From: an uncultured Actinomycetota bacterium
GTDB taxonomy: Bacteria; Actinomycetota; Actinomycetes; JAHEKZ01
Direction: 5' to 3'
Assembly (NCBI GenBank): GCA_963712425.1
Contig: CAVQHW010000001.1
Coordinates: 296,721 to 360,720 of the forward strand
Length of the DNA stretch: 64,000 nt
Notes under the pieces: generated by a model
What the model was told of the DNA's origin: nothing
What the model saw: the letters and a program-made list of their open reading frames with translations, nothing else
Database searches by the model: none
Shown: one piece after another, positions 1-64,000 of the stretch
How positions within the stretch are numbered: the stretch's first letter is position 1
Layout: the number at the start of each line of letters is the position of its first letter
Position numbers and translations under genes: made by a program

Positions 1-56
1 GTCTACCGGCGAATGAGGGGTATTGCACCGAAGCTGAGTCACGCAGGTCAAGCGAG

Positions 57-130
57 TGGGGCGGGTGGGGCTCGAACCCACGACCGACGGATTATGAGTC
101 CGCTGCTCTAACCGGCTGAGCTACCGCCCC
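57..130 (-). tRNA. tRNA with CAT anticodon, most likely tRNA-Ile2 (lysidine type)
   Basis: Reverse complement GGGGCGGTAGCTCAGCCGGTTAGAGCAGCGGACTCATAATCCGTCGGTCGTGGGTTCGAGCCCCACCCGCCCCA folds as a cloverleaf. Paired G1-C72 and no GGG/CCC anticodon stem argue against initiator Met; GGG acceptor and discriminator A favour Ile2 over elongator Met. Confidence 0.92.
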
Positions 131-201
131 GTCACGCCTCTGGGGTAATCCCTGCAGCGTATGACCCGTGAAAGTTACCCCAAAGGTGTTGGATCAGGGG
201 T

Positions 202-903
202 ATGCGGCTCACACCCACCGAACGCGATCGACTCCTGGTCTTCTCAGCGGCTGAACTTGCCCGCCAACGCAAGGCGCGAGGGCTTCAGCTCAACGCCCCC
301 GAAGCCACAGCGATCATCGCTCACACCGTTATCGAAGCCGCACGCGACGGACGCCGGTTGCGCGAAGCAGTCAGCACCGCTCAGCAGGTGCTCTCCCCCG
401 ACGACGTGCTGCCAGGGGTCGCCGCTCTGGTACCTGAGGTATGGGTCGAAGCGGTGTTCGACGATGGCAGTCGCCTCGTGGTCGTGCCCGAACCCCTGGG
501 CGCGGCGTCCGAGCCCTCCCCCGGTGCAGTCACGCCAGCGAACGAGGAACTCCAGGTGACGCCCCCAACTGTCGCGCAGATCGAGGTCGAGAACACTTCT
601 GATGTCCCGATCAGCGTCACGTCGCACTTCCACTTCTTCGAGGTGAACCCTCGCCTGCGATTCGACCGGTCGGCCGCCTATGGCATGCGGCTGGCGATCG
701 GCGCAGGCGAAGCCGTCCGATTCGAACCACAGGGGACGCACTCCGTGCCGCTGGCGCCGATCAGTGGTGATCGCGTCGTGATCGGGTTCGCTGGCCTCGT
801 CGATGGGCCGCTTGATGCCGCGGGCGCCAAGGAGGCTGCCATCACGAAGGCCAGGGCGACCGGGTTTCTCGATTCGCGCGATTCAACGGGAGACACCGAA
901 TGA
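202..903 (+). CDS. ureAB: Fused urease gamma/beta subunit (UreAB), divergent clade
   Basis: N-terminal [12 protein letters not shown]...LNAPEA...[11 protein letters not shown] (gamma) joined to [34 protein letters not shown]...VRFEP (beta); ATGA overlap with the next gene. Confidence 0.93.
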
Positions 904-2573
904 AGGGCTCCGACTACGCCGCAATCCACGGGGCGACGACCGGCGACTTGGTCGCTCTCGGCGACACCGGATTGGTAGTACGAGTCGAGTCTGACTCCCA
1001 GAAACGCGGCGACGAGTTCTTGATGGGTTTCGGAAAGACCGCCCGCGATGGCATGCACTTACAAGCCGTGACCACATCGGAGTCGTGCGACCTCGTCGTC
1101 TCGAACGTGTTGCTGCTCGACCCGGTGCTTGGCATCAGGAAGGTGTCGATCGGCATTCGCGAAGGTCGCATCAGCGCGATCGGGCGAGCCGGTAATCCGA
1201 ACACGCTCGATGGCGTCGACGTCGTCGTCGGCAACAGCACGGCAGTCGTCAACGGCGAGGGGTTGATCGCTACACCTGGCGCGATTGACACCCACGTTCA
1301 CGCGATCTCGCCGCGCATCATGGAAGCGGCGTTGTCGTCTGGGGTCACGACCATCATTGCGCAAGAGTTCGGCCCGGTCTGGGGTGTTGGAGTGAACTCT
1401 CCGTGGGGGCTCCGCCATGCGTTCAAATCTTTCGATGCGTGGCCGGTGAACATCGGATTTCTCGGTCGTGGATCTTCCTCGGAACGAGGTCCGCTGCGCG
1501 AGGCACTGGAGCTGGGCGGCGTGTGCGGCTTCAAGGTGCACGAAGACACCGGGGCGCACGCTCGTGCACTCGACACAGCGCTCACCGTCGCCGAAGAGTA
1601 CGACGTGCAAGTGGCGCTGCACACCGATGGGCTCAACGAGAACATGTCGGTCGCCGACACGCTCGGTGTCATCGACGGTCGCACGATTCATGCCTTCCAC
1701 GTCGAAGGCTGCGGGGGCGGCCACGTTCCAAACGTGTTGCAGCTGGCCGGTGTAGCCAACGTCATCGGTTCGTCAACTAACCCGACACTTCCGTACGGAC
1801 GCGACGCAATCGACGAGCACCTCGACATGATCATGGCGAGCCACGGCATGAAACCAGATCTGCCCAGTGACGTGCAGATGGCGTCCGAGAGGATTCGCGG
1901 CGCAACGATGGCAGGCGAGAACGTGCTGCATGACCTTGGCGTCATCCCGATCACCACGTCGGACGCGCAGGGCATGGGACGTGCTGGAGAGACTGTCAAG
2001 CGAACCTTTGCTCTGGCCGCTGTCAACAAGCGTTACCGCGGACCGCTCGAAGGCGACGACGAGATGAGTGACAACACGCGAGTCCTGCAGTACGTCGCCA
2101 AGCTCACCATCAATCCAGCGATCGCCCACGGTTTCGCCGACGAGCTCGGATCCCTCGAGATCGGAAAGCTGGCTGACATCGTGCTGTGGGAGCCGGCGTG
2201 GTTCGGCGCCAAGCCGAGCCTCGTGCTGAAGGCAGGGTTCCCGGCGTGGGGTTTGACGGGCGACCCCAACGCGACGGTCGACCGCGCCGAACCGCTGGTG
2301 CTCGGCGCGCAGTTCGGGGCGCACGGCCCGGTGCCCGCCGACCTGTCGATCGCGCTGACCAACGGCGCATGCGACCCCGACGGTCTCGGACTCCGACGAC
2401 GGGCGTTCCCGGTGCATCACTGCCGGTCGATAGGCCTGCCAGACATGGTCGCAAACCGCCGAGTCGGTCAGACCGTGGTCGACACACGAGGCGAGCAGGT
2501 GACTTTCGACGGCGAGTTGTTGCGAGCGGAGCCGATCGAGTCGGTCAGCTTAAGTCGCCTGTACTTTCTCTAG
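900..2573 (+). CDS. ureC: Urease alpha subunit paralogue (Ni-amidohydrolase)
   Basis: Metal-ligand motifs IDTHVH, GFKVHED (carbamylated Lys), [18 protein letters not shown] and TSDAQGMGR; C-terminal [14 protein letters not shown] and [14 protein letters not shown]. Confidence 0.93.
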
Positions 2574-2601
2574 ACCCCGGTGCCGACGTCGGCCGATTGA
2601 C

Positions 2602-3465
2602 TCAGCCGCCGCCGGCCATCGTCTGCGTGATCTCCGTCGAGGAGTCGCCACCTCGACGCAGTACCACGGCAACGAAAGCGATGGCCGCGAGCGTTAGCAC
2701 CAGCAGCACTGTCGACACCGCCGCGATCTCGGGCCTCAGCGCGGATCGCACCGCCGAGAAGATGTAGACGGGCAAGGGGGTTGAGCCCGCAACGCTGATG
2801 AATGAGGCGATGATCGTGTTGTCAAGGCTGAGCGTGAACGCCAGCAGCGCAGCAGCAATCACCGCAGGCATCATCAAGGGCAACGTGATCTGACGAAACC
2901 GGTTCCACGGGGTCGCGTACAGATCCGCCGCAGACTCCTCAAGTGACTCATCGAGCCCGCTCATGCGCGCCCGAATAATGAGGGCGACCACTGCGGTGGC
3001 AAAGATTCCGCTACCAATCGTGAGTCGTACCAAGCCATCCTGGAACAGGGTCAACCCCGCGTCACCGCCGAGCCAGACGAACCAAGGAAGTAGCGCCACT
3101 GCGTCCACGATCTCGGGCGTCACCAACACCAGTGCCAGAATTCCGAGAAAGAAGTACGTCCACTTGCCTGGGCGCCTTGCGAGTGCGACACCAGCCAGAG
3201 ACCCCAAGATGGTCGACACGACTGCCGACAGCAGGGCTACGCGGATCGACACCCATAGGGCGTCTTTGATTGCTTCGTTCTGCCATACCGCTTCGTACGA
3301 GGTGAAGCCGAAGCTCTCCCACGACACCAACAACCGGCCGGTGTTGAACGAGTAGATGACGATGATGAGGATCGGCGCGAACAAGAAGAGGAAGACGAGC
3401 ACTCCCCAGACGGTCATCAGCACGTTGACCCAGTCGCGGCGCTTGCCGATTGTCTGCGCGCTCAC
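2602..3465 (-). CDS. Polyamine-type ABC transporter permease (PotC-like)
   Basis: Multiple TM helices, IYSFN motif, EAA loop LDESLEESAADLYATPWNRFRQITLP, FTLSLDN. Confidence 0.9.
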   Translation of the reverse strand: MSAQTIGKRRDWVNVLMTVWGVLVFLFLFAPILIIVIYSFNTGRLLVSWESFGFTSYEAVWQNEAIKDALWVSIRVALLSAVVSTILGSLAGVALARRPGKWTYFFLGILALVLVTPEIVDAVALLPWFVWLGGDAGLTLFQDGLVRLTIGSGIFATAVVALIIRARMSGLDESLEESAADLYATPWNRFRQITLPLMMPAVIAAALLAFTLSLDNTIIASFISVAGSTPLPVYIFSAVRSALRPEIAAVSTVLLVLTLAAIAFVAVVLRRGGDSSTEITQTMAGGG

Positions 3466-4433
3466 GCGACGCCACCGAGGTCAATTCGGCGGTTCCGACG
3501 AATCAGCGTGCGAGCGATCAATCCGAGCAGCGCGAACACGGCAGCCGTTCCGAGAATGAAGGCGATGAGGAGGACCGCCGTCGCTGATCCAAGCGCCCAG
3601 TTCTGCGCGCTCTGGAACATGTTGGCGACAAGGACGCCGATCATCGTTCCCTGCGCACCGCCAAGCAGCGAGGCAGTGATGTAGTCGCCCATCAAGGGGA
3701 TGAACACCAGCAAAAGCCCGGCCACCACACCAGGCATGGCGATCGGCAGGCTCACCTGTCGGAACGTTGCCCAGCGCCCGGCGTAGAGGTCTTTGCTGGC
3801 CTCTCGCAGCGTCGCGTCCAAACGGTCGAACGCCACGAATAGCGGCAGGATCATCAACGGCAGGTAGTTATAGATCGACGCCGATCTGCACTGCGGTTCG
3901 CGTCTTGTCGATTCCCGAGCGGGCTGCCCAACACCTTGATGTCTTGCAGGAAGCCCGAGAGGAACCCATCGGGAGCCAAGAATGATCTGCCACCCGATGG
4001 TGCGTACCAGGAAGTTCGTCCAGAACGGCACGAGCACCAGACCGAGCAGCAACCCACGCCACTTGGGATCAACCTTGACCGCCAACCAGTACGCAAACGG
4101 CAGAGCAACAATCAAGCAGAGGAAGGTGCCGATGATCGAGATCTGCAGGGTGTTCTTGAAGATGGGAACGTAGGCCGGCTCGAATGCCTCGACATACCGG
4201 TCGAACGACAACTTGTCGGTGGCGACGGTGTCGAAGATGCCTGGCTTGTAGCCAAGGCTGTAGTAGAAGACGAGACCGACCGGCGCCACAAAGAACAGCA
4301 GGAACCACACCCAGGCAGGCGCCGCCAGTGCCCACTTCGGTACCCACGAGCGACGCTTGCCCCTGGGACGACTCGGCTCAGGCTGAGCCGTCCCAGGGTC
4401 CTCCGCAACTGGTGGTTCGGTCGTGACGCTCAC
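3462..4433 (-). CDS. Polyamine-type ABC transporter permease (PotB-like); three compensating single-base insertions at about 3870-3975
   Basis: LVPFWTNFLVRT and YNYLPLMILPLF...LREASKDL motifs. The plausible segment APDGFLSGFLQDIKVLG...KTRTAVQIGV is spread over two other reading frames. Confidence 0.88.
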   Translation of the reverse strand: MSVTTEPPVAEDPGTAQPEPSRPRGKRRSWVPKWALAAPAWVWFLLFFVAPVGLVFYYSLGYKPGIFDTVATDKLSFDRYVEAFEPAYVPIFKNTLQISIIGTFLCLIVALPFAYWLAVKVDPKWRGLLLGLVLVPFWTNFLVRTIGWQIILGSRWVPLGLPARHQGVGQPARESTRREPQCRSASIYNYLPLMILPLFVAFDRLDATLREASKDLYAGRWATFRQVSLPIAMPGVVAGLLLVFIPLMGDYITASLLGGAQGTMIGVLVANMFQSAQNWALGSATAVLLIAFILGTAAVFALLGLIARTLIRRNRRIDLGGVA

Positions 4434-4435
4434 TA

Positions 4436-5614
4436 CTAGCCGACCGCCGCGGCCTTCATCTTGTTGGCTATCTCAACGCGCTGCTGCTGACTGTTGTTGA
4501 CTTCACCGGCGTCCATCGTGGCGATCTGGTCCGGCGTGAAGAACACCATGTCGAGCCGCTCGATGCCAGCCTCCTCGGCCGCAGGCTCAATGCCCTCGAC
4601 GGCGGTGTGGTAGCCGACCCAGCTCAGCGTCTGGAGCGAAACGTCCTTGTCGAGGTTGTAGTTGATCCACGCGTAGGCAGCGTTCGGGTTGGGTGCACCA
4701 GTCGGGATACACCAGTTGTCCATCCAGAGCTCAGAACGCGGCGCTGGGAAGACCCACTCCCACTTGTCGTCGTCGGCGCTCAGGATGCCCTGACGCCCGT
4801 CACCGTTCCAGGCCTGGCACAAGTAGTACGAGCCCTGCGGAATGCCGCTGCTGCCTGGGTACGACTCGAACGCCTTGATATGCGGCGCCAACTCGTTGAC
4901 CAGGAAGTCCTCGCACTCTTGGAGCAGAGCAGGATCCTCGGTGTTCCAGTCTTCGTCTTTCGACCAGAAGTAGATGCCGATCGACTCGTTCGGGTCGTCG
5001 AGGATGGACGTCTGCCCGCTTGCCTCGTTCTGTGTCGCGTCGATGAAGTCTTGCCACGTCGCCATCGGACGCGTGATCTTGGTCTTGTCGTAGACGTATC
5101 CAGTGGTGCCCCACGCCTTGGGTACCGAGTGCGCGTTGCCTGGGTCCCACGGCTGGTCGCGGTACTCCTCACCGATGTTCTCGAAGTTCGGAATGCGCGC
5201 CAGATCAAGCGGCATCAGCAGGTCGTTCTCGACCATTTGCGGGATGAAGACACCGGTGGGAACGACGATGTCGTACCCAGAGGTTCCCTCAGTGGCCACC
5301 AGCTTCGAGATCATCTCTTCGTTGGAGTTGTACGAGCTGACCTTGATCGTCGGGCCCTCTTGGTCGGTGAACTCCTTCATCACCTTGGGCCAGTCGTACT
5401 CACCCCACGTGAACATGTTGATCTGGTCTTCGAGCTCTCCGCTCGGAGCCGGTGACGCGCCAGCCGACGTGTCACCGTCGTCCCCACATCCGGTGATCAG
5501 TATCGAACTTCCAGCAACCGTCACCGTTGCGCCAGCCAGGAAGGCCCGACGTGAGATGCGGCTCATGGCAGCCGGGTGCGCGAGAACATTGACCATGTCG
5601 TCCTGGTCTGTCAT
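4436..5614 (-). CDS. Polyamine ABC substrate-binding protein (PotD/PotF-like) with Tat signal and lipobox
   Basis: SRRAFL twin-arginine motif, ITGC lipobox, TWGEY, SYNSNEEMISKL, YDIVVPT, PKAWGTTG, LWMDNWCIP. Confidence 0.9.
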   Translation of the reverse strand: MTDQDDMVNVLAHPAAMSRISRRAFLAGATVTVAGSSILITGCGDDGDTSAGASPAPSGELEDQINMFTWGEYDWPKVMKEFTDQEGPTIKVSSYNSNEEMISKLVATEGTSGYDIVVPTGVFIPQMVENDLLMPLDLARIPNFENIGEEYRDQPWDPGNAHSVPKAWGTTGYVYDKTKITRPMATWQDFIDATQNEASGQTSILDDPNESIGIYFWSKDEDWNTEDPALLQECEDFLVNELAPHIKAFESYPGSSGIPQGSYYLCQAWNGDGRQGILSADDDKWEWVFPAPRSELWMDNWCIPTGAPNPNAAYAWINYNLDKDVSLQTLSWVGYHTAVEGIEPAAEEAGIERLDMVFFTPDQIATMDAGEVNNSQQQRVEIANKMKAAAVG

Positions 5615-5670
5615 CGGTGACTCTCTTCCGTGAGAAGTGACTTCGTGTGTTGCGTGGACAAGCGTTGTAC

Positions 5671-6828
5671 CTATCCCCCTGCAATAACTTCTGACAGCTC
5701 ACTGGCTGGGTCAGCGAGCACAAACTCGGCCTGTTCGTCGGTGAACACCTGGCACTGCGACGGCTGCCACTGGCACCACACCCGCGCCCCTGGCAAGAGC
5801 CGTGGAGCACTTGTCCGCGGCACCCTGGCCAGCACCTCACCTTGACTGCTCGTCGTCACGACGAACTGAATGACGTCGCCGAGGTGTGACACGCCTGCCA
5901 ACACACCACTGAGGACGTTGTCGTTCGTGGCTGGCTGCGCCTCGAGGATTTCGACCGCCTCTGGCCGCACTGCCGCCAAAGCGTTGTCGCCGTTCTGCAG
6001 GGCGGGCGCCTCGCGACTGGACCGGCAGACCAAGCCGTCCGACTTGACGGCTGCGCCGCCGTCTTGGGCCACCCCACTGAAGAAGTTCTGCTGCCCGATA
6101 AACCCCGCGACGAATGCGGACTCTGGGTGTTCGTAGATCGTGTATGGGTCACCCAGTTGCTCAATCTGGCCATCGAGCATGACCGCGATGCGGTCACTCA
6201 TCGAGAGTGCTTCTTCTTGGTCGTGTGTGACGAAGATGAAGGTGATGCCGAGCTGCGACTGCAGCAGCTTGAGCTCAATCTGCATCTCTTCCCGCAGCTT
6301 GCGGTCGAGCGCACCGAGAGGTTCGTCGAGTAGCAGCAGGCTCGGTCGGTTGACCAGCGCTCGCGAGAGAGCCACGCGCTGCTGCTGACCACCCGACAAC
6401 TGCTTCGGCTTGCGCTCGGCAAGGGGCCGCATCTTGACCATGTCGAGCGCTTCGGCCACGCGCTGACTCATCTCGGCCTTGCCGACTCCGCGCTGGCGGA
6501 GCCCATACGCGACGTTCTCGGCCACCGTCATGTGGGGAAACAGTCCGTACGCCTGAAAGACCGTATTGACGTCGCGCTTGTGTGGTGGGGTTCCTGCGAT
6601 CGGCTTGCCACTGATGCGGAGCTCGCCAGACGTCGGTTCTTCAAAGCCTGCGAGCATGCGCAACGTCGTGGTCTTGCCACAACCACTCGGGCCCAGCAGC
6701 GACAGGAACTCCCCGGGCTGCACTGTCAGATTCACGTGGTCGACCGCGGTGAAGTCGCCGAACATCTTGACCACATCGACGAGCTCAACGGCTCCGGTCG
6801 CGCTCTCGGGGCGGCCTGCTTCTGTCAC
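5671..6828 (-). CDS. Polyamine ABC ATP-binding protein (PotA-like)
   Basis: Walker [17 protein letters not shown] signature, [15 protein letters not shown]-terminal TOBE-like region. The GTG start at 6828 is inferred; the ORF is open to 6912. Confidence 0.92.
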
Positions 6829-6949
6829 TCGTTGGCACCTCTTCCTGGTGTCCTGGCGTGCCTTGGCGCAGTCAAGCAGAGTTTCATGCCATGGGCGGAT
6901 ATTTGCGACCAAGTCGTGACCTCTGAGTCACGCTCGGTGACGGCCGAAA

Positions 6950-8591
6950 TCACCGGTGATAGACGATCTGGCCCGCCGCCACCGTGAGATCGACAGCAGC
7001 ATCGGCGATCGTTCCCTCGCTGAGACCGAAGATATTGCGGTCGACCACCGCAATATCGGCCCGGGAGCCCGGCACCAGGCGTCCAGAATCCTGATCATCG
7101 TGATTGACGTAGGCCGTTCCTGACGTGAAGGCCGCCAGCGCCTGTGGGAGCGGCACGCGCTCGTCCGGCAGGAAGGCGGCCGATCTCGGGCTCGGCCGGA
7201 TCACGCCGGTTGACCATCACGTCGATCTCTTCCAGCGGGTTGGCGCTGGTGACCGACCAGTCGCTGCCCCCGGCCAGCCGCGAGCCAGTGCGAAGCATCG
7301 ACCCAAACGGGTATTGCTGCTCGACCCGATCCTTGCCAAGGAACGGCACGGTGAGCTCTTCCATCTGCGAGTCGGATTGGGCCCAGAGCGGCTGACAGTT
7401 GGCCACCACGTCCAGCTTGCCAAACCGCGCGATGTCGTCGGGGTGCACGATCTGCACGTGCGCGATGTGGTGTCTGTTGTCGCTAGGTCCGTTGGCCGAC
7501 CGCGCGGACGCCACCGCGTCGAGTGAGTTTCGCACCGCGCGGTCACCGATCGCGTGCATGTGAACCTGGAAACCGAGGCGGTCGAGCTCGGTCACCGCTG
7601 CGGCCAGCAGGTCTTGCTCGACGTAGGAGAAGCCGTGGTTGTCGGTGTGTCCGCCACACCCATCGCAGTACGGCTCGAGAAGTGCTCCCGTGAAGTTCTC
7701 GAGCACACCGTCAGTCATGATCTTCACGCTGGTGGCGTGGTAGTTGCCTACCACCCCGTTCTCACGCTGCGCCAAGAACTGCGGCACCTGTTCAAGCCCC
7801 TGGTGTCGGTCCCACCACAGCGCCCCGACAACGCGGGCAGTCAGACGTCCGTCGGCTGCAAGGGCGCGGTAGGCGTCGTGCGTTCCGGGAGTGATCCATG
7901 CGTCCTGCCAAGCGGTGATGCCCAGTGCGTGCAGGTGGCTCTGCGCGTTGAGGATCGCCGCCTCCCACTCCTCTTGAGCAGGGATCGGGACGAGGGTGTC
8001 GTTCATCGTGTACGCGGCGCCCTCGTGGAGCATGCCCGTCGGCTCGCCCGTCTTGTCGTCGCGCTCGATGCGTCCGTCGGAGGGGTCGGCGGTGTCTTTC
8101 GTGATACCCGCACGCTCGAGCGTGACCGAGTTGACCCAGGCACCGTGGACGTCTTTGTTGAACAAGAACACCGGTCGGTCAGGCACGATCGCATCGAGGT
8201 CTTCTTTGCGGGGCAAACCACCGGGGAACGCCTCCATGGCCCAGCCACCACCGACGATCCAAGGCTCATCCGGGTTCGCGGCGGCATACTCGGCGATCAG
8301 CCGTAGGTAGTCATCGCGGCCAACGACGTCGTTGAGCCAGACCCGCAGGCGGTTTCGGCCAGCGAAGGGGGCATGAATATGGGCGTCCTGAAAGCCAGGG
8401 ACAGCTAGGCGTCCCGGCATCGAGATCACCTCGGTATTGGGGCCGCCACGAAACTGCGCAAGATCGCCGTCGTGCGTGCCGATCGCCAGAATTCGACCGT
8501 CCTTGATGGCGATCTCACGAGCCCACGACTGTTTCTCGTCGTTGCAGTAGACATCGAGGTCGGTGAGCAGCAGGTCAGCGGTGGGAGACAT
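6950..8591 (-). CDS. Amidohydrolase 3 family (YtcJ/NfdA-like) metal-dependent hydrolase; frameshift near 7190
   Basis: PGFQDAHIH, KIMTDG, HMHAIGD, HHIAH, GSDW motifs. The C-terminus (ALAAFTSGTAY...GRLVPGSRADIAVVD) lies in ORF 6950-7204 in another frame. Confidence 0.88.
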
Positions 8592-8650
8592 GCAGGCATC
8601 CTGTCCAACCTGATCGGACGCGGCAAGTAAGACGGGAGACTATGACGGCA

Positions 8651-9307
8651 CTAACGTGCCCGGCGCATCAGACCGGCCGGGTCAAGCACCTCGATCCGCC
8701 CGCGACCCACCGCGATGAGCCCGGCGTCCTGCAAACTCATGAGCTCCTTGTTCGCCGTCGGTCGCGTCGTTCCAGCGAGGCCGGCCACATCCTCTTGAGT
8801 GATCGGAAGTGCTGTGCTCGAACTTGTCGCATACATCGCGTGAAGCTCGAGAAGTCGGCGACGTATGCGTTTGGGTACCGGAAGGTAAAGCGCTTCTACC
8901 AACTGGTGAGACAGGCGCCGAACTTCCGCAGTCATGATCTCGGTGAGCACTCGGTCGATGTCGCTGTCTCGCTGCCGCAGACCTGCGAAGGCGTCCGCCG
9001 TGATAACCAGCGTCTCGACGCTCTCGATCGCCCGAACCGTGGCGAGTCGCGGCCCCGGCGAGACCAGGGCCAGCTCACCGAAGTGACCTCCGGCGGCGAT
9101 GACACGGACCGTGGCAACGTCACCTTGAGGGGTGGTGATCCGCACGAAGACGTGACCGCTGGCGACCAGGTGAACCGTGTCTCCAGGATCTCCCTCGTGG
9201 AAGATGACCTCACCACGACCGAACTGTCGACGGCGAGCGTGACCGACCAATAGGTCACGGTCGGCGTCAGACAGCGATGCGAGTAACTGCCACTCGGGGT
9301 CGACCAC
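8651..9307 (-). CDS. Crp/Fnr family transcriptional regulator
   Basis: cNMP-binding domain (VIFHEGDPGD, GGHFGELAL, RLATVRA) plus HTH ITQEDVAGLAGTTRPTANKEL. Start inferred at GTG 9307. Confidence 0.88.
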   Translation of the reverse strand: MVDPEWQLLASLSDADRDLLVGHARRRQFGRGEVIFHEGDPGDTVHLVASGHVFVRITTPQGDVATVRVIAAGGHFGELALVSPGPRLATVRAIESVETLVITADAFAGLRQRDSDIDRVLTEIMTAEVRRLSHQLVEALYLPVPKRIRRRLLELHAMYATSSSTALPITQEDVAGLAGTTRPTANKELMSLQDAGLIAVGRGRIEVLDPAGLMRRAR

Positions 9308-9398
9308 AGCTTCTCCCTTCGTCCCGCCACCATAGGGGTTCGCCGCAGTACGCTCGTGGACGCGGCCAGCAGGTGCACGCGGCGCGCGAAGGAGGGGC

Positions 9399-12152
9399 AT
9401 GCCTGACGACGGGCAATCGACTCTCCCGCATGGGCTGGTGACCTTCTTGTTCACCGATGTCGCCGGTTCGACGCGGTTGTGGGAGGACGCGCCCGATGCC
9501 ATGGCGGCCGCCATGGTGGAGCACGACCAGCTGATCGAAGAAGTCATCGCAGGCCATGGCGGCGACCTCGTGCGCCCAAGAGGCGAAGGGGACAGCCGCT
9601 TCGCGGTGTTCGCACGACCCAGCGACAGCATCAGAGCAGCGGTAGACATCCAGCTGCGCATGATCGAGCACCCGTGGTCGACACCGCGGCCGGTCTCGGT
9701 GCGCATTGCGGTGCATACCGGCGAGGCCGATCTACGCGACGGTGATTACTACGGTCGGGCCGTCAACCGTGCAGCTCGGCTGCGTGCGGCCGGGCACCCC
9801 GGTCAGGTACTCGTCTCCGGCGAAACGCACGATCTCGCACAGGATGCGCTTCCGACTCACATCAAGCTTCGACCTTTGGGAAGCATCGCCCTCGCAGACC
9901 TCGAACGTCCCGAACCGGTGTACCAGGTTCAGCACATCGACCTCCCGGGCGAGTTCCCACCGCTCATAGCCTCGGCCCGCGCGGGAGTGAAGCTGCCACC
10001 TCTGACCCCTGACTTTCTCGGGCGCGACTCGCTTGTCGAAGAAGTGGCTGGAGAACTGATAGGTGGCGATACCAGGCTTGTCACACTCACCGGGCCAGGC
10101 GGGGTGGGAAAGACGCAACTTGCGCTCGCCGTCGCCCTGAGCCTGAGAGACGAGTTCCCTGGTGGAGTCTTCTTCGTGGCACTGGCTGACGTCTCAACGT
10201 CGGCAGCGGCACTCTACGCACTGGCGGCAGCCGTCGAGGTCCGAGAGTCCAACGCCGAGGAACTGCTCGACACCGTGGTCAGGTCGATTTCATCCGCTCC
10301 CGTGCTACTGCTCCTCGACAACGGTGAACAGGTCAGTGGCCTCGATGCATTGGTTGCCGAGCTCCTCTCAAACGTCGAGCAACTCGCCGTGATCACTACA
10401 TCGCGCTCACCGCTTCGGCTCCGCGCCGAGCACCGCGTGCCAGTCCCTCCCCTGGGGCTCCCACCCCGAGATGACCTCGACGGATTGGGCCCGAACGAGG
10501 CCCGAGGCTACCCGTCGCTTGACCTGTTTGTGCGTCGCGCTCAGGCAGTCGATCCGAGCTTCCAACTCGACGACGAGTCACTGCCTTCAGTCCTCGAGAT
10601 CTGCCACCGACTCGAGGGGTCACCGTTGTCCCTTGAACTGGCTGCTGCGCGCACCGACATCCTCAGCCTCCACGACATCGAGCAACGACTTTCAACTCAA
10701 CTGACGCTGCTGACGTCCAGCCACGTGGACATCCCTGAGCGGCAGCGCACCGCGCGGGCCACCATCGAGTGGAGCGTCTCGTTGCTCGCCCCCTCCGAGC
10801 GAGCCGCCTTGTTCACTCTCTGCCTGTTGGTGGGGCCATTCACTCTCAGCGACGCCACCGCCCTGTGCCCCGGGCAAGACAGCGCCGTCACGATGGGGGC
10901 GCTAGTCGACTCCAGCCTCGTGCACACCAGCCGAACGTCCACGGGGCGCTTCTTCGACGTCGCCGAAGCCGTCCGGCAGTACGGACGGACCGCTCTCGAA
11001 GAGTCAGGAAACGTCGATGCCGAACGGGTTCGGTCGTTGCGCCACCTCACGGACGTCGTGACGACATGGGCGCCGAAGCTGGACACCTCTGAGGCCACAA
11101 CGGCCGTAACCCAGATTCGACGTCGGTATGAAGACATTCGCGGCGCCATCGAGTGGACACACAGACGGGGCAGCGCATCCGACGCGGGGCCTCTGCTCGC
11201 CGCGCTACGTCGCTACTGGGTGTACGACGGACAGTTGCGAGAACCATCGGTGTGGCTCGTACGTTGGCTCGATGCAGCAACACCTGACGACCATTGCCGA
11301 GCCGACATCGAGCTGGCGGCCGGTGTACTCGCGTACTTGCTTGGAGACACTCCAGCGGCGACAACGCTGCTAGAGCAATGTCTGCTCCGGGACCAGGTAG
11401 GGAGCGCGACCCTAGCTCGCGGCTACCTCGGAGCTGTCTCACTCGGTGAAGGCGATGTCGAGCGTGCCTCGGCTATGGCTGCGGAGTGCGAGCGGCTCGC
11501 CACCACCGCCAACGACTACACCGCCGAGTCCCTAGCACTGTCTCTGAGGGCTGTGATCGCAGCTGTGGCCGGCGACACCCCGCTCGAGAAGGCGCGCTAC
11601 CTTCGTCGACTGGCACTGGCGAGGGATGTCGGCGACGAGCGACGCACTGCGGAGACACTCAACAACCTCGCCGAGGTCGCCCTGGCAGAGGGCGACATTT
11701 CAAGCGCCAGCCTGTTCGCGCAGGAGGCCCTGACAACAGCCCGCCAATCGGGGCGCATGGTCACACGAGACGCGCTGTACACCCAGGCCAGACTCGACTT
11801 GATGCGCGAAGACGCCCTTAGCGCTTTGGTGCACGCGCGCGAGTCACTCCAACTGAGCCTCGACCTGGGGCAACCATTCGAGACCTCACAGGCTGTCACC
11901 CTGATCGGCGCGATTGCCGTTGATCTCGGCCGTACTGGTGAGGGGGCCGAGCTGATGGCTGCGGGCCAGCGCATGCGATCGGCCTCTGGGCCGCCCCTCG
12001 ACGTCGACCTCGAACCAGAACTCGAGGAATACCGTCGGCGAGTCGCCACCGAATTGGGTGTCCCCGACTTCGAAGATGCCGCCGGACGCGGTGCGACGAT
12101 CTCGATGGAGAGCGCCGCTCAACTGGCGATGGGGATTCTGCCGACGCGATAG
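9399..12152 (+). CDS. Class III adenylate/guanylate cyclase fused to STAND (NB-ARC-like) ATPase and TPR-like repeats
   Basis: TFLFTDVAGST, GEGDS, GDYYGRAVNRAARL; Walker A GPGGVGKT, Walker B LLLLDN, GSPLSLELAAAR; helical repeats such as AETLNNLAEVAL. No C-terminal LuxR HTH. Confidence 0.9.
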   Translation: MPDDGQSTLPHGLVTFLFTDVAGSTRLWEDAPDAMAAAMVEHDQLIEEVIAGHGGDLVRPRGEGDSRFAVFARPSDSIRAAVDIQLRMIEHPWSTPRPVSVRIAVHTGEADLRDGDYYGRAVNRAARLRAAGHPGQVLVSGETHDLAQDALPTHIKLRPLGSIALADLERPEPVYQVQHIDLPGEFPPLIASARAGVKLPPLTPDFLGRDSLVEEVAGELIGGDTRLVTLTGPGGVGKTQLALAVALSLRDEFPGGVFFVALADVSTSAAALYALAAAVEVRESNAEELLDTVVRSISSAPVLLLLDNGEQVSGLDALVAELLSNVEQLAVITTSRSPLRLRAEHRVPVPPLGLPPRDDLDGLGPNEARGYPSLDLFVRRAQAVDPSFQLDDESLPSVLEICHRLEGSPLSLELAAARTDILSLHDIEQRLSTQLTLLTSSHVDIPERQRTARATIEWSVSLLAPSERAALFTLCLLVGPFTLSDATALCPGQDSAVTMGALVDSSLVHTSRTSTGRFFDVAEAVRQYGRTALEESGNVDAERVRSLRHLTDVVTTWAPKLDTSEATTAVTQIRRRYEDIRGAIEWTHRRGSASDAGPLLAALRRYWVYDGQLREPSVWLVRWLDAATPDDHCRADIELAAGVLAYLLGDTPAATTLLEQCLLRDQVGSATLARGYLGAVSLGEGDVERASAMAAECERLATTANDYTAESLALSLRAVIAAVAGDTPLEKARYLRRLALARDVGDERRTAETLNNLAEVALAEGDISSASLFAQEALTTARQSGRMVTRDALYTQARLDLMREDALSALVHARESLQLSLDLGQPFETSQAVTLIGAIAVDLGRTGEGAELMAAGQRMRSASGPPLDVDLEPELEEYRRRVATELGVPDFEDAAGRGATISMESAAQLAMGILPTR

Positions 12153-13609
12153 CGGCTGTTCTGCTGTGTCTCCACGACCAAAACAACGTCACCACCATCG
12201 GCCGCGGCCGTCTCCGCAACACTGGCGGCACGATCAACGCAGGCTTGAGTCGGCGTCGATCCACCTACCGCCGCGCAGCGGGGCAGGGCTTGGTAGCTGC
12301 CATTCTCGGTTGCCTGACGTTGGACGCGTGCTCGCTTTGCAACATCTGATGCGGTAGCTGCTCCCAACAACGACGAGTCAAGATAAAGGCGCAGTTCCAT
12401 CGGCTCGGCGTTGGAGGCACTCGCACCGGGAGACTCGACCAGCACAGGAACACCGAACCCACTTGGGTTAGGCGCAGAGGCCAACTCCTCCAACGTGACC
12501 GGCGCAGTCCCCGCACCAGCTTCGGTGAGATCGAGAGAAGCTGCCTGTTGGTCATCTGCGGTGGTGTCCAGGGCACAGTCGGACGGGTCAGGATCGGGGT
12601 CACAAGGGCCAGGTGCACCATTGGCAAAGCCAGCACCTTGGGTGACTTCAGCAGTGACCGCACCGACATAGTTCGGACTGAGAAGGGTCAACTGTCCAGT
12701 TTGGATCTCGACAGTTCCCGTCGATGGCGAGGCACCATCTGTCGTGAAGTACCTGACGTCAACGACACTCGTTCCGCTGCCAGCCGACTTCCTGAGGATC
12801 CCAGAGTTTCGGAACACGCCGAGGGTCTCACCAGGGACGGTCGTGAACCCCTGGTAGTAGCCGAGGTCATTCTGGAGGTCGAAGATCGGTTGCGACGGAT
12901 GAGCGTTATCGATGTTGCGGAAGGTTGTTCCGTAGTCGGCTGCGATGTATCCATTGCCTGACAACGCGACGGTTCCGTAGTTCTTGATCACGCGACGGTC
13001 AGAGAGATTCACACCGAGCCCATTGACGTTCATTACGGCGTTCGGCGCGATCTTGGTCACCCCGGCCTTGGCCGGAGCGGTGACGCATGGGCCGGCGTCG
13101 AAGCATTTCCGGGTGCTCATCGTGGCAGTGCCGTTGACCGAACCCCAGTCGAGCCGTTCGGTCACTGTGAAGACCCCAGACCCACGCAACCATCCGTACA
13201 TCTCTGTGATGTAGCTCGTGGAGTTGCCGCTGATGGTCAACTCACTGCCAAGTGTCATTGTCAGCGTGCCGGCATTCTGCAGTGAGGCGATCGAGGGCTG
13301 CAGCTGAACACCCGTCAGCGTGACCGACTCTCCGAACGGGATTACCGCGATGTCGTTCTTGGGAGTATCTGGGTCGAGCTCGCCGGGGATGCAGTTCTCG
13401 TCCCAGTTCCAGGCGTCATCCCACGAATACCCATCACCGGTTTCACCCGTGGGGTCGTCAGCCGACCCATCCCACGTGACCGTAGTGACTCCTGGGTCAC
13501 ACACGTCGTAGCCCTTGGCGATTGCTGGAGGTCCGACCACGACAGTCACCGTCGCCAGGCATAAGGCGGCGACCATCAGAACCGAGGCGCGACGGACGGC
13601 AGCATTCAT
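12119..13609 (-). CDS. Secreted protein with beta-strand-rich repeats and a Cys-containing C-terminal domain
   Basis: Sec signal (MNAAVRRASVLMVAALCL...PAIA), TWDG...W..AWNW motif, G/N/T-rich strands, C-terminal LPRC...ACV...GDVVLVVETQQNSRY. Confidence 0.75.
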   Translation of the reverse strand: MNAAVRRASVLMVAALCLATVTVVVGPPAIAKGYDVCDPGVTTVTWDGSADDPTGETGDGYSWDDAWNWDENCIPGELDPDTPKNDIAVIPFGESVTLTGVQLQPSIASLQNAGTLTMTLGSELTISGNSTSYITEMYGWLRGSGVFTVTERLDWGSVNGTATMSTRKCFDAGPCVTAPAKAGVTKIAPNAVMNVNGLGVNLSDRRVIKNYGTVALSGNGYIAADYGTTFRNIDNAHPSQPIFDLQNDLGYYQGFTTVPGETLGVFRNSGILRKSAGSGTSVVDVRYFTTDGASPSTGTVEIQTGQLTLLSPNYVGAVTAEVTQGAGFANGAPGPCDPDPDPSDCALDTTADDQQAASLDLTEAGAGTAPVTLEELASAPNPSGFGVPVLVESPGASASNAEPMELRLYLDSSLLGAATASDVAKRARVQRQATENGSYQALPRCAAVGGSTPTQACVDRAASVAETAAADGGDVVLVVETQQNSRYRVGRIPIAS

Positions 13610-13637
13610 GCGGGTCTCCGGGGTTGCGGGGTCGGGC

Positions 13638-14361
13638 TCAGGCTACCGACCCAACGGCGACGAGCGCCGGGCGATCCAGAATCTGCAGACCGTCTGAGAA
13701 CCGCAGGACTCCTCGTTGCTCCAAACTTCCCAGTTCACGATCCACTTGACTCGTGGTGACTCCAGACAGTCCTGACAGGTCACTGAGCGTGACCGGTAGC
13801 GACGCGGTTGGGTCGTGCCCCCACGGTAGTTCGAGGATCACCCGCGCAAGTCGCGCGCGCCACGGAGCCCGAGCGATCCGCCAGCCGACGCGAGAGGGCA
13901 GCGGAACGCTCAGAGAGGATCCGAAGGAAGAGGTCGTCGAGTTCTGGATAGTCGGCGCGAACCCGCGTGCAGGCCTCATCATCAAGTTCCATCAGCCGAC
14001 ACGAGCTGCGCGCTGCGGCAGTGGCGCTGCGCCTTGCGGAGCGGGCGAAGAGGGCCATCTCACCGAGCAGTTCGCCGGGCCCTCGAACAGCAATCGTCAC
14101 AGGGTCCGCGGAGCCTCCGTCCACTTCGATCGCCACCAACCCGCTGCTCACGAGGAAGAGCGAGCCTCCGGTGTCGCCTTCGGCGAACACAATGTCTCCC
14201 GGCGCAAAAGTTCGTAGCGCACTGGCGTCGACCAGCCCACGTGACGCGGCCGCAGACAACGACGTGAAGGGAGACTCGATCACCGCCCCAGTGTGCTCCC
14301 CAGCACCTGGCGGCGTGAGGACTCCCGGCAATTCCCCATCAATCACCCATTCGCCGGTCAC
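13638..14361 (-). CDS. Second Crp/Fnr family regulator; frameshift in a GC-dinucleotide run at about 13855
   Basis: cNMP domain (IVFAEGDTGG, GELLGEMAL, RSATAAA) in ORF 13780-14361; HTH (LPVTLSDLSGLSGVTTSQVDRELGSL) in ORF 13638-13985. Confidence 0.8.
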
Positions 14362-14475
14362 CCGGTGGGGCTACCAGAACAGCACCAGGCGCAGCCGATA
14401 CATCACTGGGGAGTTTGCGCTCCACTCATTGTCATTCTTGTCAGTTCTTGTCATTGAACAGGGTTCGGAGTAGCC

Positions 14476-15675
14476 GTGCGAAGCATGCGTTGGGTCAGAG
14501 TCGCTGGGGCACCGGTCGTTGCGTGTGTCGTCGCAGGTGCGCTGCTCGGGGCGCCGTCGGACGCCGCAGTCGCCAACCCCTGCGAGATGCGCGTCACCCT
14601 CGATCGAGTCAGCAGCGTGACGTACGGCAACGGCGTTGAGCGCCAGAAGTACGAGGTCAAGGTCTCGTGGAGTGATCGTTCGCAGACCGCCGAGGTGCAT
14701 CGCATGGTGATGCCGGCGTCCGCCGAACCACGGCTGGTCACCAAGAAGCTCGGCACCCTCAGCCAGTTGAAGTCGCAACTCGAAAGCCCGAAAGGCAAGC
14801 GCGGTATCGCTGCGGTCAACGGTGACTTCTTCTACGGGTACCGCATCGACGGACAGACCGTCTACCTGCCGCGAAATGCTTCCGTCAGCAAGGGCAAGCC
14901 AGTACGCCTCGGCCCTGAGCGCACTCGCGTTGTCGGGATCGACAAGGAGGGCAACCCCTTCGACGGTGAGGTGGGCATCAAAGGCACCGTCGCGCACGGG
15001 CAGAAAGTGTTCGCAGTCGACAGCCTCAACTGGCACGCCATCGGTGACGGCGCCGTCGCCATATACACGCCAGCGTGGAGTGACGTCTCGACAGCGAAGC
15101 GTCCAGCGGGCGCGGTCGAGTGGGTCGTCAAGCAGGACAAGATCATCGACGTTCGCAGCGGACGCCAGACGGGCAAGACCGTCAAACCGCATACCAAGGT
15201 CGTCGCGTTCGGCAAGAACCATGCGCGCGCCGCGAAACGGGCAGCTGACCGGTCTGCCGCTCTCATTGCGGTCAAGCAGACCACGGGAACGGGGACGCCA
15301 CTGCGCGACGCCATCGGTCGGGGCGTGTCACTCGTCGAAGCTGGCGAGGTCGACCTGGCGTGCGAAGGCAAGTGGTACCAGCAGCGACCGCGGACGACCG
15401 TCGGATGGGACGCGCAGGGCAACTGGATGACACTCTCGTTGCCGGGTAGCGGGTACGACCGCAACGGATACCGGGTCGGCGGTCTCGGGCTTGCCCAAGA
15501 GGCCAACGTCGCCATCGCTCTGGGCTTCGTTGAGGCGTCCGAACTCGACGGTGGCGGTTCGACGACAGCGCTGGTGCGACGCTCGGACGGCGGCTGGGAC
15601 CGAGTCGACGACCCAGACACCCTGTGGCAACGCCCGATCCCGAACGCGCTGGTGTGGGTCAAGCCGCAGCGCTAG
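14476..15675 (+). CDS. Secreted phosphodiester glycosidase (NAGPA/DUF2233-like) family protein
   Basis: Signal peptide; AAVNGDFF, PRTTVGW, ELDGGGST and RPIPNAL motifs. Confidence 0.85.
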   Translation: MRSMRWVRVAGAPVVACVVAGALLGAPSDAAVANPCEMRVTLDRVSSVTYGNGVERQKYEVKVSWSDRSQTAEVHRMVMPASAEPRLVTKKLGTLSQLKSQLESPKGKRGIAAVNGDFFYGYRIDGQTVYLPRNASVSKGKPVRLGPERTRVVGIDKEGNPFDGEVGIKGTVAHGQKVFAVDSLNWHAIGDGAVAIYTPAWSDVSTAKRPAGAVEWVVKQDKIIDVRSGRQTGKTVKPHTKVVAFGKNHARAAKRAADRSAALIAVKQTTGTGTPLRDAIGRGVSLVEAGEVDLACEGKWYQQRPRTTVGWDAQGNWMTLSLPGSGYDRNGYRVGGLGLAQEANVAIALGFVEASELDGGGSTTALVRRSDGGWDRVDDPDTLWQRPIPNALVWVKPQR

Positions 15676-15694
15676 TGCCGCCTACGATCGATCC

Positions 15695-17014
15695 GTGACC
15701 GACTCGGACTACTCCCTCACGGCGTCTCCCGGCCGACTCCTGCCTGTCGCTACCCACGCGTCCGGCATGCGCATCTACGACCGCGACGGCCAGGAGTGGC
15801 TGGACGCCTGTGGCGGCGCGATGGTCATGAGCCTCGGCCACTGCCACCCACGTTTGGTGAAGGCCGCTCAGGACCAACTCGAGAAACTCACGTTCACCTA
15901 TCGCTTCTCGTTCTCGAACGAACCGATGATCGAGCTGGCCGGGTTGATTCGTGACGTTGCCCCGATGGATCGCGGGTGGGCGTTCTTCAACTCCTCTGGG
16001 TCGGAGTCAATCGAGTCTGCGATCCACCTGGCGTTGTTGTACTGGAAACACATGGGGCGTCCGAGCAAGACGCAGCTCATCTCGCGGTTCCCCAGCTTTC
16101 ACGGCTCCACCCTCGGCGCTCTCGGGTTGTCTGGGTCGCGATGGCGTGAGTCGTTCGACCACGTGCTCGAGGACAACCCGATCGCTCAGGCACCCAACGC
16201 TGACATCCGATCAGGTCGAACCGAAGCCGAAGAGGTTGCCTTCGGCTTGCAACAGATCGAGGACGCCCTGCTGCTTCGCGGGCCCGAGAACGTCGCGGCC
16301 GTGTTCCTCGAACCGATCACCGGGGCCAGCACCGCAGCGGTCGTTCCCCCTGACGGCTACCTCGAGGGGGTTCGCGCGCTCTGCGACCGCTACGAGGTGT
16401 TGATGATCTGTGACGAGACCGTCACTAGCTTCGGGCGTACCGGCACCTGGTGGGCGGTTGACCACTGGAACGTGCAGCCCGACATCGTCACCTTCGCCAA
16501 GGGAGTCACCAGCGGCGTCACGCCGTTCTCCGGTTTGGCGATGACCGGAACCATCGCCGACGTGTTCAGCTCAGCGCCTGAGGGGTTTCCCTACGGGCAC
16601 ACCTACTCAGGAAACCCGGTCGGCTGCGCAGTAGCCGCCGAGGTCATTCGCACCATCCGCGACGAAGGCCTGCTCGAGAACAGCGCCGAGATGGGTAAAC
16701 GTCTCGAAGTCGGTCTGCGCGAGATCGCTGACGGTTCTCCGCACATCGGACAGGTGCGCGGACGCGGCTTGCTGCAGGGCATCGAACTCGTCACCGACAA
16801 GGACACACTCACGCCACTGGCCGGCGCCTCCTATGCCCTCGCTGGGTTGGCTCGCGACCGGCACCTGATGATCTACAGCTGCCCAACCCCTCTGGGTGAT
16901 ACCACGATCGAAGCGGTGATGCTCGCTCCCCCGCTCACCATCACCGAAGCTGACGTCGACGAGATCCTGAACCGCCTCGGGGACGCCGTGACCGACCTCG
17001 GTCGCCCCTCCTAA
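15695..17014 (+). CDS. Class III PLP-dependent aminotransferase
   Basis: LDACGG, NSSGSESIE, SFHGSTLG, LEPITG, ICDETVTSFGRTG, DIVTFAKG (PLP Lys), GHTYSGNP. Start inferred at GTG 15695. Confidence 0.9.
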   Translation: MTDSDYSLTASPGRLLPVATHASGMRIYDRDGQEWLDACGGAMVMSLGHCHPRLVKAAQDQLEKLTFTYRFSFSNEPMIELAGLIRDVAPMDRGWAFFNSSGSESIESAIHLALLYWKHMGRPSKTQLISRFPSFHGSTLGALGLSGSRWRESFDHVLEDNPIAQAPNADIRSGRTEAEEVAFGLQQIEDALLLRGPENVAAVFLEPITGASTAAVVPPDGYLEGVRALCDRYEVLMICDETVTSFGRTGTWWAVDHWNVQPDIVTFAKGVTSGVTPFSGLAMTGTIADVFSSAPEGFPYGHTYSGNPVGCAVAAEVIRTIRDEGLLENSAEMGKRLEVGLREIADGSPHIGQVRGRGLLQGIELVTDKDTLTPLAGASYALAGLARDRHLMIYSCPTPLGDTTIEAVMLAPPLTITEADVDEILNRLGDAVTDLGRPS

Positions 17015-17018
17015 ACCC

Positions 17019-17053
17019 CAAGAACGACGCGTTCACCCGCTCTCGCGGAACAA
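17019..17053 (+). repeat. Dispersed ~35-bp intergenic repeat, copy A
   Basis: caagaacgacgcgttcacccgctctcgcggaacaa matches 48249-48283 at 29 of 35 positions. Confidence 0.7.
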
Positions 17054-17062
17054 CCTCTGCCT

Positions 17063-17938
17063 TCATGCTGTGGACATGTCGACGAGACCGGGGTCACCGA
17101 ACAGGTACTCGTTGAGCAGGTAGTTCACCTCGTGGATGGACAGCGCTTGCGTGTAGGCGACGTGGCGCGAGAACCGGTCGTAGTCCACTGCCTCTAGTGC
17201 CTCAAGGGCGCGCGGATGGTGCAAGGTCAGATACATCTCTGTGGTGACTTTGCGACGCGGGAACTCGGTGCGGACAGTGCCGCAGCCGAAGCCAAAGATG
17301 GTGAGCGCCACGTCGGCGTCGATCGGATTGCTGCGGGCAACTACTCCGCGGTCTGCCACCGACACCTTCGGACGCCGCACGTCTCGTCGCTCCCAGACCT
17401 GGACGCAGGTTTGCAGCTGGTTTCGCGCGTAGGCGTCCGACCCGTCGGCGTCGACGTAGTTGATGCTGAGATCTTCATCAGCGATGAGGTGAAAGTACGG
17501 ATCAAGGCGATTGACCACGCTCCACTTTCGCCAAGACCGAGGCACGATGAACGCGATGTAGTCGCTGTAGTCGGCACTGCGGTTGAAGAAAGGAACGGAC
17601 AGCGAGTTGTTCCTGCCAAACGGCGGGTTGCTCACCGTAACGGCACCGCGCAGGTCGAGGTGCATCGCGAGAAAGTCGCCCCGCGCTACGTGCGGATGTA
17701 GCGGCTCGATGTCGACACTGACGACGTCCAGGACGCCGGCCGCCATCGCGGCGTCAACGAAGGCACCGGTTCCGCCAGCCGGTTCCAGCCAGGGGCGGCG
17801 TGTGGCGTCCGGAACAACTGAAAGCACAACGTCGACGACGCTCGAGGCGACGCTAGGAGGTGTGTAGAACTGCTCTTTGCCCGTGACGCGGGTGTTGCCC
17901 TGCGGTGTCGGCAGTCTGCTGCCCGAGACGTCCGCCAT
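17063..17938 (-). CDS. Putative N6-adenine DNA methyltransferase (gamma-type motif order), orphan
   Basis: EQFYTP (motif X), LEPAGGTGAF (motif I), GDFL, SNPPFG (motif IV), IAFIVPRSW. Confidence 0.75.
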   Translation of the reverse strand: MADVSGSRLPTPQGNTRVTGKEQFYTPPSVASSVVDVVLSVVPDATRRPWLEPAGGTGAFVDAAMAAGVLDVVSVDIEPLHPHVARGDFLAMHLDLRGAVTVSNPPFGRNNSLSVPFFNRSADYSDYIAFIVPRSWRKWSVVNRLDPYFHLIADEDLSINYVDADGSDAYARNQLQTCVQVWERRDVRRPKVSVADRGVVARSNPIDADVALTIFGFGCGTVRTEFPRRKVTTEMYLTLHHPRALEALEAVDYDRFSRHVAYTQALSIHEVNYLLNEYLFGDPGLVDMSTA

Positions 17939-18086
17939 GGTTCGGGAGCCTAGCCGGGAACAGTGGACTGTCACGCATACGTCGGTCGTTGTGTCATGCA
18001 GCCGACGGTGCCAAACGCGTGGCCGAGCCACGCTTTCGTCATCCAGGAAAGCGTCCCCTTCCGGGGCACAACAACAGGAGGACGAA

Positions 18087-19454
18087 ATGCGTAAATCAAT
18101 CTTGGCCGGTCTGGCACTCGCCGCGCTGGTCTCAACAACCGGTGGCGTAGCTAACGCCGACGACACAACCGTCGAGCAGATCAACGCCTCGACTACGTCG
18201 GCGGTGGTCTACCTCGAAACCACGTGGTCCGGGTACGTCTACGACTGGGCACGCGATTCAGAAGGGCAGCGATACGGCTGGGTGGGTAGCAAGCCTTTCA
18301 CCACCACATCTCGGTGTACCGGCTTCGTCGTGAACCCGAACGGCTACATCGTGACAGCGGGTCACTGCCTTGAGTACACCGATTCGGTCCAGGACAACTT
18401 GATCTACCAGGCAATGGCATGGGAGCGCTCAAAGGGCCTCTGGCCCAAGTCGATGTCGGTGAACGAGATCTACAAGAACTACTCGGACACCTACCAGGCC
18501 TACGGCGACGAAGGCAAGGGCAAGCCTGAGCGAGACGTGTCGACGACCCTGGGAATCAGCGTCTCGGGCGAGAACACGGTGACCACCCAACCCGCCCGCG
18601 TACTCGACGTCATGGGCTTCGACAAGGGTGATGTAGGACTCGTCAAGATCGAAGCAGAGAACCTCCCGGCCTTGACAATGGCGCCAGAGGGGACTGTCGA
18701 GGTCGGCACCGAAGTCGTGTCAGTCGGCTTTCCTGCCTCGGTCGATGCGGTCACCGACGCCACGATGGATCCGAGCTACAAGGACGGCACGATCAGCTCG
18801 GTCAAGTCGATTCAGCAGGGTCTGCTCGAGGTATACGAAATCTCTGCGCAGATGTCCGGTGGAATGAGCGGCGGTCCAACACTCAATGCTGACGGCGAGG
18901 TCGTTGGATTGAACAGCTTCGGCATCGTCGGCGAGTCGAAGGGCTTCAGCTTCATCCGTCCCAGTTCCATCATCAACGAAATGCTTGTCGACCAAGGTGC
19001 AACAAATGAGGTCAGCGACGTTCAGCGGACGTACGAACTGGGCCTCGATGCCTACTTCGAGGGCGACAAGGTCACCGCGATCGATGCTTTCGACACGGTG
19101 CTGGCTCAGGCTCCATCGCACACCTTCGCCCAGGAGTACCGCGCCAAGGCCGAGACGCTGGCCGATCCGGAACCAACCAACGAAGGCCTGCCGGTGCTGC
19201 CGCTGGTCTTGGCTGGTCTGGGCGGGCTCGTCCTCGTGGGAGTCGTGGGCACAGGAGTGGTGCTGGTGGTTCGTCGGCCGAGGCACGATCGGCAACTTGA
19301 CCTCACACAGGTTGAGGAGCGAGCGGCGCTCCCCGTCGAGCCCACATCGACGAACGGTGCTCGCACCTGCACCGAGTGTGGCGAGCGCCAGCAGTACGGG
19401 GCGAAGTTCTGCCCCAACTGCGGTCAGGCCGCTGAGCAGGTGGTGCATGCCTGA
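18087..19454 (+). CDS. Membrane-anchored trypsin-like serine protease with TPR-like helix, TM segment and C-terminal zinc ribbon
   Basis: RBS AGGAGG; signal peptide; triad TAGHC / DVGLVK / GMSGGP; TM near the C-terminus; CTECG...FCPNCG. Confidence 0.85.
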   Translation: MRKSILAGLALAALVSTTGGVANADDTTVEQINASTTSAVVYLETTWSGYVYDWARDSEGQRYGWVGSKPFTTTSRCTGFVVNPNGYIVTAGHCLEYTDSVQDNLIYQAMAWERSKGLWPKSMSVNEIYKNYSDTYQAYGDEGKGKPERDVSTTLGISVSGENTVTTQPARVLDVMGFDKGDVGLVKIEAENLPALTMAPEGTVEVGTEVVSVGFPASVDAVTDATMDPSYKDGTISSVKSIQQGLLEVYEISAQMSGGMSGGPTLNADGEVVGLNSFGIVGESKGFSFIRPSSIINEMLVDQGATNEVSDVQRTYELGLDAYFEGDKVTAIDAFDTVLAQAPSHTFAQEYRAKAETLADPEPTNEGLPVLPLVLAGLGGLVLVGVVGTGVVLVVRRPRHDRQLDLTQVEERAALPVEPTSTNGARTCTECGERQQYGAKFCPNCGQAAEQVVHA

Positions 19455-19470
19455 ACCAATGGGCGTTGCC

Positions 19471-19507
19471 AAGGGCGGTGGGTCAGAGTTTCTGGCCTAC
19501 CGCCCTT
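19471..19507 (+). terminator. Stem-loop downstream of the protease gene
   Basis: aagggcggtgggtcag-agttt-ctggcctaccgccctt forms a long stem with G-U pairs. Confidence 0.6.
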
Positions 19508-19585
19508 GTGTGCGCTGACGACTAGTCGCCCTGTGATACGGGTATGACCACAGTGACAATCCCGTTGCAAGCAGAGGTGGACGCT

Positions 19586-19768
19586 ATGTCGGACGAACGA
19601 CACCAACATGAGGACGTCGATCCAGCCGATCGACGTGAGCCGGATCTTGAAACGGCAGCCGAGCGAGCCGACGTGCCCAAGGAGAACCGCGCCCACAATG
19701 CCGGGGGCACGATGAGCGAGACCGCCCGCTCTCGGTCGCGTGACCTGGACGACGACGACAACGGCTAG
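19586..19768 (+). CDS. Small acidic hypothetical protein (60 aa)
   Basis: RBS-like GAGGTGG before the ATG; fills the gap up to the convergent oxidoreductase stop; no family recognised. Confidence 0.4.
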   Translation: MSDERHQHEDVDPADRREPDLETAAERADVPKENRAHNAGGTMSETARSRSRDLDDDDNG

Positions 19769-21163
19769 CCGCTCAGCCTCCTCGCGAGTTCCTCATACGC
19801 GGGGAACAACGCTTCGCTGACCGCGGGGAATGGCTGGATAGTGTCAGCCAAGGTGGCAACTGGCACACCGGCGCGGATAGCCAGCGTGACTTGCGCGATC
19901 CATTCGTCAGCTCGTGGACCGATGGCGGACGCCCCGATAAGGACGCCGGTAGACGCATCAGCGATAAGAACCATGACGCCTCGCTCGTCCTCCAGCCAGG
20001 CACGTGCAGTCCCACCAATGTCATTGGTCGCGCGCACAACCGTCGTGTCCGTCCTTCTGCGCCTGCTCCGTTGACAGCCCGACACCAGCGACCGGAGGGT
20101 CGATAAAGACGCCACGCGGAACAGCGCTGAGGTTCATCTGAACGTCGCCACCCAGAACGTTCGCAGCAACCACCCGGCCCGCATAGTTCGCGGTGTGGGT
20201 AAACGGAAACCGCCCAGTGACGTCACCTGCAGCGAAAACATGGCGTTGACCCCGCACTCGACCGTCGAGCCCGACTGTCAACGCACCCGACTCGATGTCG
20301 ACGCCGAGGTTCTCCAATCCGTAGCCCTTCAGCCGCGGACGCCGTCCGGTCGCCACGAGAAGGCGATCGGCTGACACGGACGACCCGTCGGCGAGCTGCA
20401 GGATCGTGGTGCCACTGGCCGCCGACACTCGCTCAACGCCGACCCCGACGCGGATCTCAACTCCGGTCTCCGCAAGCACTTCAGCGGCAACGGCGGAAAC
20501 CTCGGGCTCTTCCAACGCCAAGACCCGGTCGACCACTTCGACGATCGTGACGCGACAGCCGAAGGTTGAGTACACCTGCGCGAGCTCGACCCCGATCGCA
20601 CCGCCACCGAGAATCGTCATCGATTCGGGAAGCTCGTCGCTCGTCAATGCAGCTTCGCTAGTCCACGGGTCCACGTCGGCGAGGCCAGCTATCGGTGGCA
20701 TCACCGCGTCGGCTCCGACACAGATCAGCAACTGGTCGTACTCGAGCGTCCTACCCGCCACCTCGATGCGCCCCGGTGCCGCGATCGTGCCCTCCCCACG
20801 AACGATCTCGACCCCTTGCGACTCGAGATGCTTGACGGTGCCGCTGTCGTCGAGGTTCTCTGCCCTCTTGTCCCGCATTTGCACCGCTGCTGCCCATGCA
20901 CGACCGGCGTCGCCGACATCTACCGGCGACGCCGTCGCCCCCAACTCGTGCGCTCGACTCGCCTGCCGCCTTCGAGACGCCGCAATCAGCAGCGCCTTAC
21001 TCGGCACACATCCCCAATAGGGGCACTCCCCACCGACCAACCGTGACTCAACGAGCGCGACGCTGCGTCCACCTTGGGCGACCCGTGCGGCCGCCGTTTC
21101 ACCGGCCGACCCTCCCCCGAGCACCACAAGATCGAACCTGGAACCCGAGGCAGCGACTGACAT
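19765..21163 (-). CDS. Pyridine nucleotide-disulfide oxidoreductase (LpdA/MerA-like family); frameshift at about 20045
   Basis: GGGSAG FAD motif, redox GGECPYWGCVPSK, GGGAIG, AAGDVTG. The dimerisation domain (GASAIGPRADE...QPFP) is in ORF 19765-20115. Confidence 0.87.
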
Positions 21164-21300
21164 GCGTTCATCGTGTCAGCAATACCGGCGCCCCGCGGGT
21201 CGAGGTTTCGGCCCCCGCCTGATGGGTACCTAGGGGGGAGAGACCGCGCACTTACGGCTGCCCGGTCGTACTGCCGCCTGCCCATACTGATGGAGCCCTG

Positions 21301-21840
21301 ATGCCGACCACCGTCGCTGACCTGATTCGAATCGACCATCGCGAGTTTGAGCGCATGTTCGCCGAGCTCAAGGACTCGACCAAGCGACCGCTGACTGGCC
21401 CTGCACTTGTGGCACTCATCGCAGCGCATGCTCGGGCAGAAGAGTCGGAGGTCTACCCAGCCATCCGCGCGAAGACCGACGCCGCATCGAAGGTCGAGCA
21501 CAGCCAGGAAGAGCACGCCGAGGCGGATGAACTGGCGGCGAAGTTGGTCGGCATGGGTGTCGACGATCCCGACTACGACTCAGCCCTTGAGCGCTTGGTG
21601 AAGTCGGTGTCACATCATCTTGAGGAGGAAGAGGAGACGGTCCTTCCAGCCCTCGACCAGTTACCGGCCGATGAACAGGAGCGGCTCGCGACTGCATTCA
21701 CCCGCGTCCGCGCGGAGCACCTCACTAGTGGCGCCACTGACTTGAGTCGATCAGAGCTGCAACAGCAGGCTCAAAACGAGGGCGTCAGCGGCACAGCGTC
21801 GATGACCAAGGACGAGTTGAAGCAGGAGGTTCGAGACTAA
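21301..21840 (+). CDS. Hemerythrin-domain protein with Rho-N-like C-terminal tail
   Basis: DHREF, AHARAEE, EHSQEEH, HHLEEEEETVLP; tail LSRSELQQQA...SMTKDEL. Confidence 0.85.
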   Translation: MPTTVADLIRIDHREFERMFAELKDSTKRPLTGPALVALIAAHARAEESEVYPAIRAKTDAASKVEHSQEEHAEADELAAKLVGMGVDDPDYDSALERLVKSVSHHLEEEEETVLPALDQLPADEQERLATAFTRVRAEHLTSGATDLSRSELQQQAQNEGVSGTASMTKDELKQEVRD

Positions 21841-21935
21841 GGCTCGACACCTCGCGCGCCTGTCACTGCCTGGACGGCCGACACCCCGGCGACCGATAGA
21901 ACGGCGCACCGAGGGGGTGGGGCTAAGTTCGGGGC

Positions 21936-22868
21936 GTGTCAATGAAATTGCGGCCGGGCACCCTTGGTGACGTCGAGACCTTCGCTCGACTCATCAACAG
22001 CTACCACATGACGTTGCGCGGAGAGCAGTTGTGGGAGCAGGACGAACTAGCCGCTGAGCTGCTCACCCCCGTCAACGAACCCGTCACGAGCGACCGCTAC
22101 ATCGAAGTAGAGGGTGACGCAGTTGCCGCGATCCACACGAACTGTCCTCCTCCATACGCACTCGCCAAGCTCTACCTGGCCGCCCCGTTTCTTCCCGACC
22201 GCCTCGAGCACAGCCGAACGCTGTTGAACTCTGGGCTTCGACTCGTCCGCGCCAAACCCGAGATCCGCAGCGACGCAAGGGTGCAGATCGCAATTCCGTC
22301 CGAGGATCCAGAGCTCATCAGACTCATCCGTGACCTCGGCTTCGCAGTCAGCCAGCGCGTCTACAGCCTTGAAGCATCTACCCAGAATCGGGCGGAGCCG
22401 CACTGGCCGGACGGGCTGGATGTCGCCACGTTGAACACCGACTCCAAGCAGGACATGGCCGACGCGGTCACCGTCTTCGACGCCGCCTTTCCACCCGGTA
22501 GTGGTGGGTGGCGAATGGAACGGCCCGAGTTCGAACACATGCTGTACCGCGACCCCACGGCCATCCCAGGGTTGTCACTTCTGGTGCGGGACGCGTCCGG
22601 ACCAGTGGGGCTCGCCACCAACTTCCGTGACACCACGCGTGAACTCACCGGGAATGTCGTTCACCTGGGCGTCGTCCCTCGGGCCAGGCATCGTGGGATT
22701 GGTAAAGCGCTGCTCGAGGAGTCATTTCGACGCTTCCACGGACGCGGGTGGTCACACGCCCGGCTCGCTACGTACACCAGCCCACGGCGCAACCAGCTCG
22801 GCCTCTTCGAGAGCGTCGGCATGCGCGCTCTGTTTCACAGCGAAGTCCTCGAACGCGCGGCCTTCTAG
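21936..22868 (+). CDS. GNAT family acetyltransferase
   Basis: C-terminal HLGVVPRARHRGIGKALL acetyl-CoA motif and LFESVGM. Confidence 0.8.
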   Translation: MSMKLRPGTLGDVETFARLINSYHMTLRGEQLWEQDELAAELLTPVNEPVTSDRYIEVEGDAVAAIHTNCPPPYALAKLYLAAPFLPDRLEHSRTLLNSGLRLVRAKPEIRSDARVQIAIPSEDPELIRLIRDLGFAVSQRVYSLEASTQNRAEPHWPDGLDVATLNTDSKQDMADAVTVFDAAFPPGSGGWRMERPEFEHMLYRDPTAIPGLSLLVRDASGPVGLATNFRDTTRELTGNVVHLGVVPRARHRGIGKALLEESFRRFHGRGWSHARLATYTSPRRNQLGLFESVGMRALFHSEVLERAAF

Positions 22869-23018
22869 TCAACGGGGCGACGAACGACCTGACGTCACCA
22901 CTCGGTAAGACTCTCGTGAGCACTCTGCTCTGTCTTGCCTTCAGAGGGGCTCTTACGTTGGCGATGGCGTCACGGGAAGTGCCACCCAGGTGCCACCACC
23001 GCCATCTCTGGAGGCTTG

Positions 23019-23441
23019 ATGATGAACTATCGACGAGTGGCTGGCGTCCTCGCCGCCACAGCCGTTCTCGCACTACCGATCGCAACAGTTTCGCCCGTTC
23101 ACGCTGATAGCGACAATGCTGCCGCTGGGTTCGGTCGCCTCTTCCATGACGGCCAGATCGTCCGCACTGTGGCGACTCCTACGAGCCAGCCGGGTAGGGG
23201 CGTCGACACGATCTATCCGGTCGTCGGTGGGGTCGAGGGGCAGTTGTCTGTGACGGCAGCTGCACCTGGTGACAACTACCACGGTGGTCGCTGGGCCGTT
23301 CACGTCGTCAACTGGCTAGTGACGCCGTACCTACTCACGTCCGATGAGGCCGTCGAAGCTGCCTACGAAGCGGGCGACATCACCATCACCCGAGTGCCCG
23401 AGGCCGACTTCGTCTGCCCAGTAGCGGGCAAAGTGCGCTGA
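23019..23441 (+). CDS. Secreted hypothetical protein, translationally adjacent to the two-component system
   Basis: Signal peptide ending VHA; motifs APGDNYHGGRW and FVCPV. Confidence 0.7.
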   Translation: MMNYRRVAGVLAATAVLALPIATVSPVHADSDNAAAGFGRLFHDGQIVRTVATPTSQPGRGVDTIYPVVGGVEGQLSVTAAAPGDNYHGGRWAVHVVNWLVTPYLLTSDEAVEAAYEAGDITITRVPEADFVCPVAGKVR

Positions 23442-23491
23442 CAATGTCCGTCGCGCTGAGCGTCACCCCGGTTGATGGATATGCTGGGGCG

Positions 23492-24187
<696 letters not shown>

Positions 24188-24191
24188 CGCA

Positions 24192-25234
24192 ATGAACGAG
24201 TGGATGTCCGTGACGATCATGGCGTCGCTGATCGCTCTGGCCGTCGGTGGCGTAGGCCTGCTGACGTTGCGTCTCGTTGAACGAAGGTCACTACGCGCTG
24301 CGGCGCTGGTGCCGCCAATCACCGCAGTAGTGGGGACAGCCGTTGGTGTTGCCGCCACCGCACAGGCGATGTTCATCTCTGCGCACGACCTCGGCGTCAT
24401 CATCATCGTCTGCGTTGTCGCAGGTATCGCGTCCATCACCGTCGGCACGCTGATGGCCAATCGCGTGCGTGAGCTCGAGGAGCAGGCACGCCAGCTTGCC
24501 GCCCAGCAAGCACGTGCCGAAGAGGCCGAAGAGGCCGAACACACTCGGCGCGAGTTGGTTTCGTGGGTGTCACACGATCTGCGGACGCCACTGGCAGGTT
24601 TGAGGGCGATGGCAGAGGCGCTCGAAGACGGAGTAGTCGAGGAGCCCTCCCGGTATCACCGACAGATGATCCTCGAAGTCGATCGACTTTCGGCATTGGT
24701 CGACGATCTGTTTCAACTCTCGCGCATTCAGGCAGGCTTTCTCCACCTTGTTCTCGAGCGGGTCTCGCTGCCTGACGTCCTGGGTGACGTCGTGGCGGCA
24801 ACCGAGCCACTCGCCTCCAAGCGCGGCGTCCTGCTGCGGGCGTCCACCGGCGATGTGGGCACAATTCGGGCCGACGAAGGTGAGTTGCGCCGCGCTATCA
24901 CCAATCTCGTCACGAACGCCGTTCGTCATACCCCGCACGACGGCACGGTGCAGATCCTCGCGAGCCCCGCTGACGAAGGGCATGTCACTCTCAGCGTGAT
25001 CGATGAGTGTGGCGGTCTGCTGGCGGAAGACATGGAGCGTCTCTTCGACGTTGGCTGGCGGGCGAACAGCGCACGGACGCCGGAGCCTTACGGCGGCGGC
25101 GGGCTCGGTCTCGCCATCGTGCTTGGAATCGTGAACGCTCATCAGGGACAGATTGCGGTCGACAACGTCGGGATGGTGGCTGTCGCTTTGTCATGCAGCT
25201 ACCTGTCGACCCATCGCCGGCAGCGAGTGCGTAG
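24192..25234 (+). CDS. Membrane sensor histidine kinase; frameshift at about 25170 (true end probably GDGGCRFVMQLP...)
   Basis: Two TM helices, SHDLRTPL H-box, NLVTNAVRH N-box, GGGLGLAI G-box. The typical C-terminus is in ORF 25007-25234. Confidence 0.88.
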
Positions 25235-25308
25235 CAAGCCATCGCTGGGCGACTGGCGCTTGCCCGAATGCGTCTCACGAACCGCTGAGACGGGGCTACC
25301 CTGACGCC

Positions 25309-25773
25309 ATGCCGCATACGCAGTGGACGCTGCCGCCAGCACGTCCGATCGTGGACCGCCGGCCGAACCGCGTGCAGATCGTTGGCTTGTTGTTGGCAGG
25401 TTTGATCGTCGGCATCGCCGGTGCGCTAGTCGGCGTCAACTACGCCGACTCACAGCGACAGCCTGACGTCTTCAATGAGTCTGGTCCGTGGGTCCCGGTG
25501 ATTCCCAACGTCGCGGGAGCGCCGGAGACAACACTGCACATGAACATGGAGTTCTCCCAGCTCACCACTGGCTGCGGTGAATGGACCATCGCCTACGTGC
25601 AAGATGGCGTGAACCTCACGTTCTCCAAACTTCCACCTGCACCAGCTCGCTGCGCGCCGGACGCGGCGAAGGCACACACCTGGTTCGTCTCGCAGCTCGC
25701 TAACACGCGGACGTTCGCACCGACGGAGTTCTGGAGTAGCACCCAACCCAACAGTCACGTTCAACGGTGCTGA
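25309..25773 (+). CDS. Membrane-anchored protein with META/HslJ-like domain (3' end possibly frameshifted)
   Basis: N-terminal TM; GC...Y..DG..LTF..L.....C pattern; an alternative-frame continuation VTFNGADGRPLVAI looks like the real end. Confidence 0.5.
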   Translation: MPHTQWTLPPARPIVDRRPNRVQIVGLLLAGLIVGIAGALVGVNYADSQRQPDVFNESGPWVPVIPNVAGAPETTLHMNMEFSQLTTGCGEWTIAYVQDGVNLTFSKLPPAPARCAPDAAKAHTWFVSQLANTRTFAPTEFWSSTQPNSHVQRC

Positions 25774-25843
25774 CGGTCGACCGCTAGTGGCGATAGCGCC
25801 CGGCGCGGCCTCACCGGGGACGTCCGACTGACGAGTTCTGTCG

Positions 25844-26395
<552 letters not shown>

Positions 26396-26472
26396 GCCAA
26401 CGTACCCGGAGTGTGTTCAGGCGTGTCGTTCCACGCGCAGACGTGGCGGGACGACGCCTCGGATGCTCGTAG

Positions 26473-28081
26473 TCACGTTGAGACGGCTTCCTGGCGCTTT
26501 CCGCTCGGAGTCAGCGGCTCGTGTGGGAGGTCACGGGTCGTGGCCAATGAGACCAAGGCGATGAGCGCGGCAAGAAGAAGTCCTGCCTTCAGCGCAGCGA
26601 GTTGGGCTTGCTCGTAGTCCTCAACGAGTGCCGCCGTCGTGGCTTCGTCAAGCCCCGCATCCTCGGCGGCCGCCCGGAGCTGGTCGCTCGCGATGAAGTC
26701 GACTCCCGTATCCACAGAGGCGCTTACCTGTGATGAGATCTCACTGCTGATTCGAGGGTCAGACTCAATCTTCGAAACGAACACACCAGCGAGCCCGGCC
26801 AAGACGAGAGCGCCTATCAGAGCAACACCTAAGGAAGAGCCGAGTTGTTGTCCGGTGTACTGCAAACCGCCAGCCTCAGCGCGCCCGGACGCGTCGACCG
26901 ACGACTGAAGGACGTTGCCCAACTGTGAGGCGAGCATGCCCATCCCCACACCCAGCAGAGCCATCGCCAAGGCGAAACTGCCCTCGGCAAGGTCGGGCTC
27001 CACGGTGCCGAGCAAGATCACCGTAGCGATGACGGTAATGACCAGACCAGCTCGCACAATCGTGCGGACGGTGTATCGCGTTGACAGCCGTGACCCGACG
27101 GCCGCTGCGAGGAACATAGTGATCGAGACCGGGAGCATCTTGATACCGGTCTCGAGCGCGTCCATGCCGAGAACAAGCTGAAGGTAGAGCGGTACTACAA
27201 AGAAGACGCCCATCAGAATGAGATTCTGGGAGAACAGGCCCATGAGGCCGGCCCGCAGCTTGGACAATCTTGAGCAAGGACAAGTGGACCAGCGGGTCCT
27301 GACCCGTAGCCTCGCGATGCCGCTGCCACGCGACAAAACCCCACACAAGGACTCCACCCAGGGCGATGACAAACGGAGCCAGCGAAAGACCGAACGGCTC
27401 GACGGGTGAATCCTTGGGCTGAAGCAGACCCCAGGTAGACGACTGCAGAACGCCAAGCACGATGAGACCGAGACCGGATGCCGACAGGAATGTGCCCACG
27501 CCGTCCAGCCGGGGGCGGTGACCCTCGCGCTCCGCGTCGACAATCAACCGGCTCATCGCCAAGATGAACAGCACCAGCACGACTTCGCCAATGAAAATGA
27601 CCCGCCAGGAAAGCTCGGTCGTCGCCCACCCGCCGAGAATCGGGCCTATGGCGATGCCGGCTCCGGCGACGCCCCCGATCACCGCATAGGCAATCTTGCG
27701 TTCTCGTCCTTCAAAGTTTCCTGCGATCAAGGCTGCTAGAGCGGGCAACACCAACGAGGCTCCCACGCCCTCAAGAATCGACCAGCCAAGCGTCAGGATC
27801 CCGACACTCGGAGCCAGAGCGGTCATCAACGAGCCACACCCGTAGATCACGAGTCCGACGGCGAACGCCCGCCTCCGCCCGATGATGTCGCCAATCTTGG
27901 CACCGGTGAGCATGAACATGGCCATCACCAGGCAGTACAAAGTAATCACTGCCTGGATGGTCGTGACTGTCGTGTCGAAGTCATCCACAAGAGTGCTGAT
28001 CGAGACGTTCATGACCGATTGGTCCAAGACCATCACAAACTGAGCGGTTGCTAACGCAACTAGGGGCCACCACCGCTTCAC
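26473..28081 (-). CDS. MFS DHA2 (EmrB/QacA-like) transporter; frameshift at about 27260
   Basis: QFVMVLDQSVMNV, GDIIGRRR, GPILGG; the second half (GIKMLP, GLQYTGQQLGSSLG) is in ORF 26473-27543. Confidence 0.88.
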
Positions 28082-28212
28082 TGGTCCTCCTTGTCGCGGT
28101 CAGACATCCCGCCTCGGTTCACGTCGGCCGACAGACTAGCGGTCGAGCGCGTTCTCGGATTTCGACAGTAGGGTTGGTCGTCACCGCACGAATGTCGACG
28201 GAAGGCCTGACC

Positions 28213-29160
28213 ATGACGGAGGGCTTGACGAAGGTTGCGGTGGTTCAGCGCCCGCCGATCCTGCTCGATCGTGCCGCCACGATGACGGTAGCCGTCGAGG
28301 CTGTGGCTGAGGTCGCGGCTGAAGGCGCCAGCTTGGTCGTGTTTCCGGAGACCTTCATTCCGGGGTACCCCGCCTGGATCTGGTCTCTGAGACCTGGCGA
28401 CGACTATGAGCTAACGGAGAACATTCACACCCTGCTGCTCGAAGCGAGCGTCGACCTGACCACGGACGACCTTCAGCCGCTTCGCAAAGCCGCAGCAGAA
28501 CACGGCGTCATTGTTGTCTGCGGTATTCACGAGCGAGAGGGAGCGTTCAGCAGAGCGACGCTCTACAACACCTTGGTCACCATCGGTGCTGACGGCTCGA
28601 TCCTCAACCGGCACCGCAAGCTAGTCCCCACGAATCCAGAGCGGATGGTCTGGGGACAAGGTGACGCATCGGGGCTGCGCGTGGTCGATACCGCAATCGG
28701 GCGGTTGGGCGGGTTGATTTGCTGGGAGAACTACATGCCCCTCGCCCGATACGCCCTCTACGCCGAGGGCGTCCAGATCTACGTTGCTTCTACCTGGGAT
28801 CACGGTGATACCTGGGTGTCGTCGATGCGCCACATCGCCGCTGAGGGTCGCTGCTGGGTCATCGGGTCAGGTTGCGCGCTCAACTCACGCGACATCCCCG
28901 AAACCTTCCCGTCGAGGGACGCTGTGTTCACCAACCCAGACACCTGGATCAACTCTGGGGACTCAGTAGTGGTCGCACCGGGCGGGCAGGTCGTCGCTGG
29001 CCCGCTACGAGATGACTACGGGATCCTCTACTGCGACGTCGACGCGGACGCCTCGACTTCTGTTCACCGCACGCTCGACGTCGCGGGCCATTACGGTCGC
29101 CCGGACGTGTTCTCGTTGACCGTTGACCGATCGCCGCAAGATCCCATCGCGTTCACCTGA
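28213..29160 (+). CDS. Nitrilase / carbon-nitrogen hydrolase
   Basis: Catalytic triad VFPETFIPGYP (E), HRKLVPT (K), LICWENYMP (C); C-terminal DVAGHYGRPDVF. Confidence 0.92.
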   Translation: MTEGLTKVAVVQRPPILLDRAATMTVAVEAVAEVAAEGASLVVFPETFIPGYPAWIWSLRPGDDYELTENIHTLLLEASVDLTTDDLQPLRKAAAEHGVIVVCGIHEREGAFSRATLYNTLVTIGADGSILNRHRKLVPTNPERMVWGQGDASGLRVVDTAIGRLGGLICWENYMPLARYALYAEGVQIYVASTWDHGDTWVSSMRHIAAEGRCWVIGSGCALNSRDIPETFPSRDAVFTNPDTWINSGDSVVVAPGGQVVAGPLRDDYGILYCDVDADASTSVHRTLDVAGHYGRPDVFSLTVDRSPQDPIAFT

Positions 29161-29287
29161 CTGAAACGCGCAGGGTTTCTGCAGGTAGGGGCCCGTTGAA
29201 GGAGCGCGACTACCGGGCTACGGGCCATGCCGTGACTACGTCAGCCCCGTGGCGGTTCGAGCGCCTCGATGCTCGCACAGGCTTTCT

Positions 29288-29530
29288 CTACGTGAGGCCA
29301 ATGAATCGGGTCAGGGCGTCCGAGTCTGTGACGGTTGCGGTCGCCCAGTCGTGGTCGCGATGAGCCAGTGGACATTCGGTCAGCGCCAGGAACTCGACCA
29401 CATGCCGACTTAGCGGGGCGGTCCTCACGCTGATGCGTAAGAAGTTCTGTTGCTCGCTGGTGAGAGATAGCCACCAGATCCACAGGTCGATTGTGGTGTT
29501 GGCATGCGGGGTATACGCCGTAGCGGTCAT
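29288..29530 (-). CDS. Small unknown protein, paralogue 1 (WW...CPL motif)
   Basis: Aligns without gaps over its first 55 residues to the neighbouring ORF 29687-29932. Start at ATG 29530 inferred from that alignment. Confidence 0.65.
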   Translation of the reverse strand: MTATAYTPHANTTIDLWIWWLSLTSEQQNFLRISVRTAPLSRHVVEFLALTECPLAHRDHDWATATVTDSDALTRFIGLT

Positions 29531-29686
29531 TGCGGCAACGTGACAGACGGACACGGCGATGCCGCGGCGATGAGGTGAACGTCAGGTGACGCGATGCGGA
29601 CTCCTCCCTGCAGGGAGGTAGAACCCAGCCATCCGCAGTCCCAAGGAGATCCCCGTCGCTCTACCGGACTCAAAGGCATTGTCGAC

Positions 29687-29932
29687 TCAGTCTCGTGTTA
29701 GGAAGGTATGAAACTGATTCGGATCGCCGAGCACGTACTCATCGGGAGCTGTTTCTGAGGCGGAGACGAGCGGGCATTGCAGCCATGCAAGCCAGGTCAA
29801 GACAGCTTGGTTGCCTGGCACAGCCGCAGACGTGGCGATCAGCAGTTCCTGGTCGTCGGTCGATAGCGTTCCCCACCAGCTCACAAGCTCTCTCGCGCTC
29901 ACCGGGGCAGCGGACCGCGGCAACGCTGCCAT
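29687..29932 (-). CDS. Small unknown protein, paralogue 2 (WW...CPL motif)
   Basis: 15 identities in the first 55 positions with 29288-29530, including W19, W20, P39, L48, A49, C53, P54 and L55. Confidence 0.65.
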   Translation of the reverse strand: MAALPRSAAPVSARELVSWWGTLSTDDQELLIATSAAVPGNQAVLTWLAWLQCPLVSASETAPDEYVLGDPNQFHTFLTRD

Positions 29933-30264
29933 CAGTTGCAGGGTTGCCTACCACTGAGACCTGTCCAACTTGTGTGCCCGACGGCTTCGCGGGTTCGCGG
30001 TGAGCATTTGGAAAACTGTCATTGCCGATAGCTTCATGGCATTGATGCTGCCTCGGCGACGCGAACAACCGCCCAACAACGAATTGCACGGGACCAACGG
30101 TCAGATGAACGATCATGTCGCACTATCGGTGACGAGAATGCCCCAGGTTGCGGTCTTCTGGGGTCACCGGACTCCAGAACGCACGGGTGAACGGCGAACG
30201 AACATTGCCAGCGGGTCTTGGCGGGGAGCGTGCGCGGTGCCAGGGTGTGGCGCCGGAGGAGACT

Positions 30265-30696
30265 ATGACGGGCGGACCACCGACCCTTGATCGCGACGCT
30301 GGGACTCCTTGCATCGGTCTCGGTAGCCGGATGTCAGTTCCCAGAGCAGATGCGACAAGCTACCCCGATCCCGACGACCACTTCAGCCGCTTCGGTTGCG
30401 TCGTCGACAAGAGCGGGAGTCATGTGAACTCGAGTTGACGTATGAGAGTCGCACCTACACCGTACGAAGCGGAGCGCTGGTGACGGACGTCGGGGAACCG
30501 ATCGAGGGCTTCGAGGTCCGGAGGATGCAGCGGCTCCGAGCCCGACGAACGGAAGCGTGCGAACGACACGGCCACCCTCAAGGCGTTCCGACTGGGCAGC
30601 TACTGCACAAGTGACGCACTGGCGGTCGAGATCGGAGAAGGTGAGCAATTGCTCGTCTTCGAGGTCAAACAACGTGAAAACTGGGTGCTGCCCTGA
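30265..30696 (+). pseudogene. Probable lipoprotein gene broken by about three frameshifts
   Basis: RBS GGAGGA plus ATG; LIATLGLLASVSVAGC lipobox, then CELELTYESRTYTV..., then ...LAVEIGEGEQLLVFEVKQRENWVLP*, each in a different frame. Confidence 0.45.
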
Positions 30697-30766
30697 ACAT
30701 CTGGCGGCAACTGCTGCTTGCAGAACGCGAACTGCCCCCGATGAGGATGGCGTTCATCTGGCCTTC

Positions 30767-31262
30767 TCACTCGATACCCGGGTAAGAGACTGCACGTATC
30801 GCACGCTTCGCCGGCGCTTGGTAACCGCAATTGCCAACGGGGATAGCCAGTCTGAACAGCCCATCTGCCGTCTGGGCGTACAGCGCTTCGGGTGCCTCTA
30901 TCACCGCCGGGCACGGGCGGTCGGCGTACGCATGGTCCGGTCGGGACAACGCAGCCACCAGGGGTTCAAATGAGGGATTGCTTGGTGCTAGGCGAACGAC
31001 GCCTGCGGGTCCGCCGCGGCGCAGAGCACACCACTATCGCCGTGGGATCGGGTACCAGCACCGTCGCCTTGACGTACGCCTCATCGAGCTTGACCTGGCA
31101 GTCCACCTGCTTGGCAGGAACTCCGCGAAGCCCTGTTGCACCCTCCTCGAAAGCCACCAGCTGCGTCGGGGTTGGTTCCGGCTCGGACTCCGGTGTTGAC
31201 GTGCATGCCGTCATCGCCAACGACGCTAGGCCGACCACTACGGCGAGGCGGTGAACCCGCAT
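30767..31262 (-). CDS. Lipoprotein; frameshift at about 31020
   Basis: RBS GGAGG, LASLAMTAC lipobox; continues as GVVRLAPSNPSFEPLVAALSRPD...CPAV...IPVGNCG in another frame. Confidence 0.6.
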
Positions 31263-31304
31263 GGGTGAGCCTCCGATTTGTTGCCCTGCTCAATGCGACG
31301 GCCG

Positions 31305-31707
31305 CTACGGGTACTCGACCAAGATGGCTCGGTCTGAGTCAACGCCTTCAATCGACCAGGCCTGGGTTGGCCTGTCGGGGTCAAGGTTCCCACTGTCGTT
31401 ACAGCCGGGGATGACGACGCCCTCTATAGGTCCTGCTGGCCGAGGCTCTTGCATGTAGCTGGGAGGCTCACTGCGGATCGTGTAGAAGTGGTCCTTCCAC
31501 GTGACTCCTGCGATGCATGCGGCAGGCACGATGAAGCCATTGGAGCCAAGTCGCTCGCCGGTGCTCACGGCCACCTCCAAGTCGCAGGGTGTCTTTGTCG
31601 TATGAATCGCTTTCAGGCATATCCGAGCCGGTACAACCGCTCAGGCTCAAGACCACAGCACCTACCAGGACGGCGATTTTCACCATGTCTGTCGGACGCA
31701 GGCTCAT
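31305..31707 (-). CDS. Lipoprotein, DUF6281-like; frameshift at about 31590
   Basis: LSLSGC lipobox in ORF 31468-31707; CIAGVTWKDHFY...IPGCND...WSIEGVDSDRAILV in ORF 31305-31580. Confidence 0.6.
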
Positions 31708-31710
31708 AGC

Positions 31711-32280
31711 TCAAGGTTCCCTAGAGGGGGCGACCTGACTCATCTCAACTAAGAACTTGCCAGTACGCATGGAGATGTAGGCGTAGAAGCCTCGACAATG
31801 CCCCTTGTCCCCGTACTCACACGCCGCACTCTTCGCTTCATCAACGACGTTCCGCAGTTCCCTGGCAGATTCGACAACTGTCTTCACGTCCTCAACCATT
31901 GAGGGAGGTGGGGCGCCGATGTAAGTCGGTGAACCAGGGCGCTGCAGCCCCCGGACCTCGCGCAAGAAGAAGGTAAGTTGCCTGCCAAGCAATGGCGGGG
32001 CCTTGAGACACCTGGCAACAGTTTCTGAGTACGGCCTGTAGAGACAGTCCCCCAGAGTGTCGGCAGTATCCGCCAAGAACTTGTCGTGAAGTCCGAAGAC
32101 AAGTGCGTAATCCTGGGATGAAGCAACACGGCCATCAGTGCTACTTGCGTCTGGGCTCACGGTCGAACGCGTGTCTGAACCAGGTGAAGAGTCACTAGTG
32201 CAGCCAGTCAGTACCACTACAGAAGCACTGAACAGCAGCAGTGCGCTTCTCCACAACCTGGGCGTTCGGCGTTGCCTCAT
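31711..32280 (-). CDS. Lipoprotein of unknown function
   Basis: VVVLTGC lipobox, Ser/Thr linker, helical domain with four Cys. Confidence 0.7.
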   Translation of the reverse strand: MRQRRTPRLWRSALLLFSASVVVLTGCTSDSSPGSDTRSTVSPDASSTDGRVASSQDYALVFGLHDKFLADTADTLGDCLYRPYSETVARCLKAPPLLGRQLTFFLREVRGLQRPGSPTYIGAPPPSMVEDVKTVVESARELRNVVDEAKSAACEYGDKGHCRGFYAYISMRTGKFLVEMSQVAPSREP

Positions 32281-32405
32281 GGCTCAAGGGTTCCCCATGT
32301 GTCGCTAGTAGACCGCTGCGACTGCCAGCGGCACCCACAATGTTTGGGGCCAGTGGACATTCTGCACACCGGGACCGCACTGCTGGATGGGTAGTGTGGC
32401 GAATT

Positions 32406-32843
32406 GTGGCCATCAAACTTGAGAACGTAGGCATCGCCGTCCGCGACCTCGAGGCGACGATCGCCTTCTTCACCGACCTCGGGCTAACGGTCCTTGGTCG
32501 TGACACGGTCAGCGGTGAGTGGACCGACACTGCCGTCGGCCTTGACGGCAATCATGCCAAGATTGCGATGCTGCAGACGCCTGACGGTCAAGGTCGCCTC
32601 GAACTCTTCGAGTACATCCACCCGCAAGCGATCGAGTCGGAGCCCACTCGCCCCAACGAGATTGGCATGCACCGCGTCGCCTTCTCTGTCGACGACATTG
32701 ATGAAGCCCTCGAGATCGCGGCAAAGCACGGTTGCCGTCCGCTCCGGGGCGTGGCCACCTACGAGGACGTCTACAAGCTCACGTACGTGCGCGGACCGAG
32801 CGGCATCATCGTGATGCTCGCCGAGGAACTGAAGAAGAGCTGA
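32406..32843 (+). CDS. VOC (glyoxalase/bleomycin resistance) family protein
   Basis: ENVGIAVRDLEATIAFF, RLELFEY, MHRVAFSVDDID, YVRGPSGIIVMLAE. Confidence 0.92.
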   Translation: MAIKLENVGIAVRDLEATIAFFTDLGLTVLGRDTVSGEWTDTAVGLDGNHAKIAMLQTPDGQGRLELFEYIHPQAIESEPTRPNEIGMHRVAFSVDDIDEALEIAAKHGCRPLRGVATYEDVYKLTYVRGPSGIIVMLAEELKKS

Positions 32844-32848
32844 GGCGC

Positions 32849-33145
32849 ATGGGCGATGCTCCCAAGGAGCGGTGGAGTTACGCCCTGGTCTTGATTCCGT
32901 TCACTGGCGTCGTTCTAGCCTTGTGGCTGCTCGTCGTTGTGAGTCAATACCCGCACAACGACATCACGGCTACCTATGCCAGTGGCATCGGTTGGATTGC
33001 GATCGTCGCGAACGGGTGGTTCACCTTTGCGGCGGTGATCGCGAAACTGAAAGCTCGCGTCATTGTGGCGATCATCAGCCTGTTTCCTACCGCGCTGTGC
33101 CTGCTCGGACTTGCAGCGATGGCAGACGCCAATAGCCCTTCCTAG
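32849..33145 (+). CDS. Small membrane protein with three TM segments
   Basis: Three hydrophobic segments; begins 5 bp after the VOC stop codon. Confidence 0.6.
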   Translation: MGDAPKERWSYALVLIPFTGVVLALWLLVVVSQYPHNDITATYASGIGWIAIVANGWFTFAAVIAKLKARVIVAIISLFPTALCLLGLAAMADANSPS

Positions 33146-33282
33146 TGCATTGATGTGTCACAACTTCTGTCACAGACCTCCCCGGATCACCCCGGACGTA
33201 AGCGCATGAAAGACATCAGACAGCAGTGCGCTGAGCACGAAACCACACCCTCACGGACCGTCTCGGACGTGCTCGGACATGC

Positions 33283-33309
33283 GTGTGCTCACTGGGGGTC
33301 AAGGGGTCG
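33283..33309 (+). repeat. 27-bp exact direct repeat, copy 1 (tRNA-Pro(GGG)-like att remnant)
   Basis: gtgtgctcactgggggtcaaggggtcg is identical to 34551-34577. Confidence 0.9.
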
Positions 33310-33364
33310 CGTTTCTCGCGCACGGGTGAATGCGGCCAAAGACGGACGGAAGCGGTCCGCGCGG

Positions 33365-33967
33365 TCAGGGGTGGGCAGGTAGGTCGCCTCGGCGAGTGGG
33401 GACCGAGAGTTGAGGTTGTAGCTCGCTGATGAGTGTGATGAGTTCGGTTTCTCGTTGGGCGTTGTACTCGATGGTGCCATCGTTCATGGCGTGCAACTCA
33501 AGAACAGCAGCGAGGTAGTCAGCATCAGCGGGTGTTGGGGCATCACCGTTGATCTGATTGCCCAGGATGTAGCTGGCGGGCCTATCGGGCCAGGTCCATT
33601 GTTCGTAGCAGAAGCCGACTCCGTCGACGTATTCCGCGAAAGCCTCACAGCCGTAAACGGTCCCTGACATTGGTTCCAGTCCCAGTGCTTCGCCAACCTC
33701 CTTTCCGGTGAGGCCTCGAATGTCGGGGATTGATGTCTGACCGTCGTTCGGCCCAGTGAGGACTGAATCGGGAGCCGAGCCCGGCCGATCCAGCCAGGCA
33801 ATACCTCCAACGAGCACCGCGGTCACCGCCGCAACGGCGATTGGAGCGATCCACCTGGATCGGAATCGTCCCTTCCACCCCAGGGTCGGTGCGTACACGC
33901 TGACGTGCGGCGCATCCTGGACGTGGCGTTGCAGGGTTTCTCTGAGTTGTTCCTCGGTGGAGTTCAT
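33365..33967 (-). CDS. Single-pass membrane protein, putative anti-sigma factor
   Basis: EEQLRETLQRH N-terminus, TM segment WIAPIAVAAVTAVLVGGIAWL; 4-bp overlap with the upstream ECF sigma. Confidence 0.7.
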   Translation of the reverse strand: MNSTEEQLRETLQRHVQDAPHVSVYAPTLGWKGRFRSRWIAPIAVAAVTAVLVGGIAWLDRPGSAPDSVLTGPNDGQTSIPDIRGLTGKEVGEALGLEPMSGTVYGCEAFAEYVDGVGFCYEQWTWPDRPASYILGNQINGDAPTPADADYLAAVLELHAMNDGTIEYNAQRETELITLISELQPQLSVPTRRGDLPAHP

Positions 33968-34470
33968 CTCTTGTATTCCTCGCTATGGGAACGCGTGAGA
34001 GTTCGAAGCGTCTTGAGGCCGTGCGAGATGTGGGATCGCACGGTCGCCACCCTGCATCCCAGGTGATCAGCGATCTCCGGGTCGGGCAGATCAAGGTAGA
34101 ACCGCATCACCAACGCTGCACGTTGTTGTCGTGGCAACTGATGCAGAAGTTGCCACATCTCGTCGTTCTCTCCGAATGCCTCGACCGTCCGGGTCTTTTC
34201 ATCGGGATGTTGATCCATGAGCTGATGGGTGTCAGTCGGGATCTCCGTTGTCATTCGACGTCGTCGCCAACTCAGGTACTCCCGCACCAGGATCTGCCGT
34301 ACGTAAGCATCGGGTCGGTCTGCCGCCTGAACTCGCCGCCAGGCGCGGTGGGCTTTGGTCAATGCGGTTTGGACGAGATCCTCGGCGGTCTGCTCATGTC
34401 CGCAGAGAAGGTAGGCAACACCCGCCAGGGCAGGCGCGTTCGCCTGGACGAAAGACTCAAAGTCGTCCAC
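33964..34470 (-). CDS. ECF (SigE-family) RNA polymerase sigma factor
   Basis: AYLLCG, AEDLVQTALTK, YVRQILVR, LPRQQRAALVMRFYLDLPDPEIA, ATVRSHISHGL. GTG start at 34470 follows GGAGG. Confidence 0.92.
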   Translation of the reverse strand: MDDFESFVQANAPALAGVAYLLCGHEQTAEDLVQTALTKAHRAWRRVQAADRPDAYVRQILVREYLSWRRRRMTTEIPTDTHQLMDQHPDEKTRTVEAFGENDEMWQLLHQLPRQQRAALVMRFYLDLPDPEIADHLGCRVATVRSHISHGLKTLRTLTRSHSEEYKR

Positions 34471-34550
34471 GCCCACCTCCCTCAACAAGTAAGACGCATC
34501 GAAAGGCCTCGATTGTGGAGTCTTCTGAGGACTTGCTGGTGCGCTCCGGT

Positions 34551-34577
34551 GTGTGCTCACTGGGGGTCAAGGGGTCG
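34551..34577 (+). repeat. 27-bp exact direct repeat, copy 2
   Basis: Identical to 33283-33309. Confidence 0.9.
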
Positions 34578-34837
34578 GGGGTTGACGACGAGGCGGCCCA
34601 ACCTCAAGGACAGCCTGAGGACGTTTGGTCGCTCGGGCCCCAAGTATTGGACCAAGAACTGGCCGTCCAAGGACTCCTCAAGCAGGTGAAAGGACTCGGT
34701 GGTAACGATTGTGCCTGTCGTTTCGAGAGACAACTGATCGGGATCGGAGACCGTCGTCCACTTCTCATCGCGCCTAGTCGGAATCTGGCCAAGAGGCAGG
34801 CAGTGAACTGCGAAGTCAGTGAGTGAGCGTTCGGCAG

Positions 34838-35137
34838 TTAGTCGGAGAGGTAGCCGCTGACGTTCCAATAATCGTTCCGAGCCCCTGCCCTCGCCACGTC
34901 ACATCCGGACCAGAACATCGCCGCCTCGTTCGAGGCATCCTTGCGCCCGTACTTCTCAGCCGCTGCATCCTGGCATGGATCGTGTCCAGAGGAGTTCCGT
35001 TGAAGATTCTGGCCTGCGTCATAACCGGCTCGGAAGTCGTCCCAAAGCCAGACCTTCGCGGAGTACGCCCAAGCACCGCCCGCCAGCCCCACCACCAGGA
35101 GTAGAGCAAGGCCGCCGACGATAAGAGTTCGCCTCAC
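34838..35137 (-). CDS. Small secreted or membrane-anchored hypothetical protein
   Basis: Signal-like N-terminus ending AWA, two Cys, F..GY..G pattern. Confidence 0.6.
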   Translation of the reverse strand: MRRTLIVGGLALLLVVGLAGGAWAYSAKVWLWDDFRAGYDAGQNLQRNSSGHDPCQDAAAEKYGRKDASNEAAMFWSGCDVARAGARNDYWNVSGYLSD

Positions 35138-35414
35138 AGTGGTGATTGTGGCAGGTCAGACGATTCCTGAGTGCGGTTTCTCATACGTGATCTCACTTGC
35201 TGCCTTCGCTCAAGTGGATCGATCTCGAACGGCCATAACGGCGGGGAGTGCTTGCGTCCGTTGCTACTCGCGCCGACCTACCATTTGGGTGAGGGGGTTG
35301 TTTGGAAGCGGAACTCGACGGAATCTCGGCTGGAACATGACTCCTATTGCACGTATGTTGCACACGGCCTCGGGTAACAAGATCGAGATACGCTCTGACC
35401 TGCGAAAATGCGTG

Positions 35415-35487
35415 CTCCCGCGACTGGACTCGAACCAGTAACCTGCCGGTTAACAGCCGGCTGCTCTGCCAATTGAGCTACGCGGGA
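35415..35487 (-). tRNA. tRNA-Asn(GTT)
   Basis: Reverse complement TCCCGCGTAGCTCAATTGGCAGAGCAGCCGGCTGTTAACCGGCAGGTTACTGGTTCGAGTCCAGTCGCGGGAG folds as a cloverleaf; no encoded CCA. Confidence 0.96.
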
Positions 35488-35545
35488 AGGTGCCCTACGG
35501 GGCCCAGCGAGAATACCAGCCGACCCACGCGAGACCTTCAGGTGC

Positions 35546-36043
35546 TCAGCCCAGCGAAACCTCGGCTCGCACTTCGTCCATAGCGCTCTGCGCCGCCCTT
35601 TGAATCTCCGGATCATCCGCAAGATCCGGATCGAGGTCGCTACGCCAAACAATCTCGCCCGACCCGCTTCGTCGCCCCACGATTCGCACACCAACGTCGT
35701 CGGTCAGTGGCACGAACCGATCAACCACGACGCTCGACGTCACACGGTCTCGTATCGCGATCGGTAGCTCACGACCGTCGCCAACGGGAACTCGCAAGGT
35801 CGCCGACTCCAGCTCGGGTATGAGCGTGACGCTCAGTACGCCACCTTCATAGGTGGCGTACTCGATCTCTTCCCAGCCAATTCGGGTGTACGCCGGCGGT
35901 GTGCGCTGTAGATGCAGCGCAGTCTCGGTTGCCACGACGGCTCGCCCTTGCCCGTCGTCGGCCCACGCCAGCACTCGCTCTTTCGGACGCAGCTCAAGAG
36001 CTTGGCGCACATCCGCGGGTAATGCAGGCTTGCGCAACTTCAC
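35546..36043 (-). CDS. Conserved actinobacterial hypothetical protein downstream of dnaG
   Basis: ERVLAWA, IGWEEIEYA, IRDRVTSSVV, GVRIVGRR patterns; co-oriented with dnaG, 12 bp after it. Confidence 0.75.
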   Translation of the reverse strand: MKLRKPALPADVRQALELRPKERVLAWADDGQGRAVVATETALHLQRTPPAYTRIGWEEIEYATYEGGVLSVTLIPELESATLRVPVGDGRELPIAIRDRVTSSVVVDRFVPLTDDVGVRIVGRRSGSGEIVWRSDLDPDLADDPEIQRAAQSAMDEVRAEVSLG

Positions 36044-36055
36044 GGGCGGCAGCCC

Positions 36056-37939
36056 TCAGTCGACACCGAAAGACTCCTCATGAATCTTGCGTCGTGCTGC
36101 CTCGAGTGTGACCAGCTCGCCGAACACCTCCGAATGCGCGCCGGGGTCCTCCGACTCCAGACGCTGCATCCGCGAGCGCAGCTGATCAATCTTCAGCGTG
36201 AGGACCCGCTCGCGGGCGCGTCCGAGCTGCTCGGTGGCGTACCGATCGAGGGCTGCCTCTTCGACCTGGATCGGCTCGACCGCCAGTTCGTTGAGGATCG
36301 ATCGCACGGTGTCGTCGGACGCCGCATCTGACAGACGGTTGAGCCACTGCTGATCAGCCTTTGCCACACCCCCGGCCGACTCGATCGTTCGACGCACCTC
36401 GATATAGGCAGGGTGCCCGAACAGATCCGCCGGCAACTCGTCGAACGAGACATCGAGCCGACCCGGATGCTGCACGGCGAGTTTGAGCAGCTCGCGAGGG
36501 CCAGCGAGTCTGCGGTCGCCCGGTTCGGGACGCGGCATGCTCGGCTGCGCCGTGGCGGCACCACTCTCGTCACCGCGCACCTGCGGCGCCGGTTGCCGAC
36601 TCTGCTGCTTGACCGACCGATGAGCCTGGCTGACGGCGTCCAGCACCGGCTTCACTTCCATGCCGAGCCAACCGGCGAGTGACCGCGCGTACTCGGGTCG
36701 AAGGGATTGGTCTCTGATCTGCGCCACGACTGGTGCAGCCGCGCGCAGCGCCGCGACGCGTCCGGCCGGCTGGTCGAGGTCGTGGCCCGCGAGCACGCTG
36801 CGAATGGCGAACTCAAAGAGCGGCACCGACTTGTCGACCAGCGATGCCACGGCCGCATCGCCTTGCTTCTGTCGCAGCTCGCACGGGTCGAGCCCGTTCG
36901 GCTCGACCGCGACGAACGTCTGCGCGACGAAACGTTGGTCGTCGGCGAACGCGCGCATCGCCGCCTTCTGGCCAGCGGCGTCCCCGTCGAAGGTGAAGAT
37001 CACCTGACCGCCGAAGGTGTCGTTGTCCATCAACAACCGACGCAGCACCTTGATGTGATCGGTTCCGAACGCCGTTCCGCAGGTCGCGATTGCCGTCTCG
37101 ACACCAGCGAGGTGGCACGCCATGACATCGGTGTACCCCTCGACAATCACCGCCTTGCGCTGTTGCGAAATCGCTCGCTTCGCCAGGTCGATGCCGTAGA
37201 GCACCTGCCCCTTGCGGTAGATCGGTGTCTCGGACGTGTTCAGGTACTTCGGGCCTTGGTCGTCTTCGAGCAACTTGCGGGCGCCAAATCCGATGACATC
37301 ACCAGTGATGTCGCGGATGGGCCACATCAGGCGTCCGCGGAAGCGATCGATGAGACCGCGTTGGCCCTCTTTCGACAGACCGCCGACGGTCAACTCGCGA
37401 TCAGAGAAGCCCTTGCTGCGCAAGTGGCGAGTGAGCGCGTCCCACGAGTTGGGGGCGAAGCCAACGCCAAAGTGAGCAGCGGCGTCCGCGTCGAAACCGC
37501 GCTCGTCGAGGAAGCGGCGTCCGACGACGGCTTCTGCGCTGCCCAGCTGCTCGGAGTAGTAGGCGGCCGCTACTCGGTGCGCCTCGAGCAGTCGGGTGCG
37601 CTCACCCTGTGGACGCCGCGCCCCGGTGCTGGTCTCTTCGTACTGCAACTCGATACCGAACCGGGCGGCCAGCTTCTCAACGGCCTCTTGAAAGGTGAGG
37701 TGCTCGATGCGTTCGAGGAAGTCGATGACGTCGCCACCCACCTGGCAGCCGAAGCAGTGGTAGAGGCCCTTGGCGGGGGTGACGTGGAAGCTCGGGCTGC
37801 GCTCTTCGTGAAAGGGGCACAGGCCCTTGAGGCTGCCCCCACCGGCGGGTCGCAGAGTGACGTGGTCGCCCACCACCTCGGCGATCCCGGCGGCATCGCG
37901 AACCCGCACGACGTCGTCGGTGCGGATACGGCCAGCCAT
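36056..37939 (-). CDS. dnaG: DNA primase
   Basis: Zinc finger CPFHEERSPSF...HCFGC, RFRGRLMWPI, KYLNTSET, TOPRIM VEGYTDV and FDGDAAG. Confidence 0.98.
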   Translation of the reverse strand: MAGRIRTDDVVRVRDAAGIAEVVGDHVTLRPAGGGSLKGLCPFHEERSPSFHVTPAKGLYHCFGCQVGGDVIDFLERIEHLTFQEAVEKLAARFGIELQYEETSTGARRPQGERTRLLEAHRVAAAYYSEQLGSAEAVVGRRFLDERGFDADAAAHFGVGFAPNSWDALTRHLRSKGFSDRELTVGGLSKEGQRGLIDRFRGRLMWPIRDITGDVIGFGARKLLEDDQGPKYLNTSETPIYRKGQVLYGIDLAKRAISQQRKAVIVEGYTDVMACHLAGVETAIATCGTAFGTDHIKVLRRLLMDNDTFGGQVIFTFDGDAAGQKAAMRAFADDQRFVAQTFVAVEPNGLDPCELRQKQGDAAVASLVDKSVPLFEFAIRSVLAGHDLDQPAGRVAALRAAAPVVAQIRDQSLRPEYARSLAGWLGMEVKPVLDAVSQAHRSVKQQSRQPAPQVRGDESGAATAQPSMPRPEPGDRRLAGPRELLKLAVQHPGRLDVSFDELPADLFGHPAYIEVRRTIESAGGVAKADQQWLNRLSDAASDDTVRSILNELAVEPIQVEEAALDRYATEQLGRARERVLTLKIDQLRSRMQRLESEDPGAHSEVFGELVTLEAARRKIHEESFGVD

Positions 37940-38213
37940 GGGCGTGAGTCTAAGTGCCGCCTCCCACGCGACCGACGGTCACGTCCACCTCACCCTCAGC
38001 GACGGTTCCGCCGACCGGGCGCCCGCCAACTAGGGGGACCTCACGCCGATCGCGCCCCGTCGAGGCACCTGGCCCAGGAACCTCGTGATCGAGACGAGCG
38101 GTCAGGTCGCAAGTTCTCACGCTGGAACCTTGTGGGTTGGCAGTCGGGGGCTAACAGGGTTTCGAATGTTCGTGGTCACGGTGACTGTGAACGTGTCAAC
38201 TCAAGGAGCATCA

Positions 38214-38561
38214 ATGAAGCGCATTGCCATCTACAGCGCCGCGGCCGCGGTTGCGTTCGCCGGCAGCGGGTTGCTGGGTCTCGGTACCCAGGCCAGCGCC
38301 ACCACCGAGCACTGTGACTCGACCACGTTCCCCAACAAGGTTGAGGCAAACGCCGGTACGTCGGTTCAGACCGGCCTCAAGCCTGGGACGGTCGTCTGCA
38401 TCAAGGCCGGGACGAAGACCACGATCGTCAACGTTGACGCCAACGGCTTCATCACCCAGAACGCCATCATGAACAAGCCGGGTAACGCTTACTTGGGGAT
38501 TAGCTACTACGCCTACGGCGAGGGTCGCGACACCTGCCCGTCGGGTTGCCCCAACGGCTGA
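38214..38561 (+). CDS. Small secreted Cys-containing hypothetical protein
   Basis: RBS AAGGAG, signal peptide ending ASA, HC...CIKAG...ISYY...CPSGCP. Confidence 0.7.
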   Translation: MKRIAIYSAAAAVAFAGSGLLGLGTQASATTEHCDSTTFPNKVEANAGTSVQTGLKPGTVVCIKAGTKTTIVNVDANGFITQNAIMNKPGNAYLGISYYAYGEGRDTCPSGCPNG

Positions 38562-38712
38562 TCGTTTGGACAGTTGCACTGAGCCATCGGGCGGCTGTCA
38601 CTGGTCCGTCGGAAAGCTGCGCCGATTCATCGGACGCCCCGTCGTCTCTGCCTCGCGCGGAGCACGGCGGGGCTCTTCCGTTGTACGGACCGTTGCGATT
38701 CGAGGTGGCAGC

Positions 38713-38758
38713 TGTCAAGTTCACTTGACAGGCTGAGAGGTGTCAAGCATGCTTGACA
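38713..38758 (+). promoter_or_regulatory. Two palindromic operators TGTCAAG-N4-CTTGACA overlapping a probable leaderless promoter
   Basis: tgtcaagttcacttgaca (38713-38730) and tgtcaagcatgcttgaca (38741-38758); TTGACA-17 bp-CATGCT-6 bp-ATG. Confidence 0.85.
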
Positions 38759-38759
38759 C

Positions 38760-38954
38760 ATGGAGAACAGCGTGAGGGAGCATCGCGTCGCAGCGAACCT
38801 CTCTCAAGGGGATCTGGCCGCCGCCATCGGCGTCTCGCGCCAGACGATCAACTCCATCGAGAAGGGGCGCTATCTGCCGTCCTTGCCATTGGCGATCGCC
38901 CTAGCTCGGTTCTTTACTTCAACAGTCGAGGAGATGTTCGATGCCGACTCATGA
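38760..38954 (+). CDS. XRE-family HTH regulator (CylR2-like)
   Basis: LSQGDLAAAIGVSRQTINSIEKGRYLPSLPLA. Confidence 0.92.
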   Translation: MENSVREHRVAANLSQGDLAAAIGVSRQTINSIEKGRYLPSLPLAIALARFFTSTVEEMFDADS

Positions 38955-39348
38955 CGAAAGCACTCAAGCTCCAGCGAGATGGCGATGGTTGACCCCGATC
39001 ATCGGCATCGCGATCGGCGTCACCTACTTCGTGGCCGGATGGCTGGGTGGTGACGAGTCGTTCGCCTGGCTGGGCTTGATCCTGATGGTGACGATCACCG
39101 TCGCGTGGCTGATCCTGGCCCGCTACAGCGAGACGCTGGCCGGACTCCGCGACAGAACGGACGAGCGCTTCAACGCGATGGATCGGACTGCCACCACTTT
39201 CGCGGGCACTGTCGTCATCGCTGCGGTCCTTATCGGCTTTGTCGTGGAGGTAGCCCGTGGGGAGGATGGCATGCCTTACTCGATGTTGGGGGCCATCGGC
39301 GGAGTGGCCTACGTTCTCGCACTCGTCGTCCAGCGGCTTCGCACATGA
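38941..39348 (+). CDS. Four-TM membrane protein coupled to the XRE gene (DUF2178-like)
   Basis: Hydrophobic helices with a cytoplasmic DERFNAMD..A motif; overlaps the XRE stop codon. Confidence 0.75.
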   Translation: MPTHDESTQAPARWRWLTPIIGIAIGVTYFVAGWLGGDESFAWLGLILMVTITVAWLILARYSETLAGLRDRTDERFNAMDRTATTFAGTVVIAAVLIGFVVEVARGEDGMPYSMLGAIGGVAYVLALVVQRLRT

Positions 39349-39352
39349 GGGC

Positions 39353-40411
39353 ATGATGGGGTCTGTGGATCTCTTGATCGTCGATGCTGCCGGCAGCCCT
39401 CGAGAGTTGGGTCGCGCGCATGGCGAGCAGGCCCGTGACGTCATCGCGTCAGGGCTCGAGCGGTGGCGCGACGAGCTCGCCCGCGGCGGGGTGGACGCGG
39501 AGACGCTCTGGAAGGGGCTGTCGCGCGAGTCAGGGTTTCGGGACGCCGCCGCGCGGTGGGCTCCGCACCTGCTGGCTGAGGTGGAGGGCATCGCCGAGGG
39601 AGCGAACGCCGACCCCGACGCGGTCTTCGCGACGAACTGTCTCGACGAGGCGTGGTGGTGGGGTGAGTTGGGTTCCGGTTGCAGTGCCGTTGCCTTCGTA
39701 GACCGCGGCCAACGCCCGATCATCGGGCAGAACATGGACCTCGACACCTGGATGGATACGACACAGGTTGCCCTGCGGTTGCAGCCATCCGAAGGACCTG
39801 CGCAGGTGTTGCTCAGCCGGGCCGGCATGGTTGGCCTGTGCGGAGCGAACGAGGCGGGCGTCGGCGTGGTCGTGAACACCCTCGACACGCTGCCTTCTGC
39901 GATGGACGGGCTGCCGGTGGCGTTCGTCATCCGACTGCTGGCTCAGCAAACGTCGGTGGACGCCGTTGAGCCTGCGCTGCGGAGTGTGCGGCACGCCTCG
40001 GGTCAGGCGTACACCGTGGCGTCGGCCGACGGCGAAGTCGCCGGGTACGAGGCAGGCGGTGACCATGTGGCGTCCTACGGCAACGACGTCGATCGTCCCG
40101 GCGCGCGGTGGCACACGAATCACCCACTCGCGGGCACCTACGGCGCGAGCGTCGGCGATGACTGGGCCGCGTCGTCCACGGTGCCGCGATTCGAGCGAGT
40201 GACCGCGGCGATGGACAGCATGGAGTCGACCGACGACCTGAAGGCTGTGCTGTCGGACGGTGATGCCGGCGTGTGCATGTATCCCGGTCGTTGGCGTGAC
40301 GACGGGTTCACCTTTGGTTCTGTGGTGATGGAGCTGGGGTCTCCCCCGTCGGTGCAGATCGCACCAGGCCCACCCGATCGGACGCCGTACGTCGACGTGC
40401 CGTTCGCCTAG
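39353..40411 (+). CDS. Peptidase C45 / acyl-CoA:6-APA acyltransferase-like Ntn hydrolase
   Basis: ELGRAHG, EVEGIAEGA, autoprocessing GCSA, IGQNMD, GANEAGV, HTNH. Confidence 0.85.
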   Translation: MMGSVDLLIVDAAGSPRELGRAHGEQARDVIASGLERWRDELARGGVDAETLWKGLSRESGFRDAAARWAPHLLAEVEGIAEGANADPDAVFATNCLDEAWWWGELGSGCSAVAFVDRGQRPIIGQNMDLDTWMDTTQVALRLQPSEGPAQVLLSRAGMVGLCGANEAGVGVVVNTLDTLPSAMDGLPVAFVIRLLAQQTSVDAVEPALRSVRHASGQAYTVASADGEVAGYEAGGDHVASYGNDVDRPGARWHTNHPLAGTYGASVGDDWAASSTVPRFERVTAAMDSMESTDDLKAVLSDGDAGVCMYPGRWRDDGFTFGSVVMELGSPPSVQIAPGPPDRTPYVDVPFA

Positions 40412-40429
40412 CTCGGGGTTGGCGGGTCG

Positions 40430-41269
40430 TTACATCTCTTCGTTGGTGTCGGGGTCTCCGCCCCAGAGCCTGCCGTCGGGTCTACCCAATGACGTGATCG
40501 CCGCCATCTCGGCTTCGGTCAGCGCGAAGTCGAACACATCGGCGTTCTCTCGCTGCCGATCCTCGGTGCCGGACTTCGGTAGCGGGACTGCACCCAACTG
40601 CACATGCCATCGCAGCACGATCTGGGCAGGCGTGCGGCCGTACTTCAGAGCGGGCTTGGTCACAGCGTCCTCGGCGAATGCGCGCGCCTCACCAAACGGG
40701 CTCCAGCTCTCGGTGACGATGCCGAGCTCGTCGTGGACGCGGCGCAGCTCGACCTGCGGATAGCGAGGATGCAACTCCACCTGGTTGACCGCCGGGACGA
40801 CACCTGTGACGTCGACGATCTCGCGCAGGTGGCGCTCGGTGAAGTTCGAGACACCGATCGAGCGGACGCGTCCTTGCGCCTGCAGTTCAACCATCGCGCG
40901 CCAGGTATCCACGTACCGCTCATGCCGTGGCATTGGCCAGTGAATGAGATAGAGGTCGACCCGTCCAAGACGCTCAATGGAGCCTTCGAACGATCGCATC
41001 GTCTCGTCATAGCCGTGGTCACGACCGGGGATCTTGGTCGTCACGACCAATGCGTCAGTCGCGCTACCGGCATGGGCAATGGCCTCACCGACCTCACGCT
41101 CGTTGCGGTAATTCACCGCCGAGTCGAGCAGTCGGTAACCCACCTCGACCGCATGCTCGATCGCGGTCACCGCCGTCGGGCCATTCAGCCGGTACGTGCC
41201 GAACCCGAGCGCGGGCAGCCGTGTCGCGTCGTTCAGCTCAAGCGTCGGGATGGAGATCTCGGCTGTCAC
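40430..41269 (-). CDS. Aldo/keto reductase (2,5-DKG reductase-like)
   Basis: GFGTY, LDSAVNYRNE, TTKIPG, YLIHWP, IGVSNF, NQVELHP, PKS. Confidence 0.93.
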   Translation of the reverse strand: MTAEISIPTLELNDATRLPALGFGTYRLNGPTAVTAIEHAVEVGYRLLDSAVNYRNEREVGEAIAHAGSATDALVVTTKIPGRDHGYDETMRSFEGSIERLGRVDLYLIHWPMPRHERYVDTWRAMVELQAQGRVRSIGVSNFTERHLREIVDVTGVVPAVNQVELHPRYPQVELRRVHDELGIVTESWSPFGEARAFAEDAVTKPALKYGRTPAQIVLRWHVQLGAVPLPKSGTEDRQRENADVFDFALTEAEMAAITSLGRPDGRLWGGDPDTNEEM

Positions 41270-42525
41270 AGCTTCCCCTCACGCAGTCGACCGAACTGAG
41301 CCAACGCCGCCCGGTCGGTGAGTGACGCCACCTGGTCGACCACTGTCCTGAGCCGCCCCGCGTCATCGGCGGATGCAGCAAACGATGTGGCAAAGATCGG
41401 TTCAAGCGTGTTGGGGGCGCCGAGCAGCATCAGGTGCGCCAACTCAGCGACGATCTCGCGCTGGTGCGCATAGTTCTCAGGTGCTCCCGGTCGCAGCATC
41501 ACGTACTGCGCGGTGATCGCCTTGAGTACCGCGCACTCGGCGCGAACGGACGCCGGCACCATCAGCTCGGCCGCATAGCGACGCAGGGGACCGCGTCCGA
41601 ACCGATCCACGGTGGCCTGCTCGGCAGCCACACAGAACCGGCCGATCAGCTCGCTGGTCGTGCCCTTCAGATGTGCCATGGCCTGGTGACTCTCGTCATA
41701 GTCACGTGGCCAGTACGGCAGCGCAATCAGCCGATCGAGCGCGGCCTCTAGCTCATTCCATTCGAAGGTTTGCGCATAGCGCTCTTGGGTGAGGTCGAGC
41801 AGCGCCTTGCGGTCAGTCGAGTTGCGAAGCGAGGCCAATGGAAGGTGTCCGGCGTGCACCGCGTCTTCGAGGTCGTGCACCGAGTACGCAATGTCATCCG
41901 CCCAGTCCATGACCTGCGCTTCGAGGCAGCGCTTCTCGCCTTCGGCCGACGTACGCACCCACTCGAAGGCCGCAAGGTCGTCGGCGTACACGCCGTACTT
42001 GGGACGGTCGGGCATGCGTGGCCATGGGTACTTCGTCGCTGCGTCGAGCGTCGCGCGCGTGAGGTTCAGGCCGACACTCTCACCGTCGTCGTCGATCACT
42101 TTCGCTTCGAGCCGAGTCAGGATGCGCAAGGTCTGAGCGTTGCCCTCGAACCCTCCACACGACTGCGCCACCTCATCGAGAGCCTGCTCGCCGTTGTGGC
42201 CGAACGGCGGGTGACCCAGGTCATGTGCGAGCCCGGCCGTCTCGACAAGGTCGGGGTCGCATCCGAGCACCTGGCCCAACTCACGTCCGATCTGAGCCAC
42301 CTCAAGCGAGTGCGTCAACCGGGTGCGCGGAAAGTCGCTCTCCCACGGCACGACCACCTGCGTCTTAGCGGCGAGACGTCGCAACGACCATGAGTGCAGG
42401 ACGCGGGCACGGTCTCGGGCGAATGGGCTCCGCCTGGCGTTCTTGCCGTGCTCGGCGACTCGGCGCGCGACGTCCACCTCGGTGTATTGCTCGGACGCGA
42501 CGGCGCCGACTGCTTGCTGACTCAC
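41266..42525 (-). CDS. dgt: Deoxyguanosinetriphosphate triphosphohydrolase
   Basis: RDRARVLHS, KTQV, RTRLTHSLEV, HDLGHPPFGHNGE, EGNAQ, KYPW, DDIAYSVHD. Confidence 0.96.
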   Translation of the reverse strand: MSQQAVGAVASEQYTEVDVARRVAEHGKNARRSPFARDRARVLHSWSLRRLAAKTQVVVPWESDFPRTRLTHSLEVAQIGRELGQVLGCDPDLVETAGLAHDLGHPPFGHNGEQALDEVAQSCGGFEGNAQTLRILTRLEAKVIDDDGESVGLNLTRATLDAATKYPWPRMPDRPKYGVYADDLAAFEWVRTSAEGEKRCLEAQVMDWADDIAYSVHDLEDAVHAGHLPLASLRNSTDRKALLDLTQERYAQTFEWNELEAALDRLIALPYWPRDYDESHQAMAHLKGTTSELIGRFCVAAEQATVDRFGRGPLRRYAAELMVPASVRAECAVLKAITAQYVMLRPGAPENYAHQREIVAELAHLMLLGAPNTLEPIFATSFAASADDAGRLRTVVDQVASLTDRAALAQFGRLREGKL

Positions 42526-42569
42526 GCTGCGACCCTACGCGAGCGGTACCCAGCCATCAGGGCCAAGTC

Positions 42570-45260
42570 TCAGCGGGTGTCGCTCGCATCTGATCCGATC
42601 GCGGCTCGCCCTGCTTCGAGCCGAGCGATGGGGACGCGGAACGGTGAGCACGACACATAGTCGAGACCCCACTCGTGGAACATGTGCACCGACGCAGGGT
42701 CTCCCCCGTGCTCGCCGCACACTCCGAGCTCCATCGACGGACGCGCTTCGCGGGCAGCGGCGACGGCCATGCGGATGAAGGCGCCGACTCCGTCAGCGTC
42801 GATCGTCTCGAACGGCGACGTCTGAAAGATGCCGGCGTCCAAGTAGCTGGTAAAGAACGCACCCTCGACGTCGTCGCGCGAGAACCCCCACGTCGTCTGC
42901 GTCAAGTCGTTGCTGCCGAACGAGAAGAACTCGGCGACGTGCGCCAACTCACCCGCGCAGAGGCAGGCACGCGGCAGCTCGATCATCGTGCCGATCGGGA
43001 TCGCCAGGTCGACGTCTCGCTCTTCAGCCACCGCCGCGATGACGTTCTCGGCTTCGGTGCGCACGAGCGCCAACTCGGCGCGTGTGGCAACGAGCGGCAC
43101 CATGATCTCGGGCATCGGGTTGCCACCGGCGTCGATGCGGTCGGCGGTGGCCTCAGCCATGGCCCGCACCTGAAGCCCATACAAGCCAGGGAGCACGAGA
43201 CCCAAACGCACCCCGCGCATGCCCATCATCGGGTTGGCCTCGTGCATCTGACGGACCGCGTCCAGCAGCTTGTGCTGCTCGCTGTCGCGGTTGCCGCGGA
43301 GATCTTCGAGGGCAACCTGCACGGACAGCTGGGTGAAGTCAGGCAAGAACTCGTGCAGGGGTGGATCAAGCAGCCGCACGATCACTGGCAGCCCGTCCAT
43401 CGCCTCGAGCAGCTCGGTGAAGTCTTGGCGCTGTAGCGGCAGCAACTCCTCGTACACCATCGCCCGCTCGGCGTCGGTTTTCGACAACACCAGTCGTGCG
43501 ACCAACTGCTTACGCTCACCGAGGAACATGTGCTCGGTGCGTGCCAAACCGATGCCGGACGCCCCCATGCGTCGTGCCCGCACGGCGTCCTCTCCGGTGT
43601 CGGCGTTCGCGCGCACACCCAGCCGTCGGACGTCATCGGCGTGCCGCATGAGTCGGTCTACGGCGTCAACCACGGGGTCGTTGCCTTGGCGCGCACCCCC
43701 TGGCGACTCCAGCGCCTCGACCACTGGCGATGAGACGACGGGAACCTCACCAAGGAACACTGCGCCCGCCATGCCATCGAGCGACACTGCGTCGCCCTCT
43801 TTGAGCACCATGCCGTTCGGGCCAGTCGCAGTTCGGGCCAGCTCGTCGACGACGAGGTCTTCAACACCGACGACACATGGTTTGCCCATGCCGCGCGCCA
43901 CCACTGCCGCGTGCGAGGTCTTGCCACCGCGACTGGTGAGGATTCCTTGCGCCGCAATCATGCCGCCAAGGTCATCGGGGTTGGTCTCACGACGAACGAG
44001 GACGACCTTCTCTCCGCCCGCTGCGCGTACCGCAGCGCGTTTGGAGTCGAACACCGCACGTCCGACGGCCGCCCCCGGTGACGCCGCAACGCCCTTCACC
44101 CACGGGGCACCGACGCGTCCGGAGTCGACCTGAGGAAACATCAGCCGCGCCAGTTGAGCGCCACTGACACGCGTCAATGCCTCGTCGAGATCGATGAGGC
44201 CCTCATCGACAAGCGTCACAGCGATGCGGAAAGCCGCTTCGGGCGTTCGCTTTCCGATGCGGGTCTGCAGCATCCAGAGCCGACCCTGCTCGATGGTGAA
44301 CTCGATGTCGCAGAGATCCCGGTAGTGAGCCTCGAGAATACGCATGATCTTCATCAGCTCGTCGTGTTGCTCGGGCTGGCGTTCCTTGAAGTCGTCGAGC
44401 GTCAACGTGTTGCGGATGCCGGCCACGACGTCCTCGCCCTGTGCGTTGGGCAGGTAGTCGCCATACGCACCTGCCGCACCGGTCGCTGGGTCGCGCGTGA
44501 AGGCAACACCAGTACCGCTGTCTTCGCCGCGGTTGCCGAACACCATCGCCATGACGTTCACGGCGGTGCCTAGGTCGTCGGGGATCGCCTCTTGTCGCCG
44601 ATACAGGCGCGCACGCCTGCCATCCCACGATCGGAACACCGCGAACACTGCTTCGTCGAGCTGCTCGAACGGGTCTTGCGGAAACTCTCGCCCTGATGCA
44701 TCGAGGATGGCCGCCTGATACTCCGTGACCACCTGACGCAGTTGATCGGCGGTCAGGTCGATGTCACGGATCGCACCGGCGTCCGCCTTGGCCTTCTCGA
44801 GCACAGTGTCGAAGCGGGACGCCTGGACGTCGAGCACGGTACGTCCGAACATCTGGAGCAGGCGCCGGTAGGAGTCCCACGCGAACCGCTCATCGCCCGT
44901 GGCCGCGGACAAACCCTCGACGGTCTGGTCGTTCAGTCCGATGTTCAGGACCGTCTCCATCATTCCGGGCATCGAGAACTTCGCCCCCGAGCGCACCGAG
45001 ATCAGCAACGGCGACTCGGAGTCACCCAGGCGGCGTCCAATCTCGCGTTCGAGCTGAGCCAGGTGGGCGCGAATCTCTTCGCCAAGGCCCTCTGGGGCTC
45101 GGCCCCGAGAGCGATAGGCGCGGCAAGCGTCAGTGGTAATGGTGAACCCGGGAGGCACCGGAAGCCCCAGAGCTGTCATCTCGGCCAGGTTCGCGCCCTT
45201 GCCGCCCAATAGGTCTCGATCGTTCTTGCTGCCTTCAGCGAACCCGTACACGTAGCGCAT
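42570..45260 (-). CDS. ppdK: Pyruvate, phosphate dikinase
   Basis: LGGKGANLAEM, SVRSGAKFSMPGMM, GGKTSHAAVVARG (phospho-His), GLARTEHM, FSFGSNDLTQ, CGEHGG. Confidence 0.98.
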   Translation of the reverse strand: MRYVYGFAEGSKNDRDLLGGKGANLAEMTALGLPVPPGFTITTDACRAYRSRGRAPEGLGEEIRAHLAQLEREIGRRLGDSESPLLISVRSGAKFSMPGMMETVLNIGLNDQTVEGLSAATGDERFAWDSYRRLLQMFGRTVLDVQASRFDTVLEKAKADAGAIRDIDLTADQLRQVVTEYQAAILDASGREFPQDPFEQLDEAVFAVFRSWDGRRARLYRRQEAIPDDLGTAVNVMAMVFGNRGEDSGTGVAFTRDPATGAAGAYGDYLPNAQGEDVVAGIRNTLTLDDFKERQPEQHDELMKIMRILEAHYRDLCDIEFTIEQGRLWMLQTRIGKRTPEAAFRIAVTLVDEGLIDLDEALTRVSGAQLARLMFPQVDSGRVGAPWVKGVAASPGAAVGRAVFDSKRAAVRAAGGEKVVLVRRETNPDDLGGMIAAQGILTSRGGKTSHAAVVARGMGKPCVVGVEDLVVDELARTATGPNGMVLKEGDAVSLDGMAGAVFLGEVPVVSSPVVEALESPGGARQGNDPVVDAVDRLMRHADDVRRLGVRANADTGEDAVRARRMGASGIGLARTEHMFLGERKQLVARLVLSKTDAERAMVYEELLPLQRQDFTELLEAMDGLPVIVRLLDPPLHEFLPDFTQLSVQVALEDLRGNRDSEQHKLLDAVRQMHEANPMMGMRGVRLGLVLPGLYGLQVRAMAEATADRIDAGGNPMPEIMVPLVATRAELALVRTEAENVIAAVAEERDVDLAIPIGTMIELPRACLCAGELAHVAEFFSFGSNDLTQTTWGFSRDDVEGAFFTSYLDAGIFQTSPFETIDADGVGAFIRMAVAAAREARPSMELGVCGEHGGDPASVHMFHEWGLDYVSCSPFRVPIARLEAGRAAIGSDASDTR

Positions 45261-45370
45261 AACGCCTCCCCAGGGTTCTATGACCTAGACCCACCGTAGT
45301 CGCGTGCCTACCACCACGCCCGGGCCATAGGGCCCATCATGGTCATGCCCAATGGACGCAAGGAGCATGC

Positions 45371-47099
45371 ATGAGCACCGATCTCGCTGAAGAGACCGAC
45401 CAGCCAGCAGCGCCCGAACCGGACGGTAAGAAGAAGGGGCGCCTGCGGGCAAGGCTGCGCCGGGCCTTCACGTACGACTTTGCCGGCATTGCCGTCGCCT
45501 TCTTCTTCGCTTGGCTGTCGTTCACCCCGAGTTTGATTCCGCGTTCGGCGTTGTTCCAGGGGCTGGTCGCAGGCGTCGCCGGAGTCATGGGCTACGTCGT
45601 CGGCTTGGGCATCCGATGGGTGGTCGTGCAGTTCACCGATCGACGGCCAACGACCGCTACGTGGCGGCGGCTCTGGATCGGGCTTTGGATTGTCGGTCTG
45701 ATCGGCACGATCATCGCCATCGCTCTTGGCGAGATGTGGCAGACCGAACTGCGCGACCTGATGGGTCTGACTGACCAAGCACTCCCTGCGTATGGGCTCG
45801 TCGGTGTTGCTCGCCGTCGTGGTCTTCGTCCTGTTCATCGGAATCGGCCGTGTCGTGCGCGACATCTACCGCTGGGTGATGCGCATGCTCCAGAAGATCC
45901 TGCCGGTGAAGATCGCCAAAGGCTTGGCCTTCGTGGTCGTCGCGTTCGCGATCATCGCGTTGGTTGACGACGTCATTTTGGCGCGCACCCTCAGTGTCAT
46001 CGACCAGGTGTTCGCCACCGCGAATCGTGAGTCATACCCCGACACCGGTGAACCGACCGGAAACAACGTCTCAGGTGGCCCGGCTTCGACGGTCACGTGG
46101 GCTTCACTCGGCCGCACCGGCCGTGACTATGTCGCGGGCACGCCAACGGCGGGACAGATTGAAGACTTCAGCGGCACCGATGCGATGGAGCCGATCCGGG
46201 CCTATGCCGGCCTGGAGTCAAGTGACGATGCGCAGACCCGATCACAGATCGCCGTCGAAGAACTCACCGCTCTTGGAGGCTTCGACCGCGAGGTTCTCAT
46301 CATCGGTAACAGCACCGGCAGTGGTTGGGTCGACGACCAAGCCCTATGGCCGTTGGAGTTTATGTACAACGGCGACACCGCCGTCATCGCTACGCAGTAC
46401 TCGTACCTACCCAGCTGGCTGTCATTCCTCGTTGACAAGTCGCGTGCACAAGACTCTGGGCGCGCGTTGTTCGATGCGGTCTACGGCACGTGGTCTGAGA
46501 TGCCGCGCAAGACGCGTCCCAAGCTCGTGATCTTCGGCGAGAGCCTTGGGTCATTTGGCGGTGAAAGTGCGTTCAGCGGCGCCGTTGACATGTCTATCCG
46601 CACGGACGGCATCGTGTTCATGGGGCCAGTTGCCGACAACCGTCTGTCGCAAGAGTTCATCGAGGGTCGCGACAAGGGTTCCCCCATGTGGCAGCCGGTG
46701 TTCGAGAACGGCGAGATCGTCCGGTACATCGCCGACACCGAGAACATCGATGACCTCCCCGGCGACTGGGACGGCACGCGGGTGATGTACATCCAGCACG
46801 CGTCCGACCCCGTCTCGTGGTGGACACCCAACCTGCTGCTCTCCGAGCCAGGGTGGTTAGAAGAGTCACCTGGCCCTGATCGATCCGGGTCGATGCGGTT
46901 CATTCCCTTGGTGACGTTCTTCCAGGTGTCCGCTGACCTCGCGGTCGCGAACTCCGTGCCGTACGGCCACGGTCACAAGTTCGGGCTGATCTCTGTGGAT
47001 GCATGGGCAGAGGTACTACCACCGCCCGGATGGACCGAATCAGACAGCGATGCGTTGCAGACGTACCTCGAGGAGAACCCGCCATACCCGGTCAGCTGA
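45371..47099 (+). CDS. Membrane alpha/beta-hydrolase family protein (Abhydrolase_9-like); frameshift at about 45800
   Basis: SFTPSLIPR N-terminal TM region; SLGRTGR, PIRAYAGL, TGSGWV, QYSYLPSW, FGESLG, QHASDP, GHGH. Confidence 0.85.
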
Positions 47100-47112
47100 C
47101 CCACGGGTCGCG

Positions 47113-48240
47113 CTAGCCGCCTGACACGTCCAACTCGGCTTCTGCGCCTAGTAGCGCGGTGGCGCGGTCGTTGAGCCAGCCGTCGGGCAGCACGACTCGA
47201 CGCGGTGAACCCTGGCGTCCGCGTGGAACGCCGACCTCGGACGGCGGAAACGGCTGCTCTTTGTCAATCTGCGAGAGCAGCGCGTCAAGCTCAGTGAGCG
47301 ACGACACCTTGCCAAGCGCCGAACGCACGTCACCGCCGACCACAAAGCCCTTGAAGTACCACGCCATGTGCTTGCGAAGGTCGGTCAGGCCCCGGGGCTC
47401 TCCCATCAGCTCAGCCAGCAGCTCGCCATGGCGGCGGACCATCGCGGCAACTTCGCCGAGGTCAGGTGGTGGCGATTGGGGTTGGCCGGTGAAGACGGCT
47501 GCCAGGTCGCGGAACAGCCACGGTCGGCCAAGGCACCCGCGTCCGACAACGACACCGTCGCACCCAGTTTCGGCCATCATGCGGACCGCGTCGGCGGCCT
47601 CCCAGATGTCTCCGTTTCCGAGCACGGGGATGCCGACGTGTTGCTTCAGCGCCGCGATGGCCGTCCAGTCGGCGGTTCCCGAGTAGTGCTGGTCGGCGGT
47701 GCGGCCATGCAGGGCGATGGCCGCGCATCCGGTGTCCTCGGCGATAGCTCCCGCATCGAGGTAGGTCAGGTGATCGCGATCGATGCCCATGCGGGTCTTC
47801 ATCGTGATCGGGACGCCGTAAGGCTCAGCGGCGCGGACCGCTTCGGTGAGGATGGCGCGCAACAGGTCGCGCTTCCACGGTAGTGCGGCACCCCCTCCCT
47901 TGCGGGTGACCTTGGGCACCGGGCACCCGAAGTTGAAGTCGACGTGGTGCACACCAAACTCACCGACCAAGATCCGCACGGCGTCCCCGACATGCCGCGG
48001 GTCGACGCCATACAGCTGCACGGATCGGGTTTGCTCGAGGGGGTCGAACGCCAGCATCGACAGAGTCTTGGGCTGCCGTTCGACCAGGCCGCGACTCGTG
48101 ATCATCTCGCAGACGTACAGCCCGGCACCCTGCTCTGCGGCGAGCCGCCGAAACGCTGCGTTGGTGATCCCAGCCATCGGCGCAAGCACCACCGGAACCG
48201 CAACCTCGACCGACCCGATCCGCATCGTGCGCTCCCCCAC
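47113..48240 (-). CDS. dusB: tRNA-dihydrouridine synthase
   Basis: LAPMAGIT, CEM, VQLYG, NFGCP, GGAAL, LHGRT, GNGDI, VGRGCLGRPW. Start approximate. Confidence 0.95.
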   Translation of the reverse strand: MGERTMRIGSVEVAVPVVLAPMAGITNAAFRRLAAEQGAGLYVCEMITSRGLVERQPKTLSMLAFDPLEQTRSVQLYGVDPRHVGDAVRILVGEFGVHHVDFNFGCPVPKVTRKGGGAALPWKRDLLRAILTEAVRAAEPYGVPITMKTRMGIDRDHLTYLDAGAIAEDTGCAAIALHGRTADQHYSGTADWTAIAALKQHVGIPVLGNGDIWEAADAVRMMAETGCDGVVVGRGCLGRPWLFRDLAAVFTGQPQSPPPDLGEVAAMVRRHGELLAELMGEPRGLTDLRKHMAWYFKGFVVGGDVRSALGKVSSLTELDALLSQIDKEQPFPPSEVGVPRGRQGSPRRVVLPDGWLNDRATALLGAEAELDVSGG

Positions 48241-48248
48241 CCCTTTCA

Positions 48249-48283
48249 CAAGAACGACGCATTCACCCGTCCACACCGAACAA
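48249..48283 (+). repeat. Dispersed ~35-bp intergenic repeat, copy B
   Basis: caagaacgacgcattcacccgtccacaccgaacaa matches 17019-17053. Confidence 0.7.
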
Positions 48284-48322
48284 ACTATGGGTCCATCCGA
48301 CGGTGACTAGGCGCCACCCGCG

Positions 48323-48790
48323 TCAAACGTGAACTGGTCTGTCGTCTCGGGCCCCGTCTGTCGCGGTAGCACCAGTGTCGGTCACCTTCGGCCAGGTCCA
48401 CGCGTAGTAGATGACACCGGCCAGCAAAGCGACCTCAACAAGGCTGCCAAGGATGTAGTAGTTCCACTCGCCGATCGCGCCTCCCGCGATCGTCAAGGCG
48501 TAGAGGGCTGCCATGACGATATTCGCTGCTCGCGTGATCCTCACCGGCAGGACGAGGCTGAGGAACAGCATCAAACTGGGAATCACGACGTAGATGGTCA
48601 CTCCGAGCAAGAATCCTTGCCCAATGGTGAACGCGAAGACCTCGCCGGCTTCGATGTCTGCACGTACGTCGCCTCGGTACAGACTAAACAGGTCCACGTA
48701 CGCAAAGATGAACAGCATGGACGCCCACAGCGCGGCTATCTTGACGCGTGGGTTGATCCAGTAGTCCTGGTAGCGGGTCGTGGCAGACAT
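48323..48790 (-). CDS. Membrane protein, DUF6326-like
   Basis: KIAALWASMLFIFAYVDLFSLY, IPSLMLFLSL, YAWTWP. Confidence 0.75.
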   Translation of the reverse strand: MSATTRYQDYWINPRVKIAALWASMLFIFAYVDLFSLYRGDVRADIEAGEVFAFTIGQGFLLGVTIYVVIPSLMLFLSLVLPVRITRAANIVMAALYALTIAGGAIGEWNYYILGSLVEVALLAGVIYYAWTWPKVTDTGATATDGARDDRPVHV

Positions 48791-48917
48791 GATGTCCCCC
48801 AAGAGGCTCTTCGGGGCTGCGGCCCCCGATGCCGGGACACGGAGGACTCCGCCTCCAACTCAAGGCTTCTCCGTCGTTCCCCGATTCGGCAGAGGCGTTG
48901 GTCCCACCGCGCTTGGG

Positions 48918-50297
48918 CTAGAAGGGCGGGAGGTGGGGCGTGACGTAGTCGATCAGTTGATCGATGGCGACGCGTTCCTGCTTCATCGAGTCACGTTCGC
49001 GCACGGTCACCGCCTGGTCTTCCAGCGAGTCGAAGTCGACGGTGACGCAGAACGGTGTTCCAACCTCGTCTTGCCGCCGGTACCGACGACCGATCGCACC
49101 CGCATCGTCAAAGTCGACGTTCCAGCGCTTACGCAGCGCGGACGCCACATCGCGGGCCTTCGGTGACAGGTCGGCATTGCGCGACAGCGGCAGCACCGCG
49201 ACCTTGACGGGAGCTAGCCGAGCGTCGAGTCGCAACACCGTGCGCTTGTCGACACCGCCCTTGGCGTTCGGCGCCTCGTCTTCGGCGTACGCATCGAGCA
49301 AGAACGCCAACATCGCCCGGTTCACACCAGCGGCCGGTTCGATCACATACGGATACCAACGCTCGTTCGACTCTTGGTCGAAGAACGACAGATCCTGGCC
49401 GGACGCCTCAGCGTGCGCCTTCAAGTCAAAGTCGGTTCGATTTGCAATACCTTCAAGCTCGCTGAACTCTTGCCCACCGAAGTTGAAGCGGTACTCGATG
49501 TCGACCGTTCGCTTGGAATAGTGCGACAGCTTCTCGGCAGGGTGTTCATAGAGCCGAAGGTTGTCCGGCGAAACCCCGAGGTCGGTGTACCACGCCAAGC
49601 GATCGTCGATCCATTGCTGGTGCCACTCTTCGTCACTACCGGGCTTGACGAAGAACTCCATTTCCATCTGCTCGAACTCGCGGGTGCGAAAGATGAAGTT
49701 GCCTGGCGTGATCTCGTTGCGGAACGACTTGCCAACGTTGGCAATACCAAAGGGCACTTTGCGTCGCGACACCAACTGCACATGTGGGAACGAGATGAAC
49801 AGCCCTTGCGCCGTCTCAGGTCGCAAGTAGGCAACACCCGAGCCGTCTTCAACCGCACCCAACTCAGTCTTCAGCAGACCGTTGAACATCTTCGGCTCAG
49901 TGAACTGACCCTTGTTGCCGCAGTTCGGGCAGTTCACCTCTGCCAGAGACTCGGGCGGTCGCTTGTGCTTCGCCTCGAATGCCTCAGCCAAGTGGTCGGC
50001 GCGAAATCGCTTGTGACACGACGTGCACTCGGTGAGCGGGTCAACGAACGCCGAGACGTGCCCAGACGCCTCCCACACCTCGCGAGCCAAGATGACCGAC
50101 GTGTCGACGCCCACCACGTCGTCGCGTTCACGCACCACGGCCTGCCACCACTGACGCTTGACGTTCTCTTTGAGCTCGACGCCGAGGGGGCCGTAGTCCC
50201 ACGCCGCACGCTGCCCGCCGTAGATCTCTGAACTCGGAAAGACAAGACCCCGGCGCTTACACAGGGAAACGACAGAATCGATCAGATCGGCGGCCAC
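48918..50297 (-). CDS. glyQS: Glycine--tRNA ligase (alpha2 type)
   Basis: [71 protein letters not shown]. Confidence 0.98.
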
Positions 50298-50306
50298 CCG
50301 GCAAGG

Positions 50307-50687
50307 TTATCGGGAGCGATCAATGGTTCCGGCATCGGAGGCAAGGTCTCCGGACGCCGCCCGTTCACCCTTCGCATCGACGGTGAACAGCACCTCGAAC
50401 GCCGTCGGCTCATCGATCGCCTGCGACAGGAACGGGACGCCATGCAGCTTCATCTCGTATGCCGAAAGCGCTCGCCGGTAGTCACCCACCGAGTTCCACC
50501 TCGACGTCACCATCCAGATGGTCGGATCGTCGGACGTCCGACCGACGTCGACACCGCGACACCCCTCGAACCCAGCCATGAGCCGGGCGACTGCCGCGGC
50601 GTCCTCATAGAACGTGGTCGCGGCAGCTCCACTGTCTGACCCATCCGCTGGCACCGAGAACCGCATGACGACGACCCACTCATTCAT
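50307..50687 (-). CDS. Antibiotic biosynthesis monooxygenase (ABM) family protein
   Basis: GRTSDDP..WMVTSRW.SVGDYRRALSAYEMK...PFL...IDEPTAFE; usual neighbour of glyQS. Confidence 0.8.
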   Translation of the reverse strand: MNEWVVVMRFSVPADGSDSGAAATTFYEDAAAVARLMAGFEGCRGVDVGRTSDDPTIWMVTSRWNSVGDYRRALSAYEMKLHGVPFLSQAIDEPTAFEVLFTVDAKGERAASGDLASDAGTIDRSR

Positions 50688-50749
50688 GCCGCCATCCTGC
50701 CGCCCCACCCAATCGATGGTTCGGCTGGTCGATGCGCCACGATTGGCAG

Positions 50750-51055
50750 ATGCCGACCGACAACCCCAACCAGCAGGACGGCCCCGAGCCCAGCCCGCTC
50801 CAGCGGGCGAGCGCCCCACTCTTGGTTCAGTTGTCCCGAGTGCCGAAATGGGCGCTCCTGATCGTGGTGCTGGCACTGACCATTGGCGGCCTGCTGCAAG
50901 AGAATGCGATCGGCGGCGTGATGCTGCTCGTGCTTGCCGCGTTCGCCGCCTGGCTGGCGGTGCTGGGGTGGCCGCGTATGACCCCCGTGGGCCGGCTGCT
51001 TCGGCTACTCGTGGTGGGGCTGATCCTCTACGCCGCCTTCACCCGGCTGATCTGA
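50750..51055 (+). CDS. Small membrane protein, DUF6703-like
   Basis: RASAPLL..LSRVP followed by three TM segments and WP...GRLLR. Confidence 0.75.
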   Translation: MPTDNPNQQDGPEPSPLQRASAPLLVQLSRVPKWALLIVVLALTIGGLLQENAIGGVMLLVLAAFAAWLAVLGWPRMTPVGRLLRLLVVGLILYAAFTRLI

Positions 51056-51070
51056 CCCGCGTAACGGTTT

Positions 51071-51085
51071 TGACAATCGTTTTCA
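51071..51085 (+). promoter_or_regulatory. Zur box
   Basis: tgacaatcgttttca fits TGAnAAtnnTTnTCA and lies just upstream of the zinc ABC operon that ends in zur. Confidence 0.8.
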
Positions 51086-51098
51086 TCTAGACCACAGT

Positions 51099-52022
51099 GT
51101 GGGCATGCCAGCCATGCGAGCCACTGGGCCCCGACGGGCGGCGGCGTTGGTCCTCGCTGTAGGTCTCGCCCTCCTCCTGGCCGGCTGTAGCAGCACCGAT
51201 GACTCGACACCGGACGCCGGTGCCACCCTCGACGTCGCCGCGGCGTTCTACCCGCTGCAGTACGTGGCCGAGCAGGTCGGAGGTGACGCGGTCTCTGTCA
51301 CGTCGTTGACCAAGCCGGGCGCCGAACCTCACGACCTCGAGCTTGCCCCGCAAGACGTGGTTGCTCTGAATGACGCCGACCTGACGGTGTACCTGTCTGG
51401 CTTTCAGCCAGCACTGGACGACGCCGTGGCCGAAGGGACCGAGGGTGAGGTGCTTGATGTGAGCAGCTCCGCCGACCTCACGCTCACCGATGACGACGGG
51501 GCCACCGACCCCCACTTCTGGCTCGACCCGATGCGACTGGCCGATGTTGCTGACGCGGTCGCCGCAGAGCTTGCTGACAGCGCCCCGGAACACGCCGCTG
51601 AGTTCGAACAGAATGCCGCAGCACTGCGAGACGAGCTCGTCGCACTCGACCGCGAGTTCGCCGCCGGACTCAAGACCTGCGACAGCCGCCTCTTGGTCAC
51701 CAGCCACGCCGCGTTCGGATACCTCGCTGATGCGTACGACCTGGATCAGGTGGGTCTCACGGGTTTGACGCCTGAAGCAGAGCCGGCACCTTCAGACCTC
51801 GCCGAGGTCACAGACATTGTTCGCGACAACGACGTCCAGACCATCTTCTACGAGACGCTGGTCAGCCCAGACGTGGCCGAGACCGTTGCATCGTCAACGG
51901 GGGCGTCCACGGCTGTGCTCGACCCGATCGAGGGCCTCACCGATGCTTCAGCGGGGGCCGACTACATCGAGGTCATGCAATCGAACCTGACCAGCCTGCG
52001 CGACGGGCTCCCCTGCCGATGA
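51099..52022 (+). CDS. znuA: Zinc ABC substrate-binding lipoprotein (ZnuA/AdcA-like)
   Basis: LLAGC lipobox, EPHDLEL, DPHFWLDP, TSHAAFGYL, EAEP, LDPIEG. Confidence 0.92.
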   Translation: MGMPAMRATGPRRAAALVLAVGLALLLAGCSSTDDSTPDAGATLDVAAAFYPLQYVAEQVGGDAVSVTSLTKPGAEPHDLELAPQDVVALNDADLTVYLSGFQPALDDAVAEGTEGEVLDVSSSADLTLTDDDGATDPHFWLDPMRLADVADAVAAELADSAPEHAAEFEQNAAALRDELVALDREFAAGLKTCDSRLLVTSHAAFGYLADAYDLDQVGLTGLTPEAEPAPSDLAEVTDIVRDNDVQTIFYETLVSPDVAETVASSTGASTAVLDPIEGLTDASAGADYIEVMQSNLTSLRDGLPCR

Positions 52023-52795
52023 CGTCGCAGCTGGTCCACCTGAGTCGAGCCACCATTGGCTACGACGACACTGTCGTACTCAGCGAGATCGACGTCACGA
52101 TCAACCGCGGTGACTTCACCGCCATCGTCGGCCCCAACGGAGCGGGTAAGTCGACGCTGGTCAAGGCGATTCTTGGCCTCGTGAGCCTGACATCCGGCAA
52201 CCTCGAGCTGTTCGGCGTTCCCCCTCGCGACTTCGCCGATCGTTGGCGGATCGGGTATGTGCCCCAACGCCAGAGCGTGGGGGGTCCGATCCCTGCCACG
52301 GTTCGCGAAGTCGTCGCGAGCGGACGCCTCACTCGCCGCGGCGTGCTGCGTTGGCCGACGTCGGCTGATCGCGAAGCCGTGGACGCCGCAATGCAGCGCG
52401 TCGGCATCGATCAACTCGCGCGCCGCCCAGTGCACCGACTCTCCGGAGGCCAACAACGGCGCGTTCTGATTGCACGCGCGCTTGCGGGTGACGCCGACCT
52501 GCTGCTCCTCGACGAACCCACCGCCGGGATCGATGTCGAGTCGCAAGCCGCCCTCGTGGACGTGCTCGGCGAACTGCGCGCCGCCGGCGTCACCGTTGCG
52601 GTTGTCACACACGACCTACAGCCATTCGCTGACCACCTCACCAGGGTGATCTGGGTCAGCCGCGGTCAGATCAGCTACGACGGTCAGCCAACCGCCGACA
52701 TTGTCGCTGCCGCCAGCGAACCGTTCGCCCACCACGATCACTCCGCCGAGACCCCACGCGACTCGATGCCAGACGACCTTCGAACGGGGCCATGA
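52019..52795 (+). CDS. znuC: Zinc ABC ATP-binding protein
   Basis: GPNGAGKS, IGYVPQ, LSGGQQRR, LLDEPTAG, VTHD. Confidence 0.92.
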   Translation: MTSQLVHLSRATIGYDDTVVLSEIDVTINRGDFTAIVGPNGAGKSTLVKAILGLVSLTSGNLELFGVPPRDFADRWRIGYVPQRQSVGGPIPATVREVVASGRLTRRGVLRWPTSADREAVDAAMQRVGIDQLARRPVHRLSGGQQRRVLIARALAGDADLLLLDEPTAGIDVESQAALVDVLGELRAAGVTVAVVTHDLQPFADHLTRVIWVSRGQISYDGQPTADIVAAASEPFAHHDHSAETPRDSMPDDLRTGP

Positions 52796-52796
52796 C

Positions 52797-53634
52797 ATGG
52801 AGTTCTTGCAGTACGACTTCATGCAACGGGCGCTGGTCGCTGCGGTGCTCGTGGGCCTCGCTGCCCCCAGCGTCGGCATCTTCTTGGTGCAGCGACGCCT
52901 CGCTTTGATGGGAGACGGCATGGGGCACGTGGCGCTCACAGGTGTCGCCTTGGGCCTGCTGCTGGGCTGGGCGCCGGTTGGGGTGGCGCTAGTGGCGGCG
53001 GCGTCCGGAGCCATCATCATCGAGTTGCTGCGCGATCGTGGTCGCACGACTAGTGACCTCGCACTCGCCATCATGTTCTACGGGGGTATCGCTGGCGGTG
53101 TGGTCATCATCGCCAAGGCCCCCGGCGAGACCGCGATCAGTTTGAACCAGTACCTGTTCGGCGCGATCACGACGACCTCGTCGGGTGACCTCTGGGTGTT
53201 CGCAGGCCTCTCGGTCACCGTGCTGACGGTGACTCTGCTGCTGTCGAGGCAACTGTTCGCAGTCGCCAACGACGAGGAGTTCGCCCGCGCAAGCGGCATG
53301 CCCGTGCTGGGGCTCAACCTCACCCTCGCGATCCTCACGGCGACGACCGTTGTCGTCTCAATGCGGATCGTTGGGCTGCTTCTGATTAGTGCGCTGATGG
53401 TGGTACCTGTCGCCACCGCGCAGCTCATCTCTGGCAGCTTCCGCATGGCGATGACCTACTCGCTTGCGATCGGTCTCGCATGCGCCGTGGTCGGTGTCTC
53501 TGCCTCGTACTACACCAACACGCCTTCGGGTGGGTCGATCGTTCTCACGGCCATCGCAGTATTCGCCGTCGCCGCGATCGTGACCGGTGTGATCGCGACG
53601 TCGTCCTCTGAGACGACGAGAGGCGGCATCGTGA
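52797..53634 (+). CDS. znuB: Zinc ABC permease; 3' end probably frameshifted
   Basis: FMQRAL, LMGDGMGHVAL, YLFG, VGLLLISALMVVP. A plausible end [11 protein letters not shown] at 53634 needs one frame change; the ORF as given runs to 53756. Confidence 0.88.
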
Positions 53635-54048
53635 CACACGAGCACGCACGCGTCAGTACCGCAGCGATCAACGCGTCAGCGACGAGCGGTTCAGGATCTG
53701 CTCGACACCATCGACGAGTTCAGCAGCGCCCAAGAGATCCATGCTCGACTGCGTAAGGCAGGTTCGAACGTCGGACTGACGACGGTGTACCGGGCCCTGC
53801 AGGCCATGGCCGCAGCCGGTCAGGTCGATGTCTTGCGCCCGGACGACGGAGAGGCGCGCTACCGCCGCTGCACGCCAGAGCACCATCACCACCTGGTCTG
53901 TCGCCTGTGCGGTCGCACCCTGGAGGTTGACAGCCCAGCACTTGAGCAATGGGCGGACGACATGGGCGCCCACCATGGGTTTACCGAGATCAGTCACACC
54001 CTCGAGATCTTCGGCGTCTGTGGTGAGTGTGGTTCGGCAGACGACTAG
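53631..54048 (+). CDS. zur: Zinc uptake regulator (Fur family); 5' end frameshifted
   Basis: [10 protein letters not shown]...SAQEIH...[34 protein letters not shown]. No in-frame start codon upstream of the STRQ motif. Confidence 0.88.
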
Positions 54049-54836
54049 CTAAGGGGCGTCTGATCGGCCCCGCCGTAGCGGCGGTCGCGCGAGGCGTACT
54101 GCTCGATGGCCTTCCACAGATGGCGCCGGTCGACGTCTGGCCATAGTTCGTCGAGAAACACCAACTCGGCATAGGCGCTCTGCCACAGCATGAAGTTGGA
54201 TATCCGTTGCTCGCCGGACGACCGGATGAACAGGTCGACGTCGGGTAGCGACGGTTCGTCAAGAAACCGTGCCACGGTTCGTTCGTCAACTCGCGTCGGA
54301 TCAATGCGCCCTTCAGCTGCCGCCCACGCGATGGACGCAGCGGCGTCCGCGATCTCAGCGCGTCCTCCATAGTTGACGCACATCGTGAGCGTCAGCGTCG
54401 AGTTTCCCTCGGTAAGGCGCTCGGCTTCTTCAAGTTCTTTGATGACGCTCTTCCAGAGCCGGCGTCGGCGCCCTGCCCACCGGACGCGTACGCCCATCTC
54501 GTGCATCTCGTCGCGCCGCCTTCTGATGACGTCGCGGTTGAAGCCCATCAGAAAGCGCACTTCGTCTGGTGAGCGTTTCCAGTTCTCGGTACTGAAGGCG
54601 TAGGCGGAAATGTGCTTAACGCCGATCTCAATGGCTCCCTCGACGAGGTCAAAGAGCGCGGCCTCACCCGCCTTGTGCCCCTCAGTGCGAGGTAGCCCAC
54701 GGTGCTTGGCCCATCGTCCGTTGCCGTCCATCACGACAGCCACATGTCGCGGCACCAGATCGCTGTCGATTCGTGGCGGGGATACGCCCGAGGGGTGCGG
54801 GTTCGGGGGTCGCACCGGCTGTCGTCGCTTGGTCAC
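54045..54836 (-). CDS. uppS: Isoprenyl transferase (undecaprenyl/decaprenyl diphosphate synthase)
   Basis: [41 protein letters not shown]. Confidence 0.96.
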
Positions 54837-55564
54837 GATCGCTCTACCAGCCGCAGAGAGCGCAACCCTCGCTCAAGGTGCCACTGCGTGTATGCCGCGA
54901 CAATGCCGGTGCTCTCGCGCAGATGACGTGGCTCTGCGGTGTCCACCACCTGCCAGTCGCCAGTCAGCAAGGCTGACAGCACCTCCAGCGCAGCAGCGCT
55001 CACGGTTGCCGCTCCGGCTGGACGGTCGTCGCTGCACACCGAGCCACCCGCCTCGACCGACAGCCAGCGGTGTGGGCCAGCGGCACCACACCGCGTGCAG
55101 GCATCGAAGCTCGCCGCGTAGCCGGCAACCGCGAGGGAGCGCAGCAGGTACGAGTCAAGAACCGAACCCGCCTGGTGCTCCCCAGCGGAAAGAGCCCGAA
55201 GGCCACCAACCATCAGCAGGTACTGCTGGACTGCGGGCTCCTTCTCGACGTCAGTCAGCCGTTCAGCGGTTTCGAGCATGGCCGTACCGGCCGTGTAGCG
55301 GGCGTAGTCACTAGCGATGTCGGCGCCGTACGAAGCCAGCGACTCAACCTGCGTGACGATGTCGAGTGAGCGGCCGGTGTAGAACTGCGCGTCGACGTGA
55401 GTGAAGGGCTCGAGCCGCGACCCAAACTTGGACGACGTACGACGCACCCCTTTGCCAACCGCGCGTACACGTCCGTGTTCGCGTGTCAGCACCGTGACGA
55501 TGCGGTCTGCCTCACCCAGCTTCTGGGTGCGCAGAACGACGCCTTCGTCTCGATACAGACTCAC
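54833..55564 (-). CDS. recO: DNA repair protein RecO
   Basis: [29 protein letters not shown]-terminal CTRC...CSD. Confidence 0.96.
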
Positions 55565-55618
55565 CGTGTCATTCTCTCCCGGCCTGACTCCGACTATGAC
55601 CTCGGACGCGGCGTGCCG

Positions 55619-57473
<1,855 letters not shown>

Positions 57474-57551
57474 CTCGATGAGTGTACCCCAGGGCCGTCG
57501 CCCCCGGCGTGCATGACCACGGGGGGCCAGGCGGTCGGCTACGGTCGCTCC

Positions 57552-58767
57552 ATGAGCGGAACGACCCCGCCGGACGCCGCGGCGTCTAGGCGTGACTCCA
57601 GCGCACGTCGTACCGCACGAGTCGTTGCCGCTGCCGTCTCCGACCCTCGGCTGATCCGTCAGCTCGCGATCGCCGTGATCGGGGTGGTGCTGTTCCTGCA
57701 GGTCTTCGAGTGGCTCTTTGGCGGCACCAAGCACTTGCTGTTCCTCTTGCTGCTGGCATGGATCTTCGCGATCGCGATGGAGCCTGCAGTCTCGTGGCTG
57801 GCCCGCAGGGGCTGGCGCCGCGGTGCAGCGACCGGCACGGTCATGATCGGCCTGTTCCTCGCGATCGTCGCGTTCTTTGCCATCTTCGGCACGATCTTCG
57901 TTGAGCAGATCGTCAGCCTGGTCCAAGACCTTCCGGACCAACTGACCGGCCTCGTCGACTGGGTCAACAACACGTTCAACACCGATTTCGACGCCGAGAA
58001 GATCATCTCCGAGCTGCAGATCACGCAGGAGCAGGTGACTGAGTGGGCACAGACACTCGGCCTCGGCATCTTCGGATTCCTCACGTCGCTGCTCGGCATC
58101 GTCTTCGACTTGTTCACCATCCTGCTGTTCGCCTTCTACTTCTCAGCCGACGGCCCCCGGGTGCGTAAGACGGTGGCGTCCTGGTTGCCACAGCACAGTC
58201 AGCGGGTGGCACACCAAGTGTGGGAGATCGCCATCGAGAAGACCGGTGGCTACGTGCTGTCGCGACTCGTTCTGGCGTTCATCTCCGCCTTCTTTACGTC
58301 GATCTTCCTGTTCATCATGGATGTTCCGTTCTGGTTGCCACTCGGTATCTGGACGGGGGTGGTCTCGCAGTTCATTCCCACCATCGGCACCTACCTCGGT
58401 GGTGCACTCCCAGCAATCTTTGCGTTCAGCAGTAGCACGTGGGACGGCATTTTCGTCATCGCCTTCCTTGCCGTGTACCAGCAGATCGAGAACTACCTGT
58501 TCGCGCCCCGCATCAGCAAGCGAACGATGAACATCCATCCGGCCGTGGCCTTTGGCGCGGTAATTGTCGGCGCCGCGCTGGGCGGAGCCATGGGCGCACT
58601 CATCGCGATTCCCATCGTGGCGAGCATCCAGGCGATCGTCGAGACGTATGGGCGCCGCTACGAGTTGATCCCAGAGATCGAGCACCATGATGCGGGCGAG
58701 GTGCTGGTCGGGGCCGCCCTCCAGCGCCGAGACCAAGGACGAGCCAGAGGGCGACAGGGAGCCCTAG
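57552..58767 (+). CDS. AI-2E family transporter; frameshift at about 58710 (real stop probably 58767)
   Basis: SQFIPTIGTYLG, YQQIENYLFAPRI, HPAV, GALIAIP. The alternative-frame tail PSSAETKDEPEGDREP* ends at the CTAG shared with the era stop. Confidence 0.85.
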
Positions 58768-59681
58768 TCGAAGCCGAGTCGCCGAAGTTGCTTCGGGTCG
58801 GTTTGCCAGTCCTTTGCGATCTTCACGTGCAGGTCAAGGTAGATGGGGACTCCCAGCAGCGCTTCGATGTCACGACGTGCGGTCTGGCCGACATCGCGCA
58901 GCCGAGCGCCCTGGTGTCCGATGACGATCGCCTTCTGACTCGATCGCTCGACATACATCGTTGCGTGCACATCGGTCAGTGGTCTGTCGAGCGGTCGATT
59001 CTCACGGGGGACGATCTCGTCGACCACCACCGCGAGGGAGTGCGGAAGCTCGTCTCGCACACCTTCGAGGGCGGCTTCGCGAATGAGCTCGGCAATCCGC
59101 ACGTCCTGGGGCTCATCGGTCACCTGCCCCTCCGGAAAGAATGCAGCGCCTTCCGGCAACAACGTGAGCAAGAGGTCGACAAGCAACTCCACCTGGTCAC
59201 CAGTGCGCGCCGATATGGGCACCACCTCGTCCCACTCGAAGCCGTTCTGCTCGGCGAGGGCAGCAACCGCCGCTAGGTGGGCGAGCAGCTGCTCGGGTTT
59301 GACCGTGTCGGTCTTGGTGACTGCTGCCACCTTGGGAGCGCGGCGGATCTTGGCAGCTTCGGCGGTGATCCGCCGGTCCCCAGGCCCGATCGCTTCGTTG
59401 GCTGGCAAGGTCACGACGACGACATCGACGTCTGCGAGCGCAGCACGAACCTCATCGTTCAGTCGCTGCCCCAGCAGGGTTCTCGGCTTGTGAAGCCCTG
59501 GCGTGTCAACAAGTACCAGCTGACCGTTGGGGCGATGAACTACGCCTCGAATTACATGGCGGGTCGTCTGCGGCTTACTCGACGTGATGGCGACCTTCTC
59601 GCCTGCGAGGGCGTTGACCAACGTCGACTTGCCGGTATTGGGACGGCCAACCACAGATACCAGCCCAGACGTGTAGGTCAC
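58764..59681 (-). CDS. era: GTPase Era
   Basis: GRPNTGKST, KPQTTR, DTPG, TKTD, EELPH-like DELPHS, KH domain RSSQKAIVIG. Confidence 0.97.
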   Translation of the reverse strand: MTYTSGLVSVVGRPNTGKSTLVNALAGEKVAITSSKPQTTRHVIRGVVHRPNGQLVLVDTPGLHKPRTLLGQRLNDEVRAALADVDVVVVTLPANEAIGPGDRRITAEAAKIRRAPKVAAVTKTDTVKPEQLLAHLAAVAALAEQNGFEWDEVVPISARTGDQVELLVDLLLTLLPEGAAFFPEGQVTDEPQDVRIAELIREAALEGVRDELPHSLAVVVDEIVPRENRPLDRPLTDVHATMYVERSSQKAIVIGHQGARLRDVGQTARRDIEALLGVPIYLDLHVKIAKDWQTDPKQLRRLGFD

Positions 59682-59841
59682 CGGTTGATCTTAGGTGCAC
59701 TGACGCCTAGCCTCGACGGCATGGTGACCCGGCGGCGAGCACTGCAGAAGTTGCGCCTGCCGTCCTATGCGTGCTGTGACAGCGAGGAACTGAGCACCGG
59801 TTGATCCAACCGGCCAGTCCCTTCTCACGCACGGAGCTCCA

Positions 59842-60789
59842 ATGTTGCACCCCTTCGCCCTACTGACCCTTGCAGCAGCCTGTTGGGGCTTCGGAACCGT
59901 CGTTAGCAAGCAGGCACTCGACCAGTTCGAACCAGTACCACTCCTCATCGTCCAGTTGAGCGTCAGCGTGCTAGCGGTTGCGCTGTTCCATTGGTGGCAC
60001 TTACGACGCCTCACCGAACAACCCTCGCAACGTCCCAGCATTCGTGCCGCGGCGCTCGGCGTGCTGAACCCCGGGATCGCCTACGCCCTTGGCCTGGCAG
60101 GGCTTGCCACAATCACGGCTAGCACTGCGGTCGTGCTGTGGGCCTCCGAACCCGCCTTGATCGCCCTGTTAGCAGTCGTGATCCTTCGCGAGCGGCTCAC
60201 GGCATTGCTCAGCGTCGCACTCGTGATCGCGCTCAGTGGCATGGTGCTCGTCGTCTACTCGGGAGACCTTGCCGGCAACGGCGTTGGAGTGGCCCTGACG
60301 TTCGGCGCGGTCCTTGCTTGTGCCATCTACACCGTGCTGGCCAGAGTTCTCGTGGTTGACACCTCAGCCGTTCGAGTCACCCTCTATCAACAACTTGCCG
60401 CCCTTGCCTTCGCCTTCGTCTTTGCAGGTGCGGTTCTCGTCGCCATCGACGGTTCGTGGATTGGCCTGGGCGAGGTGACTGCCTCGGGCTGGGTCATTGC
60501 AGTTGTGTCAGGTGTCCTGTACTACGGCTTGGCGTTTGCGTTCTACCTGACTGCGCTACAGCGTGTTCCTGCCTCTGTCGCTGGCCTGTTTCTCACCTTG
60601 GTTCCGGTGTTTGGCTTGTCTGGCGCCATCATCACCGGCGAGTCGCTGGAGCCACACCAGTGGGTCGGTGCTGCCCTCGTCGTGGGTTCGGTTGCTTTGG
60701 TGGCGACTACGACTGGACGAGGATCACGCGGACGCCGTCCCCAGCCAGATCGCGAAGCGCCGCCTGTCCGTCAGGATCAACCTGAGTGA
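59842..60789 (+). CDS. EamA/DMT family transporter
   Basis: Two EamA repeats (ACWGFG...; ASEP; LVPVFG; WVGAALVV). Confidence 0.9.
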   Translation: MLHPFALLTLAAACWGFGTVVSKQALDQFEPVPLLIVQLSVSVLAVALFHWWHLRRLTEQPSQRPSIRAAALGVLNPGIAYALGLAGLATITASTAVVLWASEPALIALLAVVILRERLTALLSVALVIALSGMVLVVYSGDLAGNGVGVALTFGAVLACAIYTVLARVLVVDTSAVRVTLYQQLAALAFAFVFAGAVLVAIDGSWIGLGEVTASGWVIAVVSGVLYYGLAFAFYLTALQRVPASVAGLFLTLVPVFGLSGAIITGESLEPHQWVGAALVVGSVALVATTTGRGSRGRRPQPDREAPPVRQDQPE

Positions 60790-61048
60790 GTCCCGCTGGG
60801 CCAACGACCGCGATCGCCTCCACCCCTCGCGCTCCGGCCGCAACAGCCTGCGCCACCGTGGCTTGCACTGCCGACAGCTGGAGCGACGGCAGGGCGACAG
60901 CGGCAGACGCATACGTGCGGCCGGTCTCGTCTCGCAGTGCGGCACCCTCGGGTGCTGCGACTCGACTGCGTGCCCCGCGAGCGAGAGTGACGAGCTTGGT
61001 GTCTTCAGCGTCGAGTTGTTCGACGTCGCTGAGTCGTTCGTCAGGCAT
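60707..61048 (-). CDS. Cytidine-deaminase-fold protein lacking zinc motifs (Rv2365c-like)
   Basis: GAALRDETGRTY, LSAVQATVAQAV; positioned between hlyC and era; no C/HAE or PCxxC motif. Confidence 0.8.
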   Translation of the reverse strand: MPDERLSDVEQLDAEDTKLVTLARGARSRVAAPEGAALRDETGRTYASAAVALPSLQLSAVQATVAQAVAAGARGVEAIAVVGPAGLTQVDPDGQAALRDLAGDGVRVILVQS

Positions 61049-62358
61049 GCTCAGCCCTCGTCGCGACGTCCGTGTCTGCCTCTACCAGCCGGGTGACAAC
61101 GATCGTGCCCACCTGATTGCGCCGCCCCATGGCTGATTCGGCCCGCAGGCGCAAGCCGCCGACTTCGATCGCCGCGCCAGGAATCGGCACCTTGCCGAGG
61201 AACTTCGCCAGCAATCCACCGACCGTGTCGACGTCGTCCAGCACTTCATCGTCGAGGTGGACGCCCAATACGTCGACGAGATCATCGACGTGTAGGCGGG
61301 CGCTCACCCGCACCATGTCGTCGTCGATCCGCTCGATCGTCGGCCCCGTTTCCGCGTCATACTCGTCGGCGATCTCACCGACGATCTCCTCGAGGATGTC
61401 CTCGATGGTGACGAGGCCGGCGACGCCGCCGTACTCATCCACGACGATGGAAATGTGGGTGCGACTTCCCTGCATCTCGCGGAGCAACTCATCTGCCGAG
61501 CGACTATCGGGGACAAAGAACGCCGGACGCATCACAGACTCGACCTTCTGCGTCGACTCCGCCTCACGGTGATCAAACGCGCGCTTGGCCACATCCTTGA
61601 GATACACGATCCCGACGACATCGTCTTCGTTGTCGCCGATCACTGGGATGCGACTGAATCCACTACGCAACCCCAGCGACAGCGCCTGCCGCAGCGTCTT
61701 GTCCCGTTCGATGAAGACCATGTCAGTGCGAGGGACCATCACCTCACGAGCAAGGGTCTCGCCAAGCTCGAACACCGAGTGGATCATCTGGCGTTCTTGG
61801 TCTTGAATCAGACGAATGCTCCTCGGCGAGATCGACGAGGTCGCGCAACTCGGCTTCACTAGCGAACGGTCCGTCGCGGAAGCCCTTTCCTGGCGTAAGG
61901 GCATTGCCGAGGAGGATGAGCACCTTGGTGAGCGGCGAGAGCACGGTGGCAAGGCGATAGATGAAGGGGGCCGTGACAAGCGCGATGCGAGCAGCGTGCT
62001 GTCTGCCGAGCGTGCGGGGCGCAACACCCACAACGACGTAGTCGACAACCACCATCACGGTGGCCGCTACCAACACTGCCTCCCACCTGGTGTCGAACAC
62101 ATCGATGCAGACAACGGTGACGAGGACGACACCGCTGATCCGCGCAACTGCTCGCAGGAACAACGCCACATTGACGTAGCGCGCGGGGTCTCCGAGCACG
62201 GCACGCAACGATTCGACGCCGCGACGCCCCTGCCGCTCGTAGGTATCAACGCTCACGCGGGAGACTCGGTTGATGGCGGCGTCCGCCGCTGACAACACCC
62301 CGGCGACACCCACCAGAGCCGCCGCAGCGACGAGCAGCCAGATGTCGTTGGTGGTCAC
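61041..62358 (-). CDS. HlyC/CorC hemolysin-family CBS-domain protein; frameshift at about 61812
   Basis: N-terminal TM (CNNM) domain in ORF 61744-62358; REVMVPRTD, GFSRIPV, VVDEYGG, EDILEEIVGEI in ORF 61041-62048. Confidence 0.9.
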
Positions 62359-62810
62359 GAGGTGCTCACAACCGTGAACGCACCCAGCAGGCGAGATTGC
62401 AGCCCGAACATCTCACGCTCTTCCTCGGGTTCGTGGTGGTCGTAGCCCAGCAAGTGAAGCACGCCGTGGACGCAGAGCAGTCGCAGCTCAGACGCGGTGT
62501 CGTGACCAGCCTCGCGCGCCTGCGCCTCGGCAATAGTCGGGCACAACACGACATCGCCAACCAGCTCCGAGTCGACGCCCTCAGCCAGCTCACTTTCGAG
62601 GTCATCCATAGGAAACGCCAGGACATCGGTGGGGCCAGGCTCACCCATGTACTGCTCGTGCAGCCGACTCATCGTCGGCTCGTCAACGAACATCAAGGAC
62701 AGTTCCGCCTCGGGGTTGACGTCCATCTCATCGAGGACGAATAGCGCGAGGCGACTCAGCTCGGCTTCGTCGACAACGACGCCTGACTCGTTGCTGACAA
62801 CCACGCTCAT
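62355..62810 (-). CDS. ybeY: rRNA maturation RNase YbeY
   Basis: GPTDVLAFP, GDVVLC, HGVLHLLGYDH. Confidence 0.96.
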   Translation of the reverse strand: MSVVVSNESGVVVDEAELSRLALFVLDEMDVNPEAELSLMFVDEPTMSRLHEQYMGEPGPTDVLAFPMDDLESELAEGVDSELVGDVVLCPTIAEAQAREAGHDTASELRLLCVHGVLHLLGYDHHEPEEEREMFGLQSRLLGAFTVVSTS

Positions 62811-63856
62811 CGGGCACCTCGCGGCCGTCTGGCCGATCCGTGTTGGTCCCCTTGTTCGCTGTCGAACCTGCCATAGGCCTCGACGATGTCGCTGACTAGC
62901 CGATGGCGCACCACGTCTCGTGACGTCAACTGAGTGAAGTGGACGTCGTCGATGCCTTCCAAGATCCCGCGCACCACCTTTAGCCCGCTGTGCGTGCCGC
63001 CGGGCAGGTCGATCTGGGTGATGTCACCAGTGACCACCATCTTCGAGCCGAAACCCAATCGGGTCAGGAACATCTTCATCTGCTCCGGTGACGTGTTCTG
63101 TGCCTCGTCCAAGATGATGAAGGCGTCGTTCAAGGTTCGGCCCCGCATGTACGCGAGCGGCGCCACCTCGATAGCGCCCTCAGTCATCAACCGCGGTATT
63201 GACGCCGGCTCCATCATGTCGTGCAGTGCGTCGTAGAGCGGCCGAAGGTAGGGGTCGATCTTCTCAGACAGGGTGCCTGGCAAGAACCCCAGTCGCTCCC
63301 CCGCCTCAACAGCTGGTCTCGTCAAAATGATCCGAGTGATCTGCTTGGCCTGTAGCGCCTGCACCGCCTTCGCAACGGCGAGGTACGTCTTGCCGGTTCC
63401 GGCCGGGCCGACCGAGAACGTGATGGTGTTCTTGTCGATGGCGTCGACGTATCGCTTCTGATTCAGAGTCTTGGCTGTGATCGTCTTTCCGCGGTTGCTC
63501 AGGATGTTGTGCGTGAGCACGTCTGCGGGGCTTTCCTCTTCGCGGTCGCGCAGCATCGCCACCGACCGACCCACTGCCTCGACGCTGAGTCCTTGACCCG
63601 TACGCACGACGGCCACCATCTCGTCGACGAGCTGTTCGACCAGTGCGACTTCTGAGGCGGCACCGACGAAACGCATCTCGTTGCCTCTGACGTGAATGTC
63701 AACGTCGGGAAACTGACGTTCGATCTCGCGGAGAAACGCGTCGCCCGACCCCAACAGACTGACCATGTCGAGGCTGCTCGGTACGACGACGCGATGCTCA
63801 GCGGTGGCCACAGCCGGCCGGGCCTCCGGGGGCCTGCTTGGTGTGCTCTCTGACAT
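62807..63856 (-). CDS. phoH: PhoH family protein
   Basis: [49 protein letters not shown]. Start at ATG 63856 inferred. Confidence 0.96.
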
Positions 63857-64000
63857 GGGCCCCCCGCCCTGCGGGGGTGTCACCTTTCAATCGGGGACGA
63901 TGCGGTCACCATGCTAGGCGCCTCACCTCGGCTCACCCAGGTGGCCAGGTAAAGGGTCGCCCAGCCATCACGTGAGCGTGCACGTGGAACACCGACTGAC

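Follow-up and report, generated by a model that had tools for sequence, protein, structure and literature searches.

At positions 202–2573 of the 64 kb stretch of DNA that was analysed (here called the window) is a two-gene, accessory-less enzyme of the urease family, an orthologue of the SCO5525/5526 type of Streptomyces coelicolor, referred to here as ure(AB)C. Textbooks present urease as an enzyme that has one physiological substrate and cannot do without its Ni chaperones. Judged from the sequences compared, the clade formed by ure(AB)C appears to keep the urease chemistry, rebuild the pocket, drop the chaperone genes and sit in agmatine- or polyamine-type operons. The gene surroundings, together with new pocket residues that are conserved, speak for a substituted urea such as N-carbamoylputrescine as the substrate, a reading to which we give close to an even chance.

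The gene pair and its clade

202..903, + strand: ureAB, fused urease gamma-beta subunit, 233 aa (Pfam, NCBIfam)
900..2573, + strand: ureC, alpha subunit of the urease family (557 aa), complete for dinuclear-metal and acid/base residues, the rim of its catalytic face remodelled
1293–1301, + strand: HVH, metal-ligand motif of UreC (aa 132–134)
1527–1547, + strand: GFKVHED, carbamylated Lys motif (aa 210–216)
1617–1628, + strand: LHTD (aa 240–243)
1695–1709, + strand: FHVEG (aa 266–270)

The gamma and beta partner subunits of UreC are present as one fused product, UreAB, composed of a Urease_gamma domain (Pfam, residues 1–98) and a Urease_beta domain (residues 107–202), and scoring 302.5 against a cut-off of 243 with the NCBIfam model NF009671, 'bifunctional urease subunit gamma/beta'. 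The earlier note had overlooked this reading frame, which is an addition to it. Located 5′ of the ureAB ATG is AGGGG, a likely ribosome-binding site, and the TGA stop of ureAB shares bases with the ATG of ureC in an ATGA overlap read from the sequence. This overlap, the lack of accessory genes alongside and the placement within the clade, which mark the SCO5525/5526 two-gene type, are all found in the window. Of the 80 related loci, 79 have a fused UreAB immediately 5′ of ureC. Both reading frames are supported: wherever public contigs from near-identical populations extend over ureAB and ureC, these genes are free of indels. A promoter and terminator scan of positions 1–2700 found none, and Rfam at gathering threshold, applied to the window and three loci, returned tRNAs only, with no riboswitch (for example, of the guanidine type) upstream of ureAB.

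UreC comprises Urease_alpha (PF00449, 1.2e-36) and Amidohydro_1 (PF01979, 3.6e-46) domains. Its closest solved structures are ureases (E = 1e-151 to 1e-140), including the canonical Ni-ureases of K. aerogenes (1FWJ), S. pasteurii (4CEU) and Y. enterocolitica (6YL3), with which the domain architecture is shared (E = 1e-151 to 1e-145); identity with canonical UreC sequences is 45–48%. Every database name for it is urease subunit alpha. With the NCBIfam subfamily model NF009686 it scores 703, above the cut-off of 354, whereas its 618.5 bits with the TIGR01792 equivalog are under the cut-off of 680.

Residues are numbered here by alignment with K. aerogenes UreC, anchored on H134, H136, K217, H246, H272, D360 and C319-H320-H321. 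Retained in the window are the six metal ligands (H134, H136, the carbamylated Lys K217, H246, H272 and D360) and the catalytic H219, D221, H320 and R336, and none of the ten varies across a comparison of 80 clade sequences (the window and 79 related loci). Every motif quoted in the earlier note occurs in the translation of 900–2573 and the ligand set is complete, so that its 'intact Ni centre' stands as far as the ligands go; nickel itself is only presumptive, because no ureDEFG genes lie nearby and a urease independent of nickel and accessory proteins exists, UreA2B2 of Helicobacter mustelae (PMC2846917). The protein could lack catalytic activity, or have a moonlighting role that is not enzymatic, with nothing nearby to load its metal, and many UreC-like representatives with lost ligands do exist; this is nonetheless very improbable, as inactivity would not maintain invariant ligands and catalytic residues, and active accessory-independent ureases are known.

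In an NJ tree, the window and Streptomyces SCO5525/5526-type genes form a ure(AB)C clade with 100% bootstrap support, within a wider non-canonical group (93%) that stands apart from canonical ureases. That the gene belongs to a separate clade, as the earlier note had proposed, is borne out by this phylogeny, with no nesting among ordinary ureases, and by the sub-equivalog TIGR01792 score. The clade spans Streptomyces, Kitasatospora, other actinomycete genera and many soil and freshwater MAGs. The literature searched contained no functional study of it, in agreement with its description as uncharacterised; a mention of 'SCO5526' in PMC4991794 was set aside, being about nrdABS and not urease. 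Closest in kind to the window is the S. coelicolor 'second urease' SCO5525/SCO5526, which has ~70% identity, the same rebuilt loop (see below) and two genes with no accessory genes alongside.

The 64 kb window has no ureD, ureE, ureF, ureG or urtA, and none was found up to 10 kb away in the 80 related loci. The probes were UreD/E/F/G of Methylobacterium and Gordonia, an UrtA probe and K. aerogenes UreG; the last of these was validated on locus L087 (52% identity, 2e-59). Similarly lacking dedicated accessory genes is the two-gene H. mustelae UreA2B2 (3QGA), which matches window UreC with 475 bits, about as strongly as other ureases do. It is a gastric Helicobacter enzyme acting on urea, and the likeness is confined to the missing nearby accessory genes.

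The remodelled substrate pocket

1377..1403, + strand: VWGVGVNSP, loop after barrel strand 2, in place of the canonical Ala167 loop (aa 160–168; K. aerogenes alignment)
1827..1850, + strand: MIMASHGM, mobile-flap segment with the His320 equivalent kept, C319S and H321G (aa 310–317)
1959..1982, + strand: SDAQGMGR, with the ligand Asp360 equivalent kept, S361A and A363G (aa 354–361)

Compared with K. aerogenes UreC, the Ala167-bearing loop has a 4-residue deletion, and QEF stands before it where the canonical enzyme has GGT157–159. Further substitutions are W222T, T225H, T273V and A276C, and with C319S, H321G and A363G the whole canonical pocket and flap set (Ala167 loop length, W222, T273, A276, C319, H321 and A363) is altered in the window. 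The flap, SDAQGMGR and loop differences are thus present as first described, and the flap Cys is indeed lost in the window; across the clade, however, position 319 varies among S, V, A and C. Position 321 is G, D or A, and the canonical W222 and H321 are absent, both positions being variable inside the clade.

Other positions are nearly fixed. The 16-residue rebuilt loop is identical in 73 of 80 clade sequences, and among 197 clade members the replacements G157Q, G158E, T159F, T225H, A276C and A363G and the loop deletion are 90–100% conserved, with Q157, E158 and the deletion at 99–100%. On the canonical side, the positions considered are those with ≥90% conservation across 11 diverse representatives, ranging from bacterial to eukaryote-type fused proteins; position 363 is Ala in 100% of that set and Gly in 100% of the clade. 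Because the replacements are themselves highly conserved, they indicate probable purifying selection on a different pocket, rather than decay.

Urea is gripped mainly via backbone carbonyls, on which sequence cannot judge. In S. pasteurii numbering, these carbonyls are those of Ala170, Ala366 and Gly280, and the flap residues Cys322 and His323 adjoin the urea (PMC7433671); Ala170 and Ala366 correspond to K. aerogenes 167 and 363. The clade changes map to loops after barrel strands and to the flap, the places where urea is bound according to that study. Seven of 26 clade-specific positions lie ≤4 residues from catalytic residues, an enrichment that is not significant (p = 0.09).

Two of the changes occur outside the clade. 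The ureEF(AB)CGD operon of Methylobacterium radiotolerans pMRAD01, a fused-type urease of a kind also present in Bradyrhizobium BTAi1 and P. syringae B728a (PMC2492869), shares with the window the fused gamma-beta subunit, the shortened Ala167 loop and Gly363. Unlike the window, it has a full accessory set and urtA alongside, branches with canonical ureases in the NJ tree and keeps W222, T273, A276 and the Cys-His-His flap; enzymes with adjoining accessory genes keep the canonical W222, T/S273, A276 and that flap. The Methylobacterium operon adjoins urtA and urate catabolism genes. As the short loop and Gly363 are shared with an operon so placed, they are not diagnostic of a non-urea substrate.

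Agmatine deiminase neighbours and candidate substrates

Directly 3′ of ureC and on the same strand, in 60 of the 80 related loci, is a homologue of agmatine deiminase (260 bits with the Arabidopsis enzyme, and close to solved agmatine deiminases). This neighbour, which the earlier note had named for Streptomyces, is confirmed by the gene-neighbour tabulation and by S. coelicolor, where the AguA homologue SCO5527 adjoins SCO5525–5526 (PMC3293853). Downstream in the Streptomycetaceae are also a TetR regulator and an MFS transporter. The window lineage instead has a converging operon of a Pot-type ABC transporter and a YtcJ-like amidohydrolase; AguA, TetR, MFS and APC partners were sought in the window and none was found.

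The canonical bridging-hydroxide mechanism would cut the carbamoyl C–N bond of a mono-substituted urea (R-NH-CO-NH2), releasing the amine, NH3 and CO2. Within small operons that scavenge nitrogen from imported amine or guanidino compounds, ure(AB)C would then be the enzyme that cleaves the ureido group. In the Streptomycetaceae, gene context makes N-carbamoylputrescine a likely substrate, as it would be produced by the adjacent agmatine deiminase homologue. The enzyme would there take the place that AguB, the N-carbamoylputrescine amidohydrolase (EC 3.5.1.53), holds in classical aguBA operons. The proposed reaction is the same as that of AguB and the position beside an aguA homologue (60 of 80 loci) is comparable. 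Fold and mechanism are unrelated: AguB has the CN_hydrolase fold of the Cys-Glu-Lys nitrilase superfamily, whereas UreC is an amidohydrolase TIM barrel with a dinuclear metal site, so that any correspondence would be a functional analogy only. The only CN_hydrolase of the window (28048–29160) was rejected as an AguB, being nitrilase-like and scoring 53 bits against the AguB cut-off of 410.

Several observations count against the substituted-urea reading. The 64 kb window contains no agmatine deiminase, S. coelicolor has an AguB homologue elsewhere in its genome (SCO6414; PMC3293853), and some YtcJ-like homologues occur without a urease nearby. The CN_hydrolase (AguB superfamily) that YtcJ-like operons often carry would make a role as N-carbamoylputrescine amidase redundant there, and an arginase-family gene near one related locus (L092) could supply urea.

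The protein could be an ordinary urea-hydrolysing isozyme, a divergent second urease that salvages nitrogen from the urea of arginine, agmatine or purine catabolism and either relies for its maturation on UreDFG from genes located elsewhere or assembles by itself. We regard this as a serious possibility, if not a probable one. The complete set of catalytic residues, the database names and the pass with NF009686 are consistent with it, as is the coexistence of short loop and Gly363 with accessory genes and urtA in Methylobacterium. Moreover, published work on urease-positive Streptomyces counts ure(AB)C among the urease clusters (PMC5489568; PMC2492869), and the canonical ureABCFGD also present in S. 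coelicolor could act in trans (PMC3293853). Set against this are the agmatine deiminase homologue next door, whose product is a ureido compound and not urea; the lack of urea transporter and accessory genes in the 80 loci; the exchange of canonical residues conserved at 90% or more for others conserved in the clade; the score below the equivalog cut-off; and the recruitment of clade members into NRPS clusters. As for the metal, it may be Ni supplied in trans, Ni that the enzyme loads unaided, or a different one, for example Fe.

The fullest form of the substituted-urea proposal, which we consider rather unlikely as a whole, is that ure(AB)C is the first urease-family branch with a non-urea physiological substrate: a dinuclear-metal N-carbamoyl-amine amidohydrolase that displaces AguB from the agmatine deiminase pathway of the Streptomycetaceae, acting on N-carbamoylputrescine, and matures free of UreDEFG. 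Were a substrate other than urea correct, the substrate range of the family would be extended, a step would be supplied in how actinobacteria break down agmatine or guanidino compounds, and a systematic annotation would be corrected, since these genes are now tallied as 'urease' in ureolysis and nitrogen-cycle surveys. Should it prove to be an ordinary urease, it would still illustrate how variable the urea pocket can be, and would give a second example of maturation free of accessory proteins.

The converging operon of the window lineage

2602..3465, − strand: PotC-like ABC permease, last gene of the operon converging on ureC (Pfam BPD_transp_1)
3462..4433, − strand: PotB-like ABC permease (Pfam)
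4436..5614, − strand: PotD/PotF-like periplasmic solute-binding protein (Pfam SBP_bac_8)
5671..6912, − strand: PotA-like ABC ATPase, polyamine subfamily (NCBIfam TIGR01187)
6950..8591, − strand: YtcJ-like metal-dependent amidohydrolase, first gene of the converging operon (Pfam Amidohydro_3, 1.6e-67)

Facing ureC across a gap of 28 bp is the PotC-like gene, a probable functional partner of ureC; the converging arrangement is repeated in related MAG loci (L001, L003–L008 and L049). The PotA-like ATPase scores 381.5 with TIGR01187, 'polyamine ABC transporter ATP-binding protein' (cut-off 355.6). The solute-binding protein, conserved in seven related loci, has PotD and PotF as its top NCBIfam matches, both far under their equivalog cut-offs. 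In this lineage, the adjacent polyamine-type ABC transporter would bring in the substrate, which ure(AB)C and the YtcJ-like amidohydrolase would process together.

Orthologues of the YtcJ-like protein (65–70% identity) are encoded directly 3′ of ureC on the same strand in six loci (L018, L040, L054, L069, L092 and L093). Its solved relatives are only 3ICJ and 3IGH, both uncharacterised, and it matches no NCBIfam model. As a dedicated partner of ure(AB)C it holds only in part, since no urease lies near two of the four independent homologues. A Crp-like regulator (8651–9307) was rejected as a member of the system, as it is not conserved in related loci.

Partners differ among the other lineages. 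The YtcJ-like gene is accompanied by either a Pot transporter or an APC permease, and in some cases by a CN_hydrolase as well; further partners are LacI and a glycerate-kinase-like protein; gabT lies immediately 5′ in a sister lineage; and some clade copies are inside NRPS clusters. Pocket signatures at positions 222, 273, 276, 319, 321, 361 and 363 differ between classes of context, with MICVDAG in the Streptomycetaceae, TVCSGAG in the window and MICCGAG in a third. Both patterns, the lineage-specific partners (AguA-like; YtcJ-like with APC amino-acid permease, CN_hydrolase and LacI; gabT; glycerate-kinase-like; NRPS) and the signatures that differ between contexts, would suit another small C–N compound that is not a simple ureido-amine, with the substrate differing by subclade; candidates are citrulline or another N-carbamoyl amino acid, 4-ureidobutyrate, an acyl-urea, biuret, ureidoglycolate or a compound with a guanidinium group. 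We hold this to be improbable: nothing points to a specific compound, and the core rebuilt loop is near-invariant in all context classes, which argues for a common chemistry.

Two genes of the window's operon are out of frame in places. In the PotB-like gene, single bases are inserted at three places (about 3876, about 3913 and 3981), the out-of-frame stretch being revealed by comparison with the orthologue in L005, and the inserted bases are absent from the public contigs of runs X1, X2 and X4. A single extra base at 7183/7184, likewise absent from public contigs, splits the YtcJ-like gene; its C-terminus continues in the reading frame 6950–7204, and its relatives are about 545–558 residues long.

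The ure(AB)C pair and its catalytic residues

Close to the start of the window are two genes that overlap at an ATGA, shared by the ureAB stop and the ureC start:

202-903, + strand: ureAB, fused urease gamma-beta subunit, 233 aa (Pfam Urease_gamma and Urease_beta)
900-2573, + strand: ureC, urease alpha subunit, 557 aa (Pfam Urease_alpha and Amidohydro_1)

The fused subunit scores 302.5 bits against NCBIfam NF009671, 'bifunctional urease subunit gamma/beta' (cut-off 243), and UreC matches every solved urease (E = 1e-151 to 1e-140). Both genes show zero indels against public metagenome contigs of near-identical populations over the stretches covered. On the opposite strand, 70 bp upstream of ureAB, is a tRNA-Met gene (anticodon CAT; 56-130, - strand), and the same tRNA lies upstream in a related locus, L005 (9151-9224).

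Aligned to K. aerogenes UreC, with the numbering verified on known ligands, the window protein retains H134, H136, K217, H246, H272, D360, H219, D221, H320 and R336. Altered are GGT157-159 (to QEF), W222T, T225H, T273V, A276C, A281V, C319S, H321G, S361A and A363G, and the loop bearing Ala167 has a 4-residue deletion. In S. pasteurii urease (own numbering), Ala170 and Ala366 (K. aerogenes 167 and 363) hold the Ni(2)-bound urea nitrogen through their backbone carbonyls, and Gly280 and Ala366 hold the distal nitrogen in the same way; the C-beta of Ala366 touches the bound water, and flap residues Cys322 and His323 adjoin urea (reviewed in PMC7433671). That the urea contacts are backbone carbonyls is one reason why the main rival considered here, a plain urease isozyme that matures unaided or with help in trans, stays a serious contender. 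Each motif quoted in the earlier note is found in place in the ureC translation, and its observation of intact metal-ligand motifs with changed pocket residues is correct. Its 'intact Ni centre' should read 'intact dinuclear metal site': all ligands are kept, but ligand conservation does not identify the metal, and the second urease of H. mustelae needs neither nickel nor accessory proteins to work (PMC2846917).

The full ligand and catalytic set is kept in all 80 clade sequences (79 related loci and the window), and a rebuilt loop of 16 residues is identical in 73 of them; as judged from these alignments, the altered pocket is conserved, not decaying, and an inactive protein is very improbable. 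When 197 clade sequences were set against 11 diverse canonical representatives, 26 positions proved at least 90% conserved within each group yet different between groups, including Q157, E158, F159, H225, C276, G363 and the loop deletion (each 90–100% conserved in the clade). About half of the 26 sit on loops after barrel strands, which form the substrate site in (beta/alpha)8 amidohydrolases. Their enrichment within four residues of catalytic residues was not significant (7 of 26, p = 0.09, crude test), and since the protein differs from canonical ureases at many places, the wording 'pocket-specific' is only partly justified. Positions 222/273/319/321 vary by subclade: Streptomycetaceae have M-I-V-D, the window's lineage T-V-S-G and the Nonomuraea type M-I-C-G.

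Clade placement and accessory genes

Among 5.8 billion proteins searched, relatives at 75–96% identity are in uncultured Actinomycetes MAGs, and relatives at about 70% are in Streptomyces, Kitasatospora, Actinacidiphila, Phaeacidiphilus and Kineococcus, among other genera; canonical ureases share just 45–48% identity. In a neighbour-joining tree (54 sequences, 547 columns, 100 bootstraps), the clade of the window UreC, containing the Streptomyces-type ure(AB)C, the divergent representatives P0121 and P0122 and plasmid copies, has 100% support, and a wider non-canonical group has 93%. On the other side of the tree are canonical ureases of bacteria to fungi and plants, together with the Methylobacterium ureEF(AB)CGD enzyme. 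The protein thus forms part of a separate clade, as had been claimed, and does not nest among ordinary ureases; it passes the NCBI subfamily model and falls below the urease equivalog cut-off (618.5 versus 680).

A urease cluster made up of ure(AB)C only has been described for S. coelicolor and S. avermitilis (PMC2492869, 2008), and this arrangement is listed among the Streptomyces urease cluster types (PMC5489568), both papers taking it as a urease without test. No functional study of the clade was found in the literature and no structure in the PDB, in line with the uncharacterised status proposed earlier. The window gene therefore adds to a known, uncharacterised urease variant; that this variant may act on a non-urea substrate appears to be an unpublished idea.

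Probes for UreD, UreE, UreF and UreG (from Methylobacterium and Gordonia, plus K. aerogenes UreG, validated on annotated Methylobacterium ureG at 52% identity, 2e-59) and for UrtA had no match anywhere in the window (64 kb) or in 80 clade loci taken with flanks of 10 kb. S. coelicolor also has a canonical ureABCFGD cluster (PMC3293853). On plasmid pMRAD01 of Methylobacterium radiotolerans, ureE-ureF-ure(AB)-ureC-ureG-ureD adjoins urtA and urate catabolism genes; its UreC has the shortened loop and Gly363 of the window clade but retains W222, T273, A276 and the Cys-His-His flap. Because part of the remodelling coexists there with a clear urease operon, not every pocket change is diagnostic, and this too keeps a plain isozyme in contention. 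The enzymes adjoining accessory genes (those of K. aerogenes, Gordonia p174, Methylobacterium and a Streptomyces plasmid copy) all retain canonical W222, T/S273, A276 and Cys-His-His, and the residue set is intermediate in two non-canonical representatives that have UreF or UreD in the vicinity. Confined to the accessory-less clade, among the enzymes compared, are Q157, an acidic or amide residue (E/D/N) at 158, F159 and C276.

Gene neighbourhoods

The 80 genome loci were compared by codon-usage gene calling with clustering and, independently, by tblastn. Fused ureAB precedes ureC in 79, and three context types recur. Type A (Streptomycetaceae) has the order ure(AB), ureC, agmatine deiminase homologue, TetR regulator and MFS transporter. 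The deiminase homologue is present in 63 of the 80 loci and in 60 follows ureC immediately on the same strand, at a distance of 7-268 bp. Its score against Arabidopsis agmatine deiminase is 260 bits, and it lies below the NCBI equivalog cut-off. SCO5527 is listed as an AguA homologue beside SCO5525-5526, the S. coelicolor ure(AB)C (PMC3293853). The agmatine deiminase neighbour named in the earlier note is therefore real for Streptomyces; the window's own context differs, with no agmatine deiminase in its 64 kb.

In type B (Nonomuraea, Sphaerimonospora, Phycicoccus, Pedococcus and MAGs), a divergent LacI regulator comes first, then ure(AB), ureC, a YtcJ-like Amidohydro_3 enzyme, an APC permease and, often, a CN_hydrolase. 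The version with CN_hydrolase (L092 3586-9919 and L093 3552-9978; also L040, L044 and L069) combines three different C-N hydrolases with one permease. Flanking it in L092 are DUF1989 (a relative of urea-amidolyase-associated proteins), asparaginase, a DAO oxidoreductase and an arginase-family gene. Both the CN_hydrolase that type B operons have of their own and the arginase-family gene at this one locus count towards a plain urease.

Type C takes in the window together with eight related MAG loci. Here ure(AB)C is convergent with an operon whose genes run YtcJ-like amidohydrolase, PotA, PotD, PotB, PotC and whose PotA-like ATPase passes a polyamine-transporter subfamily model. Between types B and C, the YtcJ-like protein shares 65-70% identity; it has diverged as much as UreC, which suggests that the partnership has been retained. 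Two of the four independent YtcJ-like homologues lack a urease in their vicinity, so the link is not an exclusive one. Compared with public contigs from near-identical populations (metagenome runs X1, X2 and X4), the window has extra single bases at ~3876 (3875-3877), ~3913 (3912-3914), 3981 and 7183/7184, coinciding with frame breaks, three in the PotB-like permease and one in the YtcJ-like gene. These are probably assembly consensus errors, not real pseudogenes, and the partner operon (YtcJ-like and Pot genes) is therefore probably intact.

Elsewhere in the window, 25 kb from ureC, is a CN_hydrolase (28048-29160, + strand), rejected as AguB because it is nitrilase-like, with the Nit6803 family as best match; no connection with the urease genes is evident for it or for a class-III aminotransferase 13 kb from ureC (15491-17014, + strand). 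Two neighbouring genes are likewise not conserved beside ure(AB)C in related loci: one for a Crp-like cNMP-binding regulator (8651-9307, - strand), the other for a protein of 917 aa (9399-12152, + strand) that combines an adenylate/guanylate cyclase domain with an NB-ARC/AAA ATPase and MalT-like TPR repeats.

Candidate substrates

Established for ure(AB)C are an intact urease-type catalytic apparatus, a distinct, conserved catalytic-face architecture, a context without accessory genes or a urea transporter nearby, and operon partners for import and hydrolysis of amine, guanidino or ureido compounds. We tentatively favour cleavage of a mono-substituted urea, in which the usual bridging hydroxide would attack the carbamoyl carbon. 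In type A operons the obvious candidate would be N-carbamoylputrescine, the product of agmatine deiminase, and ure(AB)C would, by analogy, occupy the place of the unrelated AguB in classical aguBA operons. A plain urease isozyme stays a serious contender because of the backbone contacts, the Methylobacterium operon, the type B CN_hydrolase, the arginase-family gene and the lack of agmatine deiminase in the window. A different small C-N substrate, varying by subclade, is unlikely. The earlier overall interpretation is supported in part: the separate clade, its uncharacterised status and the agmatine deiminase neighbour hold, the nickel claim is not established by the conserved ligands, and N-carbamoylputrescine stands as a candidate substrate.

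Other associations occur outside the three types. One divergent lineage of the non-canonical kind (P0126, 48% identity; L084 7760-11455) has a gene for a GABA transaminase, passing TIGR00700, immediately before ure(AB)C on the same strand, and the ectoine genes ectABCD come next. Among sister lineages, a glycerate-kinase-like gene also occurs downstream. On Streptomyces anulatus and Embleya plasmids (L085 8273-10653; L086 8291-10677), ure(AB)C with UreC ~62% identical to that of the window lies inside NRPS clusters encoding adenylation and condensation proteins, phosphotransferases, a radical-SAM-like protein and a 2OG-oxygenase-like protein, suggesting that a member of the urease family has been recruited for natural-product synthesis or modification. 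In many full-length UreC-like cluster representatives at 33-40% identity (P0146, P0163, P0168, P0174, P0177, P0180, P0194, P0219, P0224 and P0233), most of the metal ligands and catalytic residues are gone; these proteins appear to make up a sizeable group of degenerate 'pseudo-urease' alpha subunits.

Follow-up and report, generated by a model that had tools for sequence, protein, structure and literature searches.

Organisation of the locus

The window, by which is meant the whole 64-kb stretch of DNA that was analysed, contains two convergent gene sets (Table 1). On the plus strand, ureAB and ureC encode a urease homologue, Ure(AB)C. On the minus strand an operon in the order amh3-potA-SBP-potB-potC, where SBP is the substrate-binding protein, runs from 8591 down to 2602 and encodes an amidohydrolase, Amh3, together with a Pot-type ABC importer. 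The stops of ureC and potC, at 2573 and 2602, are separated by a gap of 28 bp, in which there is a short palindrome, CCGACGTCGG, and in which a consensus scan called no terminator. As the two units converge, they are not co-transcribed in the window, a point against the reading preferred below. The potB stop and the potC start overlap by 4 nt, and at the other end of the locus the promoter and leader of ureAB are confined to some 70 nt by the tRNA-Met gene. This tRNA gene is also found next to ureAB at loci L088 and L003-L007, so that the neighbourhood is kept in close relatives. The gene content and coordinates given in the original prediction, including the 28-bp spacing to a co-oriented amidohydrolase, potA, SBP, potB and potC set, are confirmed by Pfam, NCBIfam and the sequence itself. 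One point is corrected: the true span of the amidohydrolase gene is that given in Table 1, and its frame is broken by a 1-nt insertion. No RNA runs containing the window sequence were found.

Table 1. Features of the urease and importer locus in the window
Feature	Position	Strand	Basis or remark
tRNA-Met	56..130	-	ARAGORN and Rfam; directly upstream of ureAB
ureAB, fused urease gamma and beta subunits, 233 aa	202..903	+	Pfam Urease_gamma, Urease_beta
ureC, urease alpha-subunit homologue, 557 aa	900..2573	+	Pfam Urease_alpha, Amidohydro_1
Convergent spacer, 28 bp, ureC stop to potC stop	2574..2601	.	Sequence read directly
potC-like ABC permease, 287 aa	2602..3465	-	Pfam BPD_transp_1
potB-like ABC permease, 323 aa	3462..4433	-	Pfam BPD_transp_1
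PotD/PotF-family substrate-binding lipoprotein, 392 aa	4436..5614	-	Tat motif, lipobox, structure matches
potA-type ABC ATPase with TOBE domain, 413 aa	5671..6912	-	Pfam ABC_tran, TOBE_2
Amh3, YtcJ-like Amidohydro_3 metallohydrolase, first gene of operon	6950..8591	-	Pfam PF07969, E 1.6e-67

The urease homologue

Among the NCBIfam models, ureAB matches NF009671, 'bifunctional urease subunit gamma/beta', with a score of 302.5 against a cut-off of 243, and ureC passes the subfamily model NF009686 and misses the equivalog TIGR01792 (618.5 vs 680). The best matches of UreC in the PDB are solved ureases (E ~1e-150), and all of the metal ligands and catalytic residues are present (H132, H134, K212, H214, D216, H241, H267, H315, R331 and D355). 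With the urease-like catalytic machinery complete, plain urea remains a credible substrate, which counts against the reading preferred below.

UreC belongs to a discrete clade, whose members share at least 60% identity whereas canonical ureases reach 47.5% at most; the Streptomyces members are ~68-71% identical to the window protein. Throughout this clade the walls of the urea pocket are remodelled relative to canonical ureases, with the catalytic residues intact. In K. aerogenes numbering, the segment GGGTGP..GSKATTVTPGxW carries A167V and a four-residue deletion, and SDSQAMGR has become SDAQGMGR (A363G). Moreover, HEDW is changed to HEDM or HEDT, the canonical HTEGAGGGHAPD is replaced by a different 12-residue segment, and the flap cysteine is unconserved, being a serine in the window.

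No ureD, ureE, ureF or ureG was detected in the 64-kb window by tblastn and phmmer with Gordonia, Methylobacterium and Paenibacillus accessory queries, or by Pfam on ~50 window ORFs, which bears out an earlier claim to that effect. Likewise, none of the 80 genome loci of the UreC clade, taken at 67% identity or more, has ureF, ureG, ureD or ureE within 10 kb. The accessory-free pair is itself not new, since one paper describes it in S. coelicolor and S. avermitilis (PMC2492869) and another in cave Streptomyces (PMC5489568). What appears to be undescribed is its partnership with Amh3 or with an AguA-like gene.

The amidohydrolase and the importer

The metal-binding motifs of Amh3 are the HxH of FQDAHIHAP, the lysine of SVKIMTDG, HMHAIGD, HIAH and GSDW. 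The loop PYCDGCGGH, invariant in the columns of the family alignment, is predicted to be disordered in the structure model. Close structures are limited to two uncharacterised proteins of Pyrococcus, 3icj and 3igh, at 23-24% identity, and no NCBIfam model matches Amh3. By comparison with an intact relative of 546 aa that is 96% identical, amh3 is put out of frame by one inserted nucleotide near 7183/7184. The extra base is absent from short-read contigs of three metagenomes and is probably an assembly error; the frameshift in the assembly was nevertheless counted against the preferred reading. Values of dN/dS against orthologues are ~0.13-0.16 for ureAB, ~0.09 for ureC and ~0.07-0.1 for amh3, lying between 0.07 and 0.17 over the three genes, which are under purifying selection.

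Within the importer, potA passes the polyamine ATPase subfamily model TIGR01187 (381.5 vs 355.6). The top NCBIfam matches of the two permeases are PotB (173.5 bits) and PotC (182 bits), below the respective equivalog cut-offs of 348 and 326. The binding protein carries the Tat motif SRRAFLAG and the lipobox LITGC. Of the solved structures, S. pneumoniae PotD, 4eqb, matches it best (E 3e-45), with SpuE, PotD and PotF next, and the PotD residues W34, E36, Y37, D168, E171, W229, W255, D257 and Y293 are kept. Judged from its sequence, it is a true PotD/PotF relative, and the polyamine-binding residues bear out the assignment of a PotABCD-type importer made at the outset. The equivalents of D168 and E171 vary among orthologues, which counts against the preferred reading.

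Conservation and rearrangement of the partnership

The convergent arrangement of ureAB-ureC and the amh3-pot operon is not unique to this genome, as it recurs at L003-L008, L049, L087 and L088. Two further gene orders are found. In Nonomuraea, Sphaerimonospora and metagenome-assembled genomes (L018, L040, L069, L090, L112) ureAB, ureC, amh3, an APC permease and a CN_hydrolase gene follow one another on one strand, whilst L132 and L142 have the order NCS1 permease-amh3-ureAB-ureC; L136 has amh3-ureAB-ureC with the upstream flank cut off. The linkage of Amh3 with Ure(AB)C thus spans three gene orders and three importers (Pot-type ABC, APC permease and NCS1 permease) across Actinomycetota, and the UreC and Amh3 trees divide into matching subclades. 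This recurrence supports the proposal that the two units form one conserved module.

In Streptomycetaceae the partner is different. At 59 of 65 loci, including S. coelicolor SCO5525-5527, ureC is followed on its own strand, at a distance below 600 nt, by an AguA-like PAD_porph gene, which makes the early hint of co-occurrence with agmatine deiminase an apt one. A divergent NCS1 permease accompanies 29 of the 65 loci and a TetR regulator 55. With a score of 316 against 382, these AguA-like proteins do not reach the equivalog cut-off for agmatine deiminase. The two partners look interchangeable, as L009, within the UreC subclade of the window, carries an AguA-like gene in place of Amh3. Overall, nearly all informative loci of the clade have an Amh3 or AguA-like gene beside ureC.

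Orthologues of Amh3 often lack a nearby urease, with only an importer at L139, L155, L156, L161, L126 and L141 and neither at others, and this was counted against the preferred reading. So too was the finding that some operons encode a CN_hydrolase as well as Ure(AB)C, an apparent redundancy if the simplest scheme holds.

A possible nitrogen-scavenging pathway

The functional coupling of Ure(AB)C with Amh3 or an AguA-like gene is well supported. The reading preferred here, to which about an even chance is given, is that of a conserved nitrogen-scavenging module, in which a guanidino- or ureido-amine would be imported, attacked by the partner enzyme and relieved of its remaining nitrogen by the urease homologue. 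The Pot-type importer would take up a polyamine-like cation, as suggested by the aromatic box and acidic residues of PotD kept in the Tat-exported lipoprotein, and the likeliest ligand would be an amine with a guanidino or ureido substituent, such as those of the agmatine or N-carbamoylputrescine type. Amh3, an uncharacterised YtcJ-like binuclear metallo-amidohydrolase, would then attack the guanidino or ureido carbon, a step that may fall to the agmatine-deiminase-like enzyme in Streptomycetaceae. Finally, the accessory-free Ure(AB)C would release amine, CO2 and NH3 by hydrolysing either the resulting carbamoyl (ureido) compound or free urea. HylA, a YtcJ-like phenylurea hydrolase that cleaves substituted ureas (PMC8406775), serves as a precedent that the family can act on N-substituted ureas and supports this scheme. 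Against it, S. coelicolor has an AguB homologue elsewhere in its genome, SCO6414 (PMC3293853), so Ure(AB)C would be dispensable there for the classical agmatine route. We infer the chemistry, that is which substrate is used, which hydrolytic step comes first, which metal is bound and whether its centre is assembled free of UreDFG. The same is true of the chemistry first proposed, N-acyl removal followed by ureido hydrolysis, from which the AguA-like partner points away, towards a guanidino-to-ureido step rather than deacylation.

It is possible, if rather unlikely, that UreDFG from another locus of the genome mature Ure(AB)C as an ordinary nickel urease and that Amh3 frees urea from the imported compound, for example in an agmatinase-like amidinohydrolase reaction; the coupling would then be real and its chemistry conventional. 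The retention of every metal ligand and catalytic residue, the match to solved ureases and the urease subfamily models passed would all suit such an enzyme, Streptomyces with ure(AB)C also have ureFGD sets elsewhere (PMC5489568), and the linkage with Amh3 fits equally well. However, clade-wide changes at positions that form hydrogen bonds with urea (the deletion in the A167 loop, A363G and the W of HEDW) are not expected for an unchanged substrate, the TIGR01792 equivalog is missed, and a second plain urease would be redundant where ureABCFGD is already in the genome. Moreover, unless guanidine itself is the substrate, the AguA-family partners would give ammonia and a ureido compound rather than urea. 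Deimination of free guanidine or methylguanidine to urea by Amh3 or the AguA-like enzyme, with Ure(AB)C as a dedicated urease of guanidine assimilation, would reconcile both partner types with a true urease, and varying importers are common for small nitrogen compounds. This variant is nonetheless very unlikely, as neither the window nor a set of seven representative loci gave a guanidine or other riboswitch at Rfam gathering thresholds, the aromatic box and the several acidic residues of the PotD-type cleft fit a longer di- or tri-cation and not guanidinium, and the remodelled urea pocket is left unexplained.

It is improbable that there is no coupling at all, with the pot-like operon importing ordinary spermidine or putrescine, Amh3 being unrelated (for instance an acetylpolyamine or N-acyl deacylase) and the urease a neighbour by inherited synteny. 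The convergent units with separate promoters, the amh3-potADBC sets without urease at L139, L155, L156 and L161, the many other Amh3 orthologues without one nearby and binding-protein residues that suit unmodified polyamines would agree with this. Inherited synteny, however, cannot explain why amh3 and ureAB-ureC are adjacent in three gene orders with three importer families; the matching subclades of the two trees are left unexplained, and an Amh3 or AguA-like gene beside ureC in nearly all informative loci argues for coupling. The recurrent partnership in several gene orders points to an undescribed nitrogen-scavenging pathway, as in the preferred reading.

Comparison with known systems

The S. 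coelicolor pair SCO5525-SCO5526 belongs to the same UreC clade and likewise consists of a fused gamma/beta subunit and an alpha subunit with no adjacent ureDEFG (PMC2492869; PMC3293853), but its partner is the AguA-like deiminase SCO5527, whereas that in the window is Amh3 with a Pot-type ABC importer. No assigned function was found in the literature on the Streptomyces pair. Canonical nickel UreABC enzymes with UreD/E/F/G (Klebsiella aerogenes, Sporosarcina pasteurii, Yersinia enterocolitica 4z42/6yl3) have in common with Ure(AB)C the fold, the subunits, the binuclear site with its carbamylated lysine and the catalytic His, Arg and Asp. The window UreC differs in being ~46% identical, in lacking accessory genes and in the clade-wide replacement of the pocket loop, the HEDW tryptophan, A363 and the flap cysteine.

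Proteobacterial ureEF(AB)CGD clusters (Methylobacterium pNMS14P1, Bradyrhizobium BTAi1, P. syringae B728a) share the fused (AB) subunit and supply the closest UreC outside the clade (47.5% identity); their ureases group with Streptomyces ure(AB)C (PMC2492869). Unlike the window, they carry ureE, ureF, ureG and ureD together with the urea ABC binding protein gene urtA, and unlike the clade they keep the canonical GGxxGP, HEDW and CHH motifs. The fused gamma/beta architecture is also that of Helicobacter mustelae UreA2B2 (3qga), which is no closer to the window UreC than other ureases (E 2.6e-141). UreA2B2 is an iron urease that works without dedicated accessory genes.

The E. coli importers PotABCD and PotFGHI have the same four-component layout, and the window importer shares the PotD contact residues and passes the polyamine ATPase model. 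It differs in falling far short of the equivalog cut-offs for PotB, PotC and PotD and in having an amidohydrolase gene at the head of the operon. Its binding protein, a lipoprotein exported by the Tat pathway, has G for T35 and V for Y85, with A and P in other orthologues. The YtcJ-like proteins HylA, 3icj and 3igh resemble Amh3 in their PF07969 fold and metal-binding motifs, HylA as judged by its description; the invariant PYCDGCGGH loop is Amh3's own relative to 3icj and 3igh. Finally, the AguA/AguB agmatine deiminase pathway of Pseudomonas aeruginosa converts a guanidino group to a ureido group and then to an amine (PMC9397018). This is the same logic as proposed here, and in Streptomycetaceae the UreC clade is usually partnered by an AguA-family gene. 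The window encodes neither AguA nor AguB, whose places would be taken by the non-homologous Amh3 and Ure(AB)C.

Organisation of the locus

The window carries a urease homologue, Ure(AB)C, encoded by a fused gamma/beta gene (ureAB) and an alpha gene (ureC), which converges on an operon for a YtcJ-like amidohydrolase, Amh3, and a Pot-type importer. The gene coordinates of the original prediction hold, save that the end of the Amidohydro_3 gene has been corrected. The 28 bp between the stops of ureC and potC are likewise confirmed, as are the Tat motif and lipobox of the binding protein, both of which can be read in its sequence. The predicted lack of accessory genes also stands, as no ureD, ureE, ureF or ureG is found in the 64 kb either by tblastn and phmmer with Gordonia, Methylobacterium and Paenibacillus queries or by Pfam over about 50 ORFs.

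Features of the locus and its surroundings (positions in the window)
Feature	Position	Strand	Basis or remark
15-nt inverted repeat 5' of ureAB	134-148 / 175-189		
Region upstream of ureAB	131-201		contains GTGAAAGTTACCCCAAAGGTGTTGGATCGGGGGTATG
ureAB, fused gamma/beta urease	202-903	+	Pfam, NCBIfam
ureC, urease alpha	900-2573	+	Pfam, NCBIfam, solved ureases
Amidohydro_3 gene (amh3), potA, PotD/PotF-family binding protein, potB, potC, in that order	8591 down to 2602	-	
amh3, first ORF	7095-8591	-	
amh3, second ORF	6950-7204	-	
1-nt insertion in amh3	near 7183/7184		
Invariant Amh3 loop	~7630-7710	-	residues 295-322 of P0121
Crp-family regulator gene	8651-9706	-	cNMP-binding
Adenylate/guanylate cyclase-NB-ARC-TPR gene	9399-12152	+	917 aa, AfsR-like
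Second cNMP-binding protein	13780-14361	-	
Class-III aminotransferase	15491-17014	+	
CN_hydrolase	28048-29160	+	Nit6803-like
Stretch of lower G+C	~29500-36000		G+C ~0.60
tRNA-Asn	35414-35487	-	beside dnaG

The amidohydrolase gene reaches 6950, and a 1-nt insertion splits it into two ORFs. The extra base is missing from P0121 (L084), a relative of 546 aa and 96% identity whose reading frame is intact, and likewise from short-read contigs of three metagenomes. These short-read contigs make an assembly error likelier than a pseudogene, and the split is probably a (long-read) artefact of this kind.

The remaining genes of the window are housekeeping genes (dnaG, dgt, ppdK, dus, glyS, znuABC, uppS, recO, leuA, ybeY and phoH), and the nearest relatives of the window's proteins belong to MAGs labelled Actinomycetes or Nanopelagicales. 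There is no nickel transporter in the window; the nearest thing to one is a set of ZnuABC-type genes some 45 kb from the module. An SBP_bac_5 protein near a Kitasatospora ure(AB)C was considered as a clue to the metal and rejected, as it scores far below the NikA cut-offs. No agmatine-deiminase-like (AguA-like) gene is present in the window, AguA-like partners being confined to other loci of the clade, and the locus lacks the gene pair (PAD_porph with CN_hydrolase TIGR03381) of the AguA/AguB pathway, which leads from guanidino through ureido compound to amine. The sole CN_hydrolase of the window is Nit6803-like and lies about 19 kb from amh3. A class-III aminotransferase, located 7 kb from the module, falls within the omega-amine/putrescine aminotransferase superfamily with no equivalog assignment, and both it and the Nit6803-type protein could be amine-catabolism genes. 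The stretch of lower G+C content, in which only short ORFs pass the codon-bias filter, ends at the tRNA-Asn gene.

Catalytic site and clade of the urease homologue

The Urease_alpha N-terminal domain, the amidohydrolase barrel and the gamma and beta subunits are all present, passing the Pfam and NCBIfam subfamily models, and UreC matches solved ureases at E ~1e-150. It passes the ureC subfamily model NF009686 and misses the equivalog TIGR01792 (618.5 bits against a cut-off of 680). A urease site was taken to consist of the HxH motif, the carbamylated lysine, two histidines and an aspartate, together with His219, Asp221, His320 and Arg336 (K. aerogenes numbering). The window UreC keeps H132, H134, K212, H214, D216, H241, H267, H315, R331 and D355, and hence all of the metal ligands and catalytic residues. 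Its dN/dS of about 0.09 against orthologues places the protein under strong constraint.

The residues that form the canonical urea pocket are not kept. In ureases A167 and A363 contact urea through their backbone carbonyls. Across the clade the A167 loop, GGGTGPxxGSKATTVTPGxW, is replaced by a 16-residue version in which A167 has become valine beside a 4-residue deletion (K. aerogenes numbering), and SDSQAMGR has become SDAQGMGR, which changes A363 to glycine. The tryptophan of HEDW is lost to give HEDM or HEDT, the pocket-lining segment HTEGAGGGHAPD gives way to a different 12-residue segment, and the flap cysteine (Cys319) is unconserved, being serine in the window UreC.

The window locus belongs to the accessory-free ure(AB)C clade of the type represented by S. 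coelicolor SCO5525-5526, which we define by a gamma/beta fusion gene with the alpha gene next in order, an absence of accessory genes and a UreC at least about 60% identical to the Streptomyces members. Its UreC is 68–71% identical to those of Streptomyces and Kitasatospora loci and lies inside the clade in a neighbour-joining tree. The best 80 genome loci (67–85% UreC identity) are Actinomycetota throughout, and none of them has ureF, ureG, ureD or ureE within 10 kb. The gap to the canonical ureases is discrete, and in the comparison with annotated plasmids four actinobacterial records stand at 61–64% UreC identity with all others at or below 47.5%.

Two of the plasmid loci, L081 of S. anulatus (NZ_CP109401, 7273-9653) and L082 of Embleya (NZ_CP108786, 7291-9677), have UreC proteins of 61–62% identity that are basal in the clade tree. 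Their ure(AB)C genes sit within an apparent NRPS cluster, alongside genes for one protein with an adenylation domain and one with a condensation domain, two phosphotransferases of the APH type, a 528-aa protein without a family and a weakly matching 2OG-Fe(II) oxygenase-like protein. This setting suggests that secondary metabolism, too, has made use of the urease fold of the accessory-free kind.

The amidohydrolase and the importer

Amh3 belongs to PF07969 (YtcJ-like, E 1.6e-67) and matches none of the NCBIfam models. Its metal ligands (HxH, Lys, His, His and Asp) are complete, and these motifs are invariant in 28 homologues, as is a family-specific PYCDGCGGH loop. The only close structures are 3icj and 3igh, both uncharacterised Pyrococcus proteins, and a structure model (pLDDT 82) compared with the PDB returns these two and then generic superfamily members, giving no clue to the substrate. 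The loop LEPYCDGCGGHTDNHG is invariant, its two cysteines included, and is found in the Amh3 family only; it is absent from 3icj, and the model gives it very low confidence. It could serve as a lid over the substrate or as an additional metal site.

The importer genes stand together, as in PotABCD-type systems, and encode an ATPase, a pair of permeases and a binding protein of cluster D; the ATPase passes the polyamine subfamily model TIGR01187. The best solved relatives of the binding protein are all polyamine binders, with S. pneumoniae PotD (4eqb, 3e-45) followed by SpuE, PotD and PotF. In E. coli PotD numbering it keeps the aromatic box (W34, Y37, W229, W255 and Y293) and the acidic residues E36, D168, E171 and D257. 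Among 18 orthologues D168 and E171 vary, and the aromatic box is retained along with E36 and D257. These residues fit a polyamine-like cation and do not specify which one.

Conservation of the gene neighbourhood

The adjacency is not confined to the window genome, as the convergent layout also occurs in L003-L008 and L049, found from the UreC side, and in L087 and L088, found from the Amh3 side. In other genomes amh3 shares its strand with the urease genes: Nonomuraea aridisoli, Sphaerimonospora cavernae and two MAGs, one of them Phycicoccus, have an Amh3 orthologue (66–69% identical) directly 3' of ureC, and in most cases an APC permease and then a CN_hydrolase come next. The link to agmatine deiminase raised by the original prediction is borne out in Streptomycetaceae, where a PAD_porph gene lies less than 600 nt downstream of ureC in 59 of 65 loci; its product is agmatine-deiminase-like, scoring 316 against an equivalog cut-off of 382. 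A TetR regulator accompanies 55 of these 65 loci and a divergent NCS1 permease 29. Within the window's own UreC subclade, L009 has an AguA-like gene instead of Amh3.

The survey from the Amh3 side covered 80 metagenome loci at 59–80% Amh3 identity. The amh3-potA-SBP-potB-potC operon, SBP being the binding protein gene, occurs without any urease in L139, L145, L152, L155, L156 and L161. The order amh3-APC-CN_hydrolase recurs with or without ureAB-ureC upstream, and NCS1-amh3 is followed by ureAB-ureC in L132 and L142 and stands without urease genes elsewhere. L136 reads amh3-ureAB-ureC with its upstream flank cut off, and some Amh3 orthologues have neither importer nor urease nearby. The stable core is Amh3 plus an importer, with Ure(AB)C as a frequent third member, and seen from the urease side an Amh3 or AguA-like gene is nearly always there. 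In neighbour-joining trees UreC and Amh3 show matching subclades, each defined by its importer. Inherited synteny does not explain the association, because it takes three gene orders with three unrelated importer families.

In the urease-less loci two ORFs convergent on potC, d4 (477 aa) and d23 (234 aa), were considered as cryptic ureC and ureAB because their sizes and order match. Neither has a Pfam hit, and both were dismissed as antisense shadows of highly conserved plus-strand genes. MAG MFD09779.bin.1.42 holds the full ureAB-ureC/potCBDA-amh3 module twice, on contigs 17 and 12 (L005 and L006), at similar identities to the window; the module is either truly duplicated or comes from two strains that were placed in one bin.

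Upstream regions and regulation

At Rfam gathering thresholds, with guanidine riboswitches among the models, the window yields only tRNAs, and seven of the related loci yield a tRNA, no riboswitch and one spurious match to 5_ureB_sRNA, a Helicobacter antisense RNA. This match, in L088 (15295-15585), is just over threshold and lies inside the ureC coding sequence, so it is almost certainly coding-sequence similarity rather than an RNA gene. No RNA runs containing the window region were found.

The inverted repeat 5' of ureAB is unconserved in relatives and was set aside. The stretch GTGAAAGTTACCCCAAAGGTGTTGGATCGGGGGTATG, about 40 nt long, lies between the start of ureAB and a conserved tRNA-Met gene that leaves it little room. 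It is nearly identical in the window and five MAG loci (L003-L007) although the proteins are only 75–85% identical, and may act as a promoter, as an operator or in the leader. The Crp-family gene that immediately precedes amh3 in the same orientation was rejected as a partner since it is not kept beside amh3 in related loci. Its ORF overlaps the cyclase gene by about 300 nt and its start is therefore probably internal.

A proposed pathway

A nitrogen-rich amine bearing a guanidino or ureido group would be imported, the group would be hydrolysed by Amh3, or by the AguA-like enzyme in other lineages, and Ure(AB)C would finish the release of nitrogen. This is the simplest scheme to fit all of the genomic contexts. 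It is probable that the urease homologue is functionally coupled to its partner enzyme. A substrate of the agmatine or N-carbamoylputrescine type is given nearly an even chance, and a substituted urea is a possible, if somewhat doubtful, substrate of Ure(AB)C. The AguA-family reaction gives a ureido product and not urea, which, together with the rebuilt urea pocket, modestly favours a carbamoyl-amine over urea as the substrate of Ure(AB)C. Several observations count against the scheme: CN_hydrolase and Ure(AB)C share some operons, an AguB homologue is encoded elsewhere in S. coelicolor, amh3 is often found with no urease nearby and the two units of the window converge.

On the boldest reading, no earlier member of the urease superfamily would share with Ure(AB)C a physiological substrate that is an N-substituted urea (for instance N-carbamoylputrescine or a related carbamoyl-amine) rather than urea; the enzyme would gain its metal centre without UreD, UreF and UreG, and would form with an AguA-like deiminase or Amh3 an undescribed route from guanidino-amine to amine. 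This reading is rather unlikely. Were it true, the route would be widespread in Actinomycetota, S. coelicolor SCO5525-5527 included, and would draw on importers that can replace one another (Pot-type ABC, APC and NCS1).

Urease is a textbook nickel enzyme, and its dependence on UreDEFG for assembly is central to metalloenzyme biology. The interest of the clade lies in its being large and strongly conserved, with a full catalytic site, no accessory genes at any locus seen so far, a rebuilt pocket and a guanidino- or ureido-directed partner that nearly always adjoins it. It offers a handle on whether a urease-type centre can form without chaperones, and on whether the urease fold was recruited to substrates besides urea. 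That interest would grow considerably if Ure(AB)C proves active on substituted ureas or matures without UreDFG. Moreover, ‘urease subunit alpha’ annotations in these genomes may overstate ureolytic potential, which bears on nitrogen-cycling inferences from soil and freshwater metagenomes.

Relation to known systems

The importer misses the equivalog cut-offs for PotC (182 against 326), PotB (173.5 against 348) and PotD (113 against 582), and is therefore a relative rather than an orthologue of E. coli PotABCD. Its binding protein differs from E. coli PotD in having glycine for T35, threonine for S83 and valine for Y85. Amh3 had been likened to NfdA, an N-substituted formamide deformylase, a resemblance that can be claimed at family level only; the phenylurea hydrolase HylA, a YtcJ-like enzyme, hydrolyses N-substituted ureas (PMC8406775).

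Pairs of ure(AB)C genes that stand without accessory genes are described for S. coelicolor (SCO5525-5526) and S. avermitilis (PMC2492869), and cave Streptomyces have accessory-free ure(AB)C with ureFGD sets elsewhere in the genome (PMC5489568), so an accessory-gene-free urease is by itself not new. A literature search on ure(AB)C with YtcJ, agmatine deiminase or a urease paralogue found no paper describing the linkage, and what appears to be new is that this clade is conserved as a partner of Amh3 or AguA-like enzymes, with importers that can be exchanged. SCO5527 is given as the S. coelicolor aguA homologue (PMC3293853), which makes the trio SCO5525-5527 the model-organism version of the module and the system testable in that organism.

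Follow-up and report, generated by a model that had tools for sequence, protein, structure and literature searches.

A sigma/anti-sigma operon of an uncultured actinomycete enclosed by a tRNA-Pro-derived repeat resembling the core of a relic attachment site

Within the window, the 64-kb stretch of DNA from an uncultured actinomycete that we analyzed, an ECF sigma factor gene and its putative anti-sigma partner lie between two exact copies of a 27-bp direct repeat. The repeat appears to be the duplicated core of a relic tyrosine-integrase attachment (att) site that is not itself within a tRNA gene. We assign it to an att site of this type because a flank resembling the P arm of mycobacteriophage Giles adjoins copy 1 and an apparently decayed tRNA tail adjoins copy 2. 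The unit lies exactly within this putative site and the same site is empty in a related strain, so the operon was gained or lost as one block. The insert is probably a minimal, integrase-less, att-flanked element of the CIME type, seated at a relic att core derived from tRNA-Pro(GGG). Coordinates of the features are given in Table 1.

Table 1. Positions of the repeat, its flanks, the enclosed operon and the surrounding island in the 64-kb window
Feature	Position	Strand	Remarks
Strain-variable island	32844-35412		From glyoxalase stop to tRNA-Asn 3' end; holds putative att relic, cassette and three orphan ORFs
Orphan ORFs of the island	32850-33145; 34557-34868; 34838-35137		98-aa membrane ORF; ORF103; ORF99
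P-arm-like left flank of the putative att site	33146-33282	+	Phased boxes, Giles-type
Repeat copy 1, putative att core	33283-33309	+	tRNA-identical stretch 33291-33310
Spacer from anti-sigma stop to copy 1, 55 nt	33310-33364	-	Short CGGAC..GTCCG stem, not tRNA-like
Putative anti-sigma factor, 200 aa	33365-33967	-	One membrane helix (residues 39-57), Cys-containing outer domain
ECF (SigE-type) sigma factor, 168 aa	33964-34470	-	Pfam Sigma70_r2 and r4_2; GTG start at 34470
Predicted ECF-type operon promoter	34489-34520	-	CTCCAC (34520-34515), 17 nt, GCGTCTTAC (34497-34489), then GGGAGG ribosome-binding site
Repeat copy 2, putative att core	34551-34577	+	tRNA-identical stretch 34559-34577
Apparent decayed tRNA-Pro T-arm and acceptor tail after copy 2 (GGGGTTGACGACGAGGCGGCCCAACCT)	34578-34604	+	17/27 in register
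tRNA-Asn(GTT)	35414-35487	-	Conserved landmark beside the island

The repeat and its tRNA-Pro(GGG) origin

The 27-mer GTGTGCTCACTGGGGGTCAAGGGGTCG occurs twice in direct orientation, with 1268 bp from start to start and 1,241 bp of DNA between the copies. No third copy was found in the window at up to three mismatches, where the number of matches expected by chance is 0. The identity is sharp-edged, and both gapped and ungapped comparison of the flanks found nothing past 27 bp. A longer degenerate repeat was rejected, as local alignments of the flank pairs did not exceed shuffled controls (P = 0.12 and 0.84). Copy 1 is laid out as GTGTGCTCA, the anticodon-loop string CTGGGGG (33292-33298) and TCAAGGGGTCG, which places the loop string at the center of the repeat (9, 7 and 11 nt). 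We also considered whether a gene ends in the repeat, since the minus strand of the core translates as RPLDPQ followed by a stop and closes ORF103. We rejected this reading; ORF103 has no homolog and no Pfam family, and we treat it as an orphan or spurious ORF.

Letter for letter, ACTGGGGGTCAAGGGGTCG matches tRNA-Pro(GGG) from base 31 through the anticodon loop, the 3' side of the anticodon stem and the variable loop to the first base of the T stem. The exact identity covers 20 nt in copy 1 and 19 nt in copy 2, and we estimate the chance of a 19-20 nt tRNA identity starting at base 31 at about 1e-7. The same letters stand in the attP of Giles, in actinobacterial MAGs and in 75 contigs of IMG/VR. 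The tRNA identity of the repeat starts at base 31, as do 75 att/tRNA copies from viruses, 12 from genomes or metagenomes, Giles attP and the partial att copies of proviruses.

What the original prediction had observed in this stretch was borne out. It had described an exact 27-bp direct repeat enclosing only a sigma factor and a putative anti-sigma gene in a 1268-bp unit, and only these two genes lie between the copies. The resemblance to tRNA-Pro(GGG) proved correct. The statement that the window holds no tRNA-Pro and that the adjacent tRNA is Asn agrees with our finding of tRNA-Met and tRNA-Asn as the only tRNAs in the window. The claimed lack of an integrase also held, with no Pfam match and no remnant found by tblastn.

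The flanks of the two copies

Phased boxes fill the left flank of copy 1. CGGAC boxes start at 33254, 33264 and 33274, that is, at -37, -27 and -17 from the A of ACTGGGGG, and the flank also holds two copies each of CCCCGGA (33180 and 33190) and TGTCACA (33156 and 33168; 12 bp apart). The attP of Giles has CGGAT at -27 and -17 and two arm-type repeats, spaced 12 bp apart, at about -129 and -117. At L022 and L064, both beside tyrosine integrases, YGGAY stands at -17 and -26/-27. The boxes in the left arm of X29, the contig with the empty allele described below, are in register (CGGAT, CGGAT and CGGAC at -37, -27 and -17) in an arm that is only about 71% identical. YGGAY at -17/-27 is thus common to the window, X29, Giles, L022 and L064 and is otherwise rare, with 14 occurrences among 48 non-redundant partial copies. 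The tyrosine integrases that adjoin the Giles, L022 and L064 sites are mutually only 32-36% identical. No YGGAY boxes were found left of copy 2. Judged by these sequence features, the CGGAC boxes are putative phased protein-binding repeats, and the left flank of copy 1 appears to be a P arm of the mycobacteriophage Giles type, which is new relative to the original prediction.

Also new is that copy 2 appears to run into a decayed tRNA-Pro 3' tail. The match to the real tRNA-Pro tail has an empirical p of 0.0014 against 40,000 random windows, and the DNA downstream of copy 1 matches tRNA-Pro tails at 9/27, which is chance level. ARAGORN and the Rfam tRNA model found no intact tRNA gene, as would mark attL, at either copy and no foldable tRNA in the tail of copy 2. 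A pseudo-tRNA at either copy was likewise rejected, as both programs were negative and the 5' flanks match tRNA heads only at chance level. A common core that runs through the tRNA 3' end (30-45 bp) and rebuilds the tRNA was not found, as the copies cease to be identical past the first base of the T stem. Exceptions in which the shared core is too short for such rebuilding have been described (PMC10865867).

The enclosed operon

With regions 2 and 4 only, a membrane partner and its own promoter, the insert has the predicted make-up of an ECF sigma/anti-sigma module. The gene call on a Logan contig and the orthologs place the true start of the sigma gene at 34470, not at the in-repeat GTG at 34560. 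Orthologs of the sigma factor are 65-76% identical. The start of the partner gene overlaps the sigma stop by ATGA; its product belongs to no Pfam family, and its relatives comprise one homolog at 58% identity and matches of 35-44% downstream of sigma orthologs, with no more found by locus searches in metagenome and viral contigs. Its position suggests that it acts as an anti-sigma factor and that the operon is autoregulated.

The columns of the promoter motif CTCCAC-N17-GCGTCTTAC are invariant in an alignment of eight orthologous upstream regions. Relatives are homologous only as far as about 34523, which leaves 28 nt before copy 2. The promoter motif has a single occurrence in the window, with no further regulon promoters found, and no consensus terminator was found in the spacer downstream of the partner gene. 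The base composition of the insert is foreign: GC3 is 0.65-0.66 in the cassette genes versus 0.769 +/- 0.027 for 31 flanking genes. Nothing marks the insert as an IS, a MITE or a transposon, as transposase is absent, there is no convincing terminal inverted repeat at 33310/34550, and the duplication is 27 bp long and tRNA-derived.

The variable island and the empty allele

The unit lies in an island that varies among strains. The island is absent in one relative (X2, joint 32838->35413), is replaced by other DNA in two others (L100 and L101), and metagenome contigs show many different loose ends after 32843. Its GC content is 0.596 versus 0.634 for the window. Attachment repeats from tRNA-Asn were considered as the bounds of the island and rejected, as no second copy of any tRNA-Asn 10-mer was found near 32.8 kb. 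Metagenome runs from some twenty separate studies, which sampled soil, sediment and fresh water, contain the source actinomycete at low abundance.

One rhizosphere metagenome contig (X29; 187 nt, depth 2.4) carries the unoccupied allele, with a P arm and a single core followed by the right flank of copy 2. Its left arm is homologous to the left flank of copy 1 (35/49 identical; 0 of 2000 shuffles reach the score), not to that of copy 2. The arm is about 29% diverged versus a right flank that is 97.7% identical. Another contig, X18, has the filled junction, and the two share the SNP 34634 C>A. By the one X29 contig at depth 2.4, occupied and empty alleles differ exactly by the insert and one repeat, and the single-repeat empty allele foreseen by the original prediction is present in a related strain. 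No cassette contigs were found in X29 or X33. Searches for further empty alleles or for cassettes in other contexts found none; in 28 further runs, the contigs show the filled form or do not cover the junctions. Neither a circle junction nor a tandem one appeared among the low-depth contigs.

Searches for an integrase and for further copies

No integrase domain (PF00589) was found among about 50 ORFs scanned in the window. The best tblastn match of the Giles integrase over the whole window had an E value of 0.64. Three integrases of the same att type, searched against the island, gave a best E value of 0.006, from a 33-aa stretch of the L022 integrase ORF within the sigma gene; we read this match as HTH-like, not as an integrase remnant.

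Searched through its 22-nt suffix, the 27-mer had no other occurrence in 185,579 species genomes, the JGI metagenomes or IMG/VR. The 22-mer CTCACTGGGGGTCAAGGGGTCG itself gave 3 genome and 9 metagenome matches, all of them ordinary 3'-half tRNA-Pro att copies that continue into the T arm. The left arm with the loop, searched as a 16-mer, gave two viral matches that were both rejected as chance. No cores were found near homologous cassettes (L088-L096, L100 and L101) at up to 6/27 or 4/19 mismatches; the closest sigma/anti-sigma cassettes (65-76% identical) thus lack the core, and a five-cassette array in the relative L095 has no shared repeats. With the 27-mer unfound in such large collections, nothing points to a pool of such cassettes or of sites where they could land.

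Origin of the unit

The site is probably of the class at which tyrosine integrases recombine within the anticodon loop of tRNA-Pro(GGG), with Giles as the studied example. The relic, in the island beside tRNA-Asn, would have had a P arm bearing the phased CGGAY boxes, followed by the core and then by a decayed tRNA 3' tail. Its core may comprise the 7-nt crossover string CTGGGGG flanked on either side by some 9-11 bp, which by analogy would hold the two integrase half-sites. The 1,241-bp DNA with its self-promoted ECF operon would have been inserted exactly at this core, leaving a core on both sides. Most likely, two identical cores, one carried by a small circular DNA, underwent conservative site-specific recombination; the integrase, and the Xis needed for the reverse reaction, would have been supplied in trans by a Giles-like element elsewhere. 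The acting enzyme, the direction of the event (gain or loss) and the present mobility of the unit are matters that we infer, and the empty allele could equally be explained as a RecA-type deletion between the 27-bp repeats. It also counts against such an event that the incoming DNA would have had to bring an identical set of 8 non-tRNA bases (GTGTGCTC) while lacking its own P arm, which the model does not explain. An integrase-less cassette with minimal att cores, as originally predicted, is upheld as to the apparent tRNA-Pro-derived att core and the lack of an integrase in or near the unit, not as to further cassettes or landing sites.

A different history, which we consider unlikely, is that the unit is the remnant of a full-size phage or AICE of the Giles family that integrated into the relic site by tandem accretion. 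Later deletions would have spared its cargo sigma operon, and the unit would never have moved as a 1.27-kb cassette. CIMEs have a documented origin of this kind (PMC6323972), the island is a patchwork of orphan DNA, and the contrast in X29 between a diverged left arm and a nearly identical right flank suggests repeated use of the site. However, a remnant would be expected to have its own P arm, with the YGGAY lattice, left of copy 2, where there are no boxes, and a tRNA-like tail with int right of copy 1, where the tail match is at chance and no integrase remnant was found. Two separate deletions flush with the 27-bp core would also be needed, and the sigma promoter begins only 28 nt away.

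Still less probable is an origin without any site-specific recombinase. Inserts of a few genes that lack mobility genes and are bordered by directly repeated target sequence, tens of bp long, have been described (PMC2853133), and the unit could be lost by plain recombination between the 27-bp repeats. Yet the duplicated stretch has the make-up of an integrase core, centered on the anticodon loop, between a Giles-type P arm and a tRNA tail; by our estimate, a random 27-bp duplication in the 2.5-kb island would overlap these features so well in far fewer than 1% of cases. The study describing such inserts itself sets tRNA-like repeats apart as site-specific events (PMC2853133).

An already disfavored reading, and a very improbable one, holds that the repeat serves the regulatory module itself, at both of its ends, as an RNA element, an operator or a sigma-dependent promoter, and is no recombination scar. 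Copy 2 does lie about 30 nt upstream of the -35 box of the operon, and its minus strand contains TTGACC. The conserved promoter of the orthologs is a different one, however (CTCCAC-N17-GCGTCTTAC), and the 27-mer occurs in no ortholog. Scans with consensus motifs gave no match to a sigma-70-like promoter anywhere in 32800-35500, nor to a terminator at either copy; neither strand folds above shuffles (z +0.4 to +1.3), Rfam gives no match, and the empty allele retains the motif without the operon.

That the assembly itself created the repeat, by a duplicated or chimeric join through a short repeat, is barely credible: the window does come from a metagenome-assembled genome, but both junctions (X1, 33025-33336; X3, 34524-34679; X18, 34500-34650) and the whole stretch from tRNA-Asn to copy 1 recur in independent k=31 Logan assemblies of other runs, and a k=31 graph cannot be collapsed by a 27-bp repeat. 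These contigs also dispose of the assembly duplication that the original prediction had raised against itself. Three contigs end at one offset within the repeat, which we ascribe to tagmentation bias and to contigs no longer than a read rather than to a branching graph.

Comparison with known systems

The nearest likeness to the putative att site is that of mycobacteriophage Giles, which integrates at MSMEG_3734, a gene for tRNA-Pro (PMC11551767). Its attP, adjoined by int (gp29) and xis (gp30), begins at the same tRNA base as the identity in the repeat. Both have a core from A31 of tRNA-Pro(GGG) with an identical 19-20 nt, CGGAY at -17/-27 and, some 120-135 bp upstream, two repeats set 12 bp apart, and the hosts belong to the same phylum. 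The common core of Giles is 44 bp long, spans the whole tRNA 3' half and rebuilds the tRNA, whereas here it is 27 bp and the tail is decayed. In Giles, int lies about 100 bp away; here there is no int or int remnant in 64 kb, and neither copy is in a tRNA gene.

Crossover in the anticodon loop is usual among mycobacteriophages, and Fionnbharth and Gaia have short common cores and tRNA-dependent lysogeny (PMC10865867). Like theirs, the site described here is apparently a tyrosine-integrase site at a tRNA anticodon region, with a shared core too short for tRNA restoration. Those are complete phages in a live tRNA gene with a replacement tRNA, whereas in the present case neither partner is tRNA DNA and phage genes are missing from the insert.

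In its organization, the unit resembles the CIMEs, att-flanked islands that have lost integration and transfer genes and depend on a helper (PMC6323972). It too has two att-type repeats, lacks integrase, relaxase and transfer genes, and sits at a site of the kind used by integrative elements; by analogy, its mobilization would be helper-dependent. CIMEs are described mainly in Firmicutes and keep full attL and attR, in contrast to this 1.27-kb unit of an uncultured actinomycete with only a 27-bp core. They are typically much larger than 1.27 kb. The unit is also like the restriction-modification insertions described earlier (PMC2853133) in being a small set of genes without mobility genes whose direct repeat is single in the empty allele. 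The repeats of those insertions are >30 bp, unique and not tRNA-like, with an unknown mechanism, whereas here the repeat resembles an integrase core.

Like integron cassettes and CALINs, the unit is compact, comprises one operon and has a short recombination site while encoding no recombinase, and the putative protein-binding repeats on one side of the insertion site are loosely like those of attI with DR1/DR2. Unlike integrons, it has no IntI gene, no Pc, no folded attC and no array, but a single cassette with its own promoter, at a site that is tRNA-derived and apparently of the phage-integrase type. The left neighbors are the 98-aa orphan membrane ORF and the glyoxalase gene, with no IntI, attI or Pc beside the cassette. 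DNA folds of both copies on both strands gave no attC-like structure (z +0.39 to +1.27 versus shuffles), and in the 64 kb the two copies bound one cassette. The original suggestion of an integron-like way of shuffling regulatory modules is thus unproven and finds no support in the searches: the 27-mer occurs nowhere else, the cassettes of relatives are coreless, the L095 array is repeatless, and no attC-like fold was found. We regard it as quite unlikely that uncultured actinomycetes have a cassette system in which promoter-bearing operons with the 27-bp core are moved via relic att sites by a prophage integrase acting in trans. If true, such a system would be a phage-integrase analogue of integron cassette capture, with regulatory modules shuffled between strains.

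Significance

Relic attachment sites are usually regarded as dead scars. Here, what appears to be such a site coincides exactly with the limits of a complete regulatory module that is polymorphic in its presence or absence. If the unit is merely a deletion remnant, it would be an ordinary, very small case of island decay. With a Giles integrase/Xis system and its vectors already available, the case lends itself to direct testing. If an integrase in trans moved the unit, a 27-bp core would suffice to mobilize a single operon. The numbers of ECF sigma/anti-sigma pairs vary greatly among actinomycetes, and such movement would provide a simple route by which these pairs are gained and lost.

Core of a Giles-type tRNA-Pro attachment site around a sigma operon

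The repeat GTGTGCTCACTGGGGGTCAAGGGGTCG occurs as two exact copies (table) enclosing a sigma gene and a putative anti-sigma gene, in agreement with the original prediction. No third copy was found in the 64-kb window at up to three mismatches (chance expectation 0). Identity ends abruptly on both sides, as ungapped and gapped comparisons of the flanks found no similarity outside the 27 bp, and lenient local alignments of the flank pairs were no better than shuffles (left P = 0.12, right P = 0.84).

Coordinates of the features discussed
Feature	Position	Strand	Details
Copy 1	33283-33309		27-bp core
Copy 2	34551-34577		27-bp core
Decayed tRNA 3' end	34578-34604		27 nt after copy 2; 17/27 in register with genuine tRNA-Pro tail
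ECF sigma factor	start 34470	minus	Pfam regions 2 and 4; 168 aa
Putative anti-sigma factor (by position)		minus	200 aa; ATG overlaps sigma stop
Candidate promoter	34489-34520	minus	CTCCAC-N17-GCGTCTTAC then GGAGG; invariant upstream of eight orthologous sigma genes (alignment A2)
Second strain-specific island	29167-32363		3.2 kb; low-GC3 small ORFs, lipoprotein-like, one weak DUF6281 match
Two small neighbouring ORFs	29288-29554, 29687-29932	minus	
L100 island slot	3870-5656		DUF6281 and 310-aa ORF
L101 island slot	17103-19442		360-aa ORF
attP sites L022, L064, L097	693-758, 8294-8380, 2440-2545		tRNA-Pro(GGG)-targeting integrases; YGGAY at -17, -26/-27
Sigma locus L095 (also L096)	1-11771		five sigma/putative anti-sigma pairs in 11.8 kb, both orientations

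The resemblance to tRNA-Pro(GGG) in the original prediction was confirmed on comparison with complete tRNA-Pro(GGG) genes, which contain the 19-mer ACTGGGGGTCAAGGGGTCG exactly. This 19-mer spans base 31, the anticodon loop, the 3' anticodon stem, the variable loop and the first T-stem base, and the tRNA match in copy 1 is one base longer. There were 75 exact matches in IMG/VR. When all fetched loci were pooled, 84 matches had upstream sequence readable for 60 nt, comprising 30 complete genes (GGTAGCGCACTTG followed by ACTGGGGG) and 54 partial copies typical of att sites, which start at the A of ACTGGGGG or one to two bases earlier. All other copies of the 19-mer and all longer, 22-mer matches (185,579 species genomes and JGI metagenomes) run into the T arm and acceptor stem. 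The window copies do not, and neither matched the Rfam tRNA model; tRNA-Met and tRNA-Asn are the only tRNA genes in the window. Within the core, the 19-20 tRNA-identical bases are perfect, compared with 17/27 in the tail, and eight bases, GTGTGCTC, are non-tRNA. The 7-nt loop string is central, with 9 nt to its left and 11 nt to its right.

Judging from its boxes, the sequence to the left of copy 1 resembles an attP P arm. Counted from the A in ACTGGGGG, CGGAC occurs at -37, -27 and -17; there are also two CCCCGGA boxes with a 10-bp spacing and, near -135 and -123, two TGTCACA boxes with a 12-bp spacing. The attP of Giles, a mycobacteriophage integrating at tRNA-Pro, is similar, with CGGAT at -27 and -17 and, near -129 and -117, a 12-bp-spaced pair of arm-type repeats. 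The 44 bp that it has in common with tRNA-Pro start from the same A as the tRNA-identical part of the window core. YGGAY is scarce, with 14 occurrences in 48 non-redundant partial tRNA-Pro copies, and was found at both -17 and -26/-27 in three of these (Giles, L022 and L064). All three sites adjoin tyrosine integrases, which are mutually just 32-36% identical, and these boxes may serve as Xis or Int sites kept across the integrase family. The integrase reading frame of L022 extends into the tRNA-like tail. Several actinobacterial and metagenomic att copies of the 3' half of tRNA-Pro (L076, L078/L084, L085, L079, L082) have GGTTCG(G/C)... a few bases before CTC and ACTGGGGG, suggesting that their attP arms form a family of their own, separate from that of the window.

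No YGGAY-type boxes were found in the left flank of copy 2. On its right, a tail match of 17/27 or better occurs in 0.14% of random windows, so the sequence that continues copy 2 is a decayed tRNA 3' end. For the 27 nt following copy 1, the match is 9/27, the chance mean. In Giles, integrase gp29 and excise gp30 adjoin the attP, whereas no integrase was found in the window. PF00589 was absent from about 50 window ORFs, including all small island ORFs, and tblastn of Giles Int against the whole window returned nothing (best E 0.64). The island gave a single weak match to three integrases (E = 0.006, 33 aa), which lies within the sigma gene and in our reading is no integrase remnant. We conclude that the 27 bp are the core of a tRNA-Pro(GGG) attachment site of Giles type.

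Cargo of the repeat

The two genes between the copies are both on the minus strand, and the sigma start was supported by an independent gene call and by ortholog alignment. The 200-aa protein has one hydrophobic helix (residues 39-57) and matched no Pfam family. Cassette GC3 is 0.65-0.66, compared with 0.769 +/- 0.027 in 31 flanking genes. The closest sigma orthologs, 65-76% identical, are all on short metagenome contigs. The promoter motif has an ECF-type layout (short -35 box, 17-nt spacer, CGTC-containing -10) and is probably an autoregulated, self-recognised ECF promoter; no second CTCCAC-N17-GCGTCTTAC, and thus no local regulon member, was found in the 64-kb window. Ortholog homology ends near 34523, 28 nt before copy 2, and 55 nt separate the anti-sigma stop from copy 1, so the cores enclose a single complete transcription unit and very little besides. 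Orthologous sigma loci had no core-like sequence upstream or downstream.

In the metagenome contig L095, no repeats are common to the flanks of the five pairs, of which one is related, at 65% identity, to the window's sigma factor. Cassette pieces (33310-34550) in public runs from soil, sediment and freshwater metagenomes (X2, X4, X6-X8, X11, X13-X15, X17) were 98.7-100% identical to the window, and those in X19 were more diverged (3/148, 8/151). Right-flank pieces (34580-34960) in X18 and X29-X33 were 96-98% identical. The near-identical cassette pieces could reflect recent cassette spread, or merely k-mer-based run choice.

Variable island and empty allele

Otherwise, the window is a conserved actinobacterial core segment (phoH, uppS, glyS, dus, dgt, dnaG, tRNA-Asn). 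Between the glyoxalase stop (32843) and the tRNA-Asn 3' end (35413), the sequence differs in every relative examined. A strain in run X2 lacks this island (joint 32838->35413), in two roughly 90%-identical MAG contigs (L100, L101) the slot is filled by unrelated DNA (1.8 kb and 2.3 kb), with no tRNA-Pro-like core in either contig, and other runs show many different sequences after 32843. No tRNA-Asn-derived repeat bounds the island in the window.

Other variation was seen nearby. In L100 and L101 the CN-hydrolase gene lies directly against the glyoxalase gene, which makes the second island either an insertion in the window strain or a deletion in its relatives. Two of its ORFs (table) look paralogous by eye, with the common motifs W-W..L-[ST]...[ED]-Q..L and L..L.CPL, and neither matched a Pfam family. 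One X2 contig lacks 529 bp (35522-36052), including a 165-aa ORF between dnaG and tRNA-Asn, and an X18 contig has 69 nt (35137-35205, ORF99 to tRNA-Asn) replaced by 66 other letters.

A predicted single-repeat empty allele was found in one rhizosphere contig (run X29; 187 nt, depth 2.4). The contig matches 34552-34684 with three differences, and its leftmost 54 nt have no cassette match. Placed on copy 1, it matches 33264-33309 and continues into GGGGTTGACGACGAGGCGGCCCAGCC..., the right flank of copy 2. Its order is therefore a homolog of the copy 1 left arm, a single core and the right flank, equal to the window minus exactly 1,268 bp. The left arm is 35/49 identical to that of copy 1, ungapped (a score reached by 0/2000 shuffles), with three CGGAY boxes in register and no resemblance to the copy 2 left flank. 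Identity is 97.7% right of the core and about 71% left, so the core is also a divergence breakpoint. No cassette pieces were found among contigs of X29 and its sister run X33, though right-flank pieces were present. Run X18 has the filled junction and has a right-flank SNP (34634 C>A) in common with X29, indicating that close relatives include both filled and empty forms. A 27-bp repeat could not have produced the X29 contig as an artefact of a k=31 graph; that the empty allele is one low-depth contig is the main weakness of the case.

Origin of the unit

Without the operon, the site (P arm, core and decayed tail) is the relic of an attR or attP that has no integrase and stands in a variable island. 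The sigma operon sits precisely where crossover would occur, and a copy of the core borders it on either side. Integrases of this kind exchange strands within the 7-nt loop string. Anticodon-loop crossover is usual at mycobacteriophage sites (PMC10865867). We favour, with moderate confidence, a conservative exchange in which two identical cores recombined, one of them carried by a small circle, and Int acted in trans. The incoming circle would have carried a bare core with the same eight non-tRNA bases; insertion would need Int supplied in trans, and the reverse reaction Xis as well. This course of events would explain the insert position, why the loop string is at the centre of the repeat, the filled/empty polymorphism and the absence of a recombinase.

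In the main rival reading, a related element of full size integrated and later decayed, which is the usual origin of CIMEs, att-flanked elements without integration or transfer genes (PMC6323972). We consider it unlikely here: with a second P arm and a second tRNA tail both absent, two deletions would have had to stop flush with the core. A regulatory motif is highly improbable given the orthologs that lack the core, the lack of structure at the repeat and the empty allele. An assembly artefact can practically be dismissed because both junctions were recovered in independent k=31 assemblies of other public runs, and a single contig of 2,170 nt starts at tRNA-Asn, covers copy 2 and both genes, and ends shortly beyond copy 1.

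Integron-like shuffling of regulatory modules, also originally proposed, is unsupported: very large collections, screened by the 22-nt suffix, contained no further 27-mer, homologous cassettes had no core, and no array, attC-like fold or circle junction was seen. We class the feature in this uncultured actinomycete as CIME-like: a minimal att-flanked unit that lacks an integrase, repeats only the core and carries regulatory cargo.
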